Shown piece by piece: positions 1 to 64,000 of a DNA stretch of 64,000 nucleotides. A program made the translations under genes and the position numbers. Where the stretch lies: the IMG/VR virus record IMGVR_UViG_3300025581_000001, positions 1 to 64,000 of that record. One strand, given 5' to 3'. The notes beneath the pieces are model-generated. The model did no database searches. It had not been told where the DNA came from and worked only from the letters and a program-made list of their open reading frames with translations. The stretch comes from a virus. Every line of letters begins with the position of its first letter. Positions within the stretch are counted from its first letter, which is position 1.

Positions 1-2
1 CT

Positions 3-284
3 GGCGGCGCGATAAGGGAAGAGCCGGGGATGGTGATATGGGTCTGTATCTACGTCCCACGCTCTACGATTGACCTGATTGGGCTGATGGACGAGCGTTT
101 TACTGGCTACGGCTTTGACGATGATGATTATTGTCTTCGGATTCGCAAGGCCGGACTGAAGATAGGCATCGATGATTCCTGCTTTGTCGACCATCTTGCG
201 CTGCCTTCGTTCTGGCGTAAGCGGGACGTATCGGCGGACATGGAATCGAACCGTGTCATCTTCGAAGAGAAGTGGAGAACATGA
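3..284 (+). CDS. Glycosyltransferase family 2, C-terminal part (5' truncated by window edge)
   Basis: IGLMDERFTGYGFDDDDYCLRIRKAGLKI...VDH is the typical GT2 C-terminal motif; frame open from base 3. Confidence 0.8.
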   Translation, partial: GGAIREEPGMVIWVCIYVPRSTIDLIGLMDERFTGYGFDDDDYCLRIRKAGLKIGIDDSCFVDHLALPSFWRKRDVSADMESNRVIFEEKWRT

Positions 285-958
285 TTCCGGTCTATATCCC
301 GACGTTCAACAACCCGACGTATGTGCGCAGCATGCTGCGCCAGCTGCGCGGACTGGGCTTCGATAGCATCACACTTGTCGATAGTGCTTCGACGTATGGG
401 CCGATGCTGGCGCTGCTCGACGGTGCGCGCAGCGACGGTTGCTTAATTATCCGGCAAGCCGTGAATTGCGGTCCGCATTTATACTGTGGCGACTCGTTGT
501 TCAACTCGTTTCCCGAGTTGTTCGTGCTGACCGACCCGGACTTGGAGTTCAATGCAAAGCTCCCGGCCGATTTTATCGAGTGCCTTGTTGACTTGACCGA
601 GCGATTTACGATTGGCAAGGCAGGGTTCGCGCTCGACATTTCAGACCCCGGCAGCATGCGGCAAGAAGACTTTGTTCTGCCACGCGGGCGTGAGAAAATC
701 TGGACGTGGGAGTCGCAGTTCTGGAAGTCGCAGGTTGGTGATGTGAACGGCAATCCGGTGTACCGCGCTGTGATTGACACGACGTTCGCTGTCTACAACA
801 AGAAGTTCTTTACGCTGTTGAATCACGAGGATGCGCTGCGCGTCGGCGGCGAGTACACGTGCAGGCACTTGCCGTGGTACCAAGAGAGCATCGTGCCTGC
901 CGAGGAGATGGATTTCTACCGAGAGCACGCGACGGTTTCGTACTACGGACTGTCATGA
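281..958 (+). CDS. Glycosyltransferase family 2-like protein
   Basis: IPVYIPTFN, LVDSAST, FVLTDPD (DxD), IDTTFAVY, HLPWY motifs. Confidence 0.75.
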   Translation: MIPVYIPTFNNPTYVRSMLRQLRGLGFDSITLVDSASTYGPMLALLDGARSDGCLIIRQAVNCGPHLYCGDSLFNSFPELFVLTDPDLEFNAKLPADFIECLVDLTERFTIGKAGFALDISDPGSMRQEDFVLPRGREKIWTWESQFWKSQVGDVNGNPVYRAVIDTTFAVYNKKFFTLLNHEDALRVGGEYTCRHLPWYQESIVPAEEMDFYREHATVSYYGLS

Positions 959-977
959 CAAAACAAGGAGAATCGCA

Positions 978-1193
978 ATGGCGAACATCGAACTGATTGC
1001 GGAACTACAAGCTGTACACGATGCCGGGGCTGCTGCTTGGAAGGGCTTGTCTTCGGTGTCGCCCAAGGTGCGCATCATGCTACGTAAGGCGGAGTACATC
1101 AGCTATCCGTCGGTGCCGAGACTGGGCATTGATAATAACATCGTGGCCCTGTCGCAGACCGCCATCAACCAGCTGACTGCGAACAACTGGTGA
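978..1193 (+). CDS. Hypothetical protein
   Basis: ATG preceded by AAGGAG; 71 aa. Confidence 0.55.
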   Translation: MANIELIAELQAVHDAGAAAWKGLSSVSPKVRIMLRKAEYISYPSVPRLGIDNNIVALSQTAINQLTANNW

Positions 1194-1321
1194 CAAAGGA
1201 AATGCCACCGATATTACCGTCGGTGGCCAGCGGAACCCTTGGCAGGTCAATTTCGCTTATAGCACAAAGGCACTATTAGATGCAAGCAAAAAGGTAAGAC
1301 TCTTCGATTAGGAGCAACGCG

Positions 1322-2710
1322 ATGGACTTGACTGCGACCATGCAACTGAACACCCGCGAGCCGCTGCAGACGCCCGCGATAAAGCAAACCACGGCGACGG
1401 CGCGCACCCTGCTGCGCCATTTGCCGGACGACAAGCGGCTGCGCGAGGGCTTCGCATCGCGTGACTTCACTCTGTGCGAGGTCGCCATCGGCAGGCTGGC
1501 GGTGGTGGAGAAGCGCGACTTGCTGGCATCTACCGAGCGGGCGACAGCGCCCATCGTGGTCGACGTCAACAAGCGGCGCGTGGGCCGCGCTCCCACTGGC
1601 TTTGTGCCCAAGGTGGTCGTTATCGAGGGTACGTCGCGGCTGGCGGCAGCACGCAAGAGTGGGGCACTGACTGTGCTGGCGTGGGTAGGCGCGTCGGCAT
1701 TGCTGGAACTGGGCAAGCACGCGAAGGTGGTGCGGCAGAAGGCAGAGGTGTCACCACCGAGCAAGCGGGGTGGCGAACTGGAGAGCGCGATGCTCTACTC
1801 GGCTGGAGGCGGCATGGGCTCGACCGGGACTGGTGGGCTGGGCAGCGCGTCGTTGCAGTACGGTGGCACGATGGACAAGATGGGCATGAAGGCGGCGGTG
1901 AAGCGACCGGCGGGGCTGCCGAAGAATCCGGCGGATGATCTTAAGTCTGCTGGAACGAGTGAAGGTGCGAAGAAAGCGTGGGATACGCGAGGTCGTGGCA
2001 GGACGAGTCAGACCGGTCATCCGGCGATTGAAAACTACAATCGTGTTCGGCAGTCGGAATCTGAAGAGCATCTGAAGACGCCGCAGGGAAATGCTGAGCG
2101 GTTGCAGCGAAATGCTGATCGTATTGACCCTCGTGTTGACCCTCGTGGGAAAGATTACGGTTACAAGGAAACGCATCCTTCGTGGGGAGGGCCAGGCAAA
2201 GATCCGCAGTATGGTAAGAAGATTGGAATGAAGGCAGGCATCAAGGTGCCGAAGAACCCCGCCGACGATCTGAAGGCACTGGGTGGCTTCGGGCTGCCAC
2301 CGGGAGTCAAGAACGTGAAGCGGGTGCCCAAGTTCGGTAACCCGATGAACACGCCGAAGATTCCAGCGAGGGTAAGCGCACCGGGAGCAGGCGGGATGCG
2401 GGCTGCGATGCCGAACGCGATTCCGAATCCGTCAGTGGGCTCGGGCGCAGGCCCTCGAGTGCTGGACGCCGAGGCCAAGCGGGTGGCCAGGATAGTCACC
2501 AAGTACAAGCGCGACCTGAAGGCGGGCAAGGTCTGCACCCTGAGCGACGACATGATGGGCTCCGCGCCTCCGGGCATGGAGCACACGGTCATGGGACTCA
2601 AGAAGCACTTTCCAAGCGGGAGCAGTTCGCCGTTCGCGCTTGCGTGGCACATTCACAACCAGCAGAAAGGCATGAAGGCGTGCAGCCAGACTGACGCGGT
2701 GGTGAAGTAA
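1322..2710 (+). CDS. Putative internal virion protein: degenerate ParB-like N-terminus, one GTSEG..KKAWDTRGRGR tag, Gly/Lys/Pro-rich linkers
   Basis: PIVVD...VVIEGTSRLAAARKSG..V.AWV resembles ParB/Srx; tag at about 1949-2002; PKNPADDLK occurs twice. Confidence 0.55.
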   Translation: MDLTATMQLNTREPLQTPAIKQTTATARTLLRHLPDDKRLREGFASRDFTLCEVAIGRLAVVEKRDLLASTERATAPIVVDVNKRRVGRAPTGFVPKVVVIEGTSRLAAARKSGALTVLAWVGASALLELGKHAKVVRQKAEVSPPSKRGGELESAMLYSAGGGMGSTGTGGLGSASLQYGGTMDKMGMKAAVKRPAGLPKNPADDLKSAGTSEGAKKAWDTRGRGRTSQTGHPAIENYNRVRQSESEEHLKTPQGNAERLQRNADRIDPRVDPRGKDYGYKETHPSWGGPGKDPQYGKKIGMKAGIKVPKNPADDLKALGGFGLPPGVKNVKRVPKFGNPMNTPKIPARVSAPGAGGMRAAMPNAIPNPSVGSGAGPRVLDAEAKRVARIVTKYKRDLKAGKVCTLSDDMMGSAPPGMEHTVMGLKKHFPSGSSSPFALAWHIHNQQKGMKACSQTDAVVK

Positions 2711-3222
2711 TGCCGTACTCGAAGCCGGGAATCCAGAGGACGAGGCTGCCCAAGCCGGTGAAGCACGTCAAGTCGGCGCTGGAGCATGTGCATGCGCGTG
2801 CGCTGCAAGAGAACACGCCGGTACCGCAGGGACGTCCAGCGGTAACCGAGCGCTTCCGCAGCATTATGGGCAGTGGAATCCAGACCGAGGTGCAGCACGC
2901 CAAGGGCACGACGTTGGTAAGAACTTACGAAGATCGGACGTCAGAGGTGTTTGCATACGGCACCAGCGAGGGCGTGAAGAAAGAGTGGGACGAGCGAGGT
3001 CGTGGTGAGCACAGTGAGCCACCGAAGTATAAGCCTCCGAAGGGGCCGAGAATGACTCGACCAGGAGCCAATCGAGATTACAAGAGTCACGGCAACAAGG
3101 TGACCTACAACCTCAAGTGGCATTTTGACCGGATGACGCAGCTTATGAAAGAGGGACTGACGAAGGACGAAGCATCTTCACAAGCGATGCGCGAAATGAA
3201 AATAACACCTCGTACACTATGA
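2710..3222 (+). CDS. Basic protein carrying the GTSEG tag
   Basis: AYGTSEGVKKEWDERGRG at about 2953-3006; translationally coupled to the upstream gene (TAATG). Confidence 0.6.
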   Translation: MPYSKPGIQRTRLPKPVKHVKSALEHVHARALQENTPVPQGRPAVTERFRSIMGSGIQTEVQHAKGTTLVRTYEDRTSEVFAYGTSEGVKKEWDERGRGEHSEPPKYKPPKGPRMTRPGANRDYKSHGNKVTYNLKWHFDRMTQLMKEGLTKDEASSQAMREMKITPRTL

Positions 3223-3272
3223 AGAAGAAAGTCTAGTAGCAAAATTTGTATCATGTATTGAGAGGGCAAACT

Positions 3273-4433
3273 ATGGCCACGCTACGCGGTTACATCGACG
3301 GAACAGGAATCATCGCTGCGACTTCCAAGGACGAGCGGGACGACAAGGACGACAGCGTGGTTCATCACCTCAAGAAAGCTGCGGTCGCTAAGGTCAAGTA
3401 CGACGTGGCCAAGGCCAACTTGGCGTCGAAGATGGCTCCCATGCAGCACATGACTCAGTTGGTGCAGCAGATGCACGGGCCGAACCCGCAAGACCCCAAC
3501 GACCCGTTCCAGAACCCGTACCAGCAGCAGGGTGAAGATGGGCCGGGTGGAGTAGGGCAGGGCATGGAGAACCAGGACGACCTGTCGCGCACCGGCGCGA
3601 TGAAGAAGCCAATGCCGGGAGGCGTCGACAACTACATGAAGAAGGGGCCGATGGGCAACCAGCCGGGCAAGCCGCAGGATGACGGCAACAAGCGGCTGCA
3701 GACGCCTGACAGCCGCATGGCGCAGGGCAAGCCGCAGCAGCGCTCGACGTCGGGCAACAAGCCGCCAGGCAAGCAGACGCAGCCGACCGAGGGCAAGCCT
3801 GTGAAGAAAGCTAAGAAAATCAAGCTGGAGATTTCCGACGACAAGATGTCGGCTGAGGCAATCAAGAACGGGATGAAGCGGTGCAAGACCTGCAAGAACT
3901 TCTTCAACCCAGTGCATCCCAAGGCTGGCAAGAGGCACTGCCCGGATTGCAAGCAGGGTTCAATGCAAGCCTATGGCACGAGTGATAGCGTGAAGAAGGC
4001 GTGGGATACTCGTGGACGTCGTGGGCCATCGCCTCGACCCGCGCAAGGGTCTCGTGAAGTAGAGCGCGCATATGGCAAGACTCCTGTGGGCCGCAACAGG
4101 CCAATGGACGAACTGCGGCGACTTTCAACAACCGTGACTGATAAAGGTGCGATGGGATTTCTGAAGCGGAACCAGAAGGCGTTTGAATCATCGCGACCTT
4201 ATCAGCGTGATGCTGACCCAGTGGGTTTGATTAAGCGTGGGGTGAAAGCATTGGCAGAGACCACTCGACGCGGTAAGAAGGTTAAGACCACCGGCGACTA
4301 CCACGACAACGCCGGAGTCTCGATGCCGACCGTGGGCATCGGGCTGTCGGCCACTCGAAAGAAGATGAAGGCGTTCGGCAGGAATGAGCACCAGGAGATT
4401 GGCAAGCGGAACTTCCCGCCGCGAGGGTTCTGA
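3273..4433 (+). CDS. Low-complexity protein with a CxxC..CxxC zinc ribbon and the GTSEG-type tag
   Basis: CKTC...CPDC followed by MQAYGTSDSVKKAWDTRGR; SD-like GAGGG before ATG 3273. Confidence 0.6.
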   Translation: MATLRGYIDGTGIIAATSKDERDDKDDSVVHHLKKAAVAKVKYDVAKANLASKMAPMQHMTQLVQQMHGPNPQDPNDPFQNPYQQQGEDGPGGVGQGMENQDDLSRTGAMKKPMPGGVDNYMKKGPMGNQPGKPQDDGNKRLQTPDSRMAQGKPQQRSTSGNKPPGKQTQPTEGKPVKKAKKIKLEISDDKMSAEAIKNGMKRCKTCKNFFNPVHPKAGKRHCPDCKQGSMQAYGTSDSVKKAWDTRGRRGPSPRPAQGSREVERAYGKTPVGRNRPMDELRRLSTTVTDKGAMGFLKRNQKAFESSRPYQRDADPVGLIKRGVKALAETTRRGKKVKTTGDYHDNAGVSMPTVGIGLSATRKKMKAFGRNEHQEIGKRNFPPRGF

Positions 4434-5248
4434 TGAAGGTGCTGTGCACATTCAGCGGGCGCTATGGTGACATACTCTGGTCATTGCCAGCAGTGCGCGA
4501 GATAGCCAAGCGCGAGGGCGGCCCGGTCGACTTCGCCATGATGCCGCAGTATGCCAGTCTCGTTCCACTGCTGGAAGCACAGAGCTACATCGCTAGGGCG
4601 TTCCCCATTGCTGAGTGGAAGTTGGAAGGTGAATCATTTGGGTGCCAGCCGTGGAAGAGCCCGGATTTCGAGGGGCGGGGCAAGTACGACAAGGTGATCG
4701 ACTTGACGTACCGGCAGCACCCGCACGGCAGGCACCTTGCACAGTGGATAGCCCGCGACGCCGGGGTCAGGCTGCCCGAGCGTCCGTCGCCGTTTATCGA
4801 GATAGTGAATGCCAACTTCGTGCCGTCGGAGCATTGTCGAGCCATCGCGTGGGGATTCAATCCTTACGAGCACGAGCGGAAGATGAAGTTTCTCACTGAA
4901 CTTGTAGGAGCATTGGATGGCTTCCTCTTTATAGAGACCACGAACATAGCGTGGTCGTCGGCAGCCGAAATCATCAAGCGGTCAGTGTGCTTCGTAGGCT
5001 GCCGCAGCAGTAACTATGCGCTGGCACATGGCATCGGCCAGAAGGTCGTCACGTTTGAGCCACACCCGGCGCGGACGGGCTGGACATTTGCATGGCCCTA
5101 CGGAACTGAGTTTGACGCGACCACAGCGTCGCCGGAAGATTCAGCTGAGCTTGCAGCGGGGATGATTAACGTATGGCAGGAAGGACAGGGAAAATGGGAC
5201 TCTTATCACCAGCGCCGGGAGAATGCTACGACCGGCTTGCAATTGTAA
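4433..5248 (+). CDS. Glycosyltransferase family 9 (heptosyltransferase-like)
   Basis: GRYGDILWSLPAV N-terminal motif, YDKVIDL, FVGCRSSNYALAHGIG. Confidence 0.7.
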   Translation: MKVLCTFSGRYGDILWSLPAVREIAKREGGPVDFAMMPQYASLVPLLEAQSYIARAFPIAEWKLEGESFGCQPWKSPDFEGRGKYDKVIDLTYRQHPHGRHLAQWIARDAGVRLPERPSPFIEIVNANFVPSEHCRAIAWGFNPYEHERKMKFLTELVGALDGFLFIETTNIAWSSAAEIIKRSVCFVGCRSSNYALAHGIGQKVVTFEPHPARTGWTFAWPYGTEFDATTASPEDSAELAAGMINVWQEGQGKWDSYHQRRENATTGLQL

Positions 5249-5790
5249 GGTTGAAGATTGCATTTTGCACCGAGAAGAAAGAGTTCAAGTTGCAGTTGCA
5301 GTTCGAAGCCGAGATGCTGGAGTTGCTCGACTGCCTGAACCGCAGGTGGCAAGCACTCGACTTCGAAGCTGCACCTTTGCTGACTGCTTCGAAGCTGAAC
5401 AAACAGTTTGTGCAGTTCGCAGCGCTGGAGAAAATCCACAAGCAGCTTTGGGACTTGGAGTCGGAGCGGCGGAAGCTGATGCGGATTCCGACCGAGGGTG
5501 GCGCAAAAGATTGGTATTATCAGATGATCGGACGCAACGCCGAGAAGACGACGCTGCTCAACGACGAGCGGCAGAGGCTCATCACCGAAGTGAACGCAGC
5601 CTTTGGCGTTAACGGTACCGAGAAGCTTTATGCGCTGGAGTGCGATGGGCAGTTGTGCGCAGGCTGTGGCAAGCGGACGGGGTGGATATGTCCCTTCTGC
5701 ACGCTTAAGAAAGTTTGGCTGTGCGAGAGCGAGGAGTGCCGCGAGAAGCACGAGGCTGAAGGTTGCGCCCGCAAAAGTGTGAATGTATGA
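5194..5790 (+). CDS. DUF6165-like helical protein with a C-terminal Cys-rich zinc finger
   Basis: SPAPGECYDRLAIVRLKI...LWDLES.RR...LNDERQRLI.EVN...EKLY pattern, recalled for a family often found beside glycosyltransferases. Confidence 0.55.
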   Translation: MGLLSPAPGECYDRLAIVRLKIAFCTEKKEFKLQLQFEAEMLELLDCLNRRWQALDFEAAPLLTASKLNKQFVQFAALEKIHKQLWDLESERRKLMRIPTEGGAKDWYYQMIGRNAEKTTLLNDERQRLITEVNAAFGVNGTEKLYALECDGQLCAGCGKRTGWICPFCTLKKVWLCESEECREKHEAEGCARKSVNV

Positions 5791-5990
5791 GAGAGGAGGA
5801 ACACCATATCGCAATTCCGGTAATCGATGTCAGGGAAGGTAATGTGCTGCTGCAGATTCTCGCCGAGTTGCGAAAGCAGACGGTCGAGATGAATGAGCAG
5901 ACGAAAATTTTTCAGCGCATTTGGGGTCAGATAGACCTTAAGTTGGCTGGTTTCAAATTCACAATTACACCGATTGACAAGGAGACAAGC

Positions 5991-6323
5991 ATGGCAAATC
6001 TTCAGATTATCCGTGGCGGCAAGGGAGTAAAAGTTGTAGCTTCCCCCGTCAATCCCGAGGGTGGAATAATCCCTCTTCCGGCAGGCGAGACATTGGCCTG
6101 GACTTCGAGCGACACAGCCAATTCCCCCATCACCCAGGACTTGACCAACGACCCGACCGGTTTGACCGGAATCGGTGAAGCAGTCGGTGACGCGGTTGGA
6201 GTCGTGTTCACGTTGACTGGCACCGGAACTGATGGCTCGGTCATCAGCGACCCGGCCCCGCCGATTGACATCATCGAGGACACCAAGCTCGGTGGTTTCA
6301 AGTTCGACGAGACCTCGCTGTAG
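5991..6323 (+). CDS. Small beta-rich (Ig-like) protein; an in-frame upstream start at 5787 is possible
   Basis: AAGGAG SD before ATG 5991; LAWTSSD motif; Gly/Thr-rich strands. Confidence 0.5.
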   Translation: MANLQIIRGGKGVKVVASPVNPEGGIIPLPAGETLAWTSSDTANSPITQDLTNDPTGLTGIGEAVGDAVGVVFTLTGTGTDGSVISDPAPPIDIIEDTKLGGFKFDETSL

Positions 6324-6350
6324 GGCCAGTAAGAAGATGTCGAAAATCTA

Positions 6351-6377
6351 AAGGCTGGGGATGGCTCCAGCCTTTTT
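6351..6377 (+). terminator. Rho-independent terminator
   Basis: AAGGCTGGGG-ATGG-CTCCAGCCTT hairpin followed by a T-run. Confidence 0.7.
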
Positions 6378-6394
6378 CAAACAAAGGAGTGTGT

Positions 6395-6613
6395 ATGACA
6401 TTAGCAGCGCTGATTACGTTTGTCATCGGGCTGTTCTTGTTTGCGATTGTCGCGTTCGTTCTGTGGTGGATTATCTTCTCTTTGGCTGCGCCGCTGTGGG
6501 CGAAGTTGCCAGCGAACGCAATCGTGGCTGCCAAGGTGATTTTTGCCTTGGTTCTACTGCTGATTTTTGTGATGTGGGTTTATGGTGGTATGCAGTTACC
6601 ATTCCATCGATAA
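6395..6613 (+). CDS. Small two-TM membrane protein
   Basis: Two long hydrophobic stretches; AAAGGAG SD. Confidence 0.6.
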   Translation: MTLAALITFVIGLFLFAIVAFVLWWIIFSLAAPLWAKLPANAIVAAKVIFALVLLLIFVMWVYGGMQLPFHR

Positions 6614-6628
6614 CTTAAGGAGGCTAGA

Positions 6629-6967
6629 GTGAAAGCCAAGAAGAAGAAAAAGTCTGTACGCAAAGCCAAGATCACGACGACTGCTGCCGATATGGTCAAG
6701 AAGGCAAACGTCATCGTGCTCAAGAAGAAGCCTGCAGCGGGGGAGGTGCCTCCGCAAGTTGAGAAGATCGTCGAAATTTTGGAGCAGAGGGGTGGGGAGT
6801 TGCCGGAACACGAGTTGCTTCCGTTGTTGGGGGAGGAACTTCCCTCCAGCGACATTCCATACTCACACACTGCTCGCAGCGAGCCGACGCTGTGGGAGTA
6901 CTGGCGTGGCAAGTTGGAGGACATGGGAATCTTGTCGGTCAAGACAAATGAACGAACGGATGAATGA
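6629..6967 (+). CDS. Hypothetical protein (basic N-terminus, possible winged helix)
   Basis: AAGGAGG SD before GTG; 112 aa. Confidence 0.55.
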   Translation: MKAKKKKKSVRKAKITTTAADMVKKANVIVLKKKPAAGEVPPQVEKIVEILEQRGGELPEHELLPLLGEELPSSDIPYSHTARSEPTLWEYWRGKLEDMGILSVKTNERTDE

Positions 6968-7103
6968 GATCGACCGCTGTATGGCGGAGCTTGAGTGGAT
7001 ACGCGTGAATCGGCACGCGTATCCCGAGGAGCAGCCGGGGCTGCAGATAGGTGAGTGCGACTGGCTGGCCGAGTTGCACAGTTTGCTCTACGAGGATGCA
7101 TGA
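6960..7103 (+). CDS. Small hypothetical protein
   Basis: Fills the gap between overlapping neighbours. Confidence 0.4.
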   Translation: MNEIDRCMAELEWIRVNRHAYPEEQPGLQIGECDWLAELHSLLYEDA

Positions 7104-8053
7104 GAATCTGCCTTCTAACTTCGAGCGACGAGCGTTGCGGTGTGGCTGTCTACGGGCAGCATCTGATGGTCGCTCTGCCCGAAGTCAAGTGGACGGTGAT
7201 TGGGCACCGCGAATGGCTGGGCGTGCTGCTTGATGAGTTTGATTTGGTGGTTGTCAATTATGAGCCGGGGTTGTTCCCAGCGCTCATGCCAAGGCGGGCT
7301 TTCGTAAAAGGCCAGAAAACAATCCTCATCATGCACACTTCACATGCCGGTGACAATCATAACTGGTTGACCCATCAGTTCAACCGGGTGGTGGTGCATG
7401 AGCCGACGACCGAGGGTTTTGACTTCATTCCGATGGCGACGCCTGCGCCGTTGACCAATGATGAGCTTGTGGAGACAGCCGATATGCGGCGTATCGGATT
7501 CAGCTTTAAGCTGGGCACAGTCGGCTTCCCATTTCCGTGGAAGGGCTTCGATGAAGTTGCAGACGCCGCGAAGATGATGGGTGGGCATGCGTTGGTCATC
7601 GCGCCGAAGTCGGAGCACAAGGGCGCAGACTGGCTGGGCAACGCCGAGCGGCTGCGGGCCAAGGGTGCGTTCGTAGCGACTAAGTGGATGGATGAGCGTT
7701 ATGTGCTGAAGATGCTGAATTGCTGCGACTGCATCGTGTTTGCTTACCACGGGTGCAACCCTGGCATCAGCGGCGCGGTTAGGTTGGGGCTGGCGTGCGG
7801 CAGGCCGGTGGTGGTAACCAAGTGCCGGATGTTCCGCGACCTCGAAGCCTACGCTGACGAGATCGGGGTTGCAGAGTCACCATCAGCACAAGATATCTAC
7901 AATGCAGTTGAGAAGATGGTGACAGAAGAGTGGAAGCTGCCCAAGCGGGTGCTGGCCGAGACGAACTGGGAAGTAGTTGGAAGGAAGTATCTGGAGTTGT
8001 TCAATGGATGCATACAAGGAGATTCACGAATGCCGAGTCTGCCGGTCGCGTGA
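7100..8053 (+). CDS. Glycosyltransferase, GT-B fold (GT4-like)
   Basis: CGVAVYGQHL, GFPFPWKGFDEV, ISGAVRLGLACGRPVVVT, NWEVVGRKYL. Confidence 0.8.
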   Translation: MRICLLTSSDERCGVAVYGQHLMVALPEVKWTVIGHREWLGVLLDEFDLVVVNYEPGLFPALMPRRAFVKGQKTILIMHTSHAGDNHNWLTHQFNRVVVHEPTTEGFDFIPMATPAPLTNDELVETADMRRIGFSFKLGTVGFPFPWKGFDEVADAAKMMGGHALVIAPKSEHKGADWLGNAERLRAKGAFVATKWMDERYVLKMLNCCDCIVFAYHGCNPGISGAVRLGLACGRPVVVTKCRMFRDLEAYADEIGVAESPSAQDIYNAVEKMVTEEWKLPKRVLAETNWEVVGRKYLELFNGCIQGDSRMPSLPVA

Positions 8054-9314
8054 CCTGCAGTCGGTGCTGTCGCTCGGCTTGCAGAAGGTCGCCGACTTCG
8101 TGCTGAACCCCGGCGACCCCAAGAAGCCGAGTGCACCGCTGGAGCTTGTGCTTTGCCCGCAGTGCCGCCTGCTGCAACTGCGCCATACCGTAGACGCCGG
8201 GACGCTGTTTACTCAGAACTGGCATCGCTGCATATCTGACACCCACAAAGCAGCGCTGCAAGGCGTCGTCGATGCGGTTGGACAGCACGTCGATGTGCTG
8301 CCGGGAGATGCAGTGCTGGACGTGGGCACTAGCGATGCTACTCTGCTTGGTCTGTACCACAAGCACATTATTACCTGTGGCATTGACCCATCGCAGCAGA
8401 TCATGTCTGAGGCTGCGCTGAAACATGCTAGCTATGCTGCTCGTTCTTTCTACAGTCGTCAGGTTATCGAAGGATTGGTCAAGCGAGCAGGCAAGCCGTT
8501 CAAGGCCATCACCGTGGTCGACGCCTTCGACTGCCTCGAAGACCCCATCGCCTTTCTGCAGGACATGAAGGCGATGCTACCCGACGACGGCGTGTTGCTC
8601 ATCCAGGTCAACTACCTCGCGACTATGCTAAAGAACAACGCCGCCGATGCTATTTACCACGAGCGGCTGGCCTACTACTCGTTCAAGTCGCTGGAGTGGG
8701 CATTGAGCCGGGTAGGTTTTGCAGTGGTGGATGCTGAGGTCGACCCGACGTGGTTGCGACTGGTGGTGAAGAAGGCCCCGGCGCAGCGCGACGATTACCT
8801 TGATGGCGCGGTCGAGCGTATCCGCGAGGTGTTGGAGGTCGAGCAGAAGCTGCTGCTGGAGAACGTGGCGACCTATTTGCAGTTCGGGCGGCGGGTGAAG
8901 CAACTGCTGGAGAAGGTGTCCATCTATGTGGTGCAGCAGACATTGAAAGGCAAGAAGTGCTATACGCTGGGGGCATCGAGTCGTGGTGGTACGCTGCTGC
9001 AGTCGGTGCCTATTCCGTTATCGGGCATTGCCGAGCGTGACGATGCCAAGGTTGACCATTGGTTCACGGCGACGTGGTTGCGAGTGCATGATGAGGAGTA
9101 CGTGCGCGGGCGGGCCGACATCATGCTGGCGCTGCCTTGGTACCTGCGCGACGAGATTGTGGCCCGCGAGCATGAGTGGCTGGCGAAGGGAGGCACACTG
9201 CTGTTCCCACTGCCGAAGCCAGTGCTGGTGGACAAGGACGGCGAGCACGAGGTGGTGAACGAACCTTTGAAGATGCTGCGCAAGCAGAGCCTGGTGGCGG
9301 TGAGGCACGCATGA
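8004..9314 (+). CDS. NDP-sugar C-methyltransferase-like SAM-dependent methyltransferase
   Basis: N-terminal CRVC...PLELVLCPQCRLLQL zinc domain, VLDVGTSDATLL, IYHERLAYYS, LGASSRGGTLLQ, LALPWYLRDEI. Confidence 0.85.
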   Translation: MDAYKEIHECRVCRSRDLQSVLSLGLQKVADFVLNPGDPKKPSAPLELVLCPQCRLLQLRHTVDAGTLFTQNWHRCISDTHKAALQGVVDAVGQHVDVLPGDAVLDVGTSDATLLGLYHKHIITCGIDPSQQIMSEAALKHASYAARSFYSRQVIEGLVKRAGKPFKAITVVDAFDCLEDPIAFLQDMKAMLPDDGVLLIQVNYLATMLKNNAADAIYHERLAYYSFKSLEWALSRVGFAVVDAEVDPTWLRLVVKKAPAQRDDYLDGAVERIREVLEVEQKLLLENVATYLQFGRRVKQLLEKVSIYVVQQTLKGKKCYTLGASSRGGTLLQSVPIPLSGIAERDDAKVDHWFTATWLRVHDEEYVRGRADIMLALPWYLRDEIVAREHEWLAKGGTLLFPLPKPVLVDKDGEHEVVNEPLKMLRKQSLVAVRHA

Positions 9315-9700
9315 AGGAGAGAAAGATTATGAAACGTCAGAAGGATTTCACATACAACCGGCATCCGCCGAGCCCGACAGAGAGGCTGCAGAGGACGGTG
9401 GTCGACTTTTCCAAGCTGCTTTACAGCGACGAGATTGGGAATGACAAGCCTGCCCTTATCGGCGAACACGTGGTGATGGGGCTGTACGAAGCGAGCATAG
9501 GGCTGCACGAGCTTCGCAAGGTGCTGATTCACTTTGAGGAGACGTATGTGAAGCAGAGCAAGGATGCATCTCAGCAGCAGAGAGAGATGTTTCAGGTGTT
9601 AACTGCTGCTCTTAAGCCACCAGTGCCGATGCCGAAAGTTGGGTTGTGGGGCCGTATCAAGTGTTGGTATTTGCGGAGAAGGAAGCTGGTGCGTGTCTGA
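9311..9700 (+). CDS. Hypothetical protein
   Basis: Coupled to the upstream stop (ATGA). Confidence 0.5.
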   Translation: MKERKIMKRQKDFTYNRHPPSPTERLQRTVVDFSKLLYSDEIGNDKPALIGEHVVMGLYEASIGLHELRKVLIHFEETYVKQSKDASQQQREMFQVLTAALKPPVPMPKVGLWGRIKCWYLRRRKLVRV

Positions 9701-9817
9701 ATGCTGCGTAGAATGGCCGAATTTCGCGCCACGTTTAGCTACAAACGCTTTTCGGGTCGTAAACGCGCTATGGTGCAACCATGAATATTCAATCGCTTAC
9801 AGCGCAAAGGAAGCTCC

Positions 9818-10609
9818 ATGAAGCAGGACTCGAAGAAATTCAGTAAGCATATGTCATCAGTGGTAAGAAATGGCTGGCAAGACCCTGCAGTACGTGCTCG
9901 TCGTATCGCTGGGATAAAGAAAAGCTGGGCTTCTGGGAAACGGAACGCTTCACGAAAGTCGGTTGAGAAAAAGATTGCTGCATATTGGACGGAAGCGCAG
10001 CGAGCCAAGCATTCCGAACGGGCGAAGAAGGTTTTGGCATCTTCAGAGGTTAGACGTAATATGCGGCGCGGTCAGCAGCAGCGTTGGTTACGTGAGTCGG
10101 AGCATACTAAGTATCGCAAGAACATGAAGGTCGTCATGTCAGACCCGAAGCTTCGAAGACGCATTTCATTGACAGAGCGCAAGCAGTTTGCTGCTGGAGA
10201 ACGTAAAGTGCCTGTTATGACAGGAGCACGTTTTCATTCGGGCTGGATGAAGAGCAAGAAGGGTGGAGTATTCTTCGCAAGGTCAGGGTGGGAAAAGATC
10301 TTTACTATGCTTCTGGACTCCAGTCGTCTTGTTGAATGCTTCAAGTATGAACCGTTTGTTGTTCAGTACAGGTACGACGGTGTAATGCGTTCGTACTTTC
10401 CCGATTTCTGGGTGCGCTTCCGTAATGGTAAGGAGTTTGTATTCGAACTGAAAGGCTACGAGTGGGGCGGAAGAAGAGAGCAGTGCAAGGCAAAGGCGTG
10501 TGAGAGGTATTGCGGCACTAACGGGATGGAGTTCGTGCGTTTGGCTGGAGAAGACTGCAATAAACTTTTGCGTCGAGGGTCGTTGGCGCTTACGGAGTTG
10601 GTGCAATGA
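9818..10609 (+). CDS. PD-(D/E)XK endonuclease (TnsA-N-like) with basic NUMOD3-like N-terminal repeats; probable homing endonuclease
   Basis: RSGWEK...YEPF...SYFPDFWV...FELKG; Lys/Arg-rich helical repeats; lower GC than flanks. Confidence 0.75.
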   Translation: MKQDSKKFSKHMSSVVRNGWQDPAVRARRIAGIKKSWASGKRNASRKSVEKKIAAYWTEAQRAKHSERAKKVLASSEVRRNMRRGQQQRWLRESEHTKYRKNMKVVMSDPKLRRRISLTERKQFAAGERKVPVMTGARFHSGWMKSKKGGVFFARSGWEKIFTMLLDSSRLVECFKYEPFVVQYRYDGVMRSYFPDFWVRFRNGKEFVFELKGYEWGGRREQCKAKACERYCGTNGMEFVRLAGEDCNKLLRRGSLALTELVQ

Positions 10610-11685
10610 ATCTCCAATCATTGACGGCTAATCGGAAGCTACATGGCAAAACCAATTTTCGTGGTCTTCCAATCAGCATCGAAAATCGTAAAGGCTCTTT
10701 GCGTCAGGGTACTGCTAAGAATGGTAAGCGTTGGCAAACTTTTATCAGAAGTCCGTACGGTTATTTGCGTGGTACGGAAGGGGTGGATGGGGACGCTGTT
10801 GATGTTTTTGTTGGCCCCAACTTGGATGCACCAAATGTTTATATTGTGCATACGCAGGAACCAACTACTGGGATTTACTCAGAGGACAAGTGCATGCTGG
10901 GATTCATGACCGCGCCGGAAGCCAAGCTGGAGTTCCTGCGCAACTACGACTCACCCGGCCATTTCCAGTCAATGGACACCATCCCGTTCGAGGAGTTCCG
11001 CGAGCGCGTGCTGGACGGCGAGATGAAGCGGAAGAAGATCGAGGCGTTCGGAACCAGTGAAGGCGTGAAGAAAGAATGGGACACTCGTGGTCGGGGTCGC
11101 AAGACGTGGGATGAAAAACTTTTGCCACCGAAGATTAACTGGAAGGTGCCTGCCAAGACGCAGAAGGTGTTTGATAAGTACGGAGTCAAGGTTCAGCAAG
11201 TGGATGTTCATAAACTTGTCCCATCCGAATACAGGAAATGGGGAGACGTATACTACGGTAGGGCGGACAAGAAGTACATCAATACGATTCGTCAGGCCAT
11301 GCGTCAAGGAAAAGAAATCTATCCTGTTGAGGTGCAGCCAAGTAAGCGCGGTGGTGGGTTGTTCGATGTCGGGGATGGGCACCATCGAGTGTTAGCCGCG
11401 ATGCTTAATGGCAATAAGTCAGTTACAGTCATGATTCCTCCTAAGAAGTTTTCGGATGCGGCGTTTGAAGAGATGTTAGTGGCGACTCCGAAGAGCAAGT
11501 ACAAGTTCATTAAGGCAGCGGCAGGTATCTCCATCGGCGACGAAGTAGTCGTGAACGGCATCAACTACCGCTGGGTGGTGAAGGGCTTCCGGGGCAAATT
11601 GCTGGTGCTGGAGAAGAAGGGCCAGTTCAACGAGCAGCAGCCAAGGACTATTTTGCGGACAGCGCGACAACTGACGAAAATATAA
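10606..11685 (+). CDS. Polyvalent-type protein: inorganic-pyrophosphatase-like (InPase) domain + GTSEG tag + ParB-like domain
   Basis: GLPISIENRKGS...YGYLRGTEGVDGDAVDVFVGP...EDKCMLGF; tag at 11044-11100; GDGHHRVLAA. Confidence 0.75.
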   Translation: MNLQSLTANRKLHGKTNFRGLPISIENRKGSLRQGTAKNGKRWQTFIRSPYGYLRGTEGVDGDAVDVFVGPNLDAPNVYIVHTQEPTTGIYSEDKCMLGFMTAPEAKLEFLRNYDSPGHFQSMDTIPFEEFRERVLDGEMKRKKIEAFGTSEGVKKEWDTRGRGRKTWDEKLLPPKINWKVPAKTQKVFDKYGVKVQQVDVHKLVPSEYRKWGDVYYGRADKKYINTIRQAMRQGKEIYPVEVQPSKRGGGLFDVGDGHHRVLAAMLNGNKSVTVMIPPKKFSDAAFEEMLVATPKSKYKFIKAAAGISIGDEVVVNGINYRWVVKGFRGKLLVLEKKGQFNEQQPRTILRTARQLTKI

Positions 11686-11928
11686 GAAGGAGGCACTATG
11701 GTAAGCGTTCGATTCAGCCGGGGAAATATGGCAGATGAGGTTTTGGTTACTTGGAGAAAGGTACGATGGAGCATTCGGAGGATACGATGCTTCTGGCCTT
11801 ATTTTCAACTTGTTAACTGGAACAAAAGGCAGAGAGGAGAATTACTATGCAGCTCCTGATTCTGGTTTTGATTCTTCTGCAGAGATTCGGCCTGCACATC
11901 AAGCCGATTGTTGGTTAAGTTGAATCGT

Positions 11929-11951
11929 GGGCGACGATTTACGCGTCGCCC
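11929..11951 (+). other. Intergenic GC-rich hairpin
   Basis: GGGCGACG-ATTTACG-CGTCGCCC. Confidence 0.4.
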
Positions 11952-11982
11952 CATTCTTAGCTTGAACTTTTAGGGAGACTCC

Positions 11983-12168
11983 ATGAAGATGCACCACCTT
12001 GTAGCTGTGGACTGGGTGCGTGAGCCGTCGCGCAACCACGGGCGACGGCCGAAGGCGAGCCCGCCGATGCCAGAGCCGGGCTTCATAAGCGCGAAGTGTG
12101 GTCGCAACAAGTGCTGCGAGTGCTACGCGCTGAAGTGCTCGCATGAGTGCCATAAGAGGGGAGGATGA
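11983..12168 (+). CDS. Small Cys-rich hypothetical protein
   Basis: GGGAG SD; C-terminal C/H cluster. Confidence 0.5.
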   Translation: MKMHHLVAVDWVREPSRNHGRRPKASPPMPEPGFISAKCGRNKCCECYALKCSHECHKRGG

Positions 12169-12950
12169 AACGAGTACTGACAATCCGTGCCGACTTCGCG
12201 GTGGTGCCTCCGGTGGGCAGCGCACATATGGATGTCGTGCCAATTTTCCATCCACCAAGCCTGCGCAATCCGATACCAGTGCCTGTAGACGACCCGAGAG
12301 AAACGTGCGACCGTTTCTTCGACGTGTTCCAGCGCACCAGCCTGCGCACCTGGCGCTACCGCATGGAGCTGCTGCGGCATGCACAGCCGAGCGAGCCTCC
12401 GTGGGCGGTCAAGACGTTGGTCGAGCATCCGATGAGCTACATGAATTTGTGGGGCAGCGCGGACGGTATTGCCAAGGCGGTGCACCGGGTCTACGTGAAG
12501 CGCACCGGCAAGCAGCGAGGGCTGTTCAGTATCGAGCAGGACTTGCGCGAGGCAGTGGAGTCGAGATTCTTGCGGTATGGGGACTGGAGTAAGGAGGTGG
12601 GTGAGCGCATCGACGACTACATCGACGAGCGCATGGGCTACATTGGTAAGAGTTTCAAGGGGCTGAACAGTCCGATGTTCGACGGATCCGATGAGCGTGC
12701 TGAGTCTATCGGCGACTATGAAGATCGTTCAGCACGTAACTTCGGGAGTGCCTTGGGCTGGGAGTTCAGCGATCAGCAGGTTAGCAAGATATGGGTTGCC
12801 GAAGAGGATGCATGCGACGATTGTTTGGACAATGCAGACGAGGGGCCGATACCCGTAGGTGAGGATTTTCCTTCTGGTGATTATGCTCCTCCAGCACATC
12901 CCAACTGCCGATGTACTGTCGAGTATGTCGATGATGAGGAAGAGGAATGA
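12165..12950 (+). CDS. Phage head morphogenesis protein (MuF / SPP1 gp7 family)
   Basis: KIWVAEEDACDDC...FPSGDYAPPAHPNCRC. Confidence 0.85.
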   Translation: MKRVLTIRADFAVVPPVGSAHMDVVPIFHPPSLRNPIPVPVDDPRETCDRFFDVFQRTSLRTWRYRMELLRHAQPSEPPWAVKTLVEHPMSYMNLWGSADGIAKAVHRVYVKRTGKQRGLFSIEQDLREAVESRFLRYGDWSKEVGERIDDYIDERMGYIGKSFKGLNSPMFDGSDERAESIGDYEDRSARNFGSALGWEFSDQQVSKIWVAEEDACDDCLDNADEGPIPVGEDFPSGDYAPPAHPNCRCTVEYVDDEEEE

Positions 12951-14872
12951 AGCCACAACGAGTTGCTAACATCACACTGAACGCGAGCATCGCGGTGCTG
13001 TCCAAAGACCCGCTGGCGGTGCTGCGCAGCTTCGTGCAGGCACATGGAACATCAGAAGGTGTTCGCAAAGCTTGGGATACTCGTGGGCGTGGCAGGAAGC
13101 AGGAGCCCAAGGTCTACGCAACCCACAAAGACATTCGCCAGAGCAGCAACTGGGGCGAGATACAGCACCAGTGGCTTGGCAAAGCCGGGCAGGGCGAGGG
13201 CTCGCTGGTCAAGGGCATCCCCATGACCAAGGAGGAAGTGGTCGCCAAGTATCCGACGCTCTACCACGTGACTACTCATGGTGCGGAAATTCAGGATTCG
13301 GGTTTGCTGCTGGCCGGTTCCGCCGACAACAAGGGGGGACTGGGTAGTTCGAATCAGGCGCGAGCCGTCAGTTTTACCACGAGCCTTGCGGATGCGCACG
13401 ATATCCAGAGTGACATTACGCAGATGATCGAGCTGGCCAAGAATCCCGAGTTTTCTACTCTTGAGAAGCTGGCGCATGATGATGAGAAGCGTAGCGGGCT
13501 GAAAGATGGGGCTCTGGATGCAGCGGTTGCGCAGGCGAGGCGGAACTTTGAAGTGAACTGGGAACAAACAGTAAACAATGGGAAGGCGTCGCCAGAGCGC
13601 AAGGAGTCAGGCCTGAAGGATGCGTACAACATGTACCTGTGGGGCCGTGATAGTGCAGGCGGAGGACAGAACACAATCATCTTCGGCGACCTGAAGGACT
13701 TCAGGAACCTGGATGCTGGTAAGGTGTCGGTGCTCGCGGTGCCGTCGAAGAACATTCCCGACGGTGCGCTGTGCCGCGACGAGGTGAGCAATAAGTTTCT
13801 GCACGAGTTGCAGGTTGATGCTGATGTGCCAGTGGATGGTGTGAAGATACAAGCCTACGGTACCAGTGAGGGAGTTAAGAAAGCTTGGGACACCCGAGGA
13901 CGAAGTACCTATCCGAAGGCATCGGATACAGTAGATGGCCTGCATGTTGGAAAGGACATTCCAAACACGGATTCAATTGCTGCGACTCTTAGTGATAACC
14001 ATGAGATTCAACAGGGCATCCGTGAAGTGCCGATGTCGGAGTTTAACTCGAAGCCGACAGAGATGTTCTACGCGGCAGACGACATACAGCGGACGAAAGA
14101 CTTGGCCGAGCGTATCAAGCAGTCCGGCGAGATAAATCCGCTGATTGTGGTTGTGGACAAGGATGGCCCTTATATCTTGGAAGGGGGTCATCGACTTGGG
14201 GCGTTGAATATACTCAGCAAGCAGAAGTTTCCTGCGCTGGTTGTGCACGACACGTCATCGGACATGGGCATTCAAGCCTACGGGACATCCGAAGGCGTCA
14301 AGAAGGCGTGGGACACCCGTGGCCGGGGCAGACACGAGCAGGCAGCGACCCCGCAGCTGCACGGCCTGGGCAAGATCGGCGACGTGAAGTCGCCGCAGGA
14401 AATCTACAAGGCGTACGGGCAGTGGCGCTCGTACTGGAGCAAGACCGACAACGAGCACGTGCAGGCGACGCACGCCGTGGGCATCATGCGCGACATCGCC
14501 AGCTCCTACGAGAACATGGAGAAGAAGGGCGACAACGACGGCGGCTTCGTGAAGAGCGAGGCCATGCGCGACCAGAAGGGCAACATCGTCGCCGCCGTCG
14601 CGCTGTCCGCCATCGGCAAGGACAACCTGATGCTGGACTACCTGACGGTGCACCCGGCGGTGCTGATGGGCAAGGTCGACGCCAAGGGCGTGGGCACCCG
14701 CATGATGGTCGAGGCTGCGAAGTACGCGCAGTCCGTGGGCAAGGGCATCAAGCTGTTCGCGCTGGAGGGGGCGGAGGGCTTCTACCGCAAGTGCGGCATG
14801 AAGGAGGACGGCGGGGTGTACTCGTTCGATAAGCAGCAGGTGAAGGACTTCGTGGAGAGGGTGGGCAAATGA
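12947..14872 (+). CDS. Tagged polyprotein: tag + possible ADP-ribosyltransferase-like domain + tag + ParB/Srx-like domain + tag + GNAT acetyltransferase
   Basis: Three tags (13040, 13853, 14276); LYHVTT...VSFTT; PLIVVVD...ILEGGHRL; KGVGTRMM...AEGFYRKCG. Confidence 0.7.
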   Translation: MKPQRVANITLNASIAVLSKDPLAVLRSFVQAHGTSEGVRKAWDTRGRGRKQEPKVYATHKDIRQSSNWGEIQHQWLGKAGQGEGSLVKGIPMTKEEVVAKYPTLYHVTTHGAEIQDSGLLLAGSADNKGGLGSSNQARAVSFTTSLADAHDIQSDITQMIELAKNPEFSTLEKLAHDDEKRSGLKDGALDAAVAQARRNFEVNWEQTVNNGKASPERKESGLKDAYNMYLWGRDSAGGGQNTIIFGDLKDFRNLDAGKVSVLAVPSKNIPDGALCRDEVSNKFLHELQVDADVPVDGVKIQAYGTSEGVKKAWDTRGRSTYPKASDTVDGLHVGKDIPNTDSIAATLSDNHEIQQGIREVPMSEFNSKPTEMFYAADDIQRTKDLAERIKQSGEINPLIVVVDKDGPYILEGGHRLGALNILSKQKFPALVVHDTSSDMGIQAYGTSEGVKKAWDTRGRGRHEQAATPQLHGLGKIGDVKSPQEIYKAYGQWRSYWSKTDNEHVQATHAVGIMRDIASSYENMEKKGDNDGGFVKSEAMRDQKGNIVAAVALSAIGKDNLMLDYLTVHPAVLMGKVDAKGVGTRMMVEAAKYAQSVGKGIKLFALEGAEGFYRKCGMKEDGGVYSFDKQQVKDFVERVGK

Positions 14873-16020
14873 GCTTTCTGGACGAACTCGAAGCTGAGGA
14901 ATTGGAGTCGCCACCGCTGGCGCGCAGGCCGAAGGATATTGAAGCCTACGGTACCTCTGAGGGCGTGAAGAAGGAGTGGGACGAAAGAGGGCGTGGACGA
15001 CATGACATGGAATTGATTAAGACCATTACGATTCCTGCTACTTCCAAGAAGGTCAAGCTTTTTCGGGTTGCGCATGGTGGGAACATTGATACTCATAAGT
15101 TTAGTGAGGCCACACGCGACGACTTTTTAACTGTTGCATTTTTGCCGGACAGTAATGAAATGGTGTTTCCTAATTTAGGCCGGAGCTATGGTGTTGCACA
15201 TGCAGACTTTATACCGGAGGTTCTGCCAAACCTTGACAATCCTTATTTGAATGTGGTGCGTGGAATTATCAGTCCATCGTCGCATGAAGCTACGTGGTAC
15301 GATGAGCGCAGTCAGGTTGACGCTATCTCGGGGGGCGACCCCATTCGCGAGCGAACCACCAGCAATACAATGGAGCGCAATCTTGACTTAGCACAAGCCT
15401 TTAAGTTTACGATTGACGGTAAGAAGCCGAAGATAGATGTCAAGGATATCGAAGAGGGGCAGATGGCAGCCGCTGCCGAGCTTCCCGACATCGTTGGCTT
15501 CGACAAGGACGAGGCGCAGGAGATACGCGAGTATCTAATCAAATTTCCCCGCAAGCTGCTGCACCACACCGAGCGGGTGGAGGCCAACCCTGACCTTGGC
15601 GCGTTGCATGGCAAGTGTCTGCCCGACATAAAGACGGTGCAGATCAACCCCGCCAACTTCACGTCGAAGATGAAGTTCGGTACCCACGACCCCGCCGATA
15701 TCGATGAGCATGTACTTGCTCATGAGTTATGTCATGCTCTCTACACGTCGTTATCGGGAGATGAGCAGAAGCGGTGGATGGCGCTGAGTGGCTGGATGAA
15801 GGGGACGAAGAAGGGGCAGGCGCTGCCCTATGTCGAGATACGCCCTGGCTGGCCACACGAGGTGTCGTCGTGGACGCATTCCCCGGATGCCAAGTTCGCA
15901 CGACGTTACCAGAAGAAGAGTCCTAGCGAGGACTTCGCAGATAGTTGTGCATACTACTGCACCGGGAACGGCGACGACTTGCCCAAGGAGAAGAAAGATT
16001 TTATTGCCACGCTGCTGTGA
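14869..16020 (+). CDS. Tagged protein with a C-terminal zincin-like metallopeptidase domain
   Basis: Tag at 14944; HELCH (HExxH) and downstream SEDFADS. Confidence 0.7.
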   Translation: MSFLDELEAEELESPPLARRPKDIEAYGTSEGVKKEWDERGRGRHDMELIKTITIPATSKKVKLFRVAHGGNIDTHKFSEATRDDFLTVAFLPDSNEMVFPNLGRSYGVAHADFIPEVLPNLDNPYLNVVRGIISPSSHEATWYDERSQVDAISGGDPIRERTTSNTMERNLDLAQAFKFTIDGKKPKIDVKDIEEGQMAAAAELPDIVGFDKDEAQEIREYLIKFPRKLLHHTERVEANPDLGALHGKCLPDIKTVQINPANFTSKMKFGTHDPADIDEHVLAHELCHALYTSLSGDEQKRWMALSGWMKGTKKGQALPYVEIRPGWPHEVSSWTHSPDAKFARRYQKKSPSEDFADSCAYYCTGNGDDLPKEKKDFIATLL

Positions 16021-16052
16021 AAATGGCGGCGCGGGTTTTGTATCATGTAGTA

Positions 16053-16166
16053 GGCTGAGGTATATAGCTCAACCCTAGAGCTTATCTTCTAGCGATGATC
16101 TTTGCATTTGAATTCGGGTTCTATGCTAGGCGTGATGCCGATGTAAATGCAGAGTGTGCCTCAGCC
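16053..16166 (+). ncRNA. Candidate structured small RNA
   Basis: 13-bp closing stem GGCTGAGGTATAT/GTGTGCCTCAGCC, inner stem TTTGCATTTG/TAAATGCAGA, starts 7 nt after a TATCAT -10-like box. Confidence 0.45.
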
Positions 16167-16222
16167 CTTAAGTTTTGTATCATGATAGTGAGAGAGTAAA
16201 TCATCAACCAAGAGGAGATAAA

Positions 16223-17149
16223 ATGCAGATTACCATCAGCCCAACAACCGCCAACGTCAAGTTCGGTGGCAAGCAGAAGTTCACAGCGTCCGAGCCGGGA
16301 GTGTTTTCCATTCAGACTGAGATCGGGTCGACCATCGACCAGAACGGCAACTACGTCGCAGGTCAGCCGCAACCAGTGGATGCATCTGGTCAACGAGTGA
16401 ATGACGCCGGGCAAGCACTGAACACTGCCGGTCAACCGGTAAATGCTGCTGGTCAGCCAGTGGATGCTGCTGGTCAACCAATAGTTGGACGAGTGAATGC
16501 TGCCGGTCAACAAGTGGATGCAGCTGGCCAACCAATCGCTGGTCAATCAGTAGCTGGTCAACCAGTACCTGCTGGTCAACGAGTGGATGCAGCTGGTAAA
16601 CCAGTACCTGCTGGTCAACCAGTGAAAACCGGCGACCCGAATTACAACTCGAATCGCAACCCGAATCGCAATCCGAACGACCCGAATTACAACCAGAACA
16701 ATCCGAAACCTGGCGACCCGAACAATCCGAATCGCAACCCGAATCCGACAATGACGTCAGCGAGTGATACCGTGACCGTTACCAGCAGCAAGGAAGGCGG
16801 GATCACGAAGGCGAGTGCTGGCATTAACGTAAGTAACTTACAGCCAAACCAGCAACCCAACCAGCAACCCAACCAGCAACCCAACCAGCAATCCAAGGGG
16901 GCAAGAATGATTACCATCAATCCGACAAGTGCCAACCTCAAGTTCGGTGGCACCCAGAAGTTCACGGCGTCCGAAGGTGCGGTTTTCTCAGTCCAGTCGC
17001 AGAACCGCTCGACCATTGATCTGGACGGCAACTACACTGCAGGCCAGCCGTCGAATGCGACGCAGACGTCGGCGACCGATACGGTGGTTGCCACGAGCAA
17101 GGCGAATGCGAGCGAGAAGGTGAACGCCACCGTTAGCCTCAGCAAGTAA
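16223..17149 (+). CDS. Protein with two Ig-like repeats and low-complexity inserts (possible virion decoration protein)
   Basis: ITISPTTANVKFGGKQKFTASE / ITINPTSANLKFGGTQKFTASE duplicated; GAGGAG SD. Confidence 0.7.
   Translation: MQITISPTTANVKFGGKQKFTASEPGVFSIQTEIGSTIDQNGNYVAGQPQPVDASGQRVNDAGQALNTAGQPVNAAGQPVDAAGQPIVGRVNAAGQQVDAAGQPIAGQSVAGQPVPAGQRVDAAGKPVPAGQPVKTGDPNYNSNRNPNRNPNDPNYNQNNPKPGDPNNPNRNPNPTMTSASDTVTVTSSKEGGITKASAGINVSNLQPNQQPNQQPNQQPNQQSKGARMITINPTSANLKFGGTQKFTASEGAVFSVQSQNRSTIDLDGNYTAGQPSNATQTSATDTVVATSKANASEKVNATVSLSK
16360..16890 (+). repeat. Intragenic tandem repeats (VDAAGQP about 21 nt; NPN/DPN; NQQP 12 nt)
   Basis: Repeated GCTGGTCAACC units and AACCAGCAACCC x3-4. Confidence 0.8.
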
Positions 17150-17156
17150 CGACAAT

Positions 17157-17183
17157 CGGAGGGGTGGTGACCCCCTCCGCTTT
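17157..17183 (+). terminator. Probable terminator hairpin
   Basis: CGGAGGGG-TGGTGAC-CCCCTCCG then CTTT. Confidence 0.6.
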
Positions 17184-17271
17184 GTAGACCGCTCTGCTCG
17201 TTCACATGGCCTACTGATGCCGATACGAGGGTAATCCCACGCCGTCCGAATTAAGAGTGGTCTACAAAGCG
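17178..17271. ncRNA. Candidate structured RNA (18-bp closing stem)
   Basis: CGCTTTGTAGACCGCTCT / AGAGTGGTCTACAAAGCG with one G-U pair; internal small hairpins. Confidence 0.4.
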
Positions 17272-17463
17272 AATCCGAAGGAGAGCAAGAATGGTTATGA
17301 TTGTTGCAATTGTTGCCATCGCAGCAATGTTTATCGTCTCGTGGGTAATCCAACATAATGAGCAAATGCGGGAGTACGACTTGCTCGAAAAAGGTATAAC
17401 ACCAGCGCAAATACGTGGCACGTGGCCGTCCGCCGCGAAGCTTGCTAAACTTGGAGATTTCAA

Positions 17464-17898
17464 ATGATTCTGACCGGAGCGGACATACGGCAGTACATCA
17501 AGCACGGTGGCCTGCGCTTCGAGCCCGAGCTGGACGACGAGCAGTTCCAGCAGAACGGCGTCGACCTGGTGCTGGCCGCTGCGGACATACTGAGGCTCGG
17601 ACACGGGCGTTTCACCTTGGGCGTTACCCGCGAGCGCGTCGAGGTGCCGAACGACCTGATGGCGTTCGTGCAGCTGCGCTCGACCTGGGCGCGGCACGGC
17701 ATCATGCTGCCACCGACCATCGTGGACGCGGGATTTCAAGGCACCCTGACATTGGAGATAGCGTCGTTTGCCGACCCAGCGGAGATGCTGCCCATCGGCG
17801 AGCGTTTCGTGCACTTGATATTCGCTAAGTTGTGTACGCCGACCGCACCTTACGCAGGCAAGTACCAAGGGCAGAGTGGCATCACGGGAGCGAGGTAA
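17464..17898 (+). CDS. dcd: dCTP deaminase (trimeric dUTPase fold)
   Basis: QQNGVDL, TRERVEVPNDL, LRSTWARHG, VDAGFQGTLTLEI, YAGKYQGQ. Confidence 0.85.
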   Translation: MILTGADIRQYIKHGGLRFEPELDDEQFQQNGVDLVLAAADILRLGHGRFTLGVTRERVEVPNDLMAFVQLRSTWARHGIMLPPTIVDAGFQGTLTLEIASFADPAEMLPIGERFVHLIFAKLCTPTAPYAGKYQGQSGITGAR

Positions 17899-18055
17899 GT
17901 TATGGATGAATCAAGAAGGCTATTAGAAAAGGGATTCAATGTCGTTCAGCGGGCTGCAGTAATGCTGCCAGGTGACGCAGGCGTGGGGGATGTTTTTCAT
18001 GCAGTCATGGACTGGTTGAAAGAAACTGAAGACTACTTGAAAATGCCGGTGCCTA

Positions 18056-18757
18056 GTGGCAGCTGAACTCGTCTACATTGTTATTCCCGTTCATTCGCGT
18101 GCTCCATTTGACACTCGTGAGCATCTGCGGCGCTGCGTCGGGACGCTGTGCAACAACACCGACAACTTTCGCGTTGTGTTTGTGGATGATTATTGTGACT
18201 GCGAAGGCAGCGAGTGTATTGCTGAGTTGGCGACACAGTTTCGAGAAAGCTATGTGGTGCGCACCATGAAGCAGCGGTGGTTTACGAGGGCTGTCAACCT
18301 TGGGTTGCGACTGGTGCGCACTCCGTGGGCGGTCGAGGCCAACAGCGACGTGGTGTTCCACCCCGGCTGGCTGGAAGAGTTGTTTGCAGTGCGCGACGAT
18401 GCTGTGGCGCAGGGCAAGAAGGTCGGGTTGGTGGGCAGCGTGTACTCGGCTGACGAGCAGCGGCGCTGGGCAGAGATGCACAAGCCAGATTTTGTCACTG
18501 GACATACGTGGCTGCTGAACATGCAAGCGTTGGAAGAGTGTGCAGCTAAAAGGGGAACGAGTGGCTGGTACCTCGACGAAGTGTCGCCACGCTCGATTCA
18601 CATTTTTTCCGACAATTTCATTTGCTACGAAATGAACGACTTGGGCTGGTCGCCGATTGCATCATTCAAGTCGGCAGTAGGTCACGATGCGGCAGGGGCT
18701 TCTTGGGGGCACCAGCTTGGAGCAATACCATTGCGTCTTACGGATGTGAACGACTAG
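18056..18757 (+). CDS. Glycosyltransferase family 2
   Basis: IVIPVH, VFVDD, FTRAVNLGL, ANSDVV..PGWL. Confidence 0.8.
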   Translation: MAAELVYIVIPVHSRAPFDTREHLRRCVGTLCNNTDNFRVVFVDDYCDCEGSECIAELATQFRESYVVRTMKQRWFTRAVNLGLRLVRTPWAVEANSDVVFHPGWLEELFAVRDDAVAQGKKVGLVGSVYSADEQRRWAEMHKPDFVTGHTWLLNMQALEECAAKRGTSGWYLDEVSPRSIHIFSDNFICYEMNDLGWSPIASFKSAVGHDAAGASWGHQLGAIPLRLTDVND

Positions 18758-18766
18758 GAGGAAAGT

Positions 18767-18970
18767 ATGTCGTTGGGTAATGTGATATCGCTGGTAAGCA
18801 AGCCGGAACCATACTTCAAGACGATGTACCGCTGCCTGACTTGCGGGTCGATACGGCAGTACGGTAACGCGCCGGTGCCGGACAAGGAGTATAAGCCACT
18901 GATTAAGTGCGCAGGCTCTTGTGAGAATGCAGAGCGCCATGAGTTCGTCGAGCTGGAGAAGGTGAACTGA
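18767..18970 (+). CDS. Small zinc-finger protein
   Basis: CLTCG...CAGSC...H; AGGAGG SD. Confidence 0.55.
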   Translation: MSLGNVISLVSKPEPYFKTMYRCLTCGSIRQYGNAPVPDKEYKPLIKCAGSCENAERHEFVELEKVN

Positions 18971-19473
18971 TGGCGAACAAGAACTTACCGTGGCAGGGCG
19001 GTGCAGCAGGCTTCGCCAAGGAAGACCCCAATCATAAGCCGGTCGAGTCGCAGCCGGTGCGCGAGGGCTCGCTGGCGTCGTACCTCGATGGTGGCAAGCC
19101 ACTGGCGCTGCCACCAGTCAACCCGGAAGATATTGTTGCGGTCAATGAAGATGAGAAGGAGGCTTTGAAAGAAGCCATACCAGCGGAAGTGATGGAGCGG
19201 GCACTGGCTAAGCGAGAGCGGCGGGAGAAGGTGCCTCGCATGTCCGATATCCAACGTGCCGTCGACAAGGTGAAGCTGCTGCCTCCCAAGGAGCCGAAGC
19301 GACGCATCGTGCGCGGCGACGTGCTGCTGCACGTGCCCACCAAGCGGCAGGTGACCGTGGTCAAGCCCGACGTGGGGGTGAGCAGCAAGGGCGAGATCAA
19401 GCACCGGGTGATGACTCGTGGGCTGGCACGCAAGTTCGAAGTGCCGGAGTCGGCGTTGGAGGAACTGCCATGA
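18970..19473 (+). CDS. Hypothetical protein
   Basis: Coupled ORF; C-terminal beta-barrel-like segment. Confidence 0.55.
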   Translation: MANKNLPWQGGAAGFAKEDPNHKPVESQPVREGSLASYLDGGKPLALPPVNPEDIVAVNEDEKEALKEAIPAEVMERALAKRERREKVPRMSDIQRAVDKVKLLPPKEPKRRIVRGDVLLHVPTKRQVTVVKPDVGVSSKGEIKHRVMTRGLARKFEVPESALEELP

Positions 19474-19874
19474 TGCTGTTTGGAAAAGGTGAGCTGTATG
19501 TGAAAGTAAGTAAGTTGGGAGAGTCGTTTCGGAAATTTGGTGACGTGTTGGGTGTAAGTTTGTCAGTCTCTGCTGGAAAAGATGTTGCAATGACCAGCAT
19601 GCCATCAGTCTCTGGTGATCCCGGTTATGGTTACGGTGGGTCAGCGATGCTAATGACCCCTGAAGATAGACTTATTGAGTTGATGAAAGAGTCGCAACGA
19701 ACACAAAATTTTATGTCTATCAATGAGTTGCGTCATCAGGCTGGATTGGAGCCAATACCAGGAGGATACGGTGACGTGACTCCTTTCAGCGTAACAGATA
19801 ATCAGAAATTACCTGAGATTCCAGTAATCAGTAATCGCAAGCGGGCGGTGGCGGTCAGGAAGGTGCTGCCGTGA
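19470..19874 (+). CDS. Hypothetical protein containing a portal-C-terminus-like motif
   Basis: MSINELRHQAGLEPIPGG resembles the T/S-x-N-E-x-R...GL-x-P-x-x-GG portal motif. Confidence 0.5.
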   Translation: MMLFGKGELYVKVSKLGESFRKFGDVLGVSLSVSAGKDVAMTSMPSVSGDPGYGYGGSAMLMTPEDRLIELMKESQRTQNFMSINELRHQAGLEPIPGGYGDVTPFSVTDNQKLPEIPVISNRKRAVAVRKVLP

Positions 19875-20152
19875 GTCTGTGCGACGATGAATACGGATGT
19901 CTTGCGATAGGGGGTAGCATGGCTTGGAAAGACAAAGCGCAGCAGCACTTGGAGACCAAGAAGCCGAAGTCGAAGTTGTTGTCAGTTTCGATGCGCGTGC
20001 TTATCGCAGACCTCAAGGACTACGAGACCAAGTGGTCGCAGTGGGAGCAAGGCTTCATTGCCAGCATTGAGGAGCGGCTGGATGATGCGAAGTTCATTAC
20101 TGATGACCAGTGTGACAAATTGCAAGAACTGTGGGAAAGGCACGTGCGATGA
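19871..20152 (+). CDS. Hypothetical protein
   Basis: WEQGFIASI...TDDQCDKL helical motif; start may be ATG 19919. Confidence 0.5.
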   Translation: MSLCDDEYGCLAIGGSMAWKDKAQQHLETKKPKSKLLSVSMRVLIADLKDYETKWSQWEQGFIASIEERLDDAKFITDDQCDKLQELWERHVR

Positions 20153-20601
20153 GGAAGCACGCCAGTGTGAAGGACGGCAGGCTGTGGCGCACCTACGGAA
20201 TACGCGAGGCTGAGCGTGAGCGGAAAGAGAAGGAGCAGCACGGTAAGTGTGAGGTCTGCGGTAAGTCACTCAATGTCAAAGGTGAGAAGCTGACGTTGTG
20301 CGTCGATCACGATCACAAGGCGCGATACATTAAGTGCGGAACTCGCTATGCATATCCACAGGCTGGGGAGCCAGTGGGCTGGGTCGCTGCCGCTAAGTAT
20401 CGAAGCCATATATTTGTTGGGTATGGCAAGACGAAGTCAGCGGCACTGAAAGACGTGCGGCATCAGTTAAAGCGGCGCTCAGTGCGTGGGCTGATTTGCT
20501 GGCCATGCAACCGGGCGATTCGTGCGTTCAGCGACGACCCAGTGAAGCTGAGGTCAGCGGCGAAGTATTTGGAGAAGCATCTGAGGGAGGCAAGCATATG
20601 A
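20149..20601 (+). CDS. Endonuclease VII-like (His-Me finger) nuclease
   Basis: CEVCG...LCVDHDH...VRGLICWPCNRAI...D...L..A..YL. Confidence 0.8.
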   Translation: MRKHASVKDGRLWRTYGIREAERERKEKEQHGKCEVCGKSLNVKGEKLTLCVDHDHKARYIKCGTRYAYPQAGEPVGWVAAAKYRSHIFVGYGKTKSAALKDVRHQLKRRSVRGLICWPCNRAIRAFSDDPVKLRSAAKYLEKHLREASI

Positions 20602-20876
20602 AACTGTTAGCGTTCAAACGTAATTTGATTCTCGACGAACTCTGGATAGCTGGGTTGTGGAGCATCCGGCGAATCCATGGATGGCCACCTCACTTCCAGT
20701 TATTGAATTGGAAGTACAGGTAGAAAGGGGGACGAATGCTGCTTCTCATTCTGCTTTTGGAAGTTGGCATTTACGTGGCAAAGATCATCCACGTTGGAAG
20801 CGGGTAGGAAAATCCGAGTGGTGCATCCGCCTGTGTCAGGTAGGTTCACCACTCGCCAAGCAAGGGAGAAGTGACT

Positions 20877-21359
20877 ATGATGACGGCGCAGGAGTTCTGT
20901 GAAGAATTGCAGGACGTACCAGTCGATGACTGGCTGAATGAACTGCGCTGCTGCTTCGCTCCGAACGCGGTTGTGTTTCTAGGAGGCAAGTTTAGCGTTA
21001 CGATAAAGCAACAGGCGCGTGAGATTCAGAGTGGCTATCGTAACGTGGTGCGTGCATATGTGGTTGGGCGGGATACTGTCGAAGTCAGCGATGGCGAGTT
21101 CAAGCAGTTGTTGGAGTTCTGTGAATGCAACCCCGGCAAGAAAGTGGTTGTGGTCGCCAACAAGCCACACCAGATGGTGGGACTTTACAGTGTGCTAGCG
21201 CGGTGCCTTCCCTATGCAGAGCGCTCGGAGTTTATGCTGAGGTTGGAGAATGGTGTAACAGTGAAGTTTGATTTGCGAGAGAATGGAATCCCGTTTGCGG
21301 GTTGCTGCTTCGATGCAGTCTATTTTTGTGAGGATGACGAATGTCCGGCGCCCGAATAG
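20877..21359 (+). CDS. Hypothetical protein resembling a degenerate terminase ATPase fragment
   Basis: VVVVAN...LENGVTVKF...GCCFDAVYFCE echoes the NGS.I.F...G...D.V..DE pattern. Confidence 0.4.
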   Translation: MMTAQEFCEELQDVPVDDWLNELRCCFAPNAVVFLGGKFSVTIKQQAREIQSGYRNVVRAYVVGRDTVEVSDGEFKQLLEFCECNPGKKVVVVANKPHQMVGLYSVLARCLPYAERSEFMLRLENGVTVKFDLRENGIPFAGCCFDAVYFCEDDECPAPE

Positions 21360-22360
21360 CGTTCCTGCCAGCTAACGCGCATGATGGTTGCGCGATGTGG
21401 AGGCTCTGGATGCCGCATTTGCGGACGTCGGAGTCGCGCTACTTCTCGCAGGCCCCGGTGCCCTTCAAGGCGCTGGCCGGGTGCAACGTGGTGGTGGTGC
21501 AGCGCTTGGCGTCGTATGAGAACTATGCGACCTTGGAGAAGTTCAAGAAGATTGGGTTGGGCATTATCTATGACCTTGATGATGACATGTGGGCGGTCGC
21601 AGCGTCGAATCCTGCAGCTCCCATCATCAAGCGGCTGCGCGGCGAGATGGCGGGCTTCGACGAGTGCTCGAAGTTGGCCGACGTGGTGACCGTCTCGACC
21701 GGACGGCTGGAGTCGTCGGTGAAGACTAACATGAAGCACGGGGTGCCGACGCGGGTGGTGATGAACGCGGTCGAGATGGCACTGTTCCGGCCTTCGGTGT
21801 TGCCCAAGAATCCAGACCGCGTGGTTATAGGTTGGGGTGGTTCAGCTACACACGCTGAAGACTTGCGCGAGATGGGCGACGCCCCGCTGGCGCTGCTGCG
21901 CGTTGAACCGAAGGCGTTCCTGCACTTCGTCGGTATGATTCCCGACAAGCGGTATATTGGCAACCCACGCATCCTGGCCCACGGCTGGGTGCCAGTGCAC
22001 GAGTACGCGGTGCGCCTGAGCACGTGGAACTGGGACGTGTACCTTGCTCCCTTGACTGATAGTCGTTTCAATCGAGCCAAGAGTGGAATCAAGGCATATG
22101 AGGCCGGGGCCATGAAGATACCCTGCCTGATGTCGGACGTGCAGCCGTTCCGCGAGTTCGTTTGCCACGACAAGGAGCTGGAGTGGCTGCTGTGTCGTTC
22201 GCCGAAAGATTGGTTGGATAAGCTGCGCGAGCTGGTGAATGATAAGCAATTGCGCGAGCATCTTGGGGAGCGGTGCTACGAGGTGGTGCGGGAGCACTTC
22301 TCAATGGAGAAGCGGGCTCCGGTGTGGAAGCAAATCTACGATTCAGTGGTGCACTCATGA
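21341..22360 (+). CDS. Glycosyltransferase, GT-B fold (GT4-like)
   Basis: IIYDLDDD, ADVVTVST, IGWGGSATH, LAPL..SRFNRAKS.IKAYE. Confidence 0.85.
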   Translation: MSGARIAFLPANAHDGCAMWRLWMPHLRTSESRYFSQAPVPFKALAGCNVVVVQRLASYENYATLEKFKKIGLGIIYDLDDDMWAVAASNPAAPIIKRLRGEMAGFDECSKLADVVTVSTGRLESSVKTNMKHGVPTRVVMNAVEMALFRPSVLPKNPDRVVIGWGGSATHAEDLREMGDAPLALLRVEPKAFLHFVGMIPDKRYIGNPRILAHGWVPVHEYAVRLSTWNWDVYLAPLTDSRFNRAKSGIKAYEAGAMKIPCLMSDVQPFREFVCHDKELEWLLCRSPKDWLDKLRELVNDKQLREHLGERCYEVVREHFSMEKRAPVWKQIYDSVVHS

Positions 22361-22632
22361 ATGAGATTGTAGCGTTGACCAATGCAAGATTTGTTCTTAT
22401 TGTGTTGTCCGTCGGTGCTTTTTCTATCGCTGCATTGTTGGCTATCTATGTCGCCAGCGTGAAGGTGCAAGCACGGCTGGAGGTCAAGTCGCAGCCACGC
22501 GCTCCCTTCTTCGAATGTGATAAGCATGGGGTCTTTCAGAAGAAGCATCTTATCCACCACCTTGGCCAGTCCATATGTCCTTACTGCTTCAATGAGCGCG
22601 TCAAGACTAAGCTTGATGGGACGATGCGATAA
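22357..22632 (+). CDS. Single-TM protein with a C-terminal zinc ribbon
   Basis: Hydrophobic helix then CDKHG...CPYC. Confidence 0.55.
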   Translation: MNEIVALTNARFVLIVLSVGAFSIAALLAIYVASVKVQARLEVKSQPRAPFFECDKHGVFQKKHLIHHLGQSICPYCFNERVKTKLDGTMR

Positions 22633-22814
22633 GGAGAGAGAGAATGCTTGGTAAGCTACTTTGTGTACTTGGAATTCACGACTTGATGCCTATGCGAGAT
22701 GCACATCCTGAAAAGGCGACGAACTCTAGAGTCGATGAGTGCCGTGCTTGCAAGAGATGTGATGCATGGTTTTGGTTTGCAGGATCGTCATTCAGCAGGA
22801 TAAAGATTAATTAA

Positions 22815-23648
22815 ATGAACCCTCAGTTCCAGCGCCTGTTGTTCGTGATGCCCGACGATGAGGAGACCTACATCGCAGCGATGGCTGCCGTCTCTGCCTA
22901 CGTGGGCAAGCTGAACGCTGCCGGGGTGCGCACCGAGGTGAGCCTGGTGGGGCACGAGACTTGGCTGAGCGGCTTGCTTGTGCCTCCTGCCTTCAGGATG
23001 TTCGAGACGGTGGACGCGGCGGGCGGCGGTTATGACTTGGCAGTTGAGCTTACGCAGGAGCGAGCTGCGCAGCTGGCGAACGCGACCAGCCAGTCGTGCG
23101 CGACCGGGTTCGGTACGCTGCTGGGCTTCGAGGGCGTCAGCGAGTTGGTGCGCATCAATTCGCTGCCCGAGCCGCAGTACGACATCGGCGTGGTGTGGTG
23201 GAATAATGGTGGTACTTGCGCGAAGTTTTCTGAGGCGCTCAGTCGCATGGATGGCAACATTAAAATGCGTGCTGTGGCTGAAGCGTCGCTTGAGTTGAAG
23301 CCGAGAAGTGACGGTATATCTACATTGTGCGAAGCGATACGAAGAGAAGGTGAGTACAAGGTGGCACTCGACTGTTCATTGCTTATCGGGATGCGCTCGC
23401 CTTTGACCTACCTTGCGGCGTGCGCTGGGCGAGCGGTTATCGAGTTGTACCCGGTCGACGAGTACGAGAAGTCGTTCTTCGCCAAGTGGTCGTCGAACAA
23501 CTACTGGATGATGCTGCTGGATAATCGGCAGGCGATAGAGCAGAACTACGGAACGCTGTGGCGCTCATTCGAGCGGATATGGGGGCAACTTGACAGAGCG
23601 CGACGAAGAAGAGTTCTTCAACCAGCCGCTGCTGACGCGACGCCGTAG
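22815..23648 (+). CDS. Divergent GT9-like protein
   Basis: YDLAVEL, LLIGMRSPLTYLAACAGRAVIELYP. Confidence 0.5.
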   Translation: MNPQFQRLLFVMPDDEETYIAAMAAVSAYVGKLNAAGVRTEVSLVGHETWLSGLLVPPAFRMFETVDAAGGGYDLAVELTQERAAQLANATSQSCATGFGTLLGFEGVSELVRINSLPEPQYDIGVVWWNNGGTCAKFSEALSRMDGNIKMRAVAEASLELKPRSDGISTLCEAIRREGEYKVALDCSLLIGMRSPLTYLAACAGRAVIELYPVDEYEKSFFAKWSSNNYWMMLLDNRQAIEQNYGTLWRSFERIWGQLDRARRRRVLQPAAADATP

Positions 23649-24081
23649 GACGAACCCCGACGGCTCGAACAACATCGCCTGCAGGAAGTGCGGGCGCATC
23701 ATCGCCAGTGGAGCACGGGAGCGCATGGTGACCGCCACCTGCCACGAGTGCTACACCGGCGGGGTCGAGCCCAAGCAGGTGCCGGTGGTGCAGGGCGTGC
23801 CGAGGCCCGACTTGGTGGTCGAGTCGCAGGACGAGCTGCTGGAGGCTATCTGGAAGGGCGAGCATGGGGCGGAGGTGGGCACCATTGAGCGTCAGACGCG
23901 ACGCCGCTGGTCGCCGCTCGACCTGGTGGCCGGAGGCTTCAAGGCGCTGGGCTTCTCACAGCACAAGAAGGCGGAGCCACCGAAGGATGTGGTGTACGAC
24001 ACGATGGATCAGGAGACCTCGAAGCAGGTGGCCAAGAGAAAACAGAGAATCCCCATATTCAAGAAGGAGGAAGGGCAATGA
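23590..24081 (+). CDS. Zinc-finger hypothetical protein
   Basis: CRKCG...CHEC. Confidence 0.5.
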   Translation: MTERDEEEFFNQPLLTRRRRTNPDGSNNIACRKCGRIIASGARERMVTATCHECYTGGVEPKQVPVVQGVPRPDLVVESQDELLEAIWKGEHGAEVGTIERQTRRRWSPLDLVAGGFKALGFSQHKKAEPPKDVVYDTMDQETSKQVAKRKQRIPIFKKEEGQ

Positions 24082-24407
24082 GTGACATAGCGACGCCAGC
24101 CGAGCGTCCGACAGTGAAGCCAGGCGACGTGTTCGAGATGCCGTGTGCCAACCCGCAGTGCGCCAAGCAGATGCAGTTGGACATACCACGCATTGAGGTG
24201 GTCAACCAGCGCAGCTACTCGGCGTACCACTTCGGGCACGAGAACCTGCAGACCTGCGAGCATTGTGGTCTGTCCTACGTGTTCTGCCTGCTGCCGTGGG
24301 GTTCAGGCTTCACCTTCCGCCCGGTGCAGGTGGAGAAGGAGAGTCGTATCATCGCGGCGCAGGGCAACGCGTGGACTGACCGTGAACTGAAGAAGAAGGA
24401 AAACTGA
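24078..24407 (+). CDS. Zinc-ribbon hypothetical protein
   Basis: CANPQC...CEHCG; AGGAGG upstream. Confidence 0.55.
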   Translation: MSDIATPAERPTVKPGDVFEMPCANPQCAKQMQLDIPRIEVVNQRSYSAYHFGHENLQTCEHCGLSYVFCLLPWGSGFTFRPVQVEKESRIIAAQGNAWTDRELKKKEN

Positions 24408-24569
24408 AATGCCGCCTTTGGATGGTGAGTTGCGTCCATGCAAGATGCTGGTGCGTAAGGATGCTGATGGTCACATTATAGAAGTAACTACAGCATTAAA
24501 TCCTGATGGTTCACCTGCAGATGCACCTCCCGGATTTGAGTGGATAGATGCTACTTCTGAAAGCTGGGA

Positions 24570-25118
24570 ATGGAGACGAGAATGAAGGCAAGCAAACAAG
24601 TAGTTCCTGATTACCGCGAGAAGCTCCGCAAACTGGCGCAGCAGTATTTCGAGTCGTTCTGCCCGCGAGTCAAGCCGCTGTTCCCGTGGGTGCTGCTTTA
24701 CGTGTTGCCCAAGGAGCAAAAGACCGATGGAGGCTTGTGGATGCCCGACCTTGACGGTCAGAAGAAGCAGCACAAAGCAACGCTGGAAGGCATCGTGCTG
24801 CGTACTTGGGACGATGGTGGTTTTGTGCGACACCTTCTTAATGCCGATGGTAAGAGTAAATCCTTTGTTATTGCAACGGAATTTAGTCCTGGCGACGTGG
24901 TCGCTTTCCCGCACTGGGCAGGCTGGCCTCCTGACCCCGAGCACAGTCGAGACTTTCGTATGGTGAAGGAGTATGAGACTGAGACCTCGAAGCAGTTCCC
25001 CGGAGGCGACACCATCTTCGGCATCATGGAGCACGATGCCAAGTCGTCGTACCGGCAGATCGAGGAAGCAGTCGCGCCCATCCTGCGCGAGTGGCAGATG
25101 TTGGCAGTGAAAGAATGA
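24570..25118 (+). CDS. GroES/Cpn10-like co-chaperonin
   Basis: VKPLFPWVLL...EQKTDGGLWMPD...EGIVL...PGDVVAF. Confidence 0.65.
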   Translation: METRMKASKQVVPDYREKLRKLAQQYFESFCPRVKPLFPWVLLYVLPKEQKTDGGLWMPDLDGQKKQHKATLEGIVLRTWDDGGFVRHLLNADGKSKSFVIATEFSPGDVVAFPHWAGWPPDPEHSRDFRMVKEYETETSKQFPGGDTIFGIMEHDAKSSYRQIEEAVAPILREWQMLAVKE

Positions 25119-25161
25119 ATGCTGGCCGGTATGACCACTTCAGAAGTTCAGGTCGTTATGA

Positions 25162-27852
25162 ATGCCGATAACTCTACTGCAGGGCCGGAAAGTTTATAAC
25201 CAGCCAGACACCGGCCTCGTCCGCGACCAACTGCAATGGCTGCAGGATACATTCAACAAGTATGGAGCCGCCTACTGGGTACGCTCCATGCTGTGGATTC
25301 TGAAGAAGAATCCTGAGCCTGATACTAAGCAATTCGTCCCATCAGCACAGTGGATGCGTCGCCTTGTTCCCTTCCGCTACAACCGCATCCAGCACGATCT
25401 AGAGCGCACTATGGGGAAGCGCAATATCTGCTGCAAGCCTCGGCAGGCCGGGTATTGCGTGGATGGCGACGTCGAGGTTGTGCTGCCTAATGGCCGCATT
25501 ATTAAGTACCGCAAGCTGACCAAGAGTAGTCATGTGCTCGACGAGTTTGGGAAGCCTATACCCATCAAGAATACTTACATCATCCCTGACTTCGCTCATG
25601 AATACAAAGGCGCAGCTACTACGGTGTTCAGCACTGCGCAGGCCAACGGCGTCACCGTGGCTCCTAATCATCCGTGGCTGACCCAGCGTGGTATGGTCGA
25701 GGCGCAACATCTGACTACCAGCGACTATCTGGCGCAGCCCATGTGCAAGCTGGAAGCCAGCACCATGCTGAAGCCTCGCGAGACTGGAGTGGTGGCTGGG
25801 CTGAAGTTCGGCGGAGTGAGTATCAAAGATTGCAGCATCACAGTGCGTAAGTCGTCGCCGGAGAAGCGCAGCTACGTCGAGGTGCACACCTTGCCACGAG
25901 TGCGAGCGGTGCTGCATGGGCAGCCGCTGCAAGGAAGCGCAATGATCAAGTGGGTCAAGACCGCATTGGGCGAGAAGCGCATGACTGACGCGGTGTTTAA
26001 GTATGGTCGTGAGTTTCTAGTCGGATTGCTTGAAGGCTGGTTGGTGGGGCGTGGGCATTGGCTGCGGCGGTCGATTACAGTAACGACATCGCGGGTGGTG
26101 GAGATGAACCTTATCCGGCAGGTATGCTTGGCGCTGGGTGTTGGCCTGCCCTACTTAGACGGTGAGACCCTGCGATTCCAAGGTGACTGCTACGACCGGC
26201 TGCATGACCTGCTGTACGGTGGCAAGCGACTGGACGACGGTAAGCGGCGCGATCAGTATGTTGATGGGGATTACACTTATGTTCGGGTACGCAAGACAGC
26301 CAAGACGAAGTGTGCTGAGTTTTTCGACATCGAGGTAGACAGCGACTCCCACTTGTACTGGCTGCCCATCGGCCTGACCCACAACACTACATTCTTTATC
26401 AACCGTCGCCTGTTCCTGCCCGCTATCCTGGAGCCGGGCTCTGGCGGTTTGCTCATCTCGCAGACCCACGGCTATGCGGCGCAGCACTTTCGCATCCTGC
26501 AGCGCGCCTACCGTTATGTCGGGGTGGTTGACCCTATCGACTATGAGAAGAATCTGCTGAGCCGCCAGCTTAAAGAAAACCTGTTGCATCTGCGGTACTC
26601 GAACCGCAAGGAACTGATCTTCGATCAGATTGATTCGTCGATTCTGGTGGAATCGGCGGAGGTGGAGGAAGCCGGTCAGGGCATTACCCTGTCGCATCTT
26701 CACGGTACCGAGGTCAGCCGCTGGCCGGGCAACCCCGAGGAGACGCTGGCTAACCTGAAGGAGGCGGTATCGGCTGGCGGAACTGTTGACCTTGAGGCGA
26801 CCCCGAACGGGCAAGGCGGATACTTCTTCGAGGAGTATAACCGGGCCAAGCGCGGCGGCAAGGATGTGGAGTTTGTCGCCCACTTCCATGAGTGGTTCTG
26901 GCACGATGAGTACCGGCTGGAACCTGCTATGGAAGAAGGCGAGTTGGATGAGGAAGAGCGGCGCAAGAAGATGCTCTTCGACTTGGACATGGAGCAGATG
27001 ACGTGGCGGCGCAAGAAGATCGTGCAGCTGCGGCACAACTTCAAGGAGAAGTACCCAGAGAACGATGTCGATTGTTTCTTGAGCAACTCTCGCATGTTCT
27101 TCGACTCGGAGATTGCGTCTGCCCGCACCGACGAGCTATCGGTGTACAAGCCACTCAGTGTGGAGCGCAACGGTGAGGTCGTCTTCTTCCAGAAGCCGAT
27201 TCGGGGGAGGAAGTACGTGCTGGGTGGTGACCCGGCTGAGGGCAAGCAGATCAACAATGAGGAGTCGGACTGGAGCGCGGCCAAGGTTATCGACGAGGAG
27301 ACCGGCGAGGACTGCTGCGCGTTGCGGGTCAAGGAGCCGCCGGAGGACTTCGGTGCAGACTGTGTGGAGCTGGGTGAGTACTACAACAATGCAATGGCGG
27401 TGATCGAGAGGAACAACCACGGCGGCACCGTCATCCTGGCGATGCGCGAGCTCGGTTATGGAAATATCTATAAGCACCGCGAATGGACGAAGCGCGACCG
27501 CAGGCGCATGGGCAAGAACCAGAACCAGGGCGATGCCAAGCAGTGGCAGGAGTTCGAGGGCTGGCCGGAGAACGTTAAGACCCGTAAGCTGCTGCTGAAC
27601 AAGGCAGCGGAGTTCATGCGGCATTATCCTGAGTACGTGTGGGACTACGACATGATGTCGGAGATCAAGACCTTCATCTACGACGAGAAGGGCGTGCCCA
27701 AGGCGATGGAGAACTACCACGATGATCGAGTGTTCGCTTGGGCGCTGGCGCACATCGGTCGGCTGGTGAACTTAGGTTATATAGACCCTCTGACTTGGAA
27801 AACACGCCGTTACGGGGAGACAGAAGATGAGACGGAATCAGAGGCTGCTTGA
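25162..27852 (+). CDS. terL: Terminase large subunit with an intein in the Walker A motif
   Basis: KPRQAGY|TT Walker A, LHGTEV Walker B, EATPNG, YVLGGDPAEG, IERNNHG, HDDRVFAWALA. Confidence 0.92.
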   Translation: MPITLLQGRKVYNQPDTGLVRDQLQWLQDTFNKYGAAYWVRSMLWILKKNPEPDTKQFVPSAQWMRRLVPFRYNRIQHDLERTMGKRNICCKPRQAGYCVDGDVEVVLPNGRIIKYRKLTKSSHVLDEFGKPIPIKNTYIIPDFAHEYKGAATTVFSTAQANGVTVAPNHPWLTQRGMVEAQHLTTSDYLAQPMCKLEASTMLKPRETGVVAGLKFGGVSIKDCSITVRKSSPEKRSYVEVHTLPRVRAVLHGQPLQGSAMIKWVKTALGEKRMTDAVFKYGREFLVGLLEGWLVGRGHWLRRSITVTTSRVVEMNLIRQVCLALGVGLPYLDGETLRFQGDCYDRLHDLLYGGKRLDDGKRRDQYVDGDYTYVRVRKTAKTKCAEFFDIEVDSDSHLYWLPIGLTHNTTFFINRRLFLPAILEPGSGGLLISQTHGYAAQHFRILQRAYRYVGVVDPIDYEKNLLSRQLKENLLHLRYSNRKELIFDQIDSSILVESAEVEEAGQGITLSHLHGTEVSRWPGNPEETLANLKEAVSAGGTVDLEATPNGQGGYFFEEYNRAKRGGKDVEFVAHFHEWFWHDEYRLEPAMEEGELDEEERRKKMLFDLDMEQMTWRRKKIVQLRHNFKEKYPENDVDCFLSNSRMFFDSEIASARTDELSVYKPLSVERNGEVVFFQKPIRGRKYVLGGDPAEGKQINNEESDWSAAKVIDEETGEDCCALRVKEPPEDFGADCVELGEYYNNAMAVIERNNHGGTVILAMRELGYGNIYKHREWTKRDRRRMGKNQNQGDAKQWQEFEGWPENVKTRKLLLNKAAEFMRHYPEYVWDYDMMSEIKTFIYDEKGVPKAMENYHDDRVFAWALAHIGRLVNLGYIDPLTWKTRRYGETEDETESEAA
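25456..26385 (+). mobile_element. Intein (310 aa) with a degenerate LAGLIDADG-like middle region
   Basis: Starts CVDGD, block B VAPNHPWLT, ends FFDIEV...LTHN followed by Thr. Confidence 0.9.
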
Positions 27853-27890
27853 TGAACAAAAAGGCGCATGAACACTAACTAGAATAGTTC

Positions 27891-27939
27891 TTGACACCTT
27901 CTCCAGTTCATTTATAATAATAGCGACGCCGAAGAAGCG
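27891..27939 (+). promoter_or_regulatory. Sigma70-type promoter, copy 1 (early cassette 1)
   Basis: TTGACA-16nt-TATAAT then AATAGCGACGCCGAAGAAGCG; near-identical copy at 38634. Confidence 0.85.
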
Positions 27940-27985
27940 CCAAGGCCACTATCCGGTGGCCTTAATCTTTTGAAGGAGCAAGACA

Positions 27986-28228
27986 ATGTTTACTGGCTAC
28001 CAGAGGTTAATCAGCGACGCAACGGGCGTCGTCGACACAGTGACGCTTGAGCAGATTGAAAGCATTATGCGCCACGACATTTTCCATTCAACATTGGATT
28101 GGCAGACGGCTGTGCAGTTACTCAAGGCCGCGAAGCAAGCGTATGAAATGTTTAAGGTCATGCGCGATGCAGCGGCTGACCTTGACCCATTGGTGAACGA
28201 GCCCGGATACCGCGAGTGGACTCGTTAG
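27986..28228 (+). CDS. Hypothetical protein
   Basis: GAAGGAG SD; first gene after the promoter. Confidence 0.65.
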   Translation: MFTGYQRLISDATGVVDTVTLEQIESIMRHDIFHSTLDWQTAVQLLKAAKQAYEMFKVMRDAAADLDPLVNEPGYREWTR

Positions 28229-28267
28229 TTCAACCATCAACCTTAACCTTTTTGATGGAGAAGAAAA

Positions 28268-28558
28268 ATGTTAGCTGGCAAATGTACCATTTGCAGTAAG
28301 CCTGCGAAGTTCGAGGCTTGCACCACTTGCTCGAACCGCGCCGAGGACTTGGCCTTCGAGAAAGCCATCACCATCGCCGCCGCGCTCGACTTCCTTGCGC
28401 GTGACCGCAGCCAACAAATCCAACGCTCCATGAACAGCGACCTGCGCGACATGAAGTACGTGGCGCGCCACAGCCACCCCATCGTCAGCCGCGAGCTGGT
28501 GTTCGCCCCCAACAAGACCGTATCCGACTGGCAACTGAGACTGAGGGGGGTGCAATGA
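28268..28558 (+). CDS. Zinc-finger hypothetical protein
   Basis: CTIC...CTTC; GGAG SD. Confidence 0.55.
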   Translation: MLAGKCTICSKPAKFEACTTCSNRAEDLAFEKAITIAAALDFLARDRSQQIQRSMNSDLRDMKYVARHSHPIVSRELVFAPNKTVSDWQLRLRGVQ

Positions 28559-28746
28559 AAAAGTTCGCTGTGTACTACAAAGCTTATGGGTTGAATGTAG
28601 AAACTTACATTCACGTTTTTGCTCGCGATGCAGATGATGCAAAATCATTTGTCAATCTTGACGGAGTGGGTTTTGAAGGTTCTAAGGTTGTATATCCCGA
28701 TGAAATTACTCACGTCGAAGAGGTAAAACCCCTACTTAGGAGTTAG
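28555..28746 (+). CDS. Hypothetical protein
   Basis: Coupled ORF, GAGGGG SD. Confidence 0.5.
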   Translation: MKKFAVYYKAYGLNVETYIHVFARDADDAKSFVNLDGVGFEGSKVVYPDEITHVEEVKPLLRS

Positions 28747-28769
28747 CTCGCGTTGAAGAGGAGAAGCAA

Positions 28770-28988
28770 ATGGACAACATTAAGGTCGCGGCGATGCGGG
28801 CGACTATTGACGGCGCTGATCGCATTATTTTGCAGGCCGTCACGGTGTACGGGAGGCAATGGGTGCGTGCTCGTGAGGATATCTTGCAGGAAACGGCGCA
28901 GCGCATACACAACTCCAACGTCATTTGGCTGGGTTGGTTCGACGAAGTCGACCGTCCCAGCAAAACCCTTAACGTAAAGCCCAATTGA
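28770..28988 (+). CDS. Hypothetical protein
   Basis: GAGGAG SD. Confidence 0.5.
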   Translation: MDNIKVAAMRATIDGADRIILQAVTVYGRQWVRAREDILQETAQRIHNSNVIWLGWFDEVDRPSKTLNVKPN

Positions 28989-28999
28989 AGGAGCAAGCC

Positions 29000-29251
29000 A
29001 TGAAGAACGACGACAAGCCCGGATTCCAACGGGCGCAGCGGTTCGTGAAGCGCGACGCGCACCAGTTCAACGCGCAGCGCGAGCACCAGAAGCGGCTGAA
29101 GGCGAAGCGGCTGGATAATGCGCTTTTGGTTATCAGCAGATTTTTGCTGGCTGCTGACTGTGATATTTCCATAACTAACAAAACGTTTGCTGCTGTAGAG
29201 TATGCACGCAGTTTTGGATTCAACATATTGAAGGAGAAAGACAATGGCTAA
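29000..29251 (+). CDS. Hypothetical protein
   Basis: GAAGGAG SD. Confidence 0.5.
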   Translation: MKNDDKPGFQRAQRFVKRDAHQFNAQREHQKRLKAKRLDNALLVISRFLLAADCDISITNKTFAAVEYARSFGFNILKEKDNG

Positions 29252-30800
29252 GACAAAGATGCTGGAGCAGTTCGAAGCGGCGCGCTACGCGTCGACCCCT
29301 CTCATCGCTGTGCTCAGCGCCGACCCGCAGGCCACCATCGACTCGATTTGCGGGCTGCCCAAGCTCGAAGTCGATGAGCTGAAGAACCTCAGTGAGACCC
29401 CCATTGTGCAGTGGGACAGGATGCGTGGCGTCAGCGCATTGACCACCGAGGGCAGCAGGGGAATTGCGGCTGCTGGAATCAAGCCCAACGATGCCAAGCA
29501 GATCGTGAACCCTGCCGATGCCCTGATATTGGCAGCGCAGATGCCAGCCGGTACCATCTTCTTCATGCACGCCATGCACCTGTTCATCAAGGAGCCGGAC
29601 GTGCAGCAGGGTTTGTGGAATCTGCGTGACCAGTGCAAGGGAGACTTTCGCTCTATCGTGTCGCTGGCCCCCTCGCTCGACCTGCCCGAATTGCTGCGTT
29701 CGGATATGACCGTGTTCAACGAGCCGCTGCCGACCAGCGACGACCTGCGCACTCTGGTGAATGGCATCTCCCACGCCGCCCACGACCGTGACAAGTCGAT
29801 CAAGCTGCCGACGCCGCAGGAGATGGAGCGTGCGCTGGAGGCGCTGTGCGGACTGGCCGCGTTTCCCGCCGAGCAGGTCACCACCATGTGCATGACCGAC
29901 AAAGGGCTCGACTTCGAGATGATGTGGGAGCGCAAGCGGCAGGCTATCAACGCGACCCACGGCCTGAGCGTGTGGAAGGGCGACAAGGTCAATATCGGTG
30001 GGCTGGTGAACTCGCGGTCGTTTCTGTCGTCTATCATTGGTAACTTCTCCTGCATTGTGCTGCTCGACGAGTTGGAGAAGCTGACCGCAGGCGCGGGCAC
30101 CGACACCAGTGGCAGCACCACCAAGCAGGTTGGCTCGTTCCTGACCTGGTCGTCCGACCGCAAGATGAGCGGAGTGATGGCGATGGGCGTGCGCGGCGCT
30201 GGCAAGACCATCCTCGCCAAGTGGCTGGCCTCGCAGACCGGCAAGATGCTCATCGTCATGAATATCGCGGCGATGGAGGGCTCGCTGGTCGGTGAGTCGG
30301 TTGCCAATCTGGAGGCGTCGTTCAAGGTTATCGACGCGGTGGCAATGGTGAAGCCTCCGCTGTTCATCGGCACCACCAACAACGTGGAGGCGCTGTCGCC
30401 GGAGCTGCGCCGCCGCTTCAACCTGTGTACCTTCTTCTTCGACCTGCCGGATGGCGATGAGCGCAAGGAAATCTGGCCCATCCACCTGAAGGCTTATGAT
30501 GTGGCTGACCGGGCGCTGCCGGAAGACCACGGTTGGACGGGTGCGGAGATCGAGTCCTGCTGCCAGCTGGCGAAGCTGACTGGCAAGCCGCTGAAGCACG
30601 CGGCGCAGTTCATCGTGCCGGTGCTGCGCAGCTCGCCGGAGAGCGTGGACTACATGCGTTCGATGGCGCATCAGCGCTATGTGTCGGCGTCGCACGAGGG
30701 GCTGTACGAGTACAGCAGGATGAAGGAAGAGGAGACCCAGATAGCCAAGAAGCTGGTGCGTGCGATTGCTACCATGCCCAGCAAGCCAGCGGAGGCATGA
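29244..30800 (+). CDS. Ycf46-like AAA+ ATPase with permuted Walker B / Walker A order
   Basis: IVLLDELEK precedes GVRGAGKT; SLVGES, GTTNN, LSPELRRRF, FFFDLP..ER.EIW.IHL, WTGAEIE. Confidence 0.85.
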   Translation: MAKTKMLEQFEAARYASTPLIAVLSADPQATIDSICGLPKLEVDELKNLSETPIVQWDRMRGVSALTTEGSRGIAAAGIKPNDAKQIVNPADALILAAQMPAGTIFFMHAMHLFIKEPDVQQGLWNLRDQCKGDFRSIVSLAPSLDLPELLRSDMTVFNEPLPTSDDLRTLVNGISHAAHDRDKSIKLPTPQEMERALEALCGLAAFPAEQVTTMCMTDKGLDFEMMWERKRQAINATHGLSVWKGDKVNIGGLVNSRSFLSSIIGNFSCIVLLDELEKLTAGAGTDTSGSTTKQVGSFLTWSSDRKMSGVMAMGVRGAGKTILAKWLASQTGKMLIVMNIAAMEGSLVGESVANLEASFKVIDAVAMVKPPLFIGTTNNVEALSPELRRRFNLCTFFFDLPDGDERKEIWPIHLKAYDVADRALPEDHGWTGAEIESCCQLAKLTGKPLKHAAQFIVPVLRSSPESVDYMRSMAHQRYVSASHEGLYEYSRMKEEETQIAKKLVRAIATMPSKPAEA

Positions 30801-30801
30801 G

Positions 30802-31386
30802 ATGGCAACCTATAAGTACTGGTCGAGAGACTGGACTGATGATGAGGATGATGGCCCTGATTCTGATAACGACGCCGAGTGGACGGTGTGCGTCAGAGAT
30901 GACCTCAGGAGTGAACGGTATACAGTCGCAATCAATGAGTGGGATGACGACCTGCGTGGTCCCGGTTGGGGTTGGACGTGCTCCTGTCCCGCTTGGCGTC
31001 GAGCGAATCGCTTGGTGCGAAGCAAGATTGTAGATTGTAAACACATCCGCATGATAAAGCGGACTGAAGATGAGGTGCACGTTAACGCTATGCTGGCACA
31101 TACCGAGTCTCTGGCCGAGGGTGCTGCAATTGCTATGGAAAATGCTGGATTCTTCGTATGCGATGACTGCACTACGATACTGACACGAATGGGTGCGGCA
31201 CATCCCTGCATGAATTTCTCAGGTGATTCTGTGAATATTCCAGCACAGAGCATCAAGTTCCGGTTGGTTTCACGCAAGAAGAAAGGAGAAGTGAAAGCGG
31301 TGCCGGTAGTCGAGCATGTGCTGCTGGTGCAGCCGGTCAAGCGGGTGTTTGCTCTCCGGCCCAGAAGCGGGGTGCCACATGGCTGA
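30802..31386 (+). CDS. SWIM zinc-finger protein
   Basis: WTCSCPAW...DCKHI. Confidence 0.75.
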   Translation: MATYKYWSRDWTDDEDDGPDSDNDAEWTVCVRDDLRSERYTVAINEWDDDLRGPGWGWTCSCPAWRRANRLVRSKIVDCKHIRMIKRTEDEVHVNAMLAHTESLAEGAAIAMENAGFFVCDDCTTILTRMGAAHPCMNFSGDSVNIPAQSIKFRLVSRKKKGEVKAVPVVEHVLLVQPVKRVFALRPRSGVPHG

Positions 31387-32293
31387 CCGAGTGTTTGCTG
31401 ACATTCAGCCTGATAGCTGGTGCAGACAATCGCATCCCGAGAAGCAACCGGACGAGGAGTGGGAGAGCAACACAATTCTTCCATCGAATTACTCAGAACC
31501 AAAGTACCGGATAGGAGTACAAGCCTACGATATCGCAGGTAGACCATGTTCTGGCGTACCAGTGTTCCGAAAGAAGGTAGAGATGGCTACTAAGAACAAC
31601 GAGTACAGCTACGTGCGCTTGAGCGGCCAGAAGGAGTGGGTGTTGCGCTGGCAGGTGACCAAGTTGGTCACTGACAAGCTGAGGCGGTACGTGGTAGCGA
31701 TGAAGGCGGACGGGACATGGGGCTGTGCCTGCCCAGCGTGGACGATGGCCAGCAAGCAGTTCAAGTTCGCGACTAACGGAGTGCGTCCCGATTGCAAGCA
31801 CATTAAGATGATTCAAGGGTCGGAGTCACAGTCGTACATCAACGACAGGATAACAGCAGTGTGGAAGCTGAAGGGTCAGATGTTCGGCAGTTCGAGTTCA
31901 ATTGCCAGTCGGTGGGCAGCCGACCCGAACGAAATGAAGGCGGAACTGAATCAGGCTATCGGCAAGGGCTTTTCACCAGGGAGTAAGACGATTCATAATT
32001 CATTTTTCAATCAAGAAAAACTGCAAAGGGCGCAGCAAGAGGTGAAAGCGGAGCAGCAGCGAGAGTACGGAACCTGCCCCGATTGCGGTAAGCGATTTCC
32101 GAAGCATTTACTGCTGGAAACATTGAGTGCTGGGCGTTGCTTCTCCTGCTATGACATGGAGATGCGGCGCATCAACGAAATGAATGCTCTGGCCGATAAG
32201 GTGAAGGCGCAGCAGCGGACGGAGCAGGCCGAACTCGACTCGATGATCGTGCAGACGAAGAAGCGGGTCGTTCACATACGAAAGAGAGGGTAA
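31379..32293 (+). CDS. SWIM zinc-finger protein with a second zinc ribbon
   Basis: WGCACPAW...DCKHI; CPDCG...CFSC. Confidence 0.7.
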   Translation: MADRVFADIQPDSWCRQSHPEKQPDEEWESNTILPSNYSEPKYRIGVQAYDIAGRPCSGVPVFRKKVEMATKNNEYSYVRLSGQKEWVLRWQVTKLVTDKLRRYVVAMKADGTWGCACPAWTMASKQFKFATNGVRPDCKHIKMIQGSESQSYINDRITAVWKLKGQMFGSSSSIASRWAADPNEMKAELNQAIGKGFSPGSKTIHNSFFNQEKLQRAQQEVKAEQQREYGTCPDCGKRFPKHLLLETLSAGRCFSCYDMEMRRINEMNALADKVKAQQRTEQAELDSMIVQTKKRVVHIRKRG

Positions 32294-32297
32294 CTAT

Positions 32298-32738
32298 ACG
32301 TCACATGTAGCCAGTATCGAATTGGAGATCAAGGACTTGGACGCGCTGGAGGAAGCCTGCGAGACGCTGGGCTTGCAGTTGGTGCGCGGCCAGAAGACGT
32401 ACAAATGGTGGGGCCACAGCGTTGGCGACTACCCTTTACCACATGGCTTCAAAGCCAGCGACTTGGGCAATAGTGAGCATGCCATCCGCATACCCGGCGA
32501 CAAGAACGCCTACGAGATTGGCGTGGTGCCTCGGCGCGACGGCAAGCCGGGCTATACCCTACTGTGGGACTTCTACGCCGGGGGCTACGGCATGGAAGCG
32601 AAGGTCGGCAAGGACGCGTGCAAGCTGAAGCAGGCGTACAGCGCAGCCGTTGCCACCCGCCACTACCGCAAGCTGGGCTACCGCGTTAGCGTCGAGAAGA
32701 AGGAAGGAGAAAGGCTGGTGGTCAAATGCCGCAAGTAA
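32298..32738 (+). CDS. DUF1257/Ycf35-like protein (apparent ACG start)
   Basis: (M)SHVASIELEIKDLDALEEACETLG...YEIG...Y.L.WD...LKQAY. Confidence 0.75.
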   Translation, partial: TSHVASIELEIKDLDALEEACETLGLQLVRGQKTYKWWGHSVGDYPLPHGFKASDLGNSEHAIRIPGDKNAYEIGVVPRRDGKPGYTLLWDFYAGGYGMEAKVGKDACKLKQAYSAAVATRHYRKLGYRVSVEKKEGERLVVKCRK

Positions 32739-32908
32739 ATCAAATCACAACGACGGAATTGTGGAAGCGTCAGTTGTTATGTATTGCTGATGACCATCGC
32801 AAGAAGTGCGACGGGGCAACCTGCAATATTATGCTGTCGACGCTGTTGTTTGTGGGTCTGGCTGCTGGTTTGCAGTTTACCGATGAAGAAAGATTGAGGT
32901 TTTCGTAA
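32726..32908 (+). CDS. Small hypothetical protein
   Basis: 60-aa ORF filling the gap between neighbours. Confidence 0.4.
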   Translation: MPQVNQITTTELWKRQLLCIADDHRKKCDGATCNIMLSTLLFVGLAAGLQFTDEERLRFS

Positions 32909-33099
32909 TGGCACAAGAAATCACCATCGACATTCCATTGCACGGCGAGATCAGCGTGAGCGTCGCCGGAGTCAAGGGCAAATCTTGCAAGGACGTTACC
33001 AAGGCGCTGGAAGCTGCGCTGGGCACCACAACCAAGGACGAATTGACGAGGGAGGCATATGAACAGCCCGAGCGAGTTCTCAATAGCAATCGACGTTGA
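32908..33099 (+). CDS. DUF2997-like small protein
   Basis: ITIDI..HGEISVSV.GVKGKSC...T..LE.ALG...T.E.Y. Confidence 0.8.
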   Translation: MAQEITIDIPLHGEISVSVAGVKGKSCKDVTKALEAALGTTTKDELTREAYEQPERVLNSNRR

Positions 33100-33313
33100 T
33101 GGTGTTGCGTCGATGATCTACTCGGATGAGCACGCTGAGTTCCTGCGCACGGGTACGACGACCGTGCGCCGCGCTTCTCACGTTGAGCCTGCGCCGCAGG
33201 GTGGCTGGACGGCGGATATGTCGCCAGTCGGAGGTCCACTACTTGGGCCGTTCGATTTGCGGCAGCAAGCGCTCGACGCCGAAGTCGAGTACCTCAAACA
33301 ACTGTTGTTCTAA
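33059..33313 (+). CDS. Conserved hypothetical protein of AAA/DUF1257/DUF2997 clusters
   Basis: RRASHVEP...WTADMSPVGGPLLGPF..R..AL.AEV.YL motif (recalled, not searched). Confidence 0.65.
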   Translation: MNSPSEFSIAIDVDGVASMIYSDEHAEFLRTGTTTVRRASHVEPAPQGGWTADMSPVGGPLLGPFDLRQQALDAEVEYLKQLLF

Positions 33314-33331
33314 CCGATGAAGGAGAGCAAG

Positions 33332-33658
33332 ATGGCGAAAAAGAAAAGCAGGCTAATCTCCAAGGTGACAGGCGAGGAGATATCAGTCAAATCGGTAACC
33401 GCAAATCTCGCTTCCAGTGGTTTGTTCGATAAGCGAGTGATGAATGCACAGATTGCAAACAACAAGCATCTTCGCAGTATCGTTCCTACGGCGACGATGC
33501 TGAATGTGGATACAGAGGAGCAAAGCTTTTTGCTTAAATGCGAGCTTGGTTCCTACATTATTGAACTCATCAGCCAGTATCACGAAAAGGCGAAGATGAC
33601 CGGCCCAGCAGTAGCGAAATGCTTGTTGGATTGCATTATCACCGTGTTGGAGAAGTAA
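33332..33658 (+). CDS. Hypothetical protein
   Basis: GAAGGAG SD. Confidence 0.5.
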   Translation: MAKKKSRLISKVTGEEISVKSVTANLASSGLFDKRVMNAQIANNKHLRSIVPTATMLNVDTEEQSFLLKCELGSYIIELISQYHEKAKMTGPAVAKCLLDCIITVLEK

Positions 33659-33680
33659 TCACGCATTGAAGGAGATCAAG

Positions 33681-34619
33681 ATGGCAAGCGCAAAAGAAAA
33701 CGTGGTAACCATGCCGACCAAGGCCAGCAACATCTTCGAGGAAGCGGTCGCGATGGTTGTTGACCTGGGCAAGCTGGGCCGCACCCGCAAGCTGAAGGGC
33801 GGGGCCTACGAGGTCGAGGGCACCGACAAGGAGCGCACCCAGGCCAGCAAGAAGCTGCTGCAGTGCGACGAGTTCGAGGACATCGTGCGCTTCGACAACC
33901 GCACCCGCTTCAAGATGGCAACCTTGAGCGTCAGCGCCAGCGAGTTCCGCGAGGGCGTATGGATGGTCAAGCTGTGCAATTACAACAAGGTCGTTAAGAT
34001 GCTCAAGGAGCGCCGCGCCGAGCGGTTGGAGCTGGTGGACGCACTGATGAAGAAGTACAAGCAGGCGCAGCAGGACGACGCGGAAGCGCTGGGGCCGAAC
34101 TTCAATCCCGCCGACTACCCGTCGGAGGACGAGGCCCGTGCCCGCTTCCGCATGGACTGGTACAGCATCCAGTTTTCGACGCCCAGTTCGGTGAAGAGCA
34201 TCTCGCGGCAGGCGTGGGAGGAGGAGAGCAACAGCATGAAGGAGATGGTGCGCGACATGACCACCGACTTCCAGAAGACGCTGTGCGTCGAGATGCAGGC
34301 GGTGGTTGACCACATGCTGGAGTGCGTGCAGGGCAACCTGAACGGCAAGAAGCGGAAGTTCAACTCCGACTTGGTGGACAAGGCGGTCGAGTTCTTCGAC
34401 AACCTGCCTGGCCGGAACATCACCAACGTCGCCGAGCTGGATAAGCTGGCCAAGCAAGCCGCGAGCATCCTGGTGGGCGTGGAGTCGCAGGACATCCGTG
34501 ACCGCAGTGCGGTGCGCAAGGAAGTGGCGGCGGGCTTTACCGAGATCAAGGCGACGCTGGAGACGCTGGTGGTCGACAAGCCGAGGCGGGCCGTGGCCAT
34601 CAGGAAGAAGGAGGCATGA
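33681..34619 (+). CDS. DUF3150-like helical protein
   Basis: ASKKLL, LGPNFNPADYPS..E.RARF; context of the AAA module. Confidence 0.55.
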   Translation: MASAKENVVTMPTKASNIFEEAVAMVVDLGKLGRTRKLKGGAYEVEGTDKERTQASKKLLQCDEFEDIVRFDNRTRFKMATLSVSASEFREGVWMVKLCNYNKVVKMLKERRAERLELVDALMKKYKQAQQDDAEALGPNFNPADYPSEDEARARFRMDWYSIQFSTPSSVKSISRQAWEEESNSMKEMVRDMTTDFQKTLCVEMQAVVDHMLECVQGNLNGKKRKFNSDLVDKAVEFFDNLPGRNITNVAELDKLAKQAASILVGVESQDIRDRSAVRKEVAAGFTEIKATLETLVVDKPRRAVAIRKKEA

Positions 34620-34939
34620 TGACACTTTTAGATAGGTGTTGGATTGGGATACTTCTTTTGTTGTTACTAGAGCCAAGAATAAAAGACATGAGCTGGTTTG
34701 ATGCTGTAGTTTTTTTCTTGGCCATGTTGTTTTGCTTGTGGTCAACTTGGGAAAGTAGAAAAAAGGAGTATAGCGATGGCAAGGAAAAGCGTTAATCCGA
34801 ACGACCGTAAGAAGTCGCAGTGCGTAGAGGCAAAACAAATGCGTCGTGCGGTCATTGAGATCCCCGAGCGTCGCGAGCATCGGCAGGTGCTGCGCGAGCA
34901 GACTGGCATCGAGTCGCGCAAGCCGAGAAAGGAATCGTA

Positions 34940-35260
34940 ATGCCAAAACTGAAAGAAAGTAAGTTCAAGTTGAACCTCAAACGGAAGTTGCCAAAACGGT
35001 GTCCGTCGAAGTGCCCATTCTGCGGTATGCAATGCTTGGGTGCGATGGCTCACATTGGAACCGTAGAGCACCAGTGCAACGAACACTTCTGGATTGTTGG
35101 CTCGCTCAAGGCCTTGTTCGTTCGGAATGTCTACCGGGCGATTCTGGAGCTTGCGCATCAGGTTGATGATATAACGAAGAACGACCAACTCGTTGCGGAA
35201 AAGACAGGCTTCGAGTCCGGCTACGAAGCAGGCTTCAAAGATGGAAGGAGAGTGAGATGA
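34940..35260 (+). CDS. Hypothetical zinc-ribbon protein
   Basis: CPFCG...CNEH; GFESGYEAGFKDG. Confidence 0.5.
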   Translation: MPKLKESKFKLNLKRKLPKRCPSKCPFCGMQCLGAMAHIGTVEHQCNEHFWIVGSLKALFVRNVYRAILELAHQVDDITKNDQLVAEKTGFESGYEAGFKDGRRVR

Positions 35261-35550
35261 GAGGTTTCGAAGCGGTGCGCTTGCAGGTGCAGGAGTATCA
35301 GCAGGCGCACTCTAAGCCCCCGGATGCGAGGGATGCTCGCAAGCTGGCGAAGCAGTTCACCAGTAACTTGCGGGGTCGCTCTGACGAGAACTACTGGTTC
35401 GTGTGGGCCGCTTGTGCGCTGCTAAACCATGAGCCGTTCTGCCGCTATTGGAGACGGCCCAAGGCGACGGCGGAAGACCAGCGCAAGCGCATGGCAGCGC
35501 GGGCTAAGGCGGTGGTGTCTGCAATGGAGGCCAAACGTGGGCTACCATAG
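35257..35550 (+). CDS. Hypothetical protein
   Basis: Coupled ORF. Confidence 0.5.
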   Translation: MRGFEAVRLQVQEYQQAHSKPPDARDARKLAKQFTSNLRGRSDENYWFVWAACALLNHEPFCRYWRRPKATAEDQRKRMAARAKAVVSAMEAKRGLP

Positions 35551-35794
35551 CGCCATAAAACGGCAACTGTTGCGTCCACGTTGCGCCGTGGCGCATCGAA
35601 CCATGCGGTATGGCAGTGGTAGGCTGGCATTCCGCCGGGGCGACGCCGTGGCGATTGTGACCCCCGACTTGGGGCCGTTCTACGTGTTCAAGGCGGGCGC
35701 GACGGCGGATGACTTCGAGCACGGCAAAGGGTTGCTCTACACTTACGATTCTCAACAAGAGTTAAGACGGTACGTGGTGGAGGAGGAAGCATGA
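35537..35794 (+). CDS. Hypothetical protein
   Basis: GGAGG SD before GTG 35537. Confidence 0.45.
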   Translation: MGYHSAIKRQLLRPRCAVAHRTMRYGSGRLAFRRGDAVAIVTPDLGPFYVFKAGATADDFEHGKGLLYTYDSQQELRRYVVEEEA

Positions 35795-35988
35795 AGAGTT
35801 TAGTAGGGAAAGTATGTGTCGATGACCAGATGGTCGATGTAAATGCACCGATTGAAGTCGAGGTCGCGATTAGTGTAAACGGTAAAACGCTGTGGGTAAA
35901 CGTCGACGGTATTTGTCGCTTGCGATGCTGCCAGATGAAGCCGAAGGTAATTCGGTTTGACGACAGACGAAAGAGAGGCAAGCTGTGA
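35791..35988 (+). CDS. Hypothetical protein
   Basis: GGAGG SD; coupled. Confidence 0.5.
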   Translation: MKSLVGKVCVDDQMVDVNAPIEVEVAISVNGKTLWVNVDGICRLRCCQMKPKVIRFDDRRKRGKL

Positions 35989-36854
35989 AGCTGAAACACA
36001 CGAGTACGACTTTCCGGCACTCGCGCAAGCCGGTGCCGCAAGAAGACCCGACGGTGCAGAGTCCCGACCGTCGCAAGCTGAAGGGCATCTACCGCAGCAT
36101 CACCAGCGCGACCGACGAGGTGCGCGCCGAGGGGTTGGCCAAGGCGCTGCACTGGTACGACGGCGCGTGGGCGTGGTTGCAGCAGGACAAGAAGAAAAAG
36201 CCGCTGCTGACGATGGAGTCTCTTAAGCTGGTCAACGACGCCAACAAGCACCGCCAGCACGCGCATGAGCATTACGACGACTTGGGCATCCGCGAGCAGT
36301 CATTGCGCCATGCCATCGCCTGCTACGAGTTAGCAGTTCGCAAGCCACTGCCTACCAAGAAGGTGGCCGACCTGTACGACATGCTGGACAAGCGCAAGGT
36401 GCGGTTAGACAAGCGCGAGGAGAGGCTGTCGCACATCTACAAGAAGGTGCTCGATGAGCTGTTCGACGCGTTCAAGCCCAAGAACGGGCGCGGCGAGGCG
36501 ATAAAGTACCGGGTTTGTGATGATCCGAGGGGTGATGGTAATCCCGAGAGACGACCACGGTGGACAACGCAGGCCATTCGCATAATGAACTACACGCATG
36601 AGCACGCTAAGTGGATGACCCGCACGGTGCGCAGCGAGGGCTGGCTCGGCGTGCTGAACGAGGAGGTGCAGTGGCTGGCCCACTTGTCGCTGGCCAAGTG
36701 GGACATGGATAAGGGGAAGCTGAAGGTGGTCAACCCCGACTTGGGCAACGCCATCAAGAAGCTGATGGAGAACGTGCGCCGGTACGCCGTCGCCAACCCG
36801 AAGTTCGCGCTGCGGCTGGTCAAGGGGCGGCGCAGAAAGAAGGTGGTTGTATGA
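35985..36854 (+). CDS. Hypothetical basic helical protein
   Basis: 289-aa ORF with high-GC3 codon usage. Confidence 0.65.
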   Translation: MKLKHTSTTFRHSRKPVPQEDPTVQSPDRRKLKGIYRSITSATDEVRAEGLAKALHWYDGAWAWLQQDKKKKPLLTMESLKLVNDANKHRQHAHEHYDDLGIREQSLRHAIACYELAVRKPLPTKKVADLYDMLDKRKVRLDKREERLSHIYKKVLDELFDAFKPKNGRGEAIKYRVCDDPRGDGNPERRPRWTTQAIRIMNYTHEHAKWMTRTVRSEGWLGVLNEEVQWLAHLSLAKWDMDKGKLKVVNPDLGNAIKKLMENVRRYAVANPKFALRLVKGRRRKKVVV

Positions 36855-37165
36855 GTGAAAGCGTGAAGCAAAATGATGTGGGTACGAAAAATCATCTGGA
36901 TGCTTTGCATGCGTGGATGGAGTTGCAGGATACCGAGGCCTTCATGGTACTGGGAGCGGCACGGCAGATCGATGGGTTTAACGTCGAGCATGTGAAGTCG
37001 CTGAGCAAGCAATTGCTACAGACTCCAGAAGAAGGGAAATTTACCACAGTGGAGGTTGCGCTTGCATTTCAGTATGCGTTATCTTTTCTGTGCAATCAGA
37101 TGATCAGGAAGACGGATTATCTGCTCGAATTGCTACACCAGAAGGGTGGAAAGGTGGACGCATGA
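36851..37165 (+). CDS. Hypothetical protein
   Basis: Coupled ORF. Confidence 0.5.
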   Translation: MSESVKQNDVGTKNHLDALHAWMELQDTEAFMVLGAARQIDGFNVEHVKSLSKQLLQTPEEGKFTTVEVALAFQYALSFLCNQMIRKTDYLLELLHQKGGKVDA

Positions 37166-37244
37166 TGTGCGTAATTGCTGTGCTTAGTGCAATTGCTGCT
37201 GCTGCGATTGTGTATTTTCTAAGAAATGAAGGGGGTGATTTCTG

Positions 37245-37493
37245 ATGTGGCTGACCATCGTGCTCCTGCTGCTGTTCTGCTGGTTGGTATACCGCAGGCA
37301 GCGGCGCATCGAGCGGCGACGGGCGAAGCAGTGGCAGCAAGAAGATGACTGGCTGAAGTTGTCGCAACCTGACCGTGAGGCGCTGGCTCGCATTGAGAAG
37401 CGGCTCGACGAGTTGCTCAGGCAGCAGGAAGAGGACTGGGTGAAGCTGTCGGCAGCCGCTGCGATGGACAAGAAAACAGATGCACCTAACTGA
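37245..37493 (+). CDS. Small membrane-anchored protein
   Basis: N-terminal TM segment; QQE(D/E)DW(L/V)KLS occurs twice. Confidence 0.5.
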   Translation: MWLTIVLLLLFCWLVYRRQRRIERRRAKQWQQEDDWLKLSQPDREALARIEKRLDELLRQQEEDWVKLSAAAAMDKKTDAPN

Positions 37494-37674
37494 GACTGGA
37501 GCAGAACATGCAGAACATGACAGAGGTTGAGGCGCTGCGCAAGTACTTAGCATTAACTGGCGATTGGACTATTGCGGTGTCTGATGGCCACCCACAACCG
37601 TGTTCCTGCCCAATTTGTGAAGCAAGCATTATTGTAGTTGGTCTGGGGCATAAAGCGGTAAAAAAGGAGAAGTG

Positions 37675-38637
37675 ATGAAAGCACTGGTGGTATCACAAAA
37701 CTTATGCGGGGACTCGCTCTACATTCAGCCTGCGGTCAAGAAGTGGCAGGCCGAACACCCCGACTGGCAGCTCGACCTGCTGACCCACAAGAACTACATT
37801 GCAGTGCTGTATTGCGGCATGGGCATCGACTGGCACTACGTGTTCTTCGATGACTGCGATGCTACCGACGCGTCGCAGTACGACTCGAAGTTTCTGCTGG
37901 GCGCAGGCGACGCGGGCAAGCTTGCGGAGCAGCGCAAGTGCCATATCGCCGAGGCGTATGCCGAGATGATGGGGGTGAAGCTGGACGAGCCGATCATCGA
38001 GACGCCGTTCGGGAAGTTCCGCGCCATCAGGCCGCACTTTGACCCGATTGAGGCTCGCTCAGGAACGAGCTTGGAAGTTTTGACTCGAGCAATGGAACGA
38101 CAGCGATTGCATAACGATTGTGTGCTGTGGTCGCCGTTCAGCGCCAGCTGCACCTCGCAGGAGAAAGACAGGGATGGCAGGCTACTGGGCAAGCCACCGA
38201 ACAAGATGTTGACGACGAAGTCGTGGATGGATGCTATCCGCTACATGCGCTCGCTGGGGCCGTTGCGATTGCTGGGTGGGCTGGACGAGGAGGTGCCTGC
38301 GACGTGGCAACTGACGCTGGAAGAGATGGAGACGCTGGGCCTTCCATTGGCCGAGACCGCTCTGCTGATGCGGCAGTCGCGTCTGGTGGTGACCGTGGAC
38401 AATGGCATGGGCCATCTCGCGGCGTCGCAGGATGCGAATTGCGTCGTGTTTTATCCCATGGTGCTCAGCCTCGGTTTTATATTTCCTTGGGGCTGTCCGT
38501 ATTCGGTGCCAATCCACATGCGTCCGCAGGACATCACCAGCGCGTCGGCGCTGTACTATGTCGAGCGGTCGGTCAAGTGGCTCGACAAGCAGCGGGGCCT
38601 GCGCAGCCGCGCCAGTAGCGGGCAAAGTAGTACTTGA
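37675..38637 (+). CDS. Glycosyltransferase family 9-like
   Basis: LCGDSLYIQPAV, WSPFSAS, LVVTVDNGMGHLAAS. Confidence 0.75.
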   Translation: MKALVVSQNLCGDSLYIQPAVKKWQAEHPDWQLDLLTHKNYIAVLYCGMGIDWHYVFFDDCDATDASQYDSKFLLGAGDAGKLAEQRKCHIAEAYAEMMGVKLDEPIIETPFGKFRAIRPHFDPIEARSGTSLEVLTRAMERQRLHNDCVLWSPFSASCTSQEKDRDGRLLGKPPNKMLTTKSWMDAIRYMRSLGPLRLLGGLDEEVPATWQLTLEEMETLGLPLAETALLMRQSRLVVTVDNGMGHLAASQDANCVVFYPMVLSLGFIFPWGCPYSVPIHMRPQDITSASALYYVERSVKWLDKQRGLRSRASSGQSST

Positions 38638-38682
38638 CCTTTGAGTCGTTTCATTTATAATAATAGAGACGCCGAAGAAGCG
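38634..38682 (+). promoter_or_regulatory. Sigma70-type promoter, copy 2 (early cassette 2)
   Basis: TTGACC-16nt-TATAAT then AATAGAGACGCCGAAGAAGCG. Confidence 0.8.
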
Positions 38683-38694
38683 TTTGGAGGTTGT

Positions 38695-38886
38695 ATGGCG
38701 AAGTCAAAGTTTACCAAATTTGCTGCCAAGGTCGCTGCTGCCGAGCTTGTTGCTAAACGGCAAACTGAAAACAAAAAGTTGAACAAGGTACGTGGCTGCA
38801 AGGACTGCGGTGTGGTGCGTGCCTACGATCAGAAGAAGTGCGGATGTGGTTCTAAGCGCAGTCGCGTGTTCGACGACAACGAGTGA
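38695..38886 (+). CDS. Small zinc-ribbon protein
   Basis: GGAGG SD; CKDCG...CGCGS. Confidence 0.55.
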   Translation: MAKSKFTKFAAKVAAAELVAKRQTENKKLNKVRGCKDCGVVRAYDQKKCGCGSKRSRVFDDNE

Positions 38887-38897
38887 AGGAGAGAAAC

Positions 38898-39332
38898 ATG
38901 GCAAGTGAGAACGGCAACAACTACGACGCGATGCTGGAGAAGGTGAAGCGCGGGCACCGCGTCACGACCGAGGTCATCAACTTTTTCTGCGGGCTGTACG
39001 CGCAGGCGAAGGAGCTGGCCAAGCAGCAGTCCGAGCTGGGCATCGAGATCAAGGTCGCCCTGCTGCGCGACAAGGAGATGGTCGCGGCCCCGCCCGACTG
39101 CCCCTACATGCTGAAGCTGACGGTCACCGACCCCAAGCCGTTTATTTCGACCACGGTGAACTGGAAAGGCATTGCTCGCGAGCTGGCTACAGCTACGTTC
39201 GGCAAGAACTACGAGCAGAAGCCATCGTGGAAGCATGCGGTGAAGCAGGGGACGACGACCACGACCACGACGGCGGAGTCGCAGGTGCGGCTGAACCCGC
39301 CTATGCTGAACCCCGAGTACAAGAAGCTCTAA
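38898..39332 (+). CDS. Hypothetical protein
   Basis: GAAGGAG SD. Confidence 0.6.
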   Translation: MASENGNNYDAMLEKVKRGHRVTTEVINFFCGLYAQAKELAKQQSELGIEIKVALLRDKEMVAAPPDCPYMLKLTVTDPKPFISTTVNWKGIARELATATFGKNYEQKPSWKHAVKQGTTTTTTTAESQVRLNPPMLNPEYKKL

Positions 39333-39342
39333 GGAGGGCAAG

Positions 39343-39564
39343 ATGGCACAGCGAGAGATTTCGTTCTTGCGGGCATCCAGCAACTTGTCGTGCGCGGTCT
39401 ACGACGAGGAGACGCAGGAACTGAATGTTGTATTCCTGAACGGCAGCCAGTACCGCTACAAAAAGGTGCCCAAGGACGTCGCCGATGGCTTCAGCACCGC
39501 GAAGTCGGCTGGCGGGTACCTGAACGCGTGCATCAAGGGGAAGTACGAGTTCGAACGGCTGTAA
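39343..39564 (+). CDS. KTSC domain protein
   Basis: SSNL...YDEETQELNVVFLNGSQYRY..VP......A.SAGGY.N..IKG.Y. Confidence 0.9.
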   Translation: MAQREISFLRASSNLSCAVYDEETQELNVVFLNGSQYRYKKVPKDVADGFSTAKSAGGYLNACIKGKYEFERL

Positions 39565-39586
39565 CTACCGATGAAAGCAGGCGGCT

Positions 39587-40453
39587 ATGAAGAAGACATG
39601 GGCGGAGCAGAACAGCGGTCGCATCGAAGCAGCGCTGCAGTCTATCGGGGGTAAGGTGCCCCGCGAGCGCTGCCCCAAGGGGGTCACCACCGACGAGTTC
39701 GCGCTGCCGGAGAAGCGGCTCGACAAGTGCTCGGGGGGAGACCGCTTCCTGACGTTCTTCCAGATGGACGGCAAGACGCACTGCCTGTTCCGGGGTACGG
39801 TGCTGCGCCCTGGCTCGTGCTCGGTGACCGTCATGGTCGACGGCGACGGCAAGCGCCGCCAGATGACGGTGCATCGCGGTGGGAAGGACGAGCAGCTTGT
39901 CGAGTTCGATGGTTCAGCACGCCCGATTCATTGGGCGGGAGAAGTGCCGGTGCGGGTGATTGGCAAGGTCGCGCTGAGCGATTACTGGCGCAGCATGAAC
40001 AATCTGCCACCCCTGAACGGCGAGGCAAAAACGAAGTCTAAACCGAAAGTACAACAAGGAGATGAGGATATGCCTGATTACATGAAGCGTGCGAAGAAGC
40101 TTGCGGAAGAGATGGAAGGCGACGAGCCCGAGACCGACGAAGTCGAGACCGCTGATAAGACTGCCAGCAAGAAGAAGGTTAAGGCGGTCGCCAAGACCGG
40201 AAAGAAGTCTGCGGCTACCAAGGCCGGTCACGATGCTCCCAAGCGGAAGTCGAGCGGCCATGCGACCCCCAAGGTTGGTGCGACCTTCGAGGCGAATGCC
40301 AAGGGCAAGACCTACACCATGAAGGTGGTTAAGGGCAAGGACGGCGAGGTCGGCTTCCAGGTCGGTAAGACCGTCTACACCAGCGTGTCCTCGGCGGGCA
40401 GCGCGGTGACCAAGGGAGCCTGCAACGGCTGGAAGTTTTGGAAGATCGACTAA
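39587..40453 (+). CDS. Protein with a C-terminal RAMA/DUF2924-like DNA-binding domain (internal start at 40070 possible)
   Basis: FQVGKTVYTSVSSAGSAVT...NGWKFWK; Lys/Ala-rich linker. Confidence 0.6.
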   Translation: MKKTWAEQNSGRIEAALQSIGGKVPRERCPKGVTTDEFALPEKRLDKCSGGDRFLTFFQMDGKTHCLFRGTVLRPGSCSVTVMVDGDGKRRQMTVHRGGKDEQLVEFDGSARPIHWAGEVPVRVIGKVALSDYWRSMNNLPPLNGEAKTKSKPKVQQGDEDMPDYMKRAKKLAEEMEGDEPETDEVETADKTASKKKVKAVAKTGKKSAATKAGHDAPKRKSSGHATPKVGATFEANAKGKTYTMKVVKGKDGEVGFQVGKTVYTSVSSAGSAVTKGACNGWKFWKID

Positions 40454-40489
40454 TTCCAGAAGGCCAGCATTTCGAAGCAGTGAATACGG

Positions 40490-40526
40490 AGGGCTGGCGG
40501 CAGAGATGCTGACCAGCCCTTGTTTT
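40490..40526 (+). terminator. Rho-independent terminator
   Basis: AGGGCTGG.CGGCA-GAGA-TGCTG.CCAGCCCT then TGTTTT. Confidence 0.6.
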
Positions 40527-40719
40527 GCTTGCGAAAGGAAGTGGTGAATGAAAAGGAAAGTCTGGAAGTTGTCATTGCAGGTGCTCGTCGAGTGTGAAAC
40601 ACAGCAAGAAGCGGATGCACATTTGGTGGAAGCTGTTGATGCCATGAAGTCAGAAGGCTTCGGCGAACTGGAAAGTTCGGCTGAGTTTTGGGGAACTGTA
40701 GTTAAGAAGGGATACTGAC

Positions 40720-41607
40720 ATGGCTAATCTGGCATTCTTCGAATTGTCGAAGGCCGACCAAGCGTACGCGCTGGACAAGGCACTGAAGCTAACTACCGGC
40801 AAGAAGGCGGTGGCGTTCGTGACCAATGAAGTAATGCAAGTTGAAAAGCCCAGCTACTGGTCGTATAAGGTGCTTGATAAGCTGGGCGATTGCATCGTAG
40901 TGCATTATCGGGGAGTCCCCATTCGGTTGCTCTACAAGCGACTGGTGGCTGAGTTTTGCATTGACGAGCTGGCCCCGGTGCCTGACATGCCGAGGGCCGA
41001 CCCCGACGATGCATGGGTGTACCTCGACCTGACCGGCAACTCGGCCCGCCAGCAGCACGCACCGACGCTGGCCCGCATCAAGGAGCTGGAGCAGCAGGTG
41101 GTGTCGCTGAAGAAGCGCATCGCGGCGCAGGACGACGTGCTCATCGAGAGCGAGCGCAGCGCCTACGCCAAGGCGGTGGCCGAGATGCGTAAGGAGGACG
41201 ATGCGGTCGCGGCGCTGCTGGCCAAGGTGGAGGAGAAGCAGGCCAAGATTCCCAAGTGGGTTATCTCATTGATGAAGCGGATGGAGAGGGGGACGACCGT
41301 GCAAGAGAATCCATCGCTGTACGGCGTGGCCATGCGGGTCTGCCACGAAGTTGGAATTGACTGGACTGATCCGCGAACTGGCAAGACTTACAAACCGCCT
41401 GCGCCGGAGAAGGTAGTGGTCACTCCGGTCGATGCCGAGGGCATGCCACTGGGCAAGAGTACCGAAGTCGTGGTCTCGCAGGGCAAGCAGCACAGGCTGA
41501 AAGGAGAAAACCATGAAGGCAACGGTAAAGCGCGGAAGGGGAAGGCCAAGGGCAGCGCCCGGAACCGTAAGGATACTGGCCAACGGGGTCGCAAGGCTGT
41601 CGCCTGA
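40720..41607 (+). CDS. Hypothetical coiled-coil protein
   Basis: 295-aa ORF; central heptads. Confidence 0.6.
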   Translation: MANLAFFELSKADQAYALDKALKLTTGKKAVAFVTNEVMQVEKPSYWSYKVLDKLGDCIVVHYRGVPIRLLYKRLVAEFCIDELAPVPDMPRADPDDAWVYLDLTGNSARQQHAPTLARIKELEQQVVSLKKRIAAQDDVLIESERSAYAKAVAEMRKEDDAVAALLAKVEEKQAKIPKWVISLMKRMERGTTVQENPSLYGVAMRVCHEVGIDWTDPRTGKTYKPPAPEKVVVTPVDAEGMPLGKSTEVVVSQGKQHRLKGENHEGNGKARKGKAKGSARNRKDTGQRGRKAVA

Positions 41608-41887
41608 TCTTGCACAGGTGGGTAACAGTTTTGTTGCTGAGTGGGATAATGTTGACCGAGTTCTGACGTTATATGATGCTGATGCGTTTCCTGATGAAAA
41701 GCCTGTCTTGCGAACGTGGAATTCAGGTGCAAAGGGAACGAGCATCTATGTATCACTACTTGGCACATTGCATCGCATAGGGCCGAAGAAGCTTCCTCGA
41801 TTTGCTGGAGTATACCGGGCGAGGAATCGTAGTAAGAATCCCAGAGTTCCCTGGATTGCAATTTATCTGAAGGAGAAAGTGGGGTAA
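41513..41887 (+). CDS. Small basic protein with an AT-hook-like motif
   Basis: KRGRGRPR; AAAGGAG SD. Confidence 0.55.
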   Translation: MKATVKRGRGRPRAAPGTVRILANGVARLSPDLAQVGNSFVAEWDNVDRVLTLYDADAFPDEKPVLRTWNSGAKGTSIYVSLLGTLHRIGPKKLPRFAGVYRARNRSKNPRVPWIAIYLKEKVG

Positions 41888-42091
41888 GAGAAATGGTCAG
41901 TCCGAATCGAATGTCACCACTGCAGGAGACCATCAACGACATCTTCCAAGGACTGGGGCTTGTGTTCTTGGTCGCAGTATTTGCACTTGCGCTGTGGCTG
42001 CTGAGCAGTGACCAGTTCACTGTGCTGACCCTGCCGTTCAAGTAGACTAAACCTTAACCCGAAAGAGAGAAGTCTGGAAAGGAAGTGAAGA

Positions 42092-43084
42092 ATGGAAAAT
42101 CTAATCATGGAGCCGGTGACCCGGCTCACGAAAGACCTCGCTGTGGCAGCGGCTACGTTGAGCGTGCGTGAAGCGCGCTACCTTGTCGATGCCTACTACA
42201 CGATTCAGGACTACCGCATAGCGTCGGACGCGCAAATCAGGGAGATGACCAAGTCCGGTGAGCCTCATGACGTCCTGAAGTGGGCGGCGAAGCAGTACAT
42301 CACTCTTGAATCGCAATTGAAGCGGTCGCTGGACAAGTGGACGGACAACCAGTACATGGGCCGTTGGGCGAAAGCGATTTGTGGTATCGGCCCGGTTATC
42401 TCCGCCGGTCTGCTGGCGCACATCGACATCGAGAAGGCCCCGACAGTTGGCCACATCTGGCGCTTCGCTGGGCTCGACCCGACTAATAAGTGGCTGGGCC
42501 GTGAGAAGTCCAAAGCTCTGGTCATGTCGGTTTGCGGTTCCGCCAATGTTGTTACCGAAGAGCAAATTACACAGATTGCCACTCTTGCCTTTTACCGAAC
42601 GGAGCAGCTTCACACAATGGTTGGGGAAGGTTCGGTTACGCGTAAGAAGTTGGTGACTGCATTGACCAAGCGGCCCTACAACGCCGACTTGAAGACGCTG
42701 TGCGCTTTCAAGCTGGGCGAGAGCTTCGTGATGGTGCAGAACAACAAGAACGATATCTACGGCAAGGTCTTCGCCGCGCGCAAGCGCGAGGAGGAGGCGA
42801 AGAACGATGTGCTGGCATTCAAGGCGCAGGCCGAGCAGATACTCGTCACCAAGAACTTCGACAAGACGACAGACGCGTACAAGGCGCTGATTCAGGGGCG
42901 TTTGCCGCAAGCGCAAATCCACGCAAGGGCACGGCGCTATGCGGTGAAGCTGTTTTTATCGCACTACCACGCTGAGGCATACCGGCAGCGCTTTGGTAAG
43001 GAGCCACCGTTGCCGTATCCGATTGCGTTCCTTGGGCATGCACACATGATTGATGGGCCGAAGATAACCAGTATAACCGAGTGA
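42092..43084 (+). CDS. Nop-domain / IS110-related RNA-binding protein with no nuclease domain (TasA-like effector)
   Basis: Coiled coil RYLVDAYYTIQDYRIA, then GIGPVISAGLLAHIDI...IWRFAGLDP, RPYNADLKTLC, IHARARRYAVKLFLSH; no N-terminal RuvC/DEDD domain; abuts a 36-bp array. Confidence 0.8.
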   Translation: MENLIMEPVTRLTKDLAVAAATLSVREARYLVDAYYTIQDYRIASDAQIREMTKSGEPHDVLKWAAKQYITLESQLKRSLDKWTDNQYMGRWAKAICGIGPVISAGLLAHIDIEKAPTVGHIWRFAGLDPTNKWLGREKSKALVMSVCGSANVVTEEQITQIATLAFYRTEQLHTMVGEGSVTRKKLVTALTKRPYNADLKTLCAFKLGESFVMVQNNKNDIYGKVFAARKREEEAKNDVLAFKAQAEQILVTKNFDKTTDAYKALIQGRLPQAQIHARARRYAVKLFLSHYHAEAYRQRFGKEPPLPYPIAFLGHAHMIDGPKITSITE

Positions 43085-44250
43085 ACCGTTGTGTATGAGT
43101 GAGCCAACTGCGAAGAAATAGAACCATGAGTAGTGAGCGAGTCAACTAGTAAGAGAGAACCATTGAAAGCGAACGAGTCAGGGAAGTCGAATAGTACCAG
43201 TGTCTTCGAGCGAGTCAGCATGAGCGAGAGTACCAAATGTATCGAACGAGTCGTAACAGTAGAGGGAACCGGGTCTAGTGAACGAGTCGTGTTGGACGAG
43301 AGCACCATGATTCAAGAACGAGTCACGTGAAATGAGAGAGCCTGAGTACGCGAACGAGTCAAGCACCGCGTGAGAACCAGAATTTACGAACGAGTCATTG
43401 GTCTCGAGAGTACCACGAAACCAGAACGAGTCACGAGAAACGAGGGTACCAAACGAAGCGAGCGAGTCAGATTGCAAGAGAGCACCATGTGAGAGGAACG
43501 ATCCATTGAACCCGATAGTACCAACACTTGTGAGTGAGCCGTGGATTCTGATAGAACCATCCTGCTGGAAGCGAGTCATGTTGTCTGAGAGTACCAAAAA
43601 GAGAGAACGAGCCTTGGGCATTGAGAGTACCATGCGCCCCGAGAGCGAGTCAGCGATCCGAGAGAGCACCATACGAAAGGAACGAATCATCAGATTAGAG
43701 GGAACCACTAGATGTGAATGAGTCAGGGCCTTCGAGGGAACCACAAAACACGAGCGAGTCGAATCGAATGAGAGCACCGGATCAAGCGAACGAGTCAGTT
43801 GAGTCAGGTACAATGAGAGAACCATCTAGACCGAACGAGCTATCACCTCGAAGAGTACCAGTAGATAGGAGCGAGTCATGCGACGCGAGGGCACCAGTTG
43901 ACTTGAGCGAGTCACTAGTTTTGAGAGAACCATCAAAGGAGAACGAACCAATACATACGAGAGCACCAGTACGTATGAGTGGGGCCATAGCATTTGAGAG
44001 CACCAGATGTGCGGAGCGAGTCGTCGGCTTTGAGAGAACCGTTGATGTAGGTTGATGTAGAACGAGTCACCGCAAAAGAGCGAACCACTGAAGAAGAACG
44101 AGTCAACGGATAGGAGAGTACCAGGTTCCTGGAACGAGTCATCAGCTTAGAGAGAACCGGTGATGTGGAACGAGTCACAACGCCTGAGAGAGCCAGCGGA
44201 AGGGGAACGAGTCAATGTCATAGAGGGCACCAATATCGGAGAACGAATCC
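43079..44250 (+). repeat. TIGR-like dual-repeat guide array: about 31 units of 36 bp = GAACGAGTCA-N8-GAGAG(T/A/C)ACCA-N8
   Basis: 32 A-type repeats counted from 43097 to 44241 alternating with B-type repeats; spacers appear unique by eye; 36-bp period apart from a few indels. Confidence 0.9.
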
Positions 44251-44252
44251 TA

Positions 44253-44289
44253 ATGCAGGCGCTAACTCAACAGCGCCTGCATCCTTTCT
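44253..44289 (+). terminator. Hairpin closing the array (terminator or processing/stability element)
   Basis: ATGCAGGCGCT-AACTCAAC-AGCGCCTGCAT perfect 11-bp stem, then CCTTTCT. Confidence 0.65.
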
Positions 44290-44388
44290 AGCCAGACGCC
44301 AGTTTGGTAGGTTGTGCCAACCCCGCAAGAAATCTGCCAGTAGCTTGTAGACACTCATGCCACGATTTACTACGATTCCAAACAGAAC

Positions 44389-46458
44389 ATGCGAATCGTT
44401 CCCAAGTTCGTCGCCACCATTTTTGCGTCCATCTTTTCCTCCGTCCACCGACTCCACCAAGAGTACCTGGCCAGCGAGATCAAGAAGCAGCGCATGGGCG
44501 AGATCGTGCGAGTCATGAAGGTGGCGCACGCGCAGGAACTGACCGAGCTGGACGTCGCGCAGTGGCCGATGAAGGTGCAGGAACAGAAAGAGCGTATCGC
44601 TGCGGTCGCAGCGGGCAACCTCGACGCTATGATTGTCGACCGTCGCTCCTGGTCATATCCGTACTTGCCAGAGTCGCTGCACCGCCTGAACCAACCCATT
44701 CTGAAAAATACGCCATCCAATTTGCGGCGATTCAGCGAGACGCCCATTCCCCGTCGAGCCATCAATCTCATCAGGAATCAGATTCTGGCCAAGCGCTGGG
44801 AAGTCCGCGTTGCCGGAGAGCAGGGCAGCAGCGAGCCTACGCCGAAGCAGAAGAAGCGCATCGACATTGCTACCGCCTGCCTGCAGCAGCCCAATGACGA
44901 GGGTGGCGGATGGCGGGCCTTCGCCGAGGCGGTGCTGGAGGACGACATTATTGGAGGCTACGGTTGCATTGAGCCTCGCGTTACTCCCAACTACAAAAGG
45001 CCCCTCAAGCTGTGGCCGGTGGATGGTTCGACCGTCCGCATATTCGCCGACTGGACGGAGTCGACTCCCGACCGCCCGCGCTATGCGCAGATGACTGGAC
45101 TCAAGGGTGAGCGTGGCATTGTGGCCTTCCGCGACGACGAGCTGATCTACATCAAGTCGAACAACCGTAGCAACACTCCCTTCGGACTGGGCAAGCTGGA
45201 AGTGGCATTCAATTCTGTCAACTCTTTCCTCGGCATCCAGGATATGTCGGGTAAGGCTGGCTCCGATCAGGTGCACAAGACGATGCTGTGGTGGCAGGCG
45301 TCGCAGCTTTCCGCTAACCTTTCCAATGTGCGTCGCTACTTGACCAACGAGCTGGAGCAGCAGTCGAAAATCTCGCTCATTAGTGGCATGCCGCAGCCGC
45401 AGGTTATCGATATCAAGGCGACCACCCCGGAAGACCTGCTGCTTGACTGGCAAAAGTTTCTTATCATCATAATCGCCGATGCATTCGACTTGTCGCCTCC
45501 AGCTTTCGGAATTACTGACAACGTGAATAAGGCGGTTGGGCAGGTGCTCAGCGATCAGGACTTCTTCGGTGCGGTGGTGCCGTTAGCAGCGTCATTCGAA
45601 GGTGAGATGACGTTGCGGGTCATCCATCAGCATTTCGGCTGGCGTGACCTGGAGTTTCACATCATCGGACTCGAAGACCCTGATCCACTCACCAAGAAGA
45701 CCCTCCAGCAGCGTGACTACATGATGAACGCCATCACCCCCGACGAGATTCGCAAGGATGGAGGCAAGCCTCCGTTGCCCGGAGGCTGGGGCCGATTGAC
45801 GCAGGGGCAGTGGCAGATCATCATCGCGCAGGCTATGGCGCAGTCGCGCACTGCTGGTGCTGGTGGCGGCGGAGGTTACGGTGGCGGCATGGGCAGCGGC
45901 GGAGGCTTCGGTAGCGGTGCTGGGATGCCATCAGCTACCTCGGGAACAACCATGGGCCTGCCCAGCAGCGGTGGCATGGGGCGCGGCAGTATCGGCGCAG
46001 GCGCGTTCTCGGCTGACGACGTCGCTCAGATGACACCGGAAGACATTCAGTACTTACAGGAGTCGGGGCTGCTCCCAACCGATAATTCGGAGCTTGGCAA
46101 CCAGATGGAGCAGGAGCAGCCCGGCATTTTACAGACGCTGACCGAACAGTTGCGCTCGTTCTTCGAGATTGAAGATCAGTACAAGCACGACAATCAAGTC
46201 GAGCCAGAGGAGATCACCTCGGAAGACCAGAAGGAGCAGAAGAAGCGCTTTGCGCAAGACCAGCACGTGCAGACTTGGCGTGAGTCAGTAGTGAATGACC
46301 GTGGGCTGGCGCGGGTGCCTCCACGTCCCAACCTCGACCAGACGCAGCCCGACTATCCGCTGATGCGCAATGCGGTTAGTCAGAAGGTTAAGGACAGCAT
46401 CGCCAAGCGGAAGGGAAAGTATCCACGCAGCGGTGGTGAGCGGAGTGATTACCGATGA
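44389..46458 (+). CDS. Portal protein with N- and C-terminal extensions
   Basis: LWPVDGSTVR, DELIYI..N.RS.TPFGLG.LE, AFDLSP..FGI, ITPDEIR...G.PPLPGGWG. Confidence 0.9.
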   Translation: MRIVPKFVATIFASIFSSVHRLHQEYLASEIKKQRMGEIVRVMKVAHAQELTELDVAQWPMKVQEQKERIAAVAAGNLDAMIVDRRSWSYPYLPESLHRLNQPILKNTPSNLRRFSETPIPRRAINLIRNQILAKRWEVRVAGEQGSSEPTPKQKKRIDIATACLQQPNDEGGGWRAFAEAVLEDDIIGGYGCIEPRVTPNYKRPLKLWPVDGSTVRIFADWTESTPDRPRYAQMTGLKGERGIVAFRDDELIYIKSNNRSNTPFGLGKLEVAFNSVNSFLGIQDMSGKAGSDQVHKTMLWWQASQLSANLSNVRRYLTNELEQQSKISLISGMPQPQVIDIKATTPEDLLLDWQKFLIIIIADAFDLSPPAFGITDNVNKAVGQVLSDQDFFGAVVPLAASFEGEMTLRVIHQHFGWRDLEFHIIGLEDPDPLTKKTLQQRDYMMNAITPDEIRKDGGKPPLPGGWGRLTQGQWQIIIAQAMAQSRTAGAGGGGGYGGGMGSGGGFGSGAGMPSATSGTTMGLPSSGGMGRGSIGAGAFSADDVAQMTPEDIQYLQESGLLPTDNSELGNQMEQEQPGILQTLTEQLRSFFEIEDQYKHDNQVEPEEITSEDQKEQKKRFAQDQHVQTWRESVVNDRGLARVPPRPNLDQTQPDYPLMRNAVSQKVKDSIAKRKGKYPRSGGERSDYR

Positions 46459-47936
46459 ACCTGACCCTTAGCTCGATGCAGATGCAGTCCGAGGAGTGTG
46501 GGCACTTCTGCGACATGGATGCCGAGGAGCAGCACCCTAACGCTTCACCATTCAAGGGCGTGCTCCTGATGGTCGATGAGGCATCGACCCGCCCGCCGAA
46601 CGGGGCCGAGGGGCACCGCATCATGGTGCCTAAGAAGGTCGCCAAGAGCCGCCTCGCGTCGCTCATCGGCATGGGGCTGAATCATTCCAGTGGGCTCGAC
46701 CGGCACAATCCGACGCAGAAGGTTGGGGTCATCGAGCGGGCCTGGATTAAGGGTAAGGAGGTCTGGTGCTCAGGCGTGATCTGGGCCAAGGACTTTCCCA
46801 ATGCGGTAGGCCGCTTGCGTACTGGTGGCATGGGTATGTCGATGGAGTTGGCCGACGTGCTTGTCGAGGACAAGGATTCGGACGTATGGAAGCTGATTGA
46901 TTTTGATTTCACCGGGGCGACCGCGCTGAAGAAGCACGCCGCCGCGTACGAACGTACGACCCTCGCAGCGTCAGCTTGCGAGAAAACCACAAAAGGAGAA
47001 GTAGCCGCTATGTCAGTTAAGAAACCGAGCAAGTCCAGCGGCAACGGCGATCTTGCAAAGCTGATTGCTAATGCCGTAACGACCGGGGTGGTATTGGCTA
47101 TGAAGCCGATGTCGGTTGCCCTTGGGGAAGTTAACGCAAGTTTACTGACGCAGAATGAAACCATCGGAGCGCTAGCCGCAGCCACCCTGAATGCTGCAAA
47201 GGACTCCGACGACGCCGCTGCAGCCAAAGACAGCGATGACGCTGCTGCAGCCAAAGACAGCGATGATGCTGCTGCTGCAAAGGACTCGGATGATGCTTCC
47301 GCTGCTGCCGCTAAGGGCAAGGATGCTGCCGACAGTTCCAGCACCACCAGCGAAGATCAAGAAGACGACACCGACGACGAGGACGAGTTGAAGGCGGAGC
47401 TGGCCAAGCTGGGCAAGAGCACGAAGAACTCATTGGCCACCGACGAGTCTGGCGATTCCGACCCCGAGTTCGGAAGGCTGAACGACAACGTGAAAGAGGG
47501 TGTCTTGCACTATCCGAAGGGTCACAAGACAACGGTCAGCGCTGCCGCCCAGCGCAACAGCGGACGTTTGTTCCAGCTGGCGGCTTCCGCCATCCAGACG
47601 GCGGAGAAGGTGCGCAAGGGTCAGCAGAAGATCGTCAAAGCGCTGCGAGCCGAGAAGGACAAGCGGCATGAGTTGGAGGAGCAGGTCGAGGACATGCAGG
47701 CGCAGGCCGACGAGTTTGCGTCCAGCATCCACCGCAAGACTCTACCCGGCAACTACTACATGCTGCTGGAGAAGTCCGGCTACACGGTCGGCGACATCAG
47801 TGCGTCGGGCCAGAAGTTGACCATTGAGCAGCAGGATTCCATCGTCCGCACCGCCCGCGAGTCGGGAGTGCAGATGAGCATCCTGGACGCCATGACCTTC
47901 AAGACCAAGTTGGTCGAGGCCGGGCTGGCGGAGTAG
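46455..47936 (+). CDS. Prohead protease-scaffold fusion (nested scaffold start likely at 47010)
   Basis: Between portal and capsid; H...KVGVIERAW...SG.IW...GMSME; internal AAAGGAG + ATG; acidic linker and coiled coil. Confidence 0.75.
   Translation: MNLTLSSMQMQSEECGHFCDMDAEEQHPNASPFKGVLLMVDEASTRPPNGAEGHRIMVPKKVAKSRLASLIGMGLNHSSGLDRHNPTQKVGVIERAWIKGKEVWCSGVIWAKDFPNAVGRLRTGGMGMSMELADVLVEDKDSDVWKLIDFDFTGATALKKHAAAYERTTLAASACEKTTKGEVAAMSVKKPSKSSGNGDLAKLIANAVTTGVVLAMKPMSVALGEVNASLLTQNETIGALAAATLNAAKDSDDAAAAKDSDDAAAAKDSDDAAAAKDSDDASAAAAKGKDAADSSSTTSEDQEDDTDDEDELKAELAKLGKSTKNSLATDESGDSDPEFGRLNDNVKEGVLHYPKGHKTTVSAAAQRNSGRLFQLAASAIQTAEKVRKGQQKIVKALRAEKDKRHELEEQVEDMQAQADEFASSIHRKTLPGNYYMLLEKSGYTVGDISASGQKLTIEQQDSIVRTARESGVQMSILDAMTFKTKLVEAGLAE
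47193..47295 (+). repeat. 27-bp coding tandem repeat (AAAAKDSDD x4)
   Basis: Direct reading of DNA and protein. Confidence 0.85.
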
Positions 47937-48008
47937 TTGCGCCATCAAGATTATCAAGACTGAGCGATTTCCGGTACGACCATAAACTTTTCGAGGAGAA
48001 ACAAGACA

Positions 48009-49004
48009 ATGGCAAAAAGGGCAGTGATGACAGGAGCCCGTACCGGAGACATTTCCGCTGCCGCCGACTTTATGGGCCCTGGAGCAATCGAGGTCAACCG
48101 TTATCAGACCGAGATCTTCGACTTGGTGCGCCGTCGTTTCGTATTTGGCCAGCGCATCACAACCGTTCCCGCAACCGGCCAGCCTTCTCGTTACTTCGAG
48201 CAGCTGGCTATTCCGACCGCAGGTATGGTGAATCCCCGGACGCTCGCTACCGGCACCAACGCCTCGGAACCGATCCGCGTGGAGCGCCCGGTCTATCTGA
48301 AGGCGATCACCGGGCAGATCAACTACTCTATCTTCGACGTGGAGGTCACCCAGCAGCAAGGTCAGTTCGCTTACCTTGAAGCCAAGGACTTGACCGACAC
48401 CGTCGATGCGGTACTGAAGCTGCACGATCAGCAGCTGTGGACTGGAGCCGACACCGACTTGGTCTACGCCAGCAGCACCGACTACGTCGGAGTGTCGTCG
48501 CAGATCGTCAATGCTGCCGATCTGGGTGGCTTCTACCACGGCAGCGTGGTGGCCGCATCTGGGTCGCTGGTGAACGCAGTCAAGACGCAAGTGGCGCAAA
48601 TGGCCAGCCGCACCGACTTCGAAGTGAAGCCAAGCGCGCTGTACATGAACCCCATGTTCGGTGACCTGTTCGATCAGGAAGCCAAGAGTGTGCAGCTGTA
48701 CTTCAACGAGGTCGAGGTCATCCCCGGCGTCATCGTGAAGGCATTGCCCACGCAGATCGGCCTGCTGCCCCTGATTCCCGACCCGGCGATAGTGAACCTG
48801 CCGAGCGGTGGGCTGACCCAGTACACCGGATTCATCATCTCGGAGGAGTTCGTCGAGTATCACTACCTGACGAGCCCGGTGCCGAGGGTGTTCCAGCTGG
48901 GGCTGGTCGGCAACTTGGCTGCGCAGTTCGTCGTGCTGAAGTTTGGTGCGCCGGTCGCGAAGGGTGCTGGATACGCGCACGGCTACATTCGCACGATTCG
49001 GTAG
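48009..49004 (+). CDS. Major capsid protein
   Basis: Position after the scaffold, GAGGAG SD, 331 aa, high GC3, KPSALYMNP motif. Confidence 0.85.
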   Translation: MAKRAVMTGARTGDISAAADFMGPGAIEVNRYQTEIFDLVRRRFVFGQRITTVPATGQPSRYFEQLAIPTAGMVNPRTLATGTNASEPIRVERPVYLKAITGQINYSIFDVEVTQQQGQFAYLEAKDLTDTVDAVLKLHDQQLWTGADTDLVYASSTDYVGVSSQIVNAADLGGFYHGSVVAASGSLVNAVKTQVAQMASRTDFEVKPSALYMNPMFGDLFDQEAKSVQLYFNEVEVIPGVIVKALPTQIGLLPLIPDPAIVNLPSGGLTQYTGFIISEEFVEYHYLTSPVPRVFQLGLVGNLAAQFVVLKFGAPVAKGAGYAHGYIRTIR

Positions 49005-49096
49005 GTAACGATTGCCTGATGGAGTTGTCCGCCAACGGTCTGGAGAGGCTGCGAACCTGTAGCCTCTCCGTTTGAACCTTAAGCAACGAGGGATGC

Positions 49097-49909
49097 GTGA
49101 GCAATCCGACTTTTGTTCCCGAGTACGTATTCGAGTACGAGCTGCAAGGCTACGGCTTACCCGCCGTGGCCCAGCTGCCGACCATCATGAACCTGGTGGA
49201 TGCGGCCAGCTCACTTATCGACTCGAACTGCGGGCGCATCGACGGCTTGGGCACCGGCTCGCTCATCTACTCGACCTACGTAGAGCGGCAGCTGCTGCCA
49301 CCGGGCCGCAACCTGTGCCGCTTGTCGAAGCCACCGCTGGTCGCGGTCGACCAAGGCTTCATGGACACCCTGGCCAGCTATAACACGACTGGCTACAACG
49401 GGGTGAGCGGCAACCATTACTGGACAGGCGCGCTGGGCAACGGGGTGGTGCTGGCGAGCGGTGACCTTTCCAGCATCATCAGCGCCAGCGGGCGCTACGG
49501 CTACGGGCGGCGTGATTCCCAGATGACTGCCCCCGACATGAACTACGGGAGCAACATTTTGCAGGTGGCAGCATTCTTCGGTGGGCCACCACAGTGGACG
49601 GCCATCAATCCGTCGATGGTCGAGTACAACGACGAGGTCGGCGAAATCTGGCTGCCCGCCGGTTTGTATATGTCGTCCTACACCGAGGTGCTGCTGAAGT
49701 ACAACGCAGGGTTCAACCCGATTGCGCTGCCCAACAATATCAAGATGGCGTGCGCCGCCTTGGTGAAGAACTTCATTATCCGCGCCGGGGGAGCGACTTC
49801 GCTGACCGGCTACGATGCGGGGCGAATCCATGCGCAGTTCACCCCCGACTTGATTGACACGAATATCGCGCAGTGGCTCAAGTTTTATGCGCATGTTGTG
49901 AGTATGTAG
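49097..49909 (+). CDS. Head-tail connector/adaptor
   Basis: AASSLIDSNCGR...KYNAGF...LPNNIKMACAALV. Confidence 0.75.
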   Translation: MSNPTFVPEYVFEYELQGYGLPAVAQLPTIMNLVDAASSLIDSNCGRIDGLGTGSLIYSTYVERQLLPPGRNLCRLSKPPLVAVDQGFMDTLASYNTTGYNGVSGNHYWTGALGNGVVLASGDLSSIISASGRYGYGRRDSQMTAPDMNYGSNILQVAAFFGGPPQWTAINPSMVEYNDEVGEIWLPAGLYMSSYTEVLLKYNAGFNPIALPNNIKMACAALVKNFIIRAGGATSLTGYDAGRIHAQFTPDLIDTNIAQWLKFYAHVVSM

Positions 49910-49910
49910 T

Positions 49911-50426
49911 ATGAGCAGCCCATTTGGACTCGGCTTCGGTGCGCGCTTCATCTTCGACGCCCACCAGAACTGGACGGGTGAAGGGCTGCCGGTCTACTTG
50001 CGGACGCAGAATGCGAATGACGAGGCGCAGGATTTCGCCGACACCGGCTTCGAAGTTACGGTCACCAGCCCGAACCTGTTGAGCGGCGCAGGCACGACCG
50101 ACCATCTGGTGCTGCCACCGCCGCTAGTCGAGCCCTTGAGCTTGGTCGATATCGGCATCATGGGTGGCAAGCTGATGTTCGGGGCGCGCAAGTTCACGCT
50201 GTCACACACTTGGGTGATGGCATGGATGACGGCGAACGGCTACGACAATCCGCTGGCGGTGTTTGAAGACCCGGCCAAGGTGGTCGGGCTGTGGCACGAC
50301 AACCAGTTGTGGGCGATTAAGCAGGTGAATCACATCGACCTCGGTGGAGCAATCATCTACTGGGAGCTGATGTGTGATTCAGCGCAGCAGAACATAAGTA
50401 CGGGAACCGGCCTTGACGGGCCGTAG
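49911..50426 (+). CDS. Putative head closure/neck protein
   Basis: Synteny and size. Confidence 0.55.
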   Translation: MSSPFGLGFGARFIFDAHQNWTGEGLPVYLRTQNANDEAQDFADTGFEVTVTSPNLLSGAGTTDHLVLPPPLVEPLSLVDIGIMGGKLMFGARKFTLSHTWVMAWMTANGYDNPLAVFEDPAKVVGLWHDNQLWAIKQVNHIDLGGAIIYWELMCDSAQQNISTGTGLDGP

Positions 50427-50436
50427 AGGAGGCAAC

Positions 50437-50757
50437 ATGAAGGCTGGCGACCAAGTAACGATTAAGGAAGTGCGGCGCAATGCTATGGGCGGCGCGTCCG
50501 TCAAGGTGTTGCGCTTCGGCAACATCCTCAAGATCGAGGGCGAGAAGGGCCAGGAGAAGGCGGACGTGGTGTTCGCCTCGGCCAATCCCGCCGTGAGCCG
50601 ATTGGGCGGCTTCGGAGGCTCGCTGCATGATGTGCAGCAGACCCGCAAGTGGGTGCCACTCACCGAACTGGAACTGGTTTCTACCCGCTACGGCGGGCGG
50701 AACGTAGTGCAAGTCGACCCGAACCGTCGCGGTATCGGTCAACTCTTGAACAAGTAA
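50437..50757 (+). CDS. Hypothetical protein
   Basis: GAGGAGG SD. Confidence 0.55.
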   Translation: MKAGDQVTIKEVRRNAMGGASVKVLRFGNILKIEGEKGQEKADVVFASANPAVSRLGGFGGSLHDVQQTRKWVPLTELELVSTRYGGRNVVQVDPNRRGIGQLLNK

Positions 50758-50771
50758 GGAGAACATGAATC

Positions 50772-51002
50772 ATGAGTATGCTAGCAGATGCAACTTCAGC
50801 GGTCGCGGATACACCGACGGCGACCTCCCTTGCCAACTCAGTCAACCCAGCGAATGCGCTAGTGGACATTCCGGGCATGCTGAACAACTACCTGATCTCT
50901 CTCAAGGAGATGAAGGTGAAGCTGACGCTTTTGAGGACGGTGGTGGACAGCGGCGACCCGATTTACACGCTACTCGGCAACGGCCTTACGGCCATCGGTT
51001 AG
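50772..51002 (+). CDS. Hypothetical protein
   Basis: AAGGAG upstream; helical. Confidence 0.5.
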   Translation: MSMLADATSAVADTPTATSLANSVNPANALVDIPGMLNNYLISLKEMKVKLTLLRTVVDSGDPIYTLLGNGLTAIG

Positions 51003-51020
51003 TCCTGGGAGTGTGCGCAG

Positions 51021-51515
51021 ATGGACGTGTCCTTCCTTACGCCTTCTATAAGGCTGGAGATGGCGGTAGAGATACCGCCTGACTTCACCGAATGGATGGA
51101 GAAAGCCGCCCGCGTAGTAGAAGTGGGGGTGGCACTGGAAGGCGCTCCGTCTGCGTACGGTCTCGTTTGGGAATATGGAAATCGCAGGCAGCAGTATCCG
51201 GGGCCGAAGACGGTGCTCAGCGAGAACCCGCTGGGCGAGATGGAGTACTTGACGACGCAGGCTCCGCATGGCTGGATTGCGGTCAATGAGGCCGAGATGC
51301 GCGATGCCATCAACAAGCGGCTGGCTGTCGCCGACTTGGACGATATCGAGGATGCTATGGCTGAGGCCAGCATGGACATCTACAACATCCTGCAGCAGAC
51401 GGTGCCTATGGACAGCGGTGCGTTGAGCAACGCTTTGGTCATCGTGCCACCGAACGATGACCTGCTGGATGACGCCGAAGCTGAAGGCACGATGCTGAAT
51501 GAATGGAGTGAATGA
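51021..51515 (+). CDS. Putative neck/tail completion protein (HK97 gp10-like)
   Basis: YGLVWEYG, VPMDSGALSNAL motifs; synteny. Confidence 0.6.
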   Translation: MDVSFLTPSIRLEMAVEIPPDFTEWMEKAARVVEVGVALEGAPSAYGLVWEYGNRRQQYPGPKTVLSENPLGEMEYLTTQAPHGWIAVNEAEMRDAINKRLAVADLDDIEDAMAEASMDIYNILQQTVPMDSGALSNALVIVPPNDDLLDDAEAEGTMLNEWSE

Positions 51516-52060
51516 TGGCAGATGCGATTGCGGTACCACTGAAGCAGTACATAATCCTGACGCCTGACATCGCGGTGCTGGAGCTTCCCCCGAAGGTGAC
51601 GGCGGAGGAGGCCCGCGCATCGCGCAACAAGAAGTACCCCAAGGGCACCGACTTCCGGGGCTTGAAGCTGGTGCACGCCGACTTTCGCGGGGCCACTATT
51701 GTGCAGTGCCTGTTCGACGACGCCGACTGCAAGTACGCCTGCTTTGACTCGGCGAACGCCTGGGGGTCAAGCTTCGTAGGCACCAACATGCACCGGGCGT
51801 CGATAGCCAACGCCTGCTTTGAGAATGCGGACTTCCGGCCACGTGACTGCTTTGGACTGACTTTGAGTTTGCACTGCCGGACATTCCAGGGCTGGAAGGT
51901 CGACCACGACATGATGAAGCTGTGGTTCTTCATGCCAGTGACTTGGCAACTGCCGGAGGTGAAGGGTGCACCGGGCTGGTGGAAGCAGAAGATCGTGCAG
52001 GTCTTGGGGCAGGAGCGGGTGGACAAGCTGAAGATGGTATTTGATGTAAGGCAGGTATGA
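51512..52060 (+). CDS. Pentapeptide-repeat protein
   Basis: TDFRG-LKLVH-ADFRG-ATIVQ-CLFDD-ADCKY-ACFDS... A(D/N)xxx repeats. Confidence 0.8.
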   Translation: MMADAIAVPLKQYIILTPDIAVLELPPKVTAEEARASRNKKYPKGTDFRGLKLVHADFRGATIVQCLFDDADCKYACFDSANAWGSSFVGTNMHRASIANACFENADFRPRDCFGLTLSLHCRTFQGWKVDHDMMKLWFFMPVTWQLPEVKGAPGWWKQKIVQVLGQERVDKLKMVFDVRQV

Positions 52061-52620
52061 GCACAGTACCGGCAGACATCGGGCAGGTGATCGGGGCGGC
52101 GCAGAGCCACTTCTACTTCGTGAAGAAGCGCATTATCGCGCTCAACTCCCAGCGTACCATTGTCGGCATTAACGACGCGATGGACTGGCCGCCGAAGCAG
52201 TTTCTGCCCAACACGTTCTACATGCTGCCGATGGACACCACGACGCGAACAGGTTTTGGCACTCCAATGTCGTTGGGCTTGGCGAATGTGGTGCAGTGGA
52301 ACTGGATGGCTCCAGGGAACGACTTGGCGGCGAACCAGCGAGGCCGCAACCGCGCCGACCGGTTCCTCATCAACCAGCAGATGGTCTCGGAGATCATGTA
52401 CGGGCTGTACCCGTACTTCTGCGACAAGCAGGTTTATAAGGTGCAGGACGTGAATGGCCAGATCAAGCTGACCGGCAGCACTATCGACCCGCCGGAGCAA
52501 ATCTGGTGGACGTACCCAAGATTCCTGAAGGCGCGGCTGGACGACGAGCAGAAGTCAGGCATCTTGTACAGCATCGCGCAGGTGACCTTGAATCAATTTG
52601 GAGACAGTATCTACTCATAA
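52057..52620 (+). CDS. Putative tail terminator
   Basis: Synteny, directly before the tail tube gene. Confidence 0.5.
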   Translation: MSTVPADIGQVIGAAQSHFYFVKKRIIALNSQRTIVGINDAMDWPPKQFLPNTFYMLPMDTTTRTGFGTPMSLGLANVVQWNWMAPGNDLAANQRGRNRADRFLINQQMVSEIMYGLYPYFCDKQVYKVQDVNGQIKLTGSTIDPPEQIWWTYPRFLKARLDDEQKSGILYSIAQVTLNQFGDSIYS

Positions 52621-52715
52621 GTATGCAGGACAGATAAAACCATGCGAGCAGGCCGGTAGGACTCAGGAAGAAATCAGGAAGGTTTCAGGACAAATTCTCT
52701 TAGGAGGCTACTCGC

Positions 52716-53801
52716 ATGGCACTGTCAAAATCCCTCGTACAGCCGTTTCGCAAGTCTGCCCTGATTCTGGGCAGCGGCTGGCGTGGTGCGTTCGCACCCT
52801 TCAACATCGCTTACAACTTCAGCCAGGCAACATCGCAGTACGGCCCGAGCATCCTGGACTTGCAGTACAGTGGGCCATTCAACACCAACAAACTCCCGGC
52901 AGGTTGGACTGACCTGGGATGGATTATGGGCTTCAAGATGACGCCCAGCTCGAAGATCGGTCAGATCACGTCTGGCTATCGCGGCGCGGTACGCCAGCAG
53001 GTGCGTGGCGAAGTGAATGAGCAGTTCGACTTCCAGTTCAAGGAGTTCAGCCGACTGGCCTGGAAGATTTCGACCGGCACGGAAATCTTTAACTTGCTGG
53101 AGACCGGTGCGGCCCAGACGCAAGGCCCGTTGTCCGGCTCAGGTGCACCCACATGGGCGGTGTCCGGCTACAACGCGTCCGACGGCAGCTACGGTGGCTC
53201 GCCCACCTTGGTCTTGTCGGTTGCTCCCGGCGCACTGGCGGTCAATGACCGTATCGTCTGCGACGTGGATTTCGTGGCCAGTGCTTACCCTTACGGTGGA
53301 TTCGCCGGTTCCAACGGCATTCCCATCTACCCCAACAACGCGCCCAGCGATGTCGACTTCATCCGCAAGACCAGCGACTTCGTGTCGCGGGTTGTGCAGA
53401 TCAGCGGCAACACGCTGGTGCTCGACCAGCCGTTCATCGGCGGCGGGTCGTCTTCGACGCTATTGCAGGGGCCGACAAGTCCTCCGGCAGGCTCCAAGGT
53501 GCAGCAGATGATCGGCACCGCGTCGAGGGAGGGTGGCACTTACATCACCGAGTGGTCGGCGATGTTCATCCTCGACTCGCAGAACGGCGATCAGTTCTGC
53601 ATCTACTACCCGCATGTCTCAATTTCGCAGTTCAAGGACATCTCGACGTGGAACATCAACAACATCGGCACTACCGACACCACTGGCTACCAGCTCGACG
53701 CCACCATGCAAGCACTGGCTTTCGACGACCCGCTGGATGGTGAGACGGTGGTTGGATATCGCGCTTGGTATCCAAACCCGCTGGCTAATATCAGCGCTTA
53801 G
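52716..53801 (+). CDS. Major tail (tube) protein
   Basis: AGGAGG SD, GWTDLGWI, position before chaperone and tape measure. Confidence 0.75.
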   Translation: MALSKSLVQPFRKSALILGSGWRGAFAPFNIAYNFSQATSQYGPSILDLQYSGPFNTNKLPAGWTDLGWIMGFKMTPSSKIGQITSGYRGAVRQQVRGEVNEQFDFQFKEFSRLAWKISTGTEIFNLLETGAAQTQGPLSGSGAPTWAVSGYNASDGSYGGSPTLVLSVAPGALAVNDRIVCDVDFVASAYPYGGFAGSNGIPIYPNNAPSDVDFIRKTSDFVSRVVQISGNTLVLDQPFIGGGSSSTLLQGPTSPPAGSKVQQMIGTASREGGTYITEWSAMFILDSQNGDQFCIYYPHVSISQFKDISTWNINNIGTTDTTGYQLDATMQALAFDDPLDGETVVGYRAWYPNPLANISA

Positions 53802-53919
53802 TTTAACCCGGACGCGTTGCGTCGTCCTTAACCGGGAGGGGGCCTGGAAGCTCCCTCCCACTTAGCAAGACCCGATGCAGCAAGACTAAACTTTTGATTG
53901 CAAGTTATGGAGGAACCAA

Positions 53920-54633
53920 ATGAGTACCACACCCGCAATAACTCCACCTATTTCCAGCCTCGATGCTTTGTCTCCCGAGGCATTAATTTTACTTACAAGG
54001 CAAGTGCGTCCTGAAGTTGAGGATGCAGTGCGCTCCGAGATGAGGACGACCTTCGAACTTGAGATCGTCAAGTTCAAGGAAGACCTCACCCGGCAGAATG
54101 CCGAGGTTGTCAAGCGCAGTGTCGATAAGTGGGAGGCCGAGGAAGCCAAGAAGCGCGAGCCTCTCAAGCCTGAGCAAATCCAACTCATGCTGGATAAGCA
54201 GTACGCCGTCTTCAAACTGAAGCTGGATAAGGACGGCGAGATGATCAAGTTCACCCTGCGCGAGCTACCGCAGTTCTATGAGAAGAAGTTCTTCAAGCTG
54301 GTCAAGGACACGTTAAAGGACGCGGTCGCCGAGATGGGTGGGGCGCAGTTTAAGCTAGTCGATGGCGACGTGCTCACCCAGATTACATCGCTGATGGAAG
54401 TCTTCGAGCCCGCCCTTGACGTGATGGCGGAAGGCTGCGTGATTTGCCTGAATCCGAAAGGCACGCTTACGTGGCTCGACGTGAAGTGGGTGAAGGACAA
54501 TGTTTCTAGCGAGCGCATCTACAACATCTTGTTGGCACAGGTGGAGCTGAACAAGCTCAGGGATTTTTTCTCACATCTTTTCCAAGGATACCAGACGACC
54601 ACGAGCGTGAGCCAAGCCGCTGTCCAGCAGTAG
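53920..54633 (+). CDS. Tail assembly chaperone (G)
   Basis: Between tail tube and tape measure; ends near LRDFF with a slippery site. Confidence 0.75.
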   Translation: MSTTPAITPPISSLDALSPEALILLTRQVRPEVEDAVRSEMRTTFELEIVKFKEDLTRQNAEVVKRSVDKWEAEEAKKREPLKPEQIQLMLDKQYAVFKLKLDKDGEMIKFTLRELPQFYEKKFFKLVKDTLKDAVAEMGGAQFKLVDGDVLTQITSLMEVFEPALDVMAEGCVICLNPKGTLTWLDVKWVKDNVSSERIYNILLAQVELNKLRDFFSHLFQGYQTTTSVSQAAVQQ

Positions 54634-54989
54634 CTGGAGCGGGTAGCTGGATGCAGGAGTTCAAGATGTCGTGGGACGAGATACAGCGCAAGTTCACGTT
54701 GTCGGAGATGGCGATGATGAACTTCTCCTCCCGCGAGTCAGTGGCTGGTCTTGGAAAAGACAAAACGCGGGCACTGCCCGAGCCGAGCATGGAGCAGTTC
54801 CTTGACGATGAGGTGGGCAACCCAGAAGCGATGCAACCCAGTGACTTCTCGGTGAAGCGTGGGCCAGTTGAGACCTCGCCAGATGAGATGACTGACATGC
54901 GGCAATATACTGGCAAGCAGCTGTGGAAGTACTTCCAGAGTCAAGGATTGATATTTCCTATGATTGAGCGCAAGAAGAAGAGGGACTAA
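54564..54989 (+). CDS. Tail assembly chaperone -1 frameshift extension (GT)
   Basis: T TTT TTC slippery heptamer at 54564-54570; -1 frame open through to ORF 54651..54989. Confidence 0.7.
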   Translation, partial: FFLTSFPRIPDDHEREPSRCPAVAGAGSWMQEFKMSWDEIQRKFTLSEMAMMNFSSRESVAGLGKDKTRALPEPSMEQFLDDEVGNPEAMQPSDFSVKRGPVETSPDEMTDMRQYTGKQLWKYFQSQGLIFPMIERKKKRD

Positions 54990-54990
54990 G

Positions 54991-57900
54991 ATGGCCGACA
55001 ACCCCGGACGTCTACTGCTGGTAAAAGCCAAGGTCGACCTGACTGCTTTCAAGGACAGCTTGAAGCAGATGCAGAATATGGTGAAGTCGGTCAACTTGGC
55101 GCTGGCTCCCAAGGCCGCTGCGACCGTCAGCACTGGCCTGAAGGAGACGCTGGACGCCGAGCGGCAGAAGCAGACTGCCAAGCAAGCCACCCTAAAGGTC
55201 GGTGACTCCAGCGTCGTGCAGGAGAAGTCGCTGCGTGCTGAACTGATGCGCACGATGGAGCTGCGGCGACAGGAGACGGTCGAGCTGCAGAAGCAGGTCA
55301 CTGCCCTGCGTGAGAAGGTAGCTGCCGAGAATGCTTTGCTACATGTCCAGCACGAGGGCGTCCGCCAGCAGACGCAGCGCACCATCCAGCAAGAACGGGC
55401 GCTACGGCAGCCCACGTCGTACCAAGGCGTCATACCTACGGTGGTGCGCTCTGCGCCCGCCGTAGCGCAAACCGTGGCCAGCGCTGGCGCTTCTACGGGG
55501 CAATCGGTGGAGACAGCGGCCTACCAAGCCAGTCTTATGCGCCAAATGCGGCTGGCGTCGGTGGGCAAGGCTCCGGGCGGGATGCCACCAGCCAGCGGGC
55601 TTACAGCTTCGCTTACCGGTGGTTTGATGGGAGGCTTGGGCGCTGGTATGCCTGCCTCCGAAGCGGCTCGACTGCAGGATCAGCGGGCACGTGATTTGCG
55701 CTTGCAGCAGACAGTGCAACGTGCTATTGCAGTACAGATTCCAACAGCAGTAACAAAGCCTAGTGAAGTTCGTACTCCGTCGCGGGTAATTACTCCGGTT
55801 GCAATCAAGCAGCCGATTGAGACCAAGCAGTCTGTCGAAGTGTTGCCTCGCTTGTCGATGGTAGAGACTGCGAATCTTGCCCGAGCGCAAGCAGCTAAAG
55901 ACAAAGCACTCCGTGAACTTCGTGAACGGACTGCTGCAGCTCATGTAGTAATACCTCCTCCCCCTCCAGCGTCGCTGGTTGAAAAAGATACGCTGACTGG
56001 ACGGTTCCGGGCTAAGTCACATCCTACTGAAGTGGTTGTTCCTCCAACTCCGATAGTTCCGATTAGGCAGCCGATTGTGGTACCTCCTCTTCCAGTAGCA
56101 GCAGCAAAGCCAAGTGAAGTTTTGATACCTCCGCCTGCGAGATTGGTTGAGAAAGACCCGCTGACTGGACGGTTTCGCGCTAAGGCTCCAGAAGTTATTG
56201 TTCCGCCACCCCCACCGGTGATTCCACCGGTTGTGTTCAGACAGCCAGTTAAGCCAGAGGTTGCCCCTGTCACGGTCAAGCAACCAACGGAAGTCCTACC
56301 GCAAATAACTACTGCACAGATTATGGCGCAGCAGCGTGCCCGCGAATTGCGGATGCAGACTGCGCCTATCTTGCAGGCTCCGATACCGCAAGGTGGCTGG
56401 GTCGAGAAAGACCCGGCGACCGGGCACTTCCGTGCCAAGCAGCAAACTCCAGTGGCACATCCTCCGTCGTCTCCTGAACAAGTTCGGGCGCAGCGGGCGC
56501 AAGAGTCTGCATTCACTCGCATGACGGTGCAAGACGCCGCCGCGCAGGTTAGGCTTACCCAAGTCACCGAGGGCCAGAAGAAAGCGTTGGTACTCGGCTC
56601 CTTAGATGTGCAGCGTGATGCGTTGCGTGCCCAGCTGCGGTCGCAGCAGATCAGCTTCGTCCAGTACATATCGCAAATGAAAGTCTTGGTGGCACAGGAG
56701 AAGGCTACCAAGCTTGCCGCTATCGCCGCCGAGGAGAAGGCGCTGCTGGCTCTGTTGCAGACTAAACTTAAGGTCAATGCTATCACTCCGCAGGCGTTTC
56801 AGACTCAGAGTTCAATTCTCAATGCGCAGATGGGGATGCAGCGCACGGCAGTAGAGAATGCCAGCAGCCGCCAGCTGCTCATGTTCAACAGGCAGCAGCC
56901 TCAACTACGTGGAGGAAAAGGAGAAGAGGGCAGCTTGCTGCGCGGTATGGGCATGGGCATTACCCGCAGCTTGGGTGGTGGACTTGTCGGCTCGATAGCG
57001 ACCGGTCTGATGTTTGGTGGTGGTACCTTGATGGTGTTCGATCAAGCAGCTCGCGGCATCGAGCACATGATGCACTCGATGAAGGAGTTCATCCTGGCGT
57101 CCGGCCCCATGCAGCAGGTGAATGCGCAGTTCCAGACGCTGGCCAAGGGAGCGGGCATTGATGCTCCAGCATTCATGGATAAGCTGCGCGCATCGACCCA
57201 CGGGCTTGTCGACCACATGGATTTGATGCGGGTCGCTACCGGAGCACTGCGCAGCAATCTGAAGCTTTCCGATACAGATATTCTGCGGCTGGTCAAGGAC
57301 ACGACTGAGTTGGCCCGCGTGCAGGGCAAGTCAGTGCCACAGGCCATGCATATGCTTGACACCGCTTTGCAGACTGGGCAGATGCGTGGCGTTGCAAGGT
57401 TTCTTGGTCTCAATCAGCGCGAGTTGATGATGAATGTTGCTCCACGTGGCGCAACGATACAGCAGCGTGAACAGCTGCAGATGACACAGGTGCGAGGAGC
57501 GATGGAGTCACGGCTGGCCAAGACTGGTATCGCACCTGAGACCATGACCGAGAGCTTCCAGAAGTTGAAGCAGGCACAATCTGAATTTTGGGAGGACTTC
57601 GGGCAAGGGATGGCGACGTCTACCGGAGCAAGGGCATTCATAGCGTCACTCAGCAAGATGGCTGACGGTATCGGTGGCCTGAGTGGTATGGCGAAGAAGT
57701 TGGGGGAAACGCTGGGAGAAGCGTTCGCATTTGTAGGACGCGTACTACTCAGTGTTATAGAGGACTTCGGAAGTCTTGCAAAAATCATAGGTTTAGTGGT
57801 TAGTCAGGGAGTTGCCGGAATCACATCTCTTGGCGGAGCAGTTGGAGGATTGCAGGGGCAACTGACTGGCATGAAGTCTGTGTTCAGCTTCATGTTCGAA

Positions 57901-60900
57901 GTTTTTAACCAGATGGAGCTGGGGGCGAAGAAGTTGGGCTCTGTGTTCGTACTGCTTGCCGAAGTACGTAACCCTTGGATTAAATTTGGGGATGCGGTCG
58001 ACCACTACAACGCGTCGGTCGGCAAAGCCGATGAGCACGCGACCAGTCAGACGTTTGAGATGAACAAGGCGTTGGTCGGGCCTCCGACTATTCCACTAGA
58101 GAAAGCAAAAGCTGACCTTACAGCTTATCGGAAATTGCTGGAGACTGCTAATAAGGAAATTGCTGCTACAGGAGGTGTACCGAAGACAGGCCCCATCTCT
58201 ACTGAGATGGCATCGCGGATTCAGAAGCGTGATGAGTATCAGAGGGGCATTACAACCATTCTCTTATCACGTCCAGAATTAACCTCTGCAGACACAAGTG
58301 GAGTGACAACTGGTGGAATTGACCCCGCTACTCGCGCGCAGAATATGCGCGATGCGCAAGCTGCGCTGAAGATTACCGAGCTGGTCGAGGACGAGAAGCT
58401 GAGTGTCGTCAAGCGGGGGCTCGAAGCGCAGCGCGACGCGCAGCAGCAGATGTTAAAGAGTGGTGAGACCGACCTCTTCAGCTACGTCCAGAAAATGAAG
58501 GGATACGTCGAGGCCGAGAAGAACGCGGAGCTTAGTCGTATCGATGCTGTAGAAAAAGCCAACAAAGAGATGCGGCAGGCTGAACTGGCTACGGGGGGTA
58601 TCACTCAGAAAGACTACTTGAATGCAACCGCTGTCGCTGCCAAGGAAGCGGCCAAGCAGAAGTCGGGGGTGGAAGAGGAAGCCGCCAAGAAGACGATGGC
58701 GCTTACTGACCAAGTCAACCAAGATAAGGTTGCTGCGGTAGCGGTTGCTGAGAATCGAGAAATTCAGATTCGCAAGGATGCTCTTGCTCTACAGCAGGAG
58801 ATGATAAAAGACGCCTACGACAAGCAACTGCTGAGTGTCAATACCTACCTTGCCAGTGAACGTGCTGCGATAGAGGAAACCTACAAGATCGAGGAAGATG
58901 CTGCTAGTGAAAAGTACTACCGTACCGAGCAAGGCCAGAAAGACTTGGAGCAGCTGGCTGCTGATTATACTGCTGCGCAGGCTAAGCGCGAGAAAAGTGT
59001 TACTACTCAAGCCAATAGCGAAGTACAGAAACGTGTTGCACGTGCTCAGCAAGACTATGAGACCGTAGCTGGTTTTCTCCAAGCACGTCAGCAGTTGCAG
59101 GTAGCGCAACGTGGTGGGCAGGAGCTGCCGGTAGCGCAGCAGCGCGATGACTTGGCTACGCAGATTGCGGCCCTCAGCAAGGCCATTGCTACTATGGCGG
59201 CTGACATTGCGACTGCTCCGGCGGGACAACGAATGCAGTTGGCTCCGCAGTTGATGGCGAAGCAGCAGGAGCTTATCCCGCTGCAGGTAAAGCAGGCGCA
59301 GCTGAATGAAGGGCCGATTCCTCTTTCCTCGGTGGGTGATTTGGCGTCCGCGCTTGGGCAACTTCCACAAGGCACGACTCGTGCTTTCAAGGGCGTGGGT
59401 GCGATACCGGAACTCATGCAGTGGATGACCAAACAGCAGCAGGCACAGAAGGAAGGTGCTGTGCCAGGGATTATTTCTGGGCCAATGCAGAATCTTGGAC
59501 TGCTGTTCCACGACTTGTTTACCAATGCTCATGGCCTGCCTGACGCCTTCAGGAACCTAGAGCAGTCATTGCTCCCTGCTATTCAGGCCATTGCCAGCTT
59601 TGCTTCTGCCGTACAGCAAGGGCCAGTGGCGGGGGCCATCGCGGGTGCGGGCATGGGCAAGATGCTGTTCAGCGGTGGAGGAATGTTCAGTGGGATTGGT
59701 TCTTTATTGAGTGGGTTGCATGGTAAAAAACAGAGTGATGGGTCTGTACCTGGCCCAGGACAACCTGTTGAGTTTGTAGATAAAGGCGCTCCAACTGGAA
59801 CTTCTGGAGTAGAAGGAGTGCCACCGGGAATGGGTTCTTCTGGGGTTACTTCCGAAGCGACTTCGGGTGCCTCCAGCGCTGTAGGTGGTGCTGTTAGTAG
59901 TATGGTTACAAAATTGGCCAGTAGCGTAGGTAGTTCGTTGCAAGGTCTCGGCGCGATGGCTGGGCCTATTGGTGCGGTTGCCGGTGCCGCTTTTGGTGCC
60001 ATCCTTTCCAGCATTGTTGAGAAGAAGCAGCGGGCAACAGAGAAGTACCTGCTGCAGATGCAGCTGGATTTCCAACGGATAACCTTGTCGCTGCAGACCG
60101 GCCAGATAGGCATGAACGAGGCTATCACCGAGGCCATTGCGCTGCGCAACGACGTGCAGGCGCAGATGAACAACTCCAGCAAGAAGAAGCGCAGCGCCTA
60201 CATGCAGGAGTTGCAGGGGTTCAACCAACAAATCCAGCAGCTGCAGGCACAGCAGGTGCAGCAGGTGCAGCAGATGTACGAGCAGGTGAATACCGTTGGG
60301 GCATCGCCGCTGAACGCATTCACTCAGCAGCTGCAGCAGATCATCCAGCAGTATGCGCAGTTCGCCGGGGCGGCGCGGAACACGCAGGACTTGGCATCAG
60401 CGACCGAGTGGCTGACCAAGTCATTGCAAGGCTATGCGCAGACTCAGTTGACCGCAATGAACCAGGCTGAGACCGGAGCCATTCAAGATGCTATCCAGCT
60501 GAATGACTTGTACACCCAGCGCAACCAGCTGCTGCAGCAGGAAGCCAACACTGAGTACAACATCATGACTCAAGGCATCCTGACCCGGCAGCAGACCACG
60601 GCGCAGAGCAAGATGGAGCAGATTGCCCTGATGAAGCAGCAGGACGCTATCCAGCTGCAGAACCTGAACGAGCAGATCGGTGCCGCGCAATTCCGGGTGG
60701 ATGCAGAGAAGAAAATTTTCAATCTAGCGACCACGCGAGTTGGACTGGAGATGCAGCTGTTGGCCATGCAGAATCAGTCGACCACCTTGCAGATGGCACA
60801 GGTTGCCGCTCTGCAGCAGGTGGTGATGGCGATGCAGAGTGGGAACTTCCAGAACATCCTGACCGGCGGACTGAACGTTAATCAGAACGCTCCGGGATAC

Positions 60901-61032
60901 CAGGCTTTCTGGAACCTGCTCAAGGCGCTAGGCATGCAGCCTTCCGACTTGATGAACCAGTTCCTCAAGCAGTTCAACGACATGAGTGGTTATGGCTTTG
61001 GTGGATTCTCTATCGTATCAGGTGGCGGATAA
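54991..61032 (+). CDS. Tape measure protein (about 2010 aa)
   Basis: Length, Ala/Gln-rich helical composition, Gly-rich hydrophobic segments, synteny. Confidence 0.9.
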   Translation: MADNPGRLLLVKAKVDLTAFKDSLKQMQNMVKSVNLALAPKAAATVSTGLKETLDAERQKQTAKQATLKVGDSSVVQEKSLRAELMRTMELRRQETVELQKQVTALREKVAAENALLHVQHEGVRQQTQRTIQQERALRQPTSYQGVIPTVVRSAPAVAQTVASAGASTGQSVETAAYQASLMRQMRLASVGKAPGGMPPASGLTASLTGGLMGGLGAGMPASEAARLQDQRARDLRLQQTVQRAIAVQIPTAVTKPSEVRTPSRVITPVAIKQPIETKQSVEVLPRLSMVETANLARAQAAKDKALRELRERTAAAHVVIPPPPPASLVEKDTLTGRFRAKSHPTEVVVPPTPIVPIRQPIVVPPLPVAAAKPSEVLIPPPARLVEKDPLTGRFRAKAPEVIVPPPPPVIPPVVFRQPVKPEVAPVTVKQPTEVLPQITTAQIMAQQRARELRMQTAPILQAPIPQGGWVEKDPATGHFRAKQQTPVAHPPSSPEQVRAQRAQESAFTRMTVQDAAAQVRLTQVTEGQKKALVLGSLDVQRDALRAQLRSQQISFVQYISQMKVLVAQEKATKLAAIAAEEKALLALLQTKLKVNAITPQAFQTQSSILNAQMGMQRTAVENASSRQLLMFNRQQPQLRGGKGEEGSLLRGMGMGITRSLGGGLVGSIATGLMFGGGTLMVFDQAARGIEHMMHSMKEFILASGPMQQVNAQFQTLAKGAGIDAPAFMDKLRASTHGLVDHMDLMRVATGALRSNLKLSDTDILRLVKDTTELARVQGKSVPQAMHMLDTALQTGQMRGVARFLGLNQRELMMNVAPRGATIQQREQLQMTQVRGAMESRLAKTGIAPETMTESFQKLKQAQSEFWEDFGQGMATSTGARAFIASLSKMADGIGGLSGMAKKLGETLGEAFAFVGRVLLSVIEDFGSLAKIIGLVVSQGVAGITSLGGAVGGLQGQLTGMKSVFSFMFEVFNQMELGAKKLGSVFVLLAEVRNPWIKFGDAVDHYNASVGKADEHATSQTFEMNKALVGPPTIPLEKAKADLTAYRKLLETANKEIAATGGVPKTGPISTEMASRIQKRDEYQRGITTILLSRPELTSADTSGVTTGGIDPATRAQNMRDAQAALKITELVEDEKLSVVKRGLEAQRDAQQQMLKSGETDLFSYVQKMKGYVEAEKNAELSRIDAVEKANKEMRQAELATGGITQKDYLNATAVAAKEAAKQKSGVEEEAAKKTMALTDQVNQDKVAAVAVAENREIQIRKDALALQQEMIKDAYDKQLLSVNTYLASERAAIEETYKIEEDAASEKYYRTEQGQKDLEQLAADYTAAQAKREKSVTTQANSEVQKRVARAQQDYETVAGFLQARQQLQVAQRGGQELPVAQQRDDLATQIAALSKAIATMAADIATAPAGQRMQLAPQLMAKQQELIPLQVKQAQLNEGPIPLSSVGDLASALGQLPQGTTRAFKGVGAIPELMQWMTKQQQAQKEGAVPGIISGPMQNLGLLFHDLFTNAHGLPDAFRNLEQSLLPAIQAIASFASAVQQGPVAGAIAGAGMGKMLFSGGGMFSGIGSLLSGLHGKKQSDGSVPGPGQPVEFVDKGAPTGTSGVEGVPPGMGSSGVTSEATSGASSAVGGAVSSMVTKLASSVGSSLQGLGAMAGPIGAVAGAAFGAILSSIVEKKQRATEKYLLQMQLDFQRITLSLQTGQIGMNEAITEAIALRNDVQAQMNNSSKKKRSAYMQELQGFNQQIQQLQAQQVQQVQQMYEQVNTVGASPLNAFTQQLQQIIQQYAQFAGAARNTQDLASATEWLTKSLQGYAQTQLTAMNQAETGAIQDAIQLNDLYTQRNQLLQQEANTEYNIMTQGILTRQQTTAQSKMEQIALMKQQDAIQLQNLNEQIGAAQFRVDAEKKIFNLATTRVGLEMQLLAMQNQSTTLQMAQVAALQQVVMAMQSGNFQNILTGGLNVNQNAPGYQAFWNLLKALGMQPSDLMNQFLKQFNDMSGYGFGGFSIVSGGG

Positions 61033-64000
61033 TGTTCAGAATCTTAATCGACAACCAAGACGGTAGCCCAGCAGTGGACTACGCACGCTATGTAGCCCCC
61101 AGCTCTATCGTGGTGCAGGACAAGCTTAACCAGCCCAGTACTATCCAGATGGTCTTACGTAACATCGACGATGCCTTTGTGACGCCGGTGCGTGAAGCCT
61201 ACGTGCGTATCTATTCGACCCGCTTTGGAAGGGTGCTGGCCACCGGCTTCGTTGCCCAGATACCGACGCAGACTTTCACCGGGCTGAACCACAATACTCC
61301 ATCGACTGCATGGCAGAGCTTCGATTATGCAATCACTGTGCAGTCCGACGACTACCTGTTGAACGCTAAGGCTAGTGAGTTCTTTCCGGCAGAGGTCGGA
61401 CTGGGTGATGGCCAGATCATGGCAGTGCTGGCTAATCGGCTGGCCCCTGGATTCTTCGACTGCACCTCTGATTCGGTGACCGGCGACTTGATACCATACT
61501 TCGCATACGACCCCAGCAAGAACTGGGGGCAGTACGCCAAGCAGTTCGCCGACGCTGCTCGTTATCGCGTGGGCATCCGCAATAAGCGCATGTTCTTCGC
61601 ACCCTACGGTGACCAGCCGCTGGGCATCGCCTACGACGAGAGTCGACCACAGAAGACATTTAAGACTAGTGGGTTGAACACCGCGCTGATGAATACTCAG
61701 TTGGCCAACGATTGCATCGTGATTGGTGCGGAGGAGCCAGGCAACAATCACGACGACTACTTCTGTGGTGATGGTTTCACTGGCAACTTCGGGCTGCGCC
61801 ACTTACTGTTTGAGGGCACATCGACCGACTTGATTAATGAGCCGTGGACGGGAAGTGCTATCGACTCTAAGCTGTGGGCGGTGGTCGACCCTACCGACGC
61901 GTTCTTCATGGCAGGCACGCTGAACGTGGTCGGCGGGCCGGGGCAGTATGTCAGTGGCAGCGACGTGTGGGGCTCGTCCTACATCTTGTCCAACAGCGCC
62001 ATTGAGCTGGGAGGCAAGCTGGTCATCGAGCACGGAGAAGTTGTTCCTATCGACTCGACGCGGGCGTTGATCGGTGGTCTGTATGAGAAGACCAGCTCGC
62101 GGATGCCAACGGTTAACCTGTTGAATTTTGGGGACAATTTTACCGAAGCGAGCTGGAGTGTTTCTGGTGGCAGCGTTAGTGGAAGCAACATCGTGACGTT
62201 TGATCATGCTAGCAGCGTTGTGGAGCAGGTTGTCGGCCCACTTGCGACCTACGCTGAAACTTTCACCATTTCCTTCTCAGCATCATCGCTGTCGCCACCT
62301 ACACCTGAGTTACAGGTTAGTGTTGTGGACATAGAGACCGGTGCTGAGGTTATTAACAGCGTTGCGGTATTACACAGTGATGTGTCGTTCTTTAGCTTTA
62401 GTGGCCAGTTTCCTTTTGGACTTGGGTCTGCTGTTCCTATACCCGGAGATCATCTGAGGGTTAGATTTTCTAATCGTGGTTCGAGTTCGATCACCGTCGA
62501 TATTCAAAACACGCAGTTGGAATACGGTGGCGAGTCGACTCCATATGTTGACACTCAAGATGAAGCGAATTGGGCAATGACCGATGTTTTCCTCCCTTAC
62601 GAGGGTTGCATTGCGGGGTTCGACTTGCGGGACGGCCCGTCGGGAGTAATTCCGTCGGTGTCCGGTGCAGAAGGCGTGGCCATTCAGCCGGTGTTCAATG
62701 GGGCGCTGGTCGCCGGAGTGCCTGTTCTGGCGATGGATGTTTCACAGGTGCAGGTGTTTAGTGGGACAAACTCGCAAGTCGAGGTGACGCTGGGAGCTAA
62801 CTGCCCGTTCATCGTTGGTCAATGGATTACTTTCGAGGAGCTTGAAGGCTACACCCGATTGAACGGCAGAAGTTACCAGCTGACCTCAACTGACGGCCCT
62901 ACTGGGCCTCACTTTTGGTTCTATTTGGGGTACTCCGCCCCAGCATATGGCCCTACTGTCGATACCGGAAGCGTTAGCGCGTTGGGCGCAAATTTCCCGC
63001 TGCTGACCAAGATCAATCATAACTATACGTTGCGCACGATAGTTAGCTGCTACAACCAGAGCCGTTATGACACCGTCTATCGGACTCTGGCCGGGACTCC
63101 ATATGGTGGCAACAACACGGTGGCGCTGGCCGATATCACCTGGGTGATCGACGACCTCGACCTGACTTACCCGTGGGCTAATCCGGTGGAGTACCGGCTC
63201 ACTATCAAAAAGGTGCCGGTGCCGTCGTTCGTGCGCTACGCACCAATCAACAACTACGACGGCAACATGACTCTCAGCTATACCTCGGCGTATTTCCCGC
63301 CGCAAGGATCAGCGCAGGTGCAGTCGTTCTACAAATTTGTGAATGCAGCATCGCAGGCTCCATTGGCCGGATTCCCGTGGCCACCGTCTTACGACATGGT
63401 CGCGTCGCTGCCGCTGCTCGACTACGAGATGGGTTTCGGAATCTATGGAGCGAAGGCGTCGATTCAGAGCGCACAACAGGGAGCCGATAGCAGTCAGCTG
63501 GCGTTTTACTCCAACAACCTGCCTTCGCTGGGATCACGCATCCGCTTCCAGTCATGGGAGGCGCAGGCGGCTGTAGCTCGTGTGCAGAGTATTGCGTCGA
63601 TCACTGCGCAGGCGGCGATTGTGGGCGATGATGGTGACCGCATGACAGTGTTCACTGACTTCAATCCCCCGCCACGCACCAGCGAGGAGTGTGAGCTGGC
63701 AGGGGCGCAGGCCATCGCCGACCGAGTAGACCCGACCTACCAAGGGTCATACACGCTGGAGCATACTTTCTTCGACTTCCTTAACTACGATTATCCGCGC
63801 TCCGGTAGGCTGCTGAACATCAACGCGCCGGAGCGCGACATTGTTTATCGCGACTTTATCGTGAATGAAGTGCAGTTCACCATCACCGAGTTGTTCGAGG
63901 AGCAGATGATGGTGCAGCTAACCTTCTCGCCGTCGAAGTACCTGCCGACCTTGCTGCAGCAGTTCTTGCCTACTCCGGTCGGTGTGCTGACCGCGACCGA
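61032..64000 (+). CDS. Large tail/baseplate protein (3' truncated by window edge)
   Basis: TAATG coupling with the tape measure stop; MFRILIDNQDG...; first 65 codons open, and absence from the ORF track implies no stop before the window end. Confidence 0.75.
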   Translation, partial: MFRILIDNQDGSPAVDYARYVAPSSIVVQDKLNQPSTIQMVLRNIDDAFVTPVREAYVRIYSTRFGRVLATGFVAQIPTQTFTGLNHNTPSTAWQSFDYAITVQSDDYLLNAKASEFFPAEVGLGDGQIMAVLANRLAPGFFDCTSDSVTGDLIPYFAYDPSKNWGQYAKQFADAARYRVGIRNKRMFFAPYGDQPLGIAYDESRPQKTFKTSGLNTALMNTQLANDCIVIGAEEPGNNHDDYFCGDGFTGNFGLRHLLFEGTSTDLINEPWTGSAIDSKLWAVVDPTDAFFMAGTLNVVGGPGQYVSGSDVWGSSYILSNSAIELGGKLVIEHGEVVPIDSTRALIGGLYEKTSSRMPTVNLLNFGDNFTEASWSVSGGSVSGSNIVTFDHASSVVEQVVGPLATYAETFTISFSASSLSPPTPELQVSVVDIETGAEVINSVAVLHSDVSFFSFSGQFPFGLGSAVPIPGDHLRVRFSNRGSSSITVDIQNTQLEYGGESTPYVDTQDEANWAMTDVFLPYEGCIAGFDLRDGPSGVIPSVSGAEGVAIQPVFNGALVAGVPVLAMDVSQVQVFSGTNSQVEVTLGANCPFIVGQWITFEELEGYTRLNGRSYQLTSTDGPTGPHFWFYLGYSAPAYGPTVDTGSVSALGANFPLLTKINHNYTLRTIVSCYNQSRYDTVYRTLAGTPYGGNNTVALADITWVIDDLDLTYPWANPVEYRLTIKKVPVPSFVRYAPINNYDGNMTLSYTSAYFPPQGSAQVQSFYKFVNAASQAPLAGFPWPPSYDMVASLPLLDYEMGFGIYGAKASIQSAQQGADSSQLAFYSNNLPSLGSRIRFQSWEAQAAVARVQSIASITAQAAIVGDDGDRMTVFTDFNPPPRTSEECELAGAQAIADRVDPTYQGSYTLEHTFFDFLNYDYPRSGRLLNINAPERDIVYRDFIVNEVQFTITELFEEQMMVQLTFSPSKYLPTLLQQFLPTPVGVLTAT

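Follow-up and report, generated by a model that had tools for sequence, protein, structure and literature searches.

The question raised by this locus is whether the core of an AAA+ ATPase can carry its conserved elements in a chain order other than the classical one. To our knowledge, the AAA+ core has been described with one fixed chain order, and we know of no other AAA+ protein in which Walker B and alpha3 do not follow alpha2. An earlier note, made from the letters of the sequence, had placed the Walker B segment of an ATPase in front of Walker A and had read this as an internal permutation in which no catalytic element is lost. The window analysed here comprises 64,000 nucleotides, positions 1 to 64,000 of IMG/VR record IMGVR_UViG_3300025581_000001, whose 120,726 bases represent a complete phage genome (121 kb) with direct terminal repeats.

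Results

The gene under study (29244..30800, on the plus strand like all features given below) encodes P0001, a two-domain Ycf46-like AAA ATPase of 518 amino acids with a permuted second domain. The N-terminal domain (residues 1-235, 29244..29948) has an AAA-like alpha/beta fold with five strands of its own and a helical lid in the AF2 model. It lacks a P-loop and a DE pair, and the consensus of the family likewise shows neither within residues 1-235. It is followed by the linker between the two domains and by helix alpha0, which belongs to the active domain (residues 236-268, 29949..30047), with an I-G-G-L motif at residues 251-254. The next segment is the transposed block (residues 269-308, 30048..30167), which corresponds to the canonical beta3-alpha3 unit and is composed of a strand at 270-274, the Walker B residues D275/E276, a G/D/S/G-rich, pore-loop-2-like loop at 280-293 and a helix at 291-305. 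Codon 270 begins at 30051, and the Walker B-like strand closes with D275-E276. Only then comes the Walker A block (residues 309-370, 30168..30353) with beta1, the P-loop (G315-T322, 30186..30209), alpha1, beta2, pore loop 1 (L348-V349-G350, 30285..30293) and alpha2. According to the AF2 secondary structure, beta4 with sensor-1 N379 (30378..30380), helix alpha4 with R389-R390-R391 (30408..30416) and beta5 occupy 30354..30452. The model ends with a helical lid and a C-terminal tail (residues 404-518, 30453..30797), where a weak AAA_lid_3 match covers residues 429-445.

The motifs are thus present in this reading frame at the places and in the order given by the earlier note. The chain runs beta3-alpha3-beta1-alpha1-beta2-alpha2-beta4 and does not match the order beta1-alpha1-beta2-alpha2-beta3-alpha3-beta4 of classical AAA domains (PF00004). 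Both nucleotide-binding motifs are there, Walker A (GxxGxGK[ST]) with G315, G318, K321 and T/S322, and Walker B (hhhhDE) with the strand 270-274 followed by D275-E276. An acidic Walker B is absent from its usual site, as the earlier note had stated, since only about six residues (367-372) lie between helix 351-366 and strand 373-378, and three independent aligners show the displacement. The Pfam AAA profile (PF00004) scores 45.4 bits, with a gathering score of 21.2, and covers residues 313-364, corresponding to profile positions 3-54 of 131. In a phmmer alignment to p97, residues 309-366 match chain positions 40-97 and residues 371-446 match 141-222, so that the Walker B/alpha3 segment of p97 (about 43 residues) is skipped; Walker A, pore loop 1, sensor 1 and the arginines align to those of p97.

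The permuted order was found in all 265 homologs of a MAFFT alignment, which was built from the proteins under 600 amino acids among 269 fetched, with four intein-bearing proteins excluded. The homologs examined were the best 150 of 5200 representative matches and the best 120 of 1859 matches; 983 representatives of the 50%-identity library matched at E<=1e-30. Position 276 is glutamate in 265/265 homologs, and position 275 is aspartate in 259 and glutamate in six. K321, G350 and N379 are each unchanged in 265/265, R391 is kept in 264 and R390 in 241, and G253 of the I-G-G-L motif is glycine in 261. R389 is variable (R in 201, K in 34, another residue in 30). The inteins of the four excluded homologs are located in the P-loop and at sensor 1.

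The ORFs at 166 loci, taken from IMG/VR, GTDB genomes and metagenomes, were classified with four segment profiles, which returned the order N-blockB-blockA-C in 162 loci and the normal order in three (L165, L166 and L081). Further exceptions were L088, where the gene is split by an intein, and L164, which is a fragment. A previous census based on regular expressions (170 permuted, 0 normal, 99 unclassified, n=269) was too strict and was replaced by the alignment and profile counts. The search for homologs of the same order suggested in the earlier note was thereby answered in the affirmative. The order also occurs in gp103 of Tunturi_3, a cultured Tunturiibacter phage with a circular record, at 37% identity and colinear over residues 5-488, and in the complete chromosome of Nitrospira moscoviensis (L159). 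Searches of IMG/VR recovered at least 361 permuted loci compared with three normal-order phage loci, a ratio that is rough because the search patterns differed. No intermediate with two Walker B blocks was seen among the 265 proteins or the 166 loci.

The homology of the transposed block was tested with a profile of residues 266-308, for which the best of 2000 shuffled decoys reached an E-value of 0.31. This profile matches normal-order relatives directly after the Walker A block, namely L165, a sediment contig, at 297-337 (E 4.6e-13), the Streptococcus satellite phage Javan368 at 331-368 (E 5.7e-13), P0358 at 331-367 (E 7.8e-14) and the Ycf46-type protein L166 at 320-357 (E 4.6e-7). Since these matches fall at the Walker B position with E-values of 4.6e-7 to 7.8e-14, the displacement is far beyond chance. 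BLASTP alignments of P0001 with L167 (E 1e-28) and Javan368 (E 3e-19) contain two reciprocal gaps of about 40 residues, and a second Javan368 segment pairs residues 270-305 of P0001 with 331-371. The profile phrog_8638 aligns end to end with Javan368 (QBX09687.1; residues 9-502 to profile positions 23-539 of 568, E 1.3e-105), whereas it matches P0001 in three separate pieces (E 2.5e-26) without an end-to-end colinear match. The N-domain profile matches at the N-termini of L165 (E 6.9e-24), L166 (E 4.7e-16) and Javan368 (E 3.1e-9). According to the profiles, the normal-order Ycf46-like proteins of phages and satellites (the IMG/VR loci L167, L168 and L170, together with L165 and Javan368) have the two-domain layout and all segments in common with P0001, namely the N-domain, both Walker blocks, the C-terminal part and the tail; they differ in that Walker B/alpha3 follows alpha2, whereas it precedes beta1 in the permuted clade. 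One relative is named 'SpoVK/Ycf46/Vps4 family AAA+-type ATPase' by JGI. Scans of IMG/VR for further normal-order phage relatives returned only L167, L168 and L170, a metagenome scan confirmed four of 595 pattern matches, and a protein search with Javan368 returned only close relatives with 82-99% identity.

A cellular or organellar relative is L166, a 497-amino-acid ORF on a low-GC contig, which carries no database name and which we take to be plastid/cyanobacterial Ycf46 from a reading of its sequence and of its plastid-looking neighbours. It shares with P0001 the N-domain (E 4.7e-16), the Walker A block (E 4.4e-16), the Walker B block (E 4.6e-7) and the C-terminal part (E 1.3e-12). The alignment to Ycf46 proposed in the earlier note thus places the block after Walker A in this protein. 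L166 differs from P0001 in its normal block order, in an identity of only about 25% and in its cellular or organellar setting, as opposed to a phage module. A tree was calculated from 59 sampled permuted rows and eight rows of normal order. It unites all permuted rows in a single clade (SH-aLRT 100), with the normal-order phage group L165/L167/L168/L170 as sister (86); the alignment was built with permuted-family profiles, includes only these eight normal-order rows, and the tree is rooted on one long branch.

The AF2 model of P0001, based on 119 sequences, has a pLDDT of 92.4 and a pTM of 0.85. Its active domain consists of exactly five strands (270-274, 309-315, 335-339, 373-378 and 395-399), with the DE pair at the C-terminal end of the first, and the pLDDT is 92-97 over residues 261-280 and 291-310. 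The whole model aligns with the D1 and D2 domains of p97/Cdc48 (7lmz_C; Z 17.7, rmsd 4.8, 399 residues, model 1-494 to p97 207-769), and with D2 alone at Z 14.7 and rmsd 3.0 for 196 residues over 242-488; these comparisons (Foldseek, VIA-align) report only the first and last aligned residues and cannot place the moved block. An oligomer prediction with three copies of residues 236-518 and three ATP, run without controls, is neutral as to binding, with a score of 0.00 against a mark of 0.42.

Residue co-variation was evaluated by mean-field DCA with 417 sequences (Meff 274, 22,155 ranked pairs), and 265 sequences gave a similar picture. Among the top pairs are C270-A367 (rank 2), V296-S385 (rank 5), T292-E345 (rank 6) and K294-V353 (rank 7). 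For the region of the moved strand, L277-G376 (rank 11), L273-A325 (rank 12), V272-F374 (rank 48) and D275-T377 (rank 51) were obtained; the pairs 272-374 and 275-377 correspond to a parallel register with beta4 at an offset of 102. The helix of the moved block co-varies with alpha2 and pore loop 1. Links of the moved strand to beta2 are weaker (ranks 133-164), and its best link to beta1 is only at rank 861; beta1-beta5 and beta1-beta4 appear at ranks 23 and 73. These ranks are noisy, as 339-375 (rank 68) and 373-394 (rank 77), which link strands that ought not to be in contact, reach scores similar to those of some expected pairs, and the AF2 and DCA alignments overlap and are not fully independent. 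Taken from the secondary structure of the predicted model and the co-variation, the sheet is most likely unchanged, with the order 5-1-4-3-2 and rewired loops.

Downstream of the ATPase gene lies a set of conserved neighbours. A DUF1257-like (Ycf35-like) protein of 138 amino acids is encoded at 32322..32738 (cluster-3 profile, E 7e-64); cluster 3 is linked to the Pfam-DUF1257-positive cluster 7 with an hhalign probability of 97% (E 9.5e-11). It is followed by a DUF2997-like protein of 63 amino acids (32908..33099; cluster-6 profile, E 2e-21), for which a cluster member matches PF11211 (E 1e-15), by a small co-conserved protein of 84 amino acids (33059..33313; cluster-2 profile, E 2e-31), and by a helical DUF3150-like protein of 317 amino acids (33666..34619; cluster-1 profile, E 4e-77). 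The AF2 model of the latter (pLDDT 89.9) has a 'DUF3150 domain-containing protein' as its best BFVD match (E 1.3e-13, TM 0.74/0.80); no PDB fold match was obtained at E<=0.001 and no match in Pfam, PHROGs or NCBIfam. In the fetched flanks, the DUF3150-like gene was present in 76/80 IMG/VR and 70/80 genome loci, the DUF1257-like gene in 73/80 and 71/80, and the DUF2997-like gene in 44/80 and 63/80, with all matches on the strand of the ATPase gene; the small cluster-2 protein was found in 36/80 IMG/VR loci. The three DUF-like genes also adjoin the normal-order ATPases L167 and L168. One publication describes DUF1257 as the product of plastid ycf35 (PMC13060386), and another lists a DUF2997-ycf35(DUF1257)-fed7 gene cluster for cyanobacteria (PMC4284462).

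Discussion

What the sequences show is the swap itself, its conservation throughout the family and the homology to relatives of normal order, and the internal permutation with retained catalytic elements proposed in the earlier note is supported by the block order in the profiles and by the conservation across 265 homologs. The change is an internal segment swap and not a circular permutation, because the N-domain still comes first, the C-terminal part last, and only two internal blocks are exchanged. P0001 is very probably a Ycf46-like phage AAA+ ATPase in which one beta3-alpha3 unit has been moved, with the sheet and the active site kept, and it is predicted to act as an ATP-hydrolysing ring.

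An assembly or sequencing artefact, with a wrong block order in the contig, is hardly credible, as the order recurs in 265/265 homologs and in 162/166 loci from three collections, in Tunturi_3 and on the chromosome of Nitrospira moscoviensis, and the frame is open in a 120,726-base record with direct terminal repeats. The earlier note had itself raised such an artefact as a threat to its reading, together with a DE block that belongs to a separate, degenerate first AAA domain. In the latter case, the block would lie outside the active AAA domain, either as a remnant of that domain or as an element apart, which would leave the second domain devoid of a Walker B. A degenerate AAA-like N-domain does exist, and Pfam AAA covers residues 313-364 only. 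Nevertheless, this explanation is very improbable. The N-domain is complete on its own, with five strands and a lid within residues 1-235, and the second domain begins with the I-G-G motif and alpha0, both of which precede the block. In normal-order relatives, the block profile finds the Walker B/alpha3 segment of the second domain. Co-variation likewise ties the block to the second domain, through its beta4, alpha2 and pore loop 1, and D275/E276 of the block are as strictly conserved as K321. Removing the block would leave the second domain with four strands.

It is also conceivable that the block is homologous to beta3-alpha3 and yet packs in another position, such as an edge of the sheet, which would create a new sheet order with altered or lost catalysis, as in a pseudo-ATPase or an ATP-binding switch. 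The weak links between the moved strand and beta2 (ranks 133-164) and one beta2-beta4 pair at rank 68 are in line with this possibility. It is improbable, though less so than a separate DE block, because the invariance of E276 (265/265) and the conservation of D275 are hard to explain without catalysis. The parallel-register co-variation with beta4 at 272-374 and 275-377, with 277-376 at rank 11, also argues for the usual position, as do the confident model (pLDDT 92-97 over 261-280 and 291-310) and the rmsd of 3.0 to p97 D2 over 196 residues. Inteins favour functionally essential sites, and their insertion into the P-loop and sensor 1 of four homologs points in the same direction.

A moved beta3-alpha3 unit within a retained sheet is the preferred explanation. 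The moved unit comprises beta3 with the Walker B residues D275/E276, the pore-loop-2 region and alpha3. Its place in the chain has changed from between alpha2 and beta4 to between alpha0 and beta1, so that A-B-C becomes B-A-C with unchanged termini. When aligned with normal-order relatives, P0001 has its three new junctions at the starts of beta3, beta1 and beta4. In AAA+ proteins, these strands lie next to one another in the sheet, and each begins on the side opposite to the nucleotide site. Since the junctions are at the starts of neighbouring strands far from this site, the sheet and the active site can stay in place while three loops are re-routed. The 'rewired P-loop topology' of the earlier note is correct for the connectivity of the chain and probably not for the order of the sheet, which in the predicted model is most likely unchanged, so that 'rewired connectivity' most likely describes the change better. 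P0001 would most likely form a ring oligomer that binds and hydrolyses ATP, with R390/R391 acting in trans and the L-V-G pore loop at the centre. In concert with the DUF1257-like, DUF2997-like and DUF3150-like products, it would probably remodel or thread a protein partner. The ATPase activity, oligomeric state and substrate of P0001 are all inferred. The leucine in pore loop 1 of the P0001 family counts against this explanation, as most classical AAA unfoldases have an aromatic residue there; the variability of R389 is a further point against it.

Type II AAA proteins (p97/VCP, Cdc48, NVL/Rix7 and Drg1) are the best structural matches to the P0001 model and likewise have two stacked AAA-like domains. 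In contrast to them, P0001 has a first domain without nucleotide-binding motifs, a permuted second domain and no N-terminal substrate-adaptor domain, and the sequence identity is 14-26%. Membership of named families was rejected on NCBIfam scores for CDC48 (33.7 bits with a cut-off of 802.65), for the anti-phage ATPase IteA (NF042959; 35 bits with a cut-off of 510) and for the proteasomal ATPases. In circularly permuted GTPases of the YlqF/YjeQ type, the motifs of a P-loop NTPase also occur in a non-standard chain order with fold and activity kept. There, the termini of a GTPase fold have moved, whereas P0001 combines unchanged termini with an internal swap in an AAA+ fold.

In open-access papers and bioRxiv, no description of a permuted AAA+ core or of the permuted P0001 family was found, and the main text of the Tunturi virus paper contains neither 'ATPase' nor 'AAA' (PMC11924767). 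A bolder and rather doubtful proposal is that the permuted clade is the first described natural non-circular permutation of the AAA+ strand-helix core, that it apparently arose once and spread widely in phages and prophages whose bacterial hosts are from soil and freshwater, and that the rewiring may not be neutral. In the permuted chain, Walker B, pore loop 2 and alpha3 are attached directly to the linker between the domains and to alpha0, and no longer to alpha2 and pore loop 1. The altered tether could change the coupling of hydrolysis to the pore loops and the N-domain, and a non-neutral rewiring might account for the great excess of the permuted form over its normal-order sister among the viral records.

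Conclusions

This large and conserved family, in which each of the 265 aligned homologs has the swapped order, suggests that the AAA+ core can accommodate an exchange of internal segments without losing any catalytic residue. As the Pfam match spans only 52 residues of the domain and does not reach Walker B, such proteins may be taken for truncated or inactive ones in automated annotation. The module of AAA, DUF1257-like, DUF2997-like and DUF3150-like genes ties three families of unknown function, including plastid Ycf35, to an ATPase, and since Tunturi_3, which carries it, is in culture together with its host Tunturiibacter, it could be studied there. For protein evolution and design, the permuted family is a natural test case of loop rewiring in a motor ATPase, and matched normal-order and permuted pairs from one gene module offer a test of how connectivity relates to mechanochemical coupling.

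Displacement of the Walker B unit

The 518-codon open frame at 29244..30800 (+) encodes the AAA ATPase P0001, in which the residues I-G-G-L (251-254) come first in chain order. They are followed by a hydrophobic Walker B strand (residue 270 corresponds to base 30051) ending in D275-E276, a Gly/Asp/Ser/Gly-rich loop with a helix to about residue 305, the P-loop G315..K321-T322 (from base 30186), the pore loop L348-V349-G350, the sensor-1 residue N379 and, last, R389-R390-R391, all on the plus strand. The placement of Walker B before Walker A proposed in the earlier note is thus borne out, and standard tools register the displacement. The Pfam AAA match is limited to residues 313-364 (profile positions 3-54 of 131), and phmmer aligns residues 309-366 to p97 chain 40-97 and then 371-446 to chain 141-222, a jump by which the p97 Walker B/alpha3 segment is skipped. 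As the note had also stated, there is no acidic Walker B at the usual position: no acidic pair occurs between helix 351-366 and strand 373-378, which are about 6 residues apart.

The moved piece was compared with relatives of normal order, in which the Walker A block precedes the Walker B block. These are the Streptococcus satellite phage Javan368 protein QBX09687.1, a protein on sediment contig L165, a plastid-type Ycf46-like ORF (L166) and proteins of the phage loci L167, L168 and L170. A profile of residues 266-308 matches every one of them directly after the Walker A block (E 4.6e-7 to 7.8e-14; best E of 2000 shuffled decoys, 0.31), and the profiles of the N-domain (residues 1-235), Walker A and the C-part match at the expected places. 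Pairwise BLASTP of P0001 with the L167 protein (E 1e-28) and Javan368 (E 3e-19) gives two reciprocal gaps of about 40 residues in each case, and a second segment places P0001 residues 270-305 on Javan368 331-371. The Ycf46-like family profile phrog_8638 gives one end-to-end match with the Javan368 protein (E 1.3e-105), whereas its match to P0001, which is not colinear with it, is broken into three pieces. By sequence, what has moved is the canonical Walker B/alpha3 unit. Together, these comparisons with the nearest kin indicate a swap from A-B-C to B-A-C with unchanged termini, so that a circular permutation was rejected and the suggested internal permutation upheld. P0001 descends from the Ycf46-like classical AAA ATPases and probably works as they do, but it lacks the fixed chain order, one of the features by which the AAA family is usually defined.

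Conservation and origin of the permuted order

Of 8000 candidates scored in a word-indexed search, 1859 are relatives of P0001. HMMER, run exhaustively over 1.84 billion representatives, gave 5200 matches at E<=1e-3, of which 2351 reach E<=1e-10 and 983 reach E<=1e-30. The best 150 of these 5200 matches (query excepted) are 35-45% identical to P0001 and nearly all align near full length in one stretch; the few two-stretch matches among them include three long, intein-bearing proteins. Four segment profiles (N-domain, Walker B block, Walker A block, C-part) were run against the ORFs of 166 fetched loci. The permuted order N-B-A-C was found in 162 and the normal order N-A-B-C in three, with one intein-split gene and one fragment making up the remainder. 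The cultured Tunturiibacter phage Tunturi_3 also carries the permuted form (gp103, 37% identity, colinear with P0001). An assembly artefact, which the earlier note had considered, is ruled out by these loci and the cultured phage; the permuted order is a family trait. The source record itself, a virus genome of 120,726 bases, has direct terminal repeats and a single copy of the ATPase gene. In species-representative genomes, the permuted form was confirmed at 174 places, mostly in MAGs of Acidobacteriota, Nitrospirales and Armatimonadota, and also in the complete Nitrospira moscoviensis chromosome.

The catalytic elements are kept, as the note had expected. In an alignment of 265 of the 269 fetched proteins, from which four intein-bearing proteins were omitted, E276, K321, G350 and N379 are each identical in all 265, R391 is conserved in 264, and position 275 has D in 259 and E in the other 6. 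The inteins of the proteins P0111, P0133, P0161 and P0265 carry homing-endonuclease domains and occupy three sites, all inside catalytic motifs: two different ones within the P-loop (P0133, P0265) and one immediately ahead of the residue before the sensor-1 Asn (P0111, P0161). The intein-split gene among the 166 loci is that of L088.

A tree of order-neutral concatenated segments from 59 sampled permuted and 8 normal-order proteins was rooted on the Ycf46-type row. Permuted proteins form a single clade (SH-aLRT 100), with the normal-order phage group L165/L167/L168/L170 as sister (SH-aLRT 86), in a tree with few normal-order rows and segment profiles derived from the permuted family. Since the permuted proteins form one clade, a single origin is tenable and is the simplest reading. 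Speculatively, the observed order would result if the stretch from beta1 to alpha3 had been duplicated and two deletions had followed; an intermediate carrying two Walker B blocks was not found among the 265 proteins and 166 loci.

Predicted fold of the permuted core

The AlphaFold2 model of P0001 (119-sequence alignment) reached a pLDDT of 92.4 and a pTM of 0.85. Its C-terminal domain has exactly five strands, the first of which has the DE pair at its C-terminal end. The whole model aligned best to a two-ring classical AAA protein (p97 7lmz_C, Z 17.7, rmsd 4.8, 399 residues), and the C-domain aligned to p97 D2 with Z 14.7 and rmsd 3.0 over 196 residues. The alignment to two-ring AAA proteins indicates that the first 235 residues are a D1-like domain, in which neither a P-loop nor a DE pair is present. 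We infer the three-dimensional arrangement of the permuted core from the secondary structure of the predicted model and from residue co-variation.

Strand placement was probed by mean-field DCA (417 sequences, Meff 274, 22,155 pairs). Here, the moved strand couples with the sensor-1 strand in parallel register (277-376 at rank 11, 272-374 at rank 48, 275-377 at rank 51), its start with the end of alpha2 (270-367 at rank 2, 269-368 at rank 22), and the moved helix with alpha2, pore loop 1 and alpha4 (ranks 5-8, 10 and 14). The moved strand is linked less strongly to beta2 (ranks 133-164) and not at all to beta1, for which the best pair ranks 861 of the 22,155. The pattern is the same with 265 sequences and fits a canonical slot for the moved strand, at a depth where DCA is noisy, since two pairs between strands expected not to touch rank 68 and 77.

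Junctions were placed by reading alignments with relatives against the secondary structure of the predicted model. In our reading, all three new joins lie at strand beginnings. The first leads from alpha0 to the Walker B strand, where most family members have a Pro-rich stretch resembling that before beta1 in normal-order relatives; the second leads from alpha3 to beta1 via G310, a glycine conserved in 249 of 265 homologs, and the third directly from alpha2 to the sensor-1 strand. In the textbook AAA+ sheet order 5-1-4-3-2, strands 3, 4 and 1 are adjacent, with their N-terminal ends opposite the nucleotide-binding side. Each re-routed loop would therefore shift only one or two strand positions.

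Gene neighbourhood and significance

Upstream of the ATPase gene, at a distance of about 1.4 kb, is the large terminase ORF (25162..27852 (+), 896 aa). The phrog_2 terminase profile covers only residues 466-871 of this ORF, and the sole match in its N-terminal ~460 residues is a short 'head protein' at 144-192. Two adjacent ORFs, at 30802..31386 (+) and 31316..32293 (+), carry C-x-C ... C-x-H motifs that look like a SWIM-type zinc finger, with no Pfam SWIM match in either; the second groups with ORFs that mostly come immediately after the ATPase in 7 related loci. Four genes follow further downstream: one is DUF1257-like (Ycf35-like; 32322..32738 (+)), one DUF2997-like (32908..33099 (+)), one small and conserved (33059..33313 (+)), and one, DUF3150-like (33666..34619 (+)), encodes a helical protein. 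PMC13060386 describes DUF1257 as the protein encoded by plastid ycf35, and PMC4284462 places DUF2997 next to ycf35 in cyanobacteria. Very long ORFs were observed at 54964..61032 (+) (2022 aa) and 61032..63998 (+) (at least 989 aa, continuing past the window end).

In the fetched flanks of 80 IMG/VR and 80 genome loci, the DUF3150-like gene occurs at 76 and 70, respectively, the DUF1257-like gene at 73 and 71, and the DUF2997-like gene at 44 and 63, every match being on the ATPase strand. Module genes are common to permuted (L082, Tunturi_3; L159, N. moscoviensis) and normal-order (L167, L168) loci, which indicates that the swap arose inside a pre-existing module. As the activity of P0001, we infer ATP-driven remodelling or threading of a module partner or host target. 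Tunturi_3 gp96 (L082:9693-10652), a GenBank 'HNH endonuclease', matches the DUF3150-like profile over nearly its whole length (E 6.5e-94), so this label may be wrong.

Full-text searches of open-access papers found neither a permuted AAA+ core nor the P0001 family described, and the rewiring appears to be unpublished. The P0001 family is a real, conserved natural rewiring of the AAA+ core. On the chromosome of the cultured N. moscoviensis NSP M-1, the permuted ATPase gene lies with DUF1257-like and DUF3150-like genes at 1451463-1462911; this locus is presumably a prophage and could be a second experimental system.
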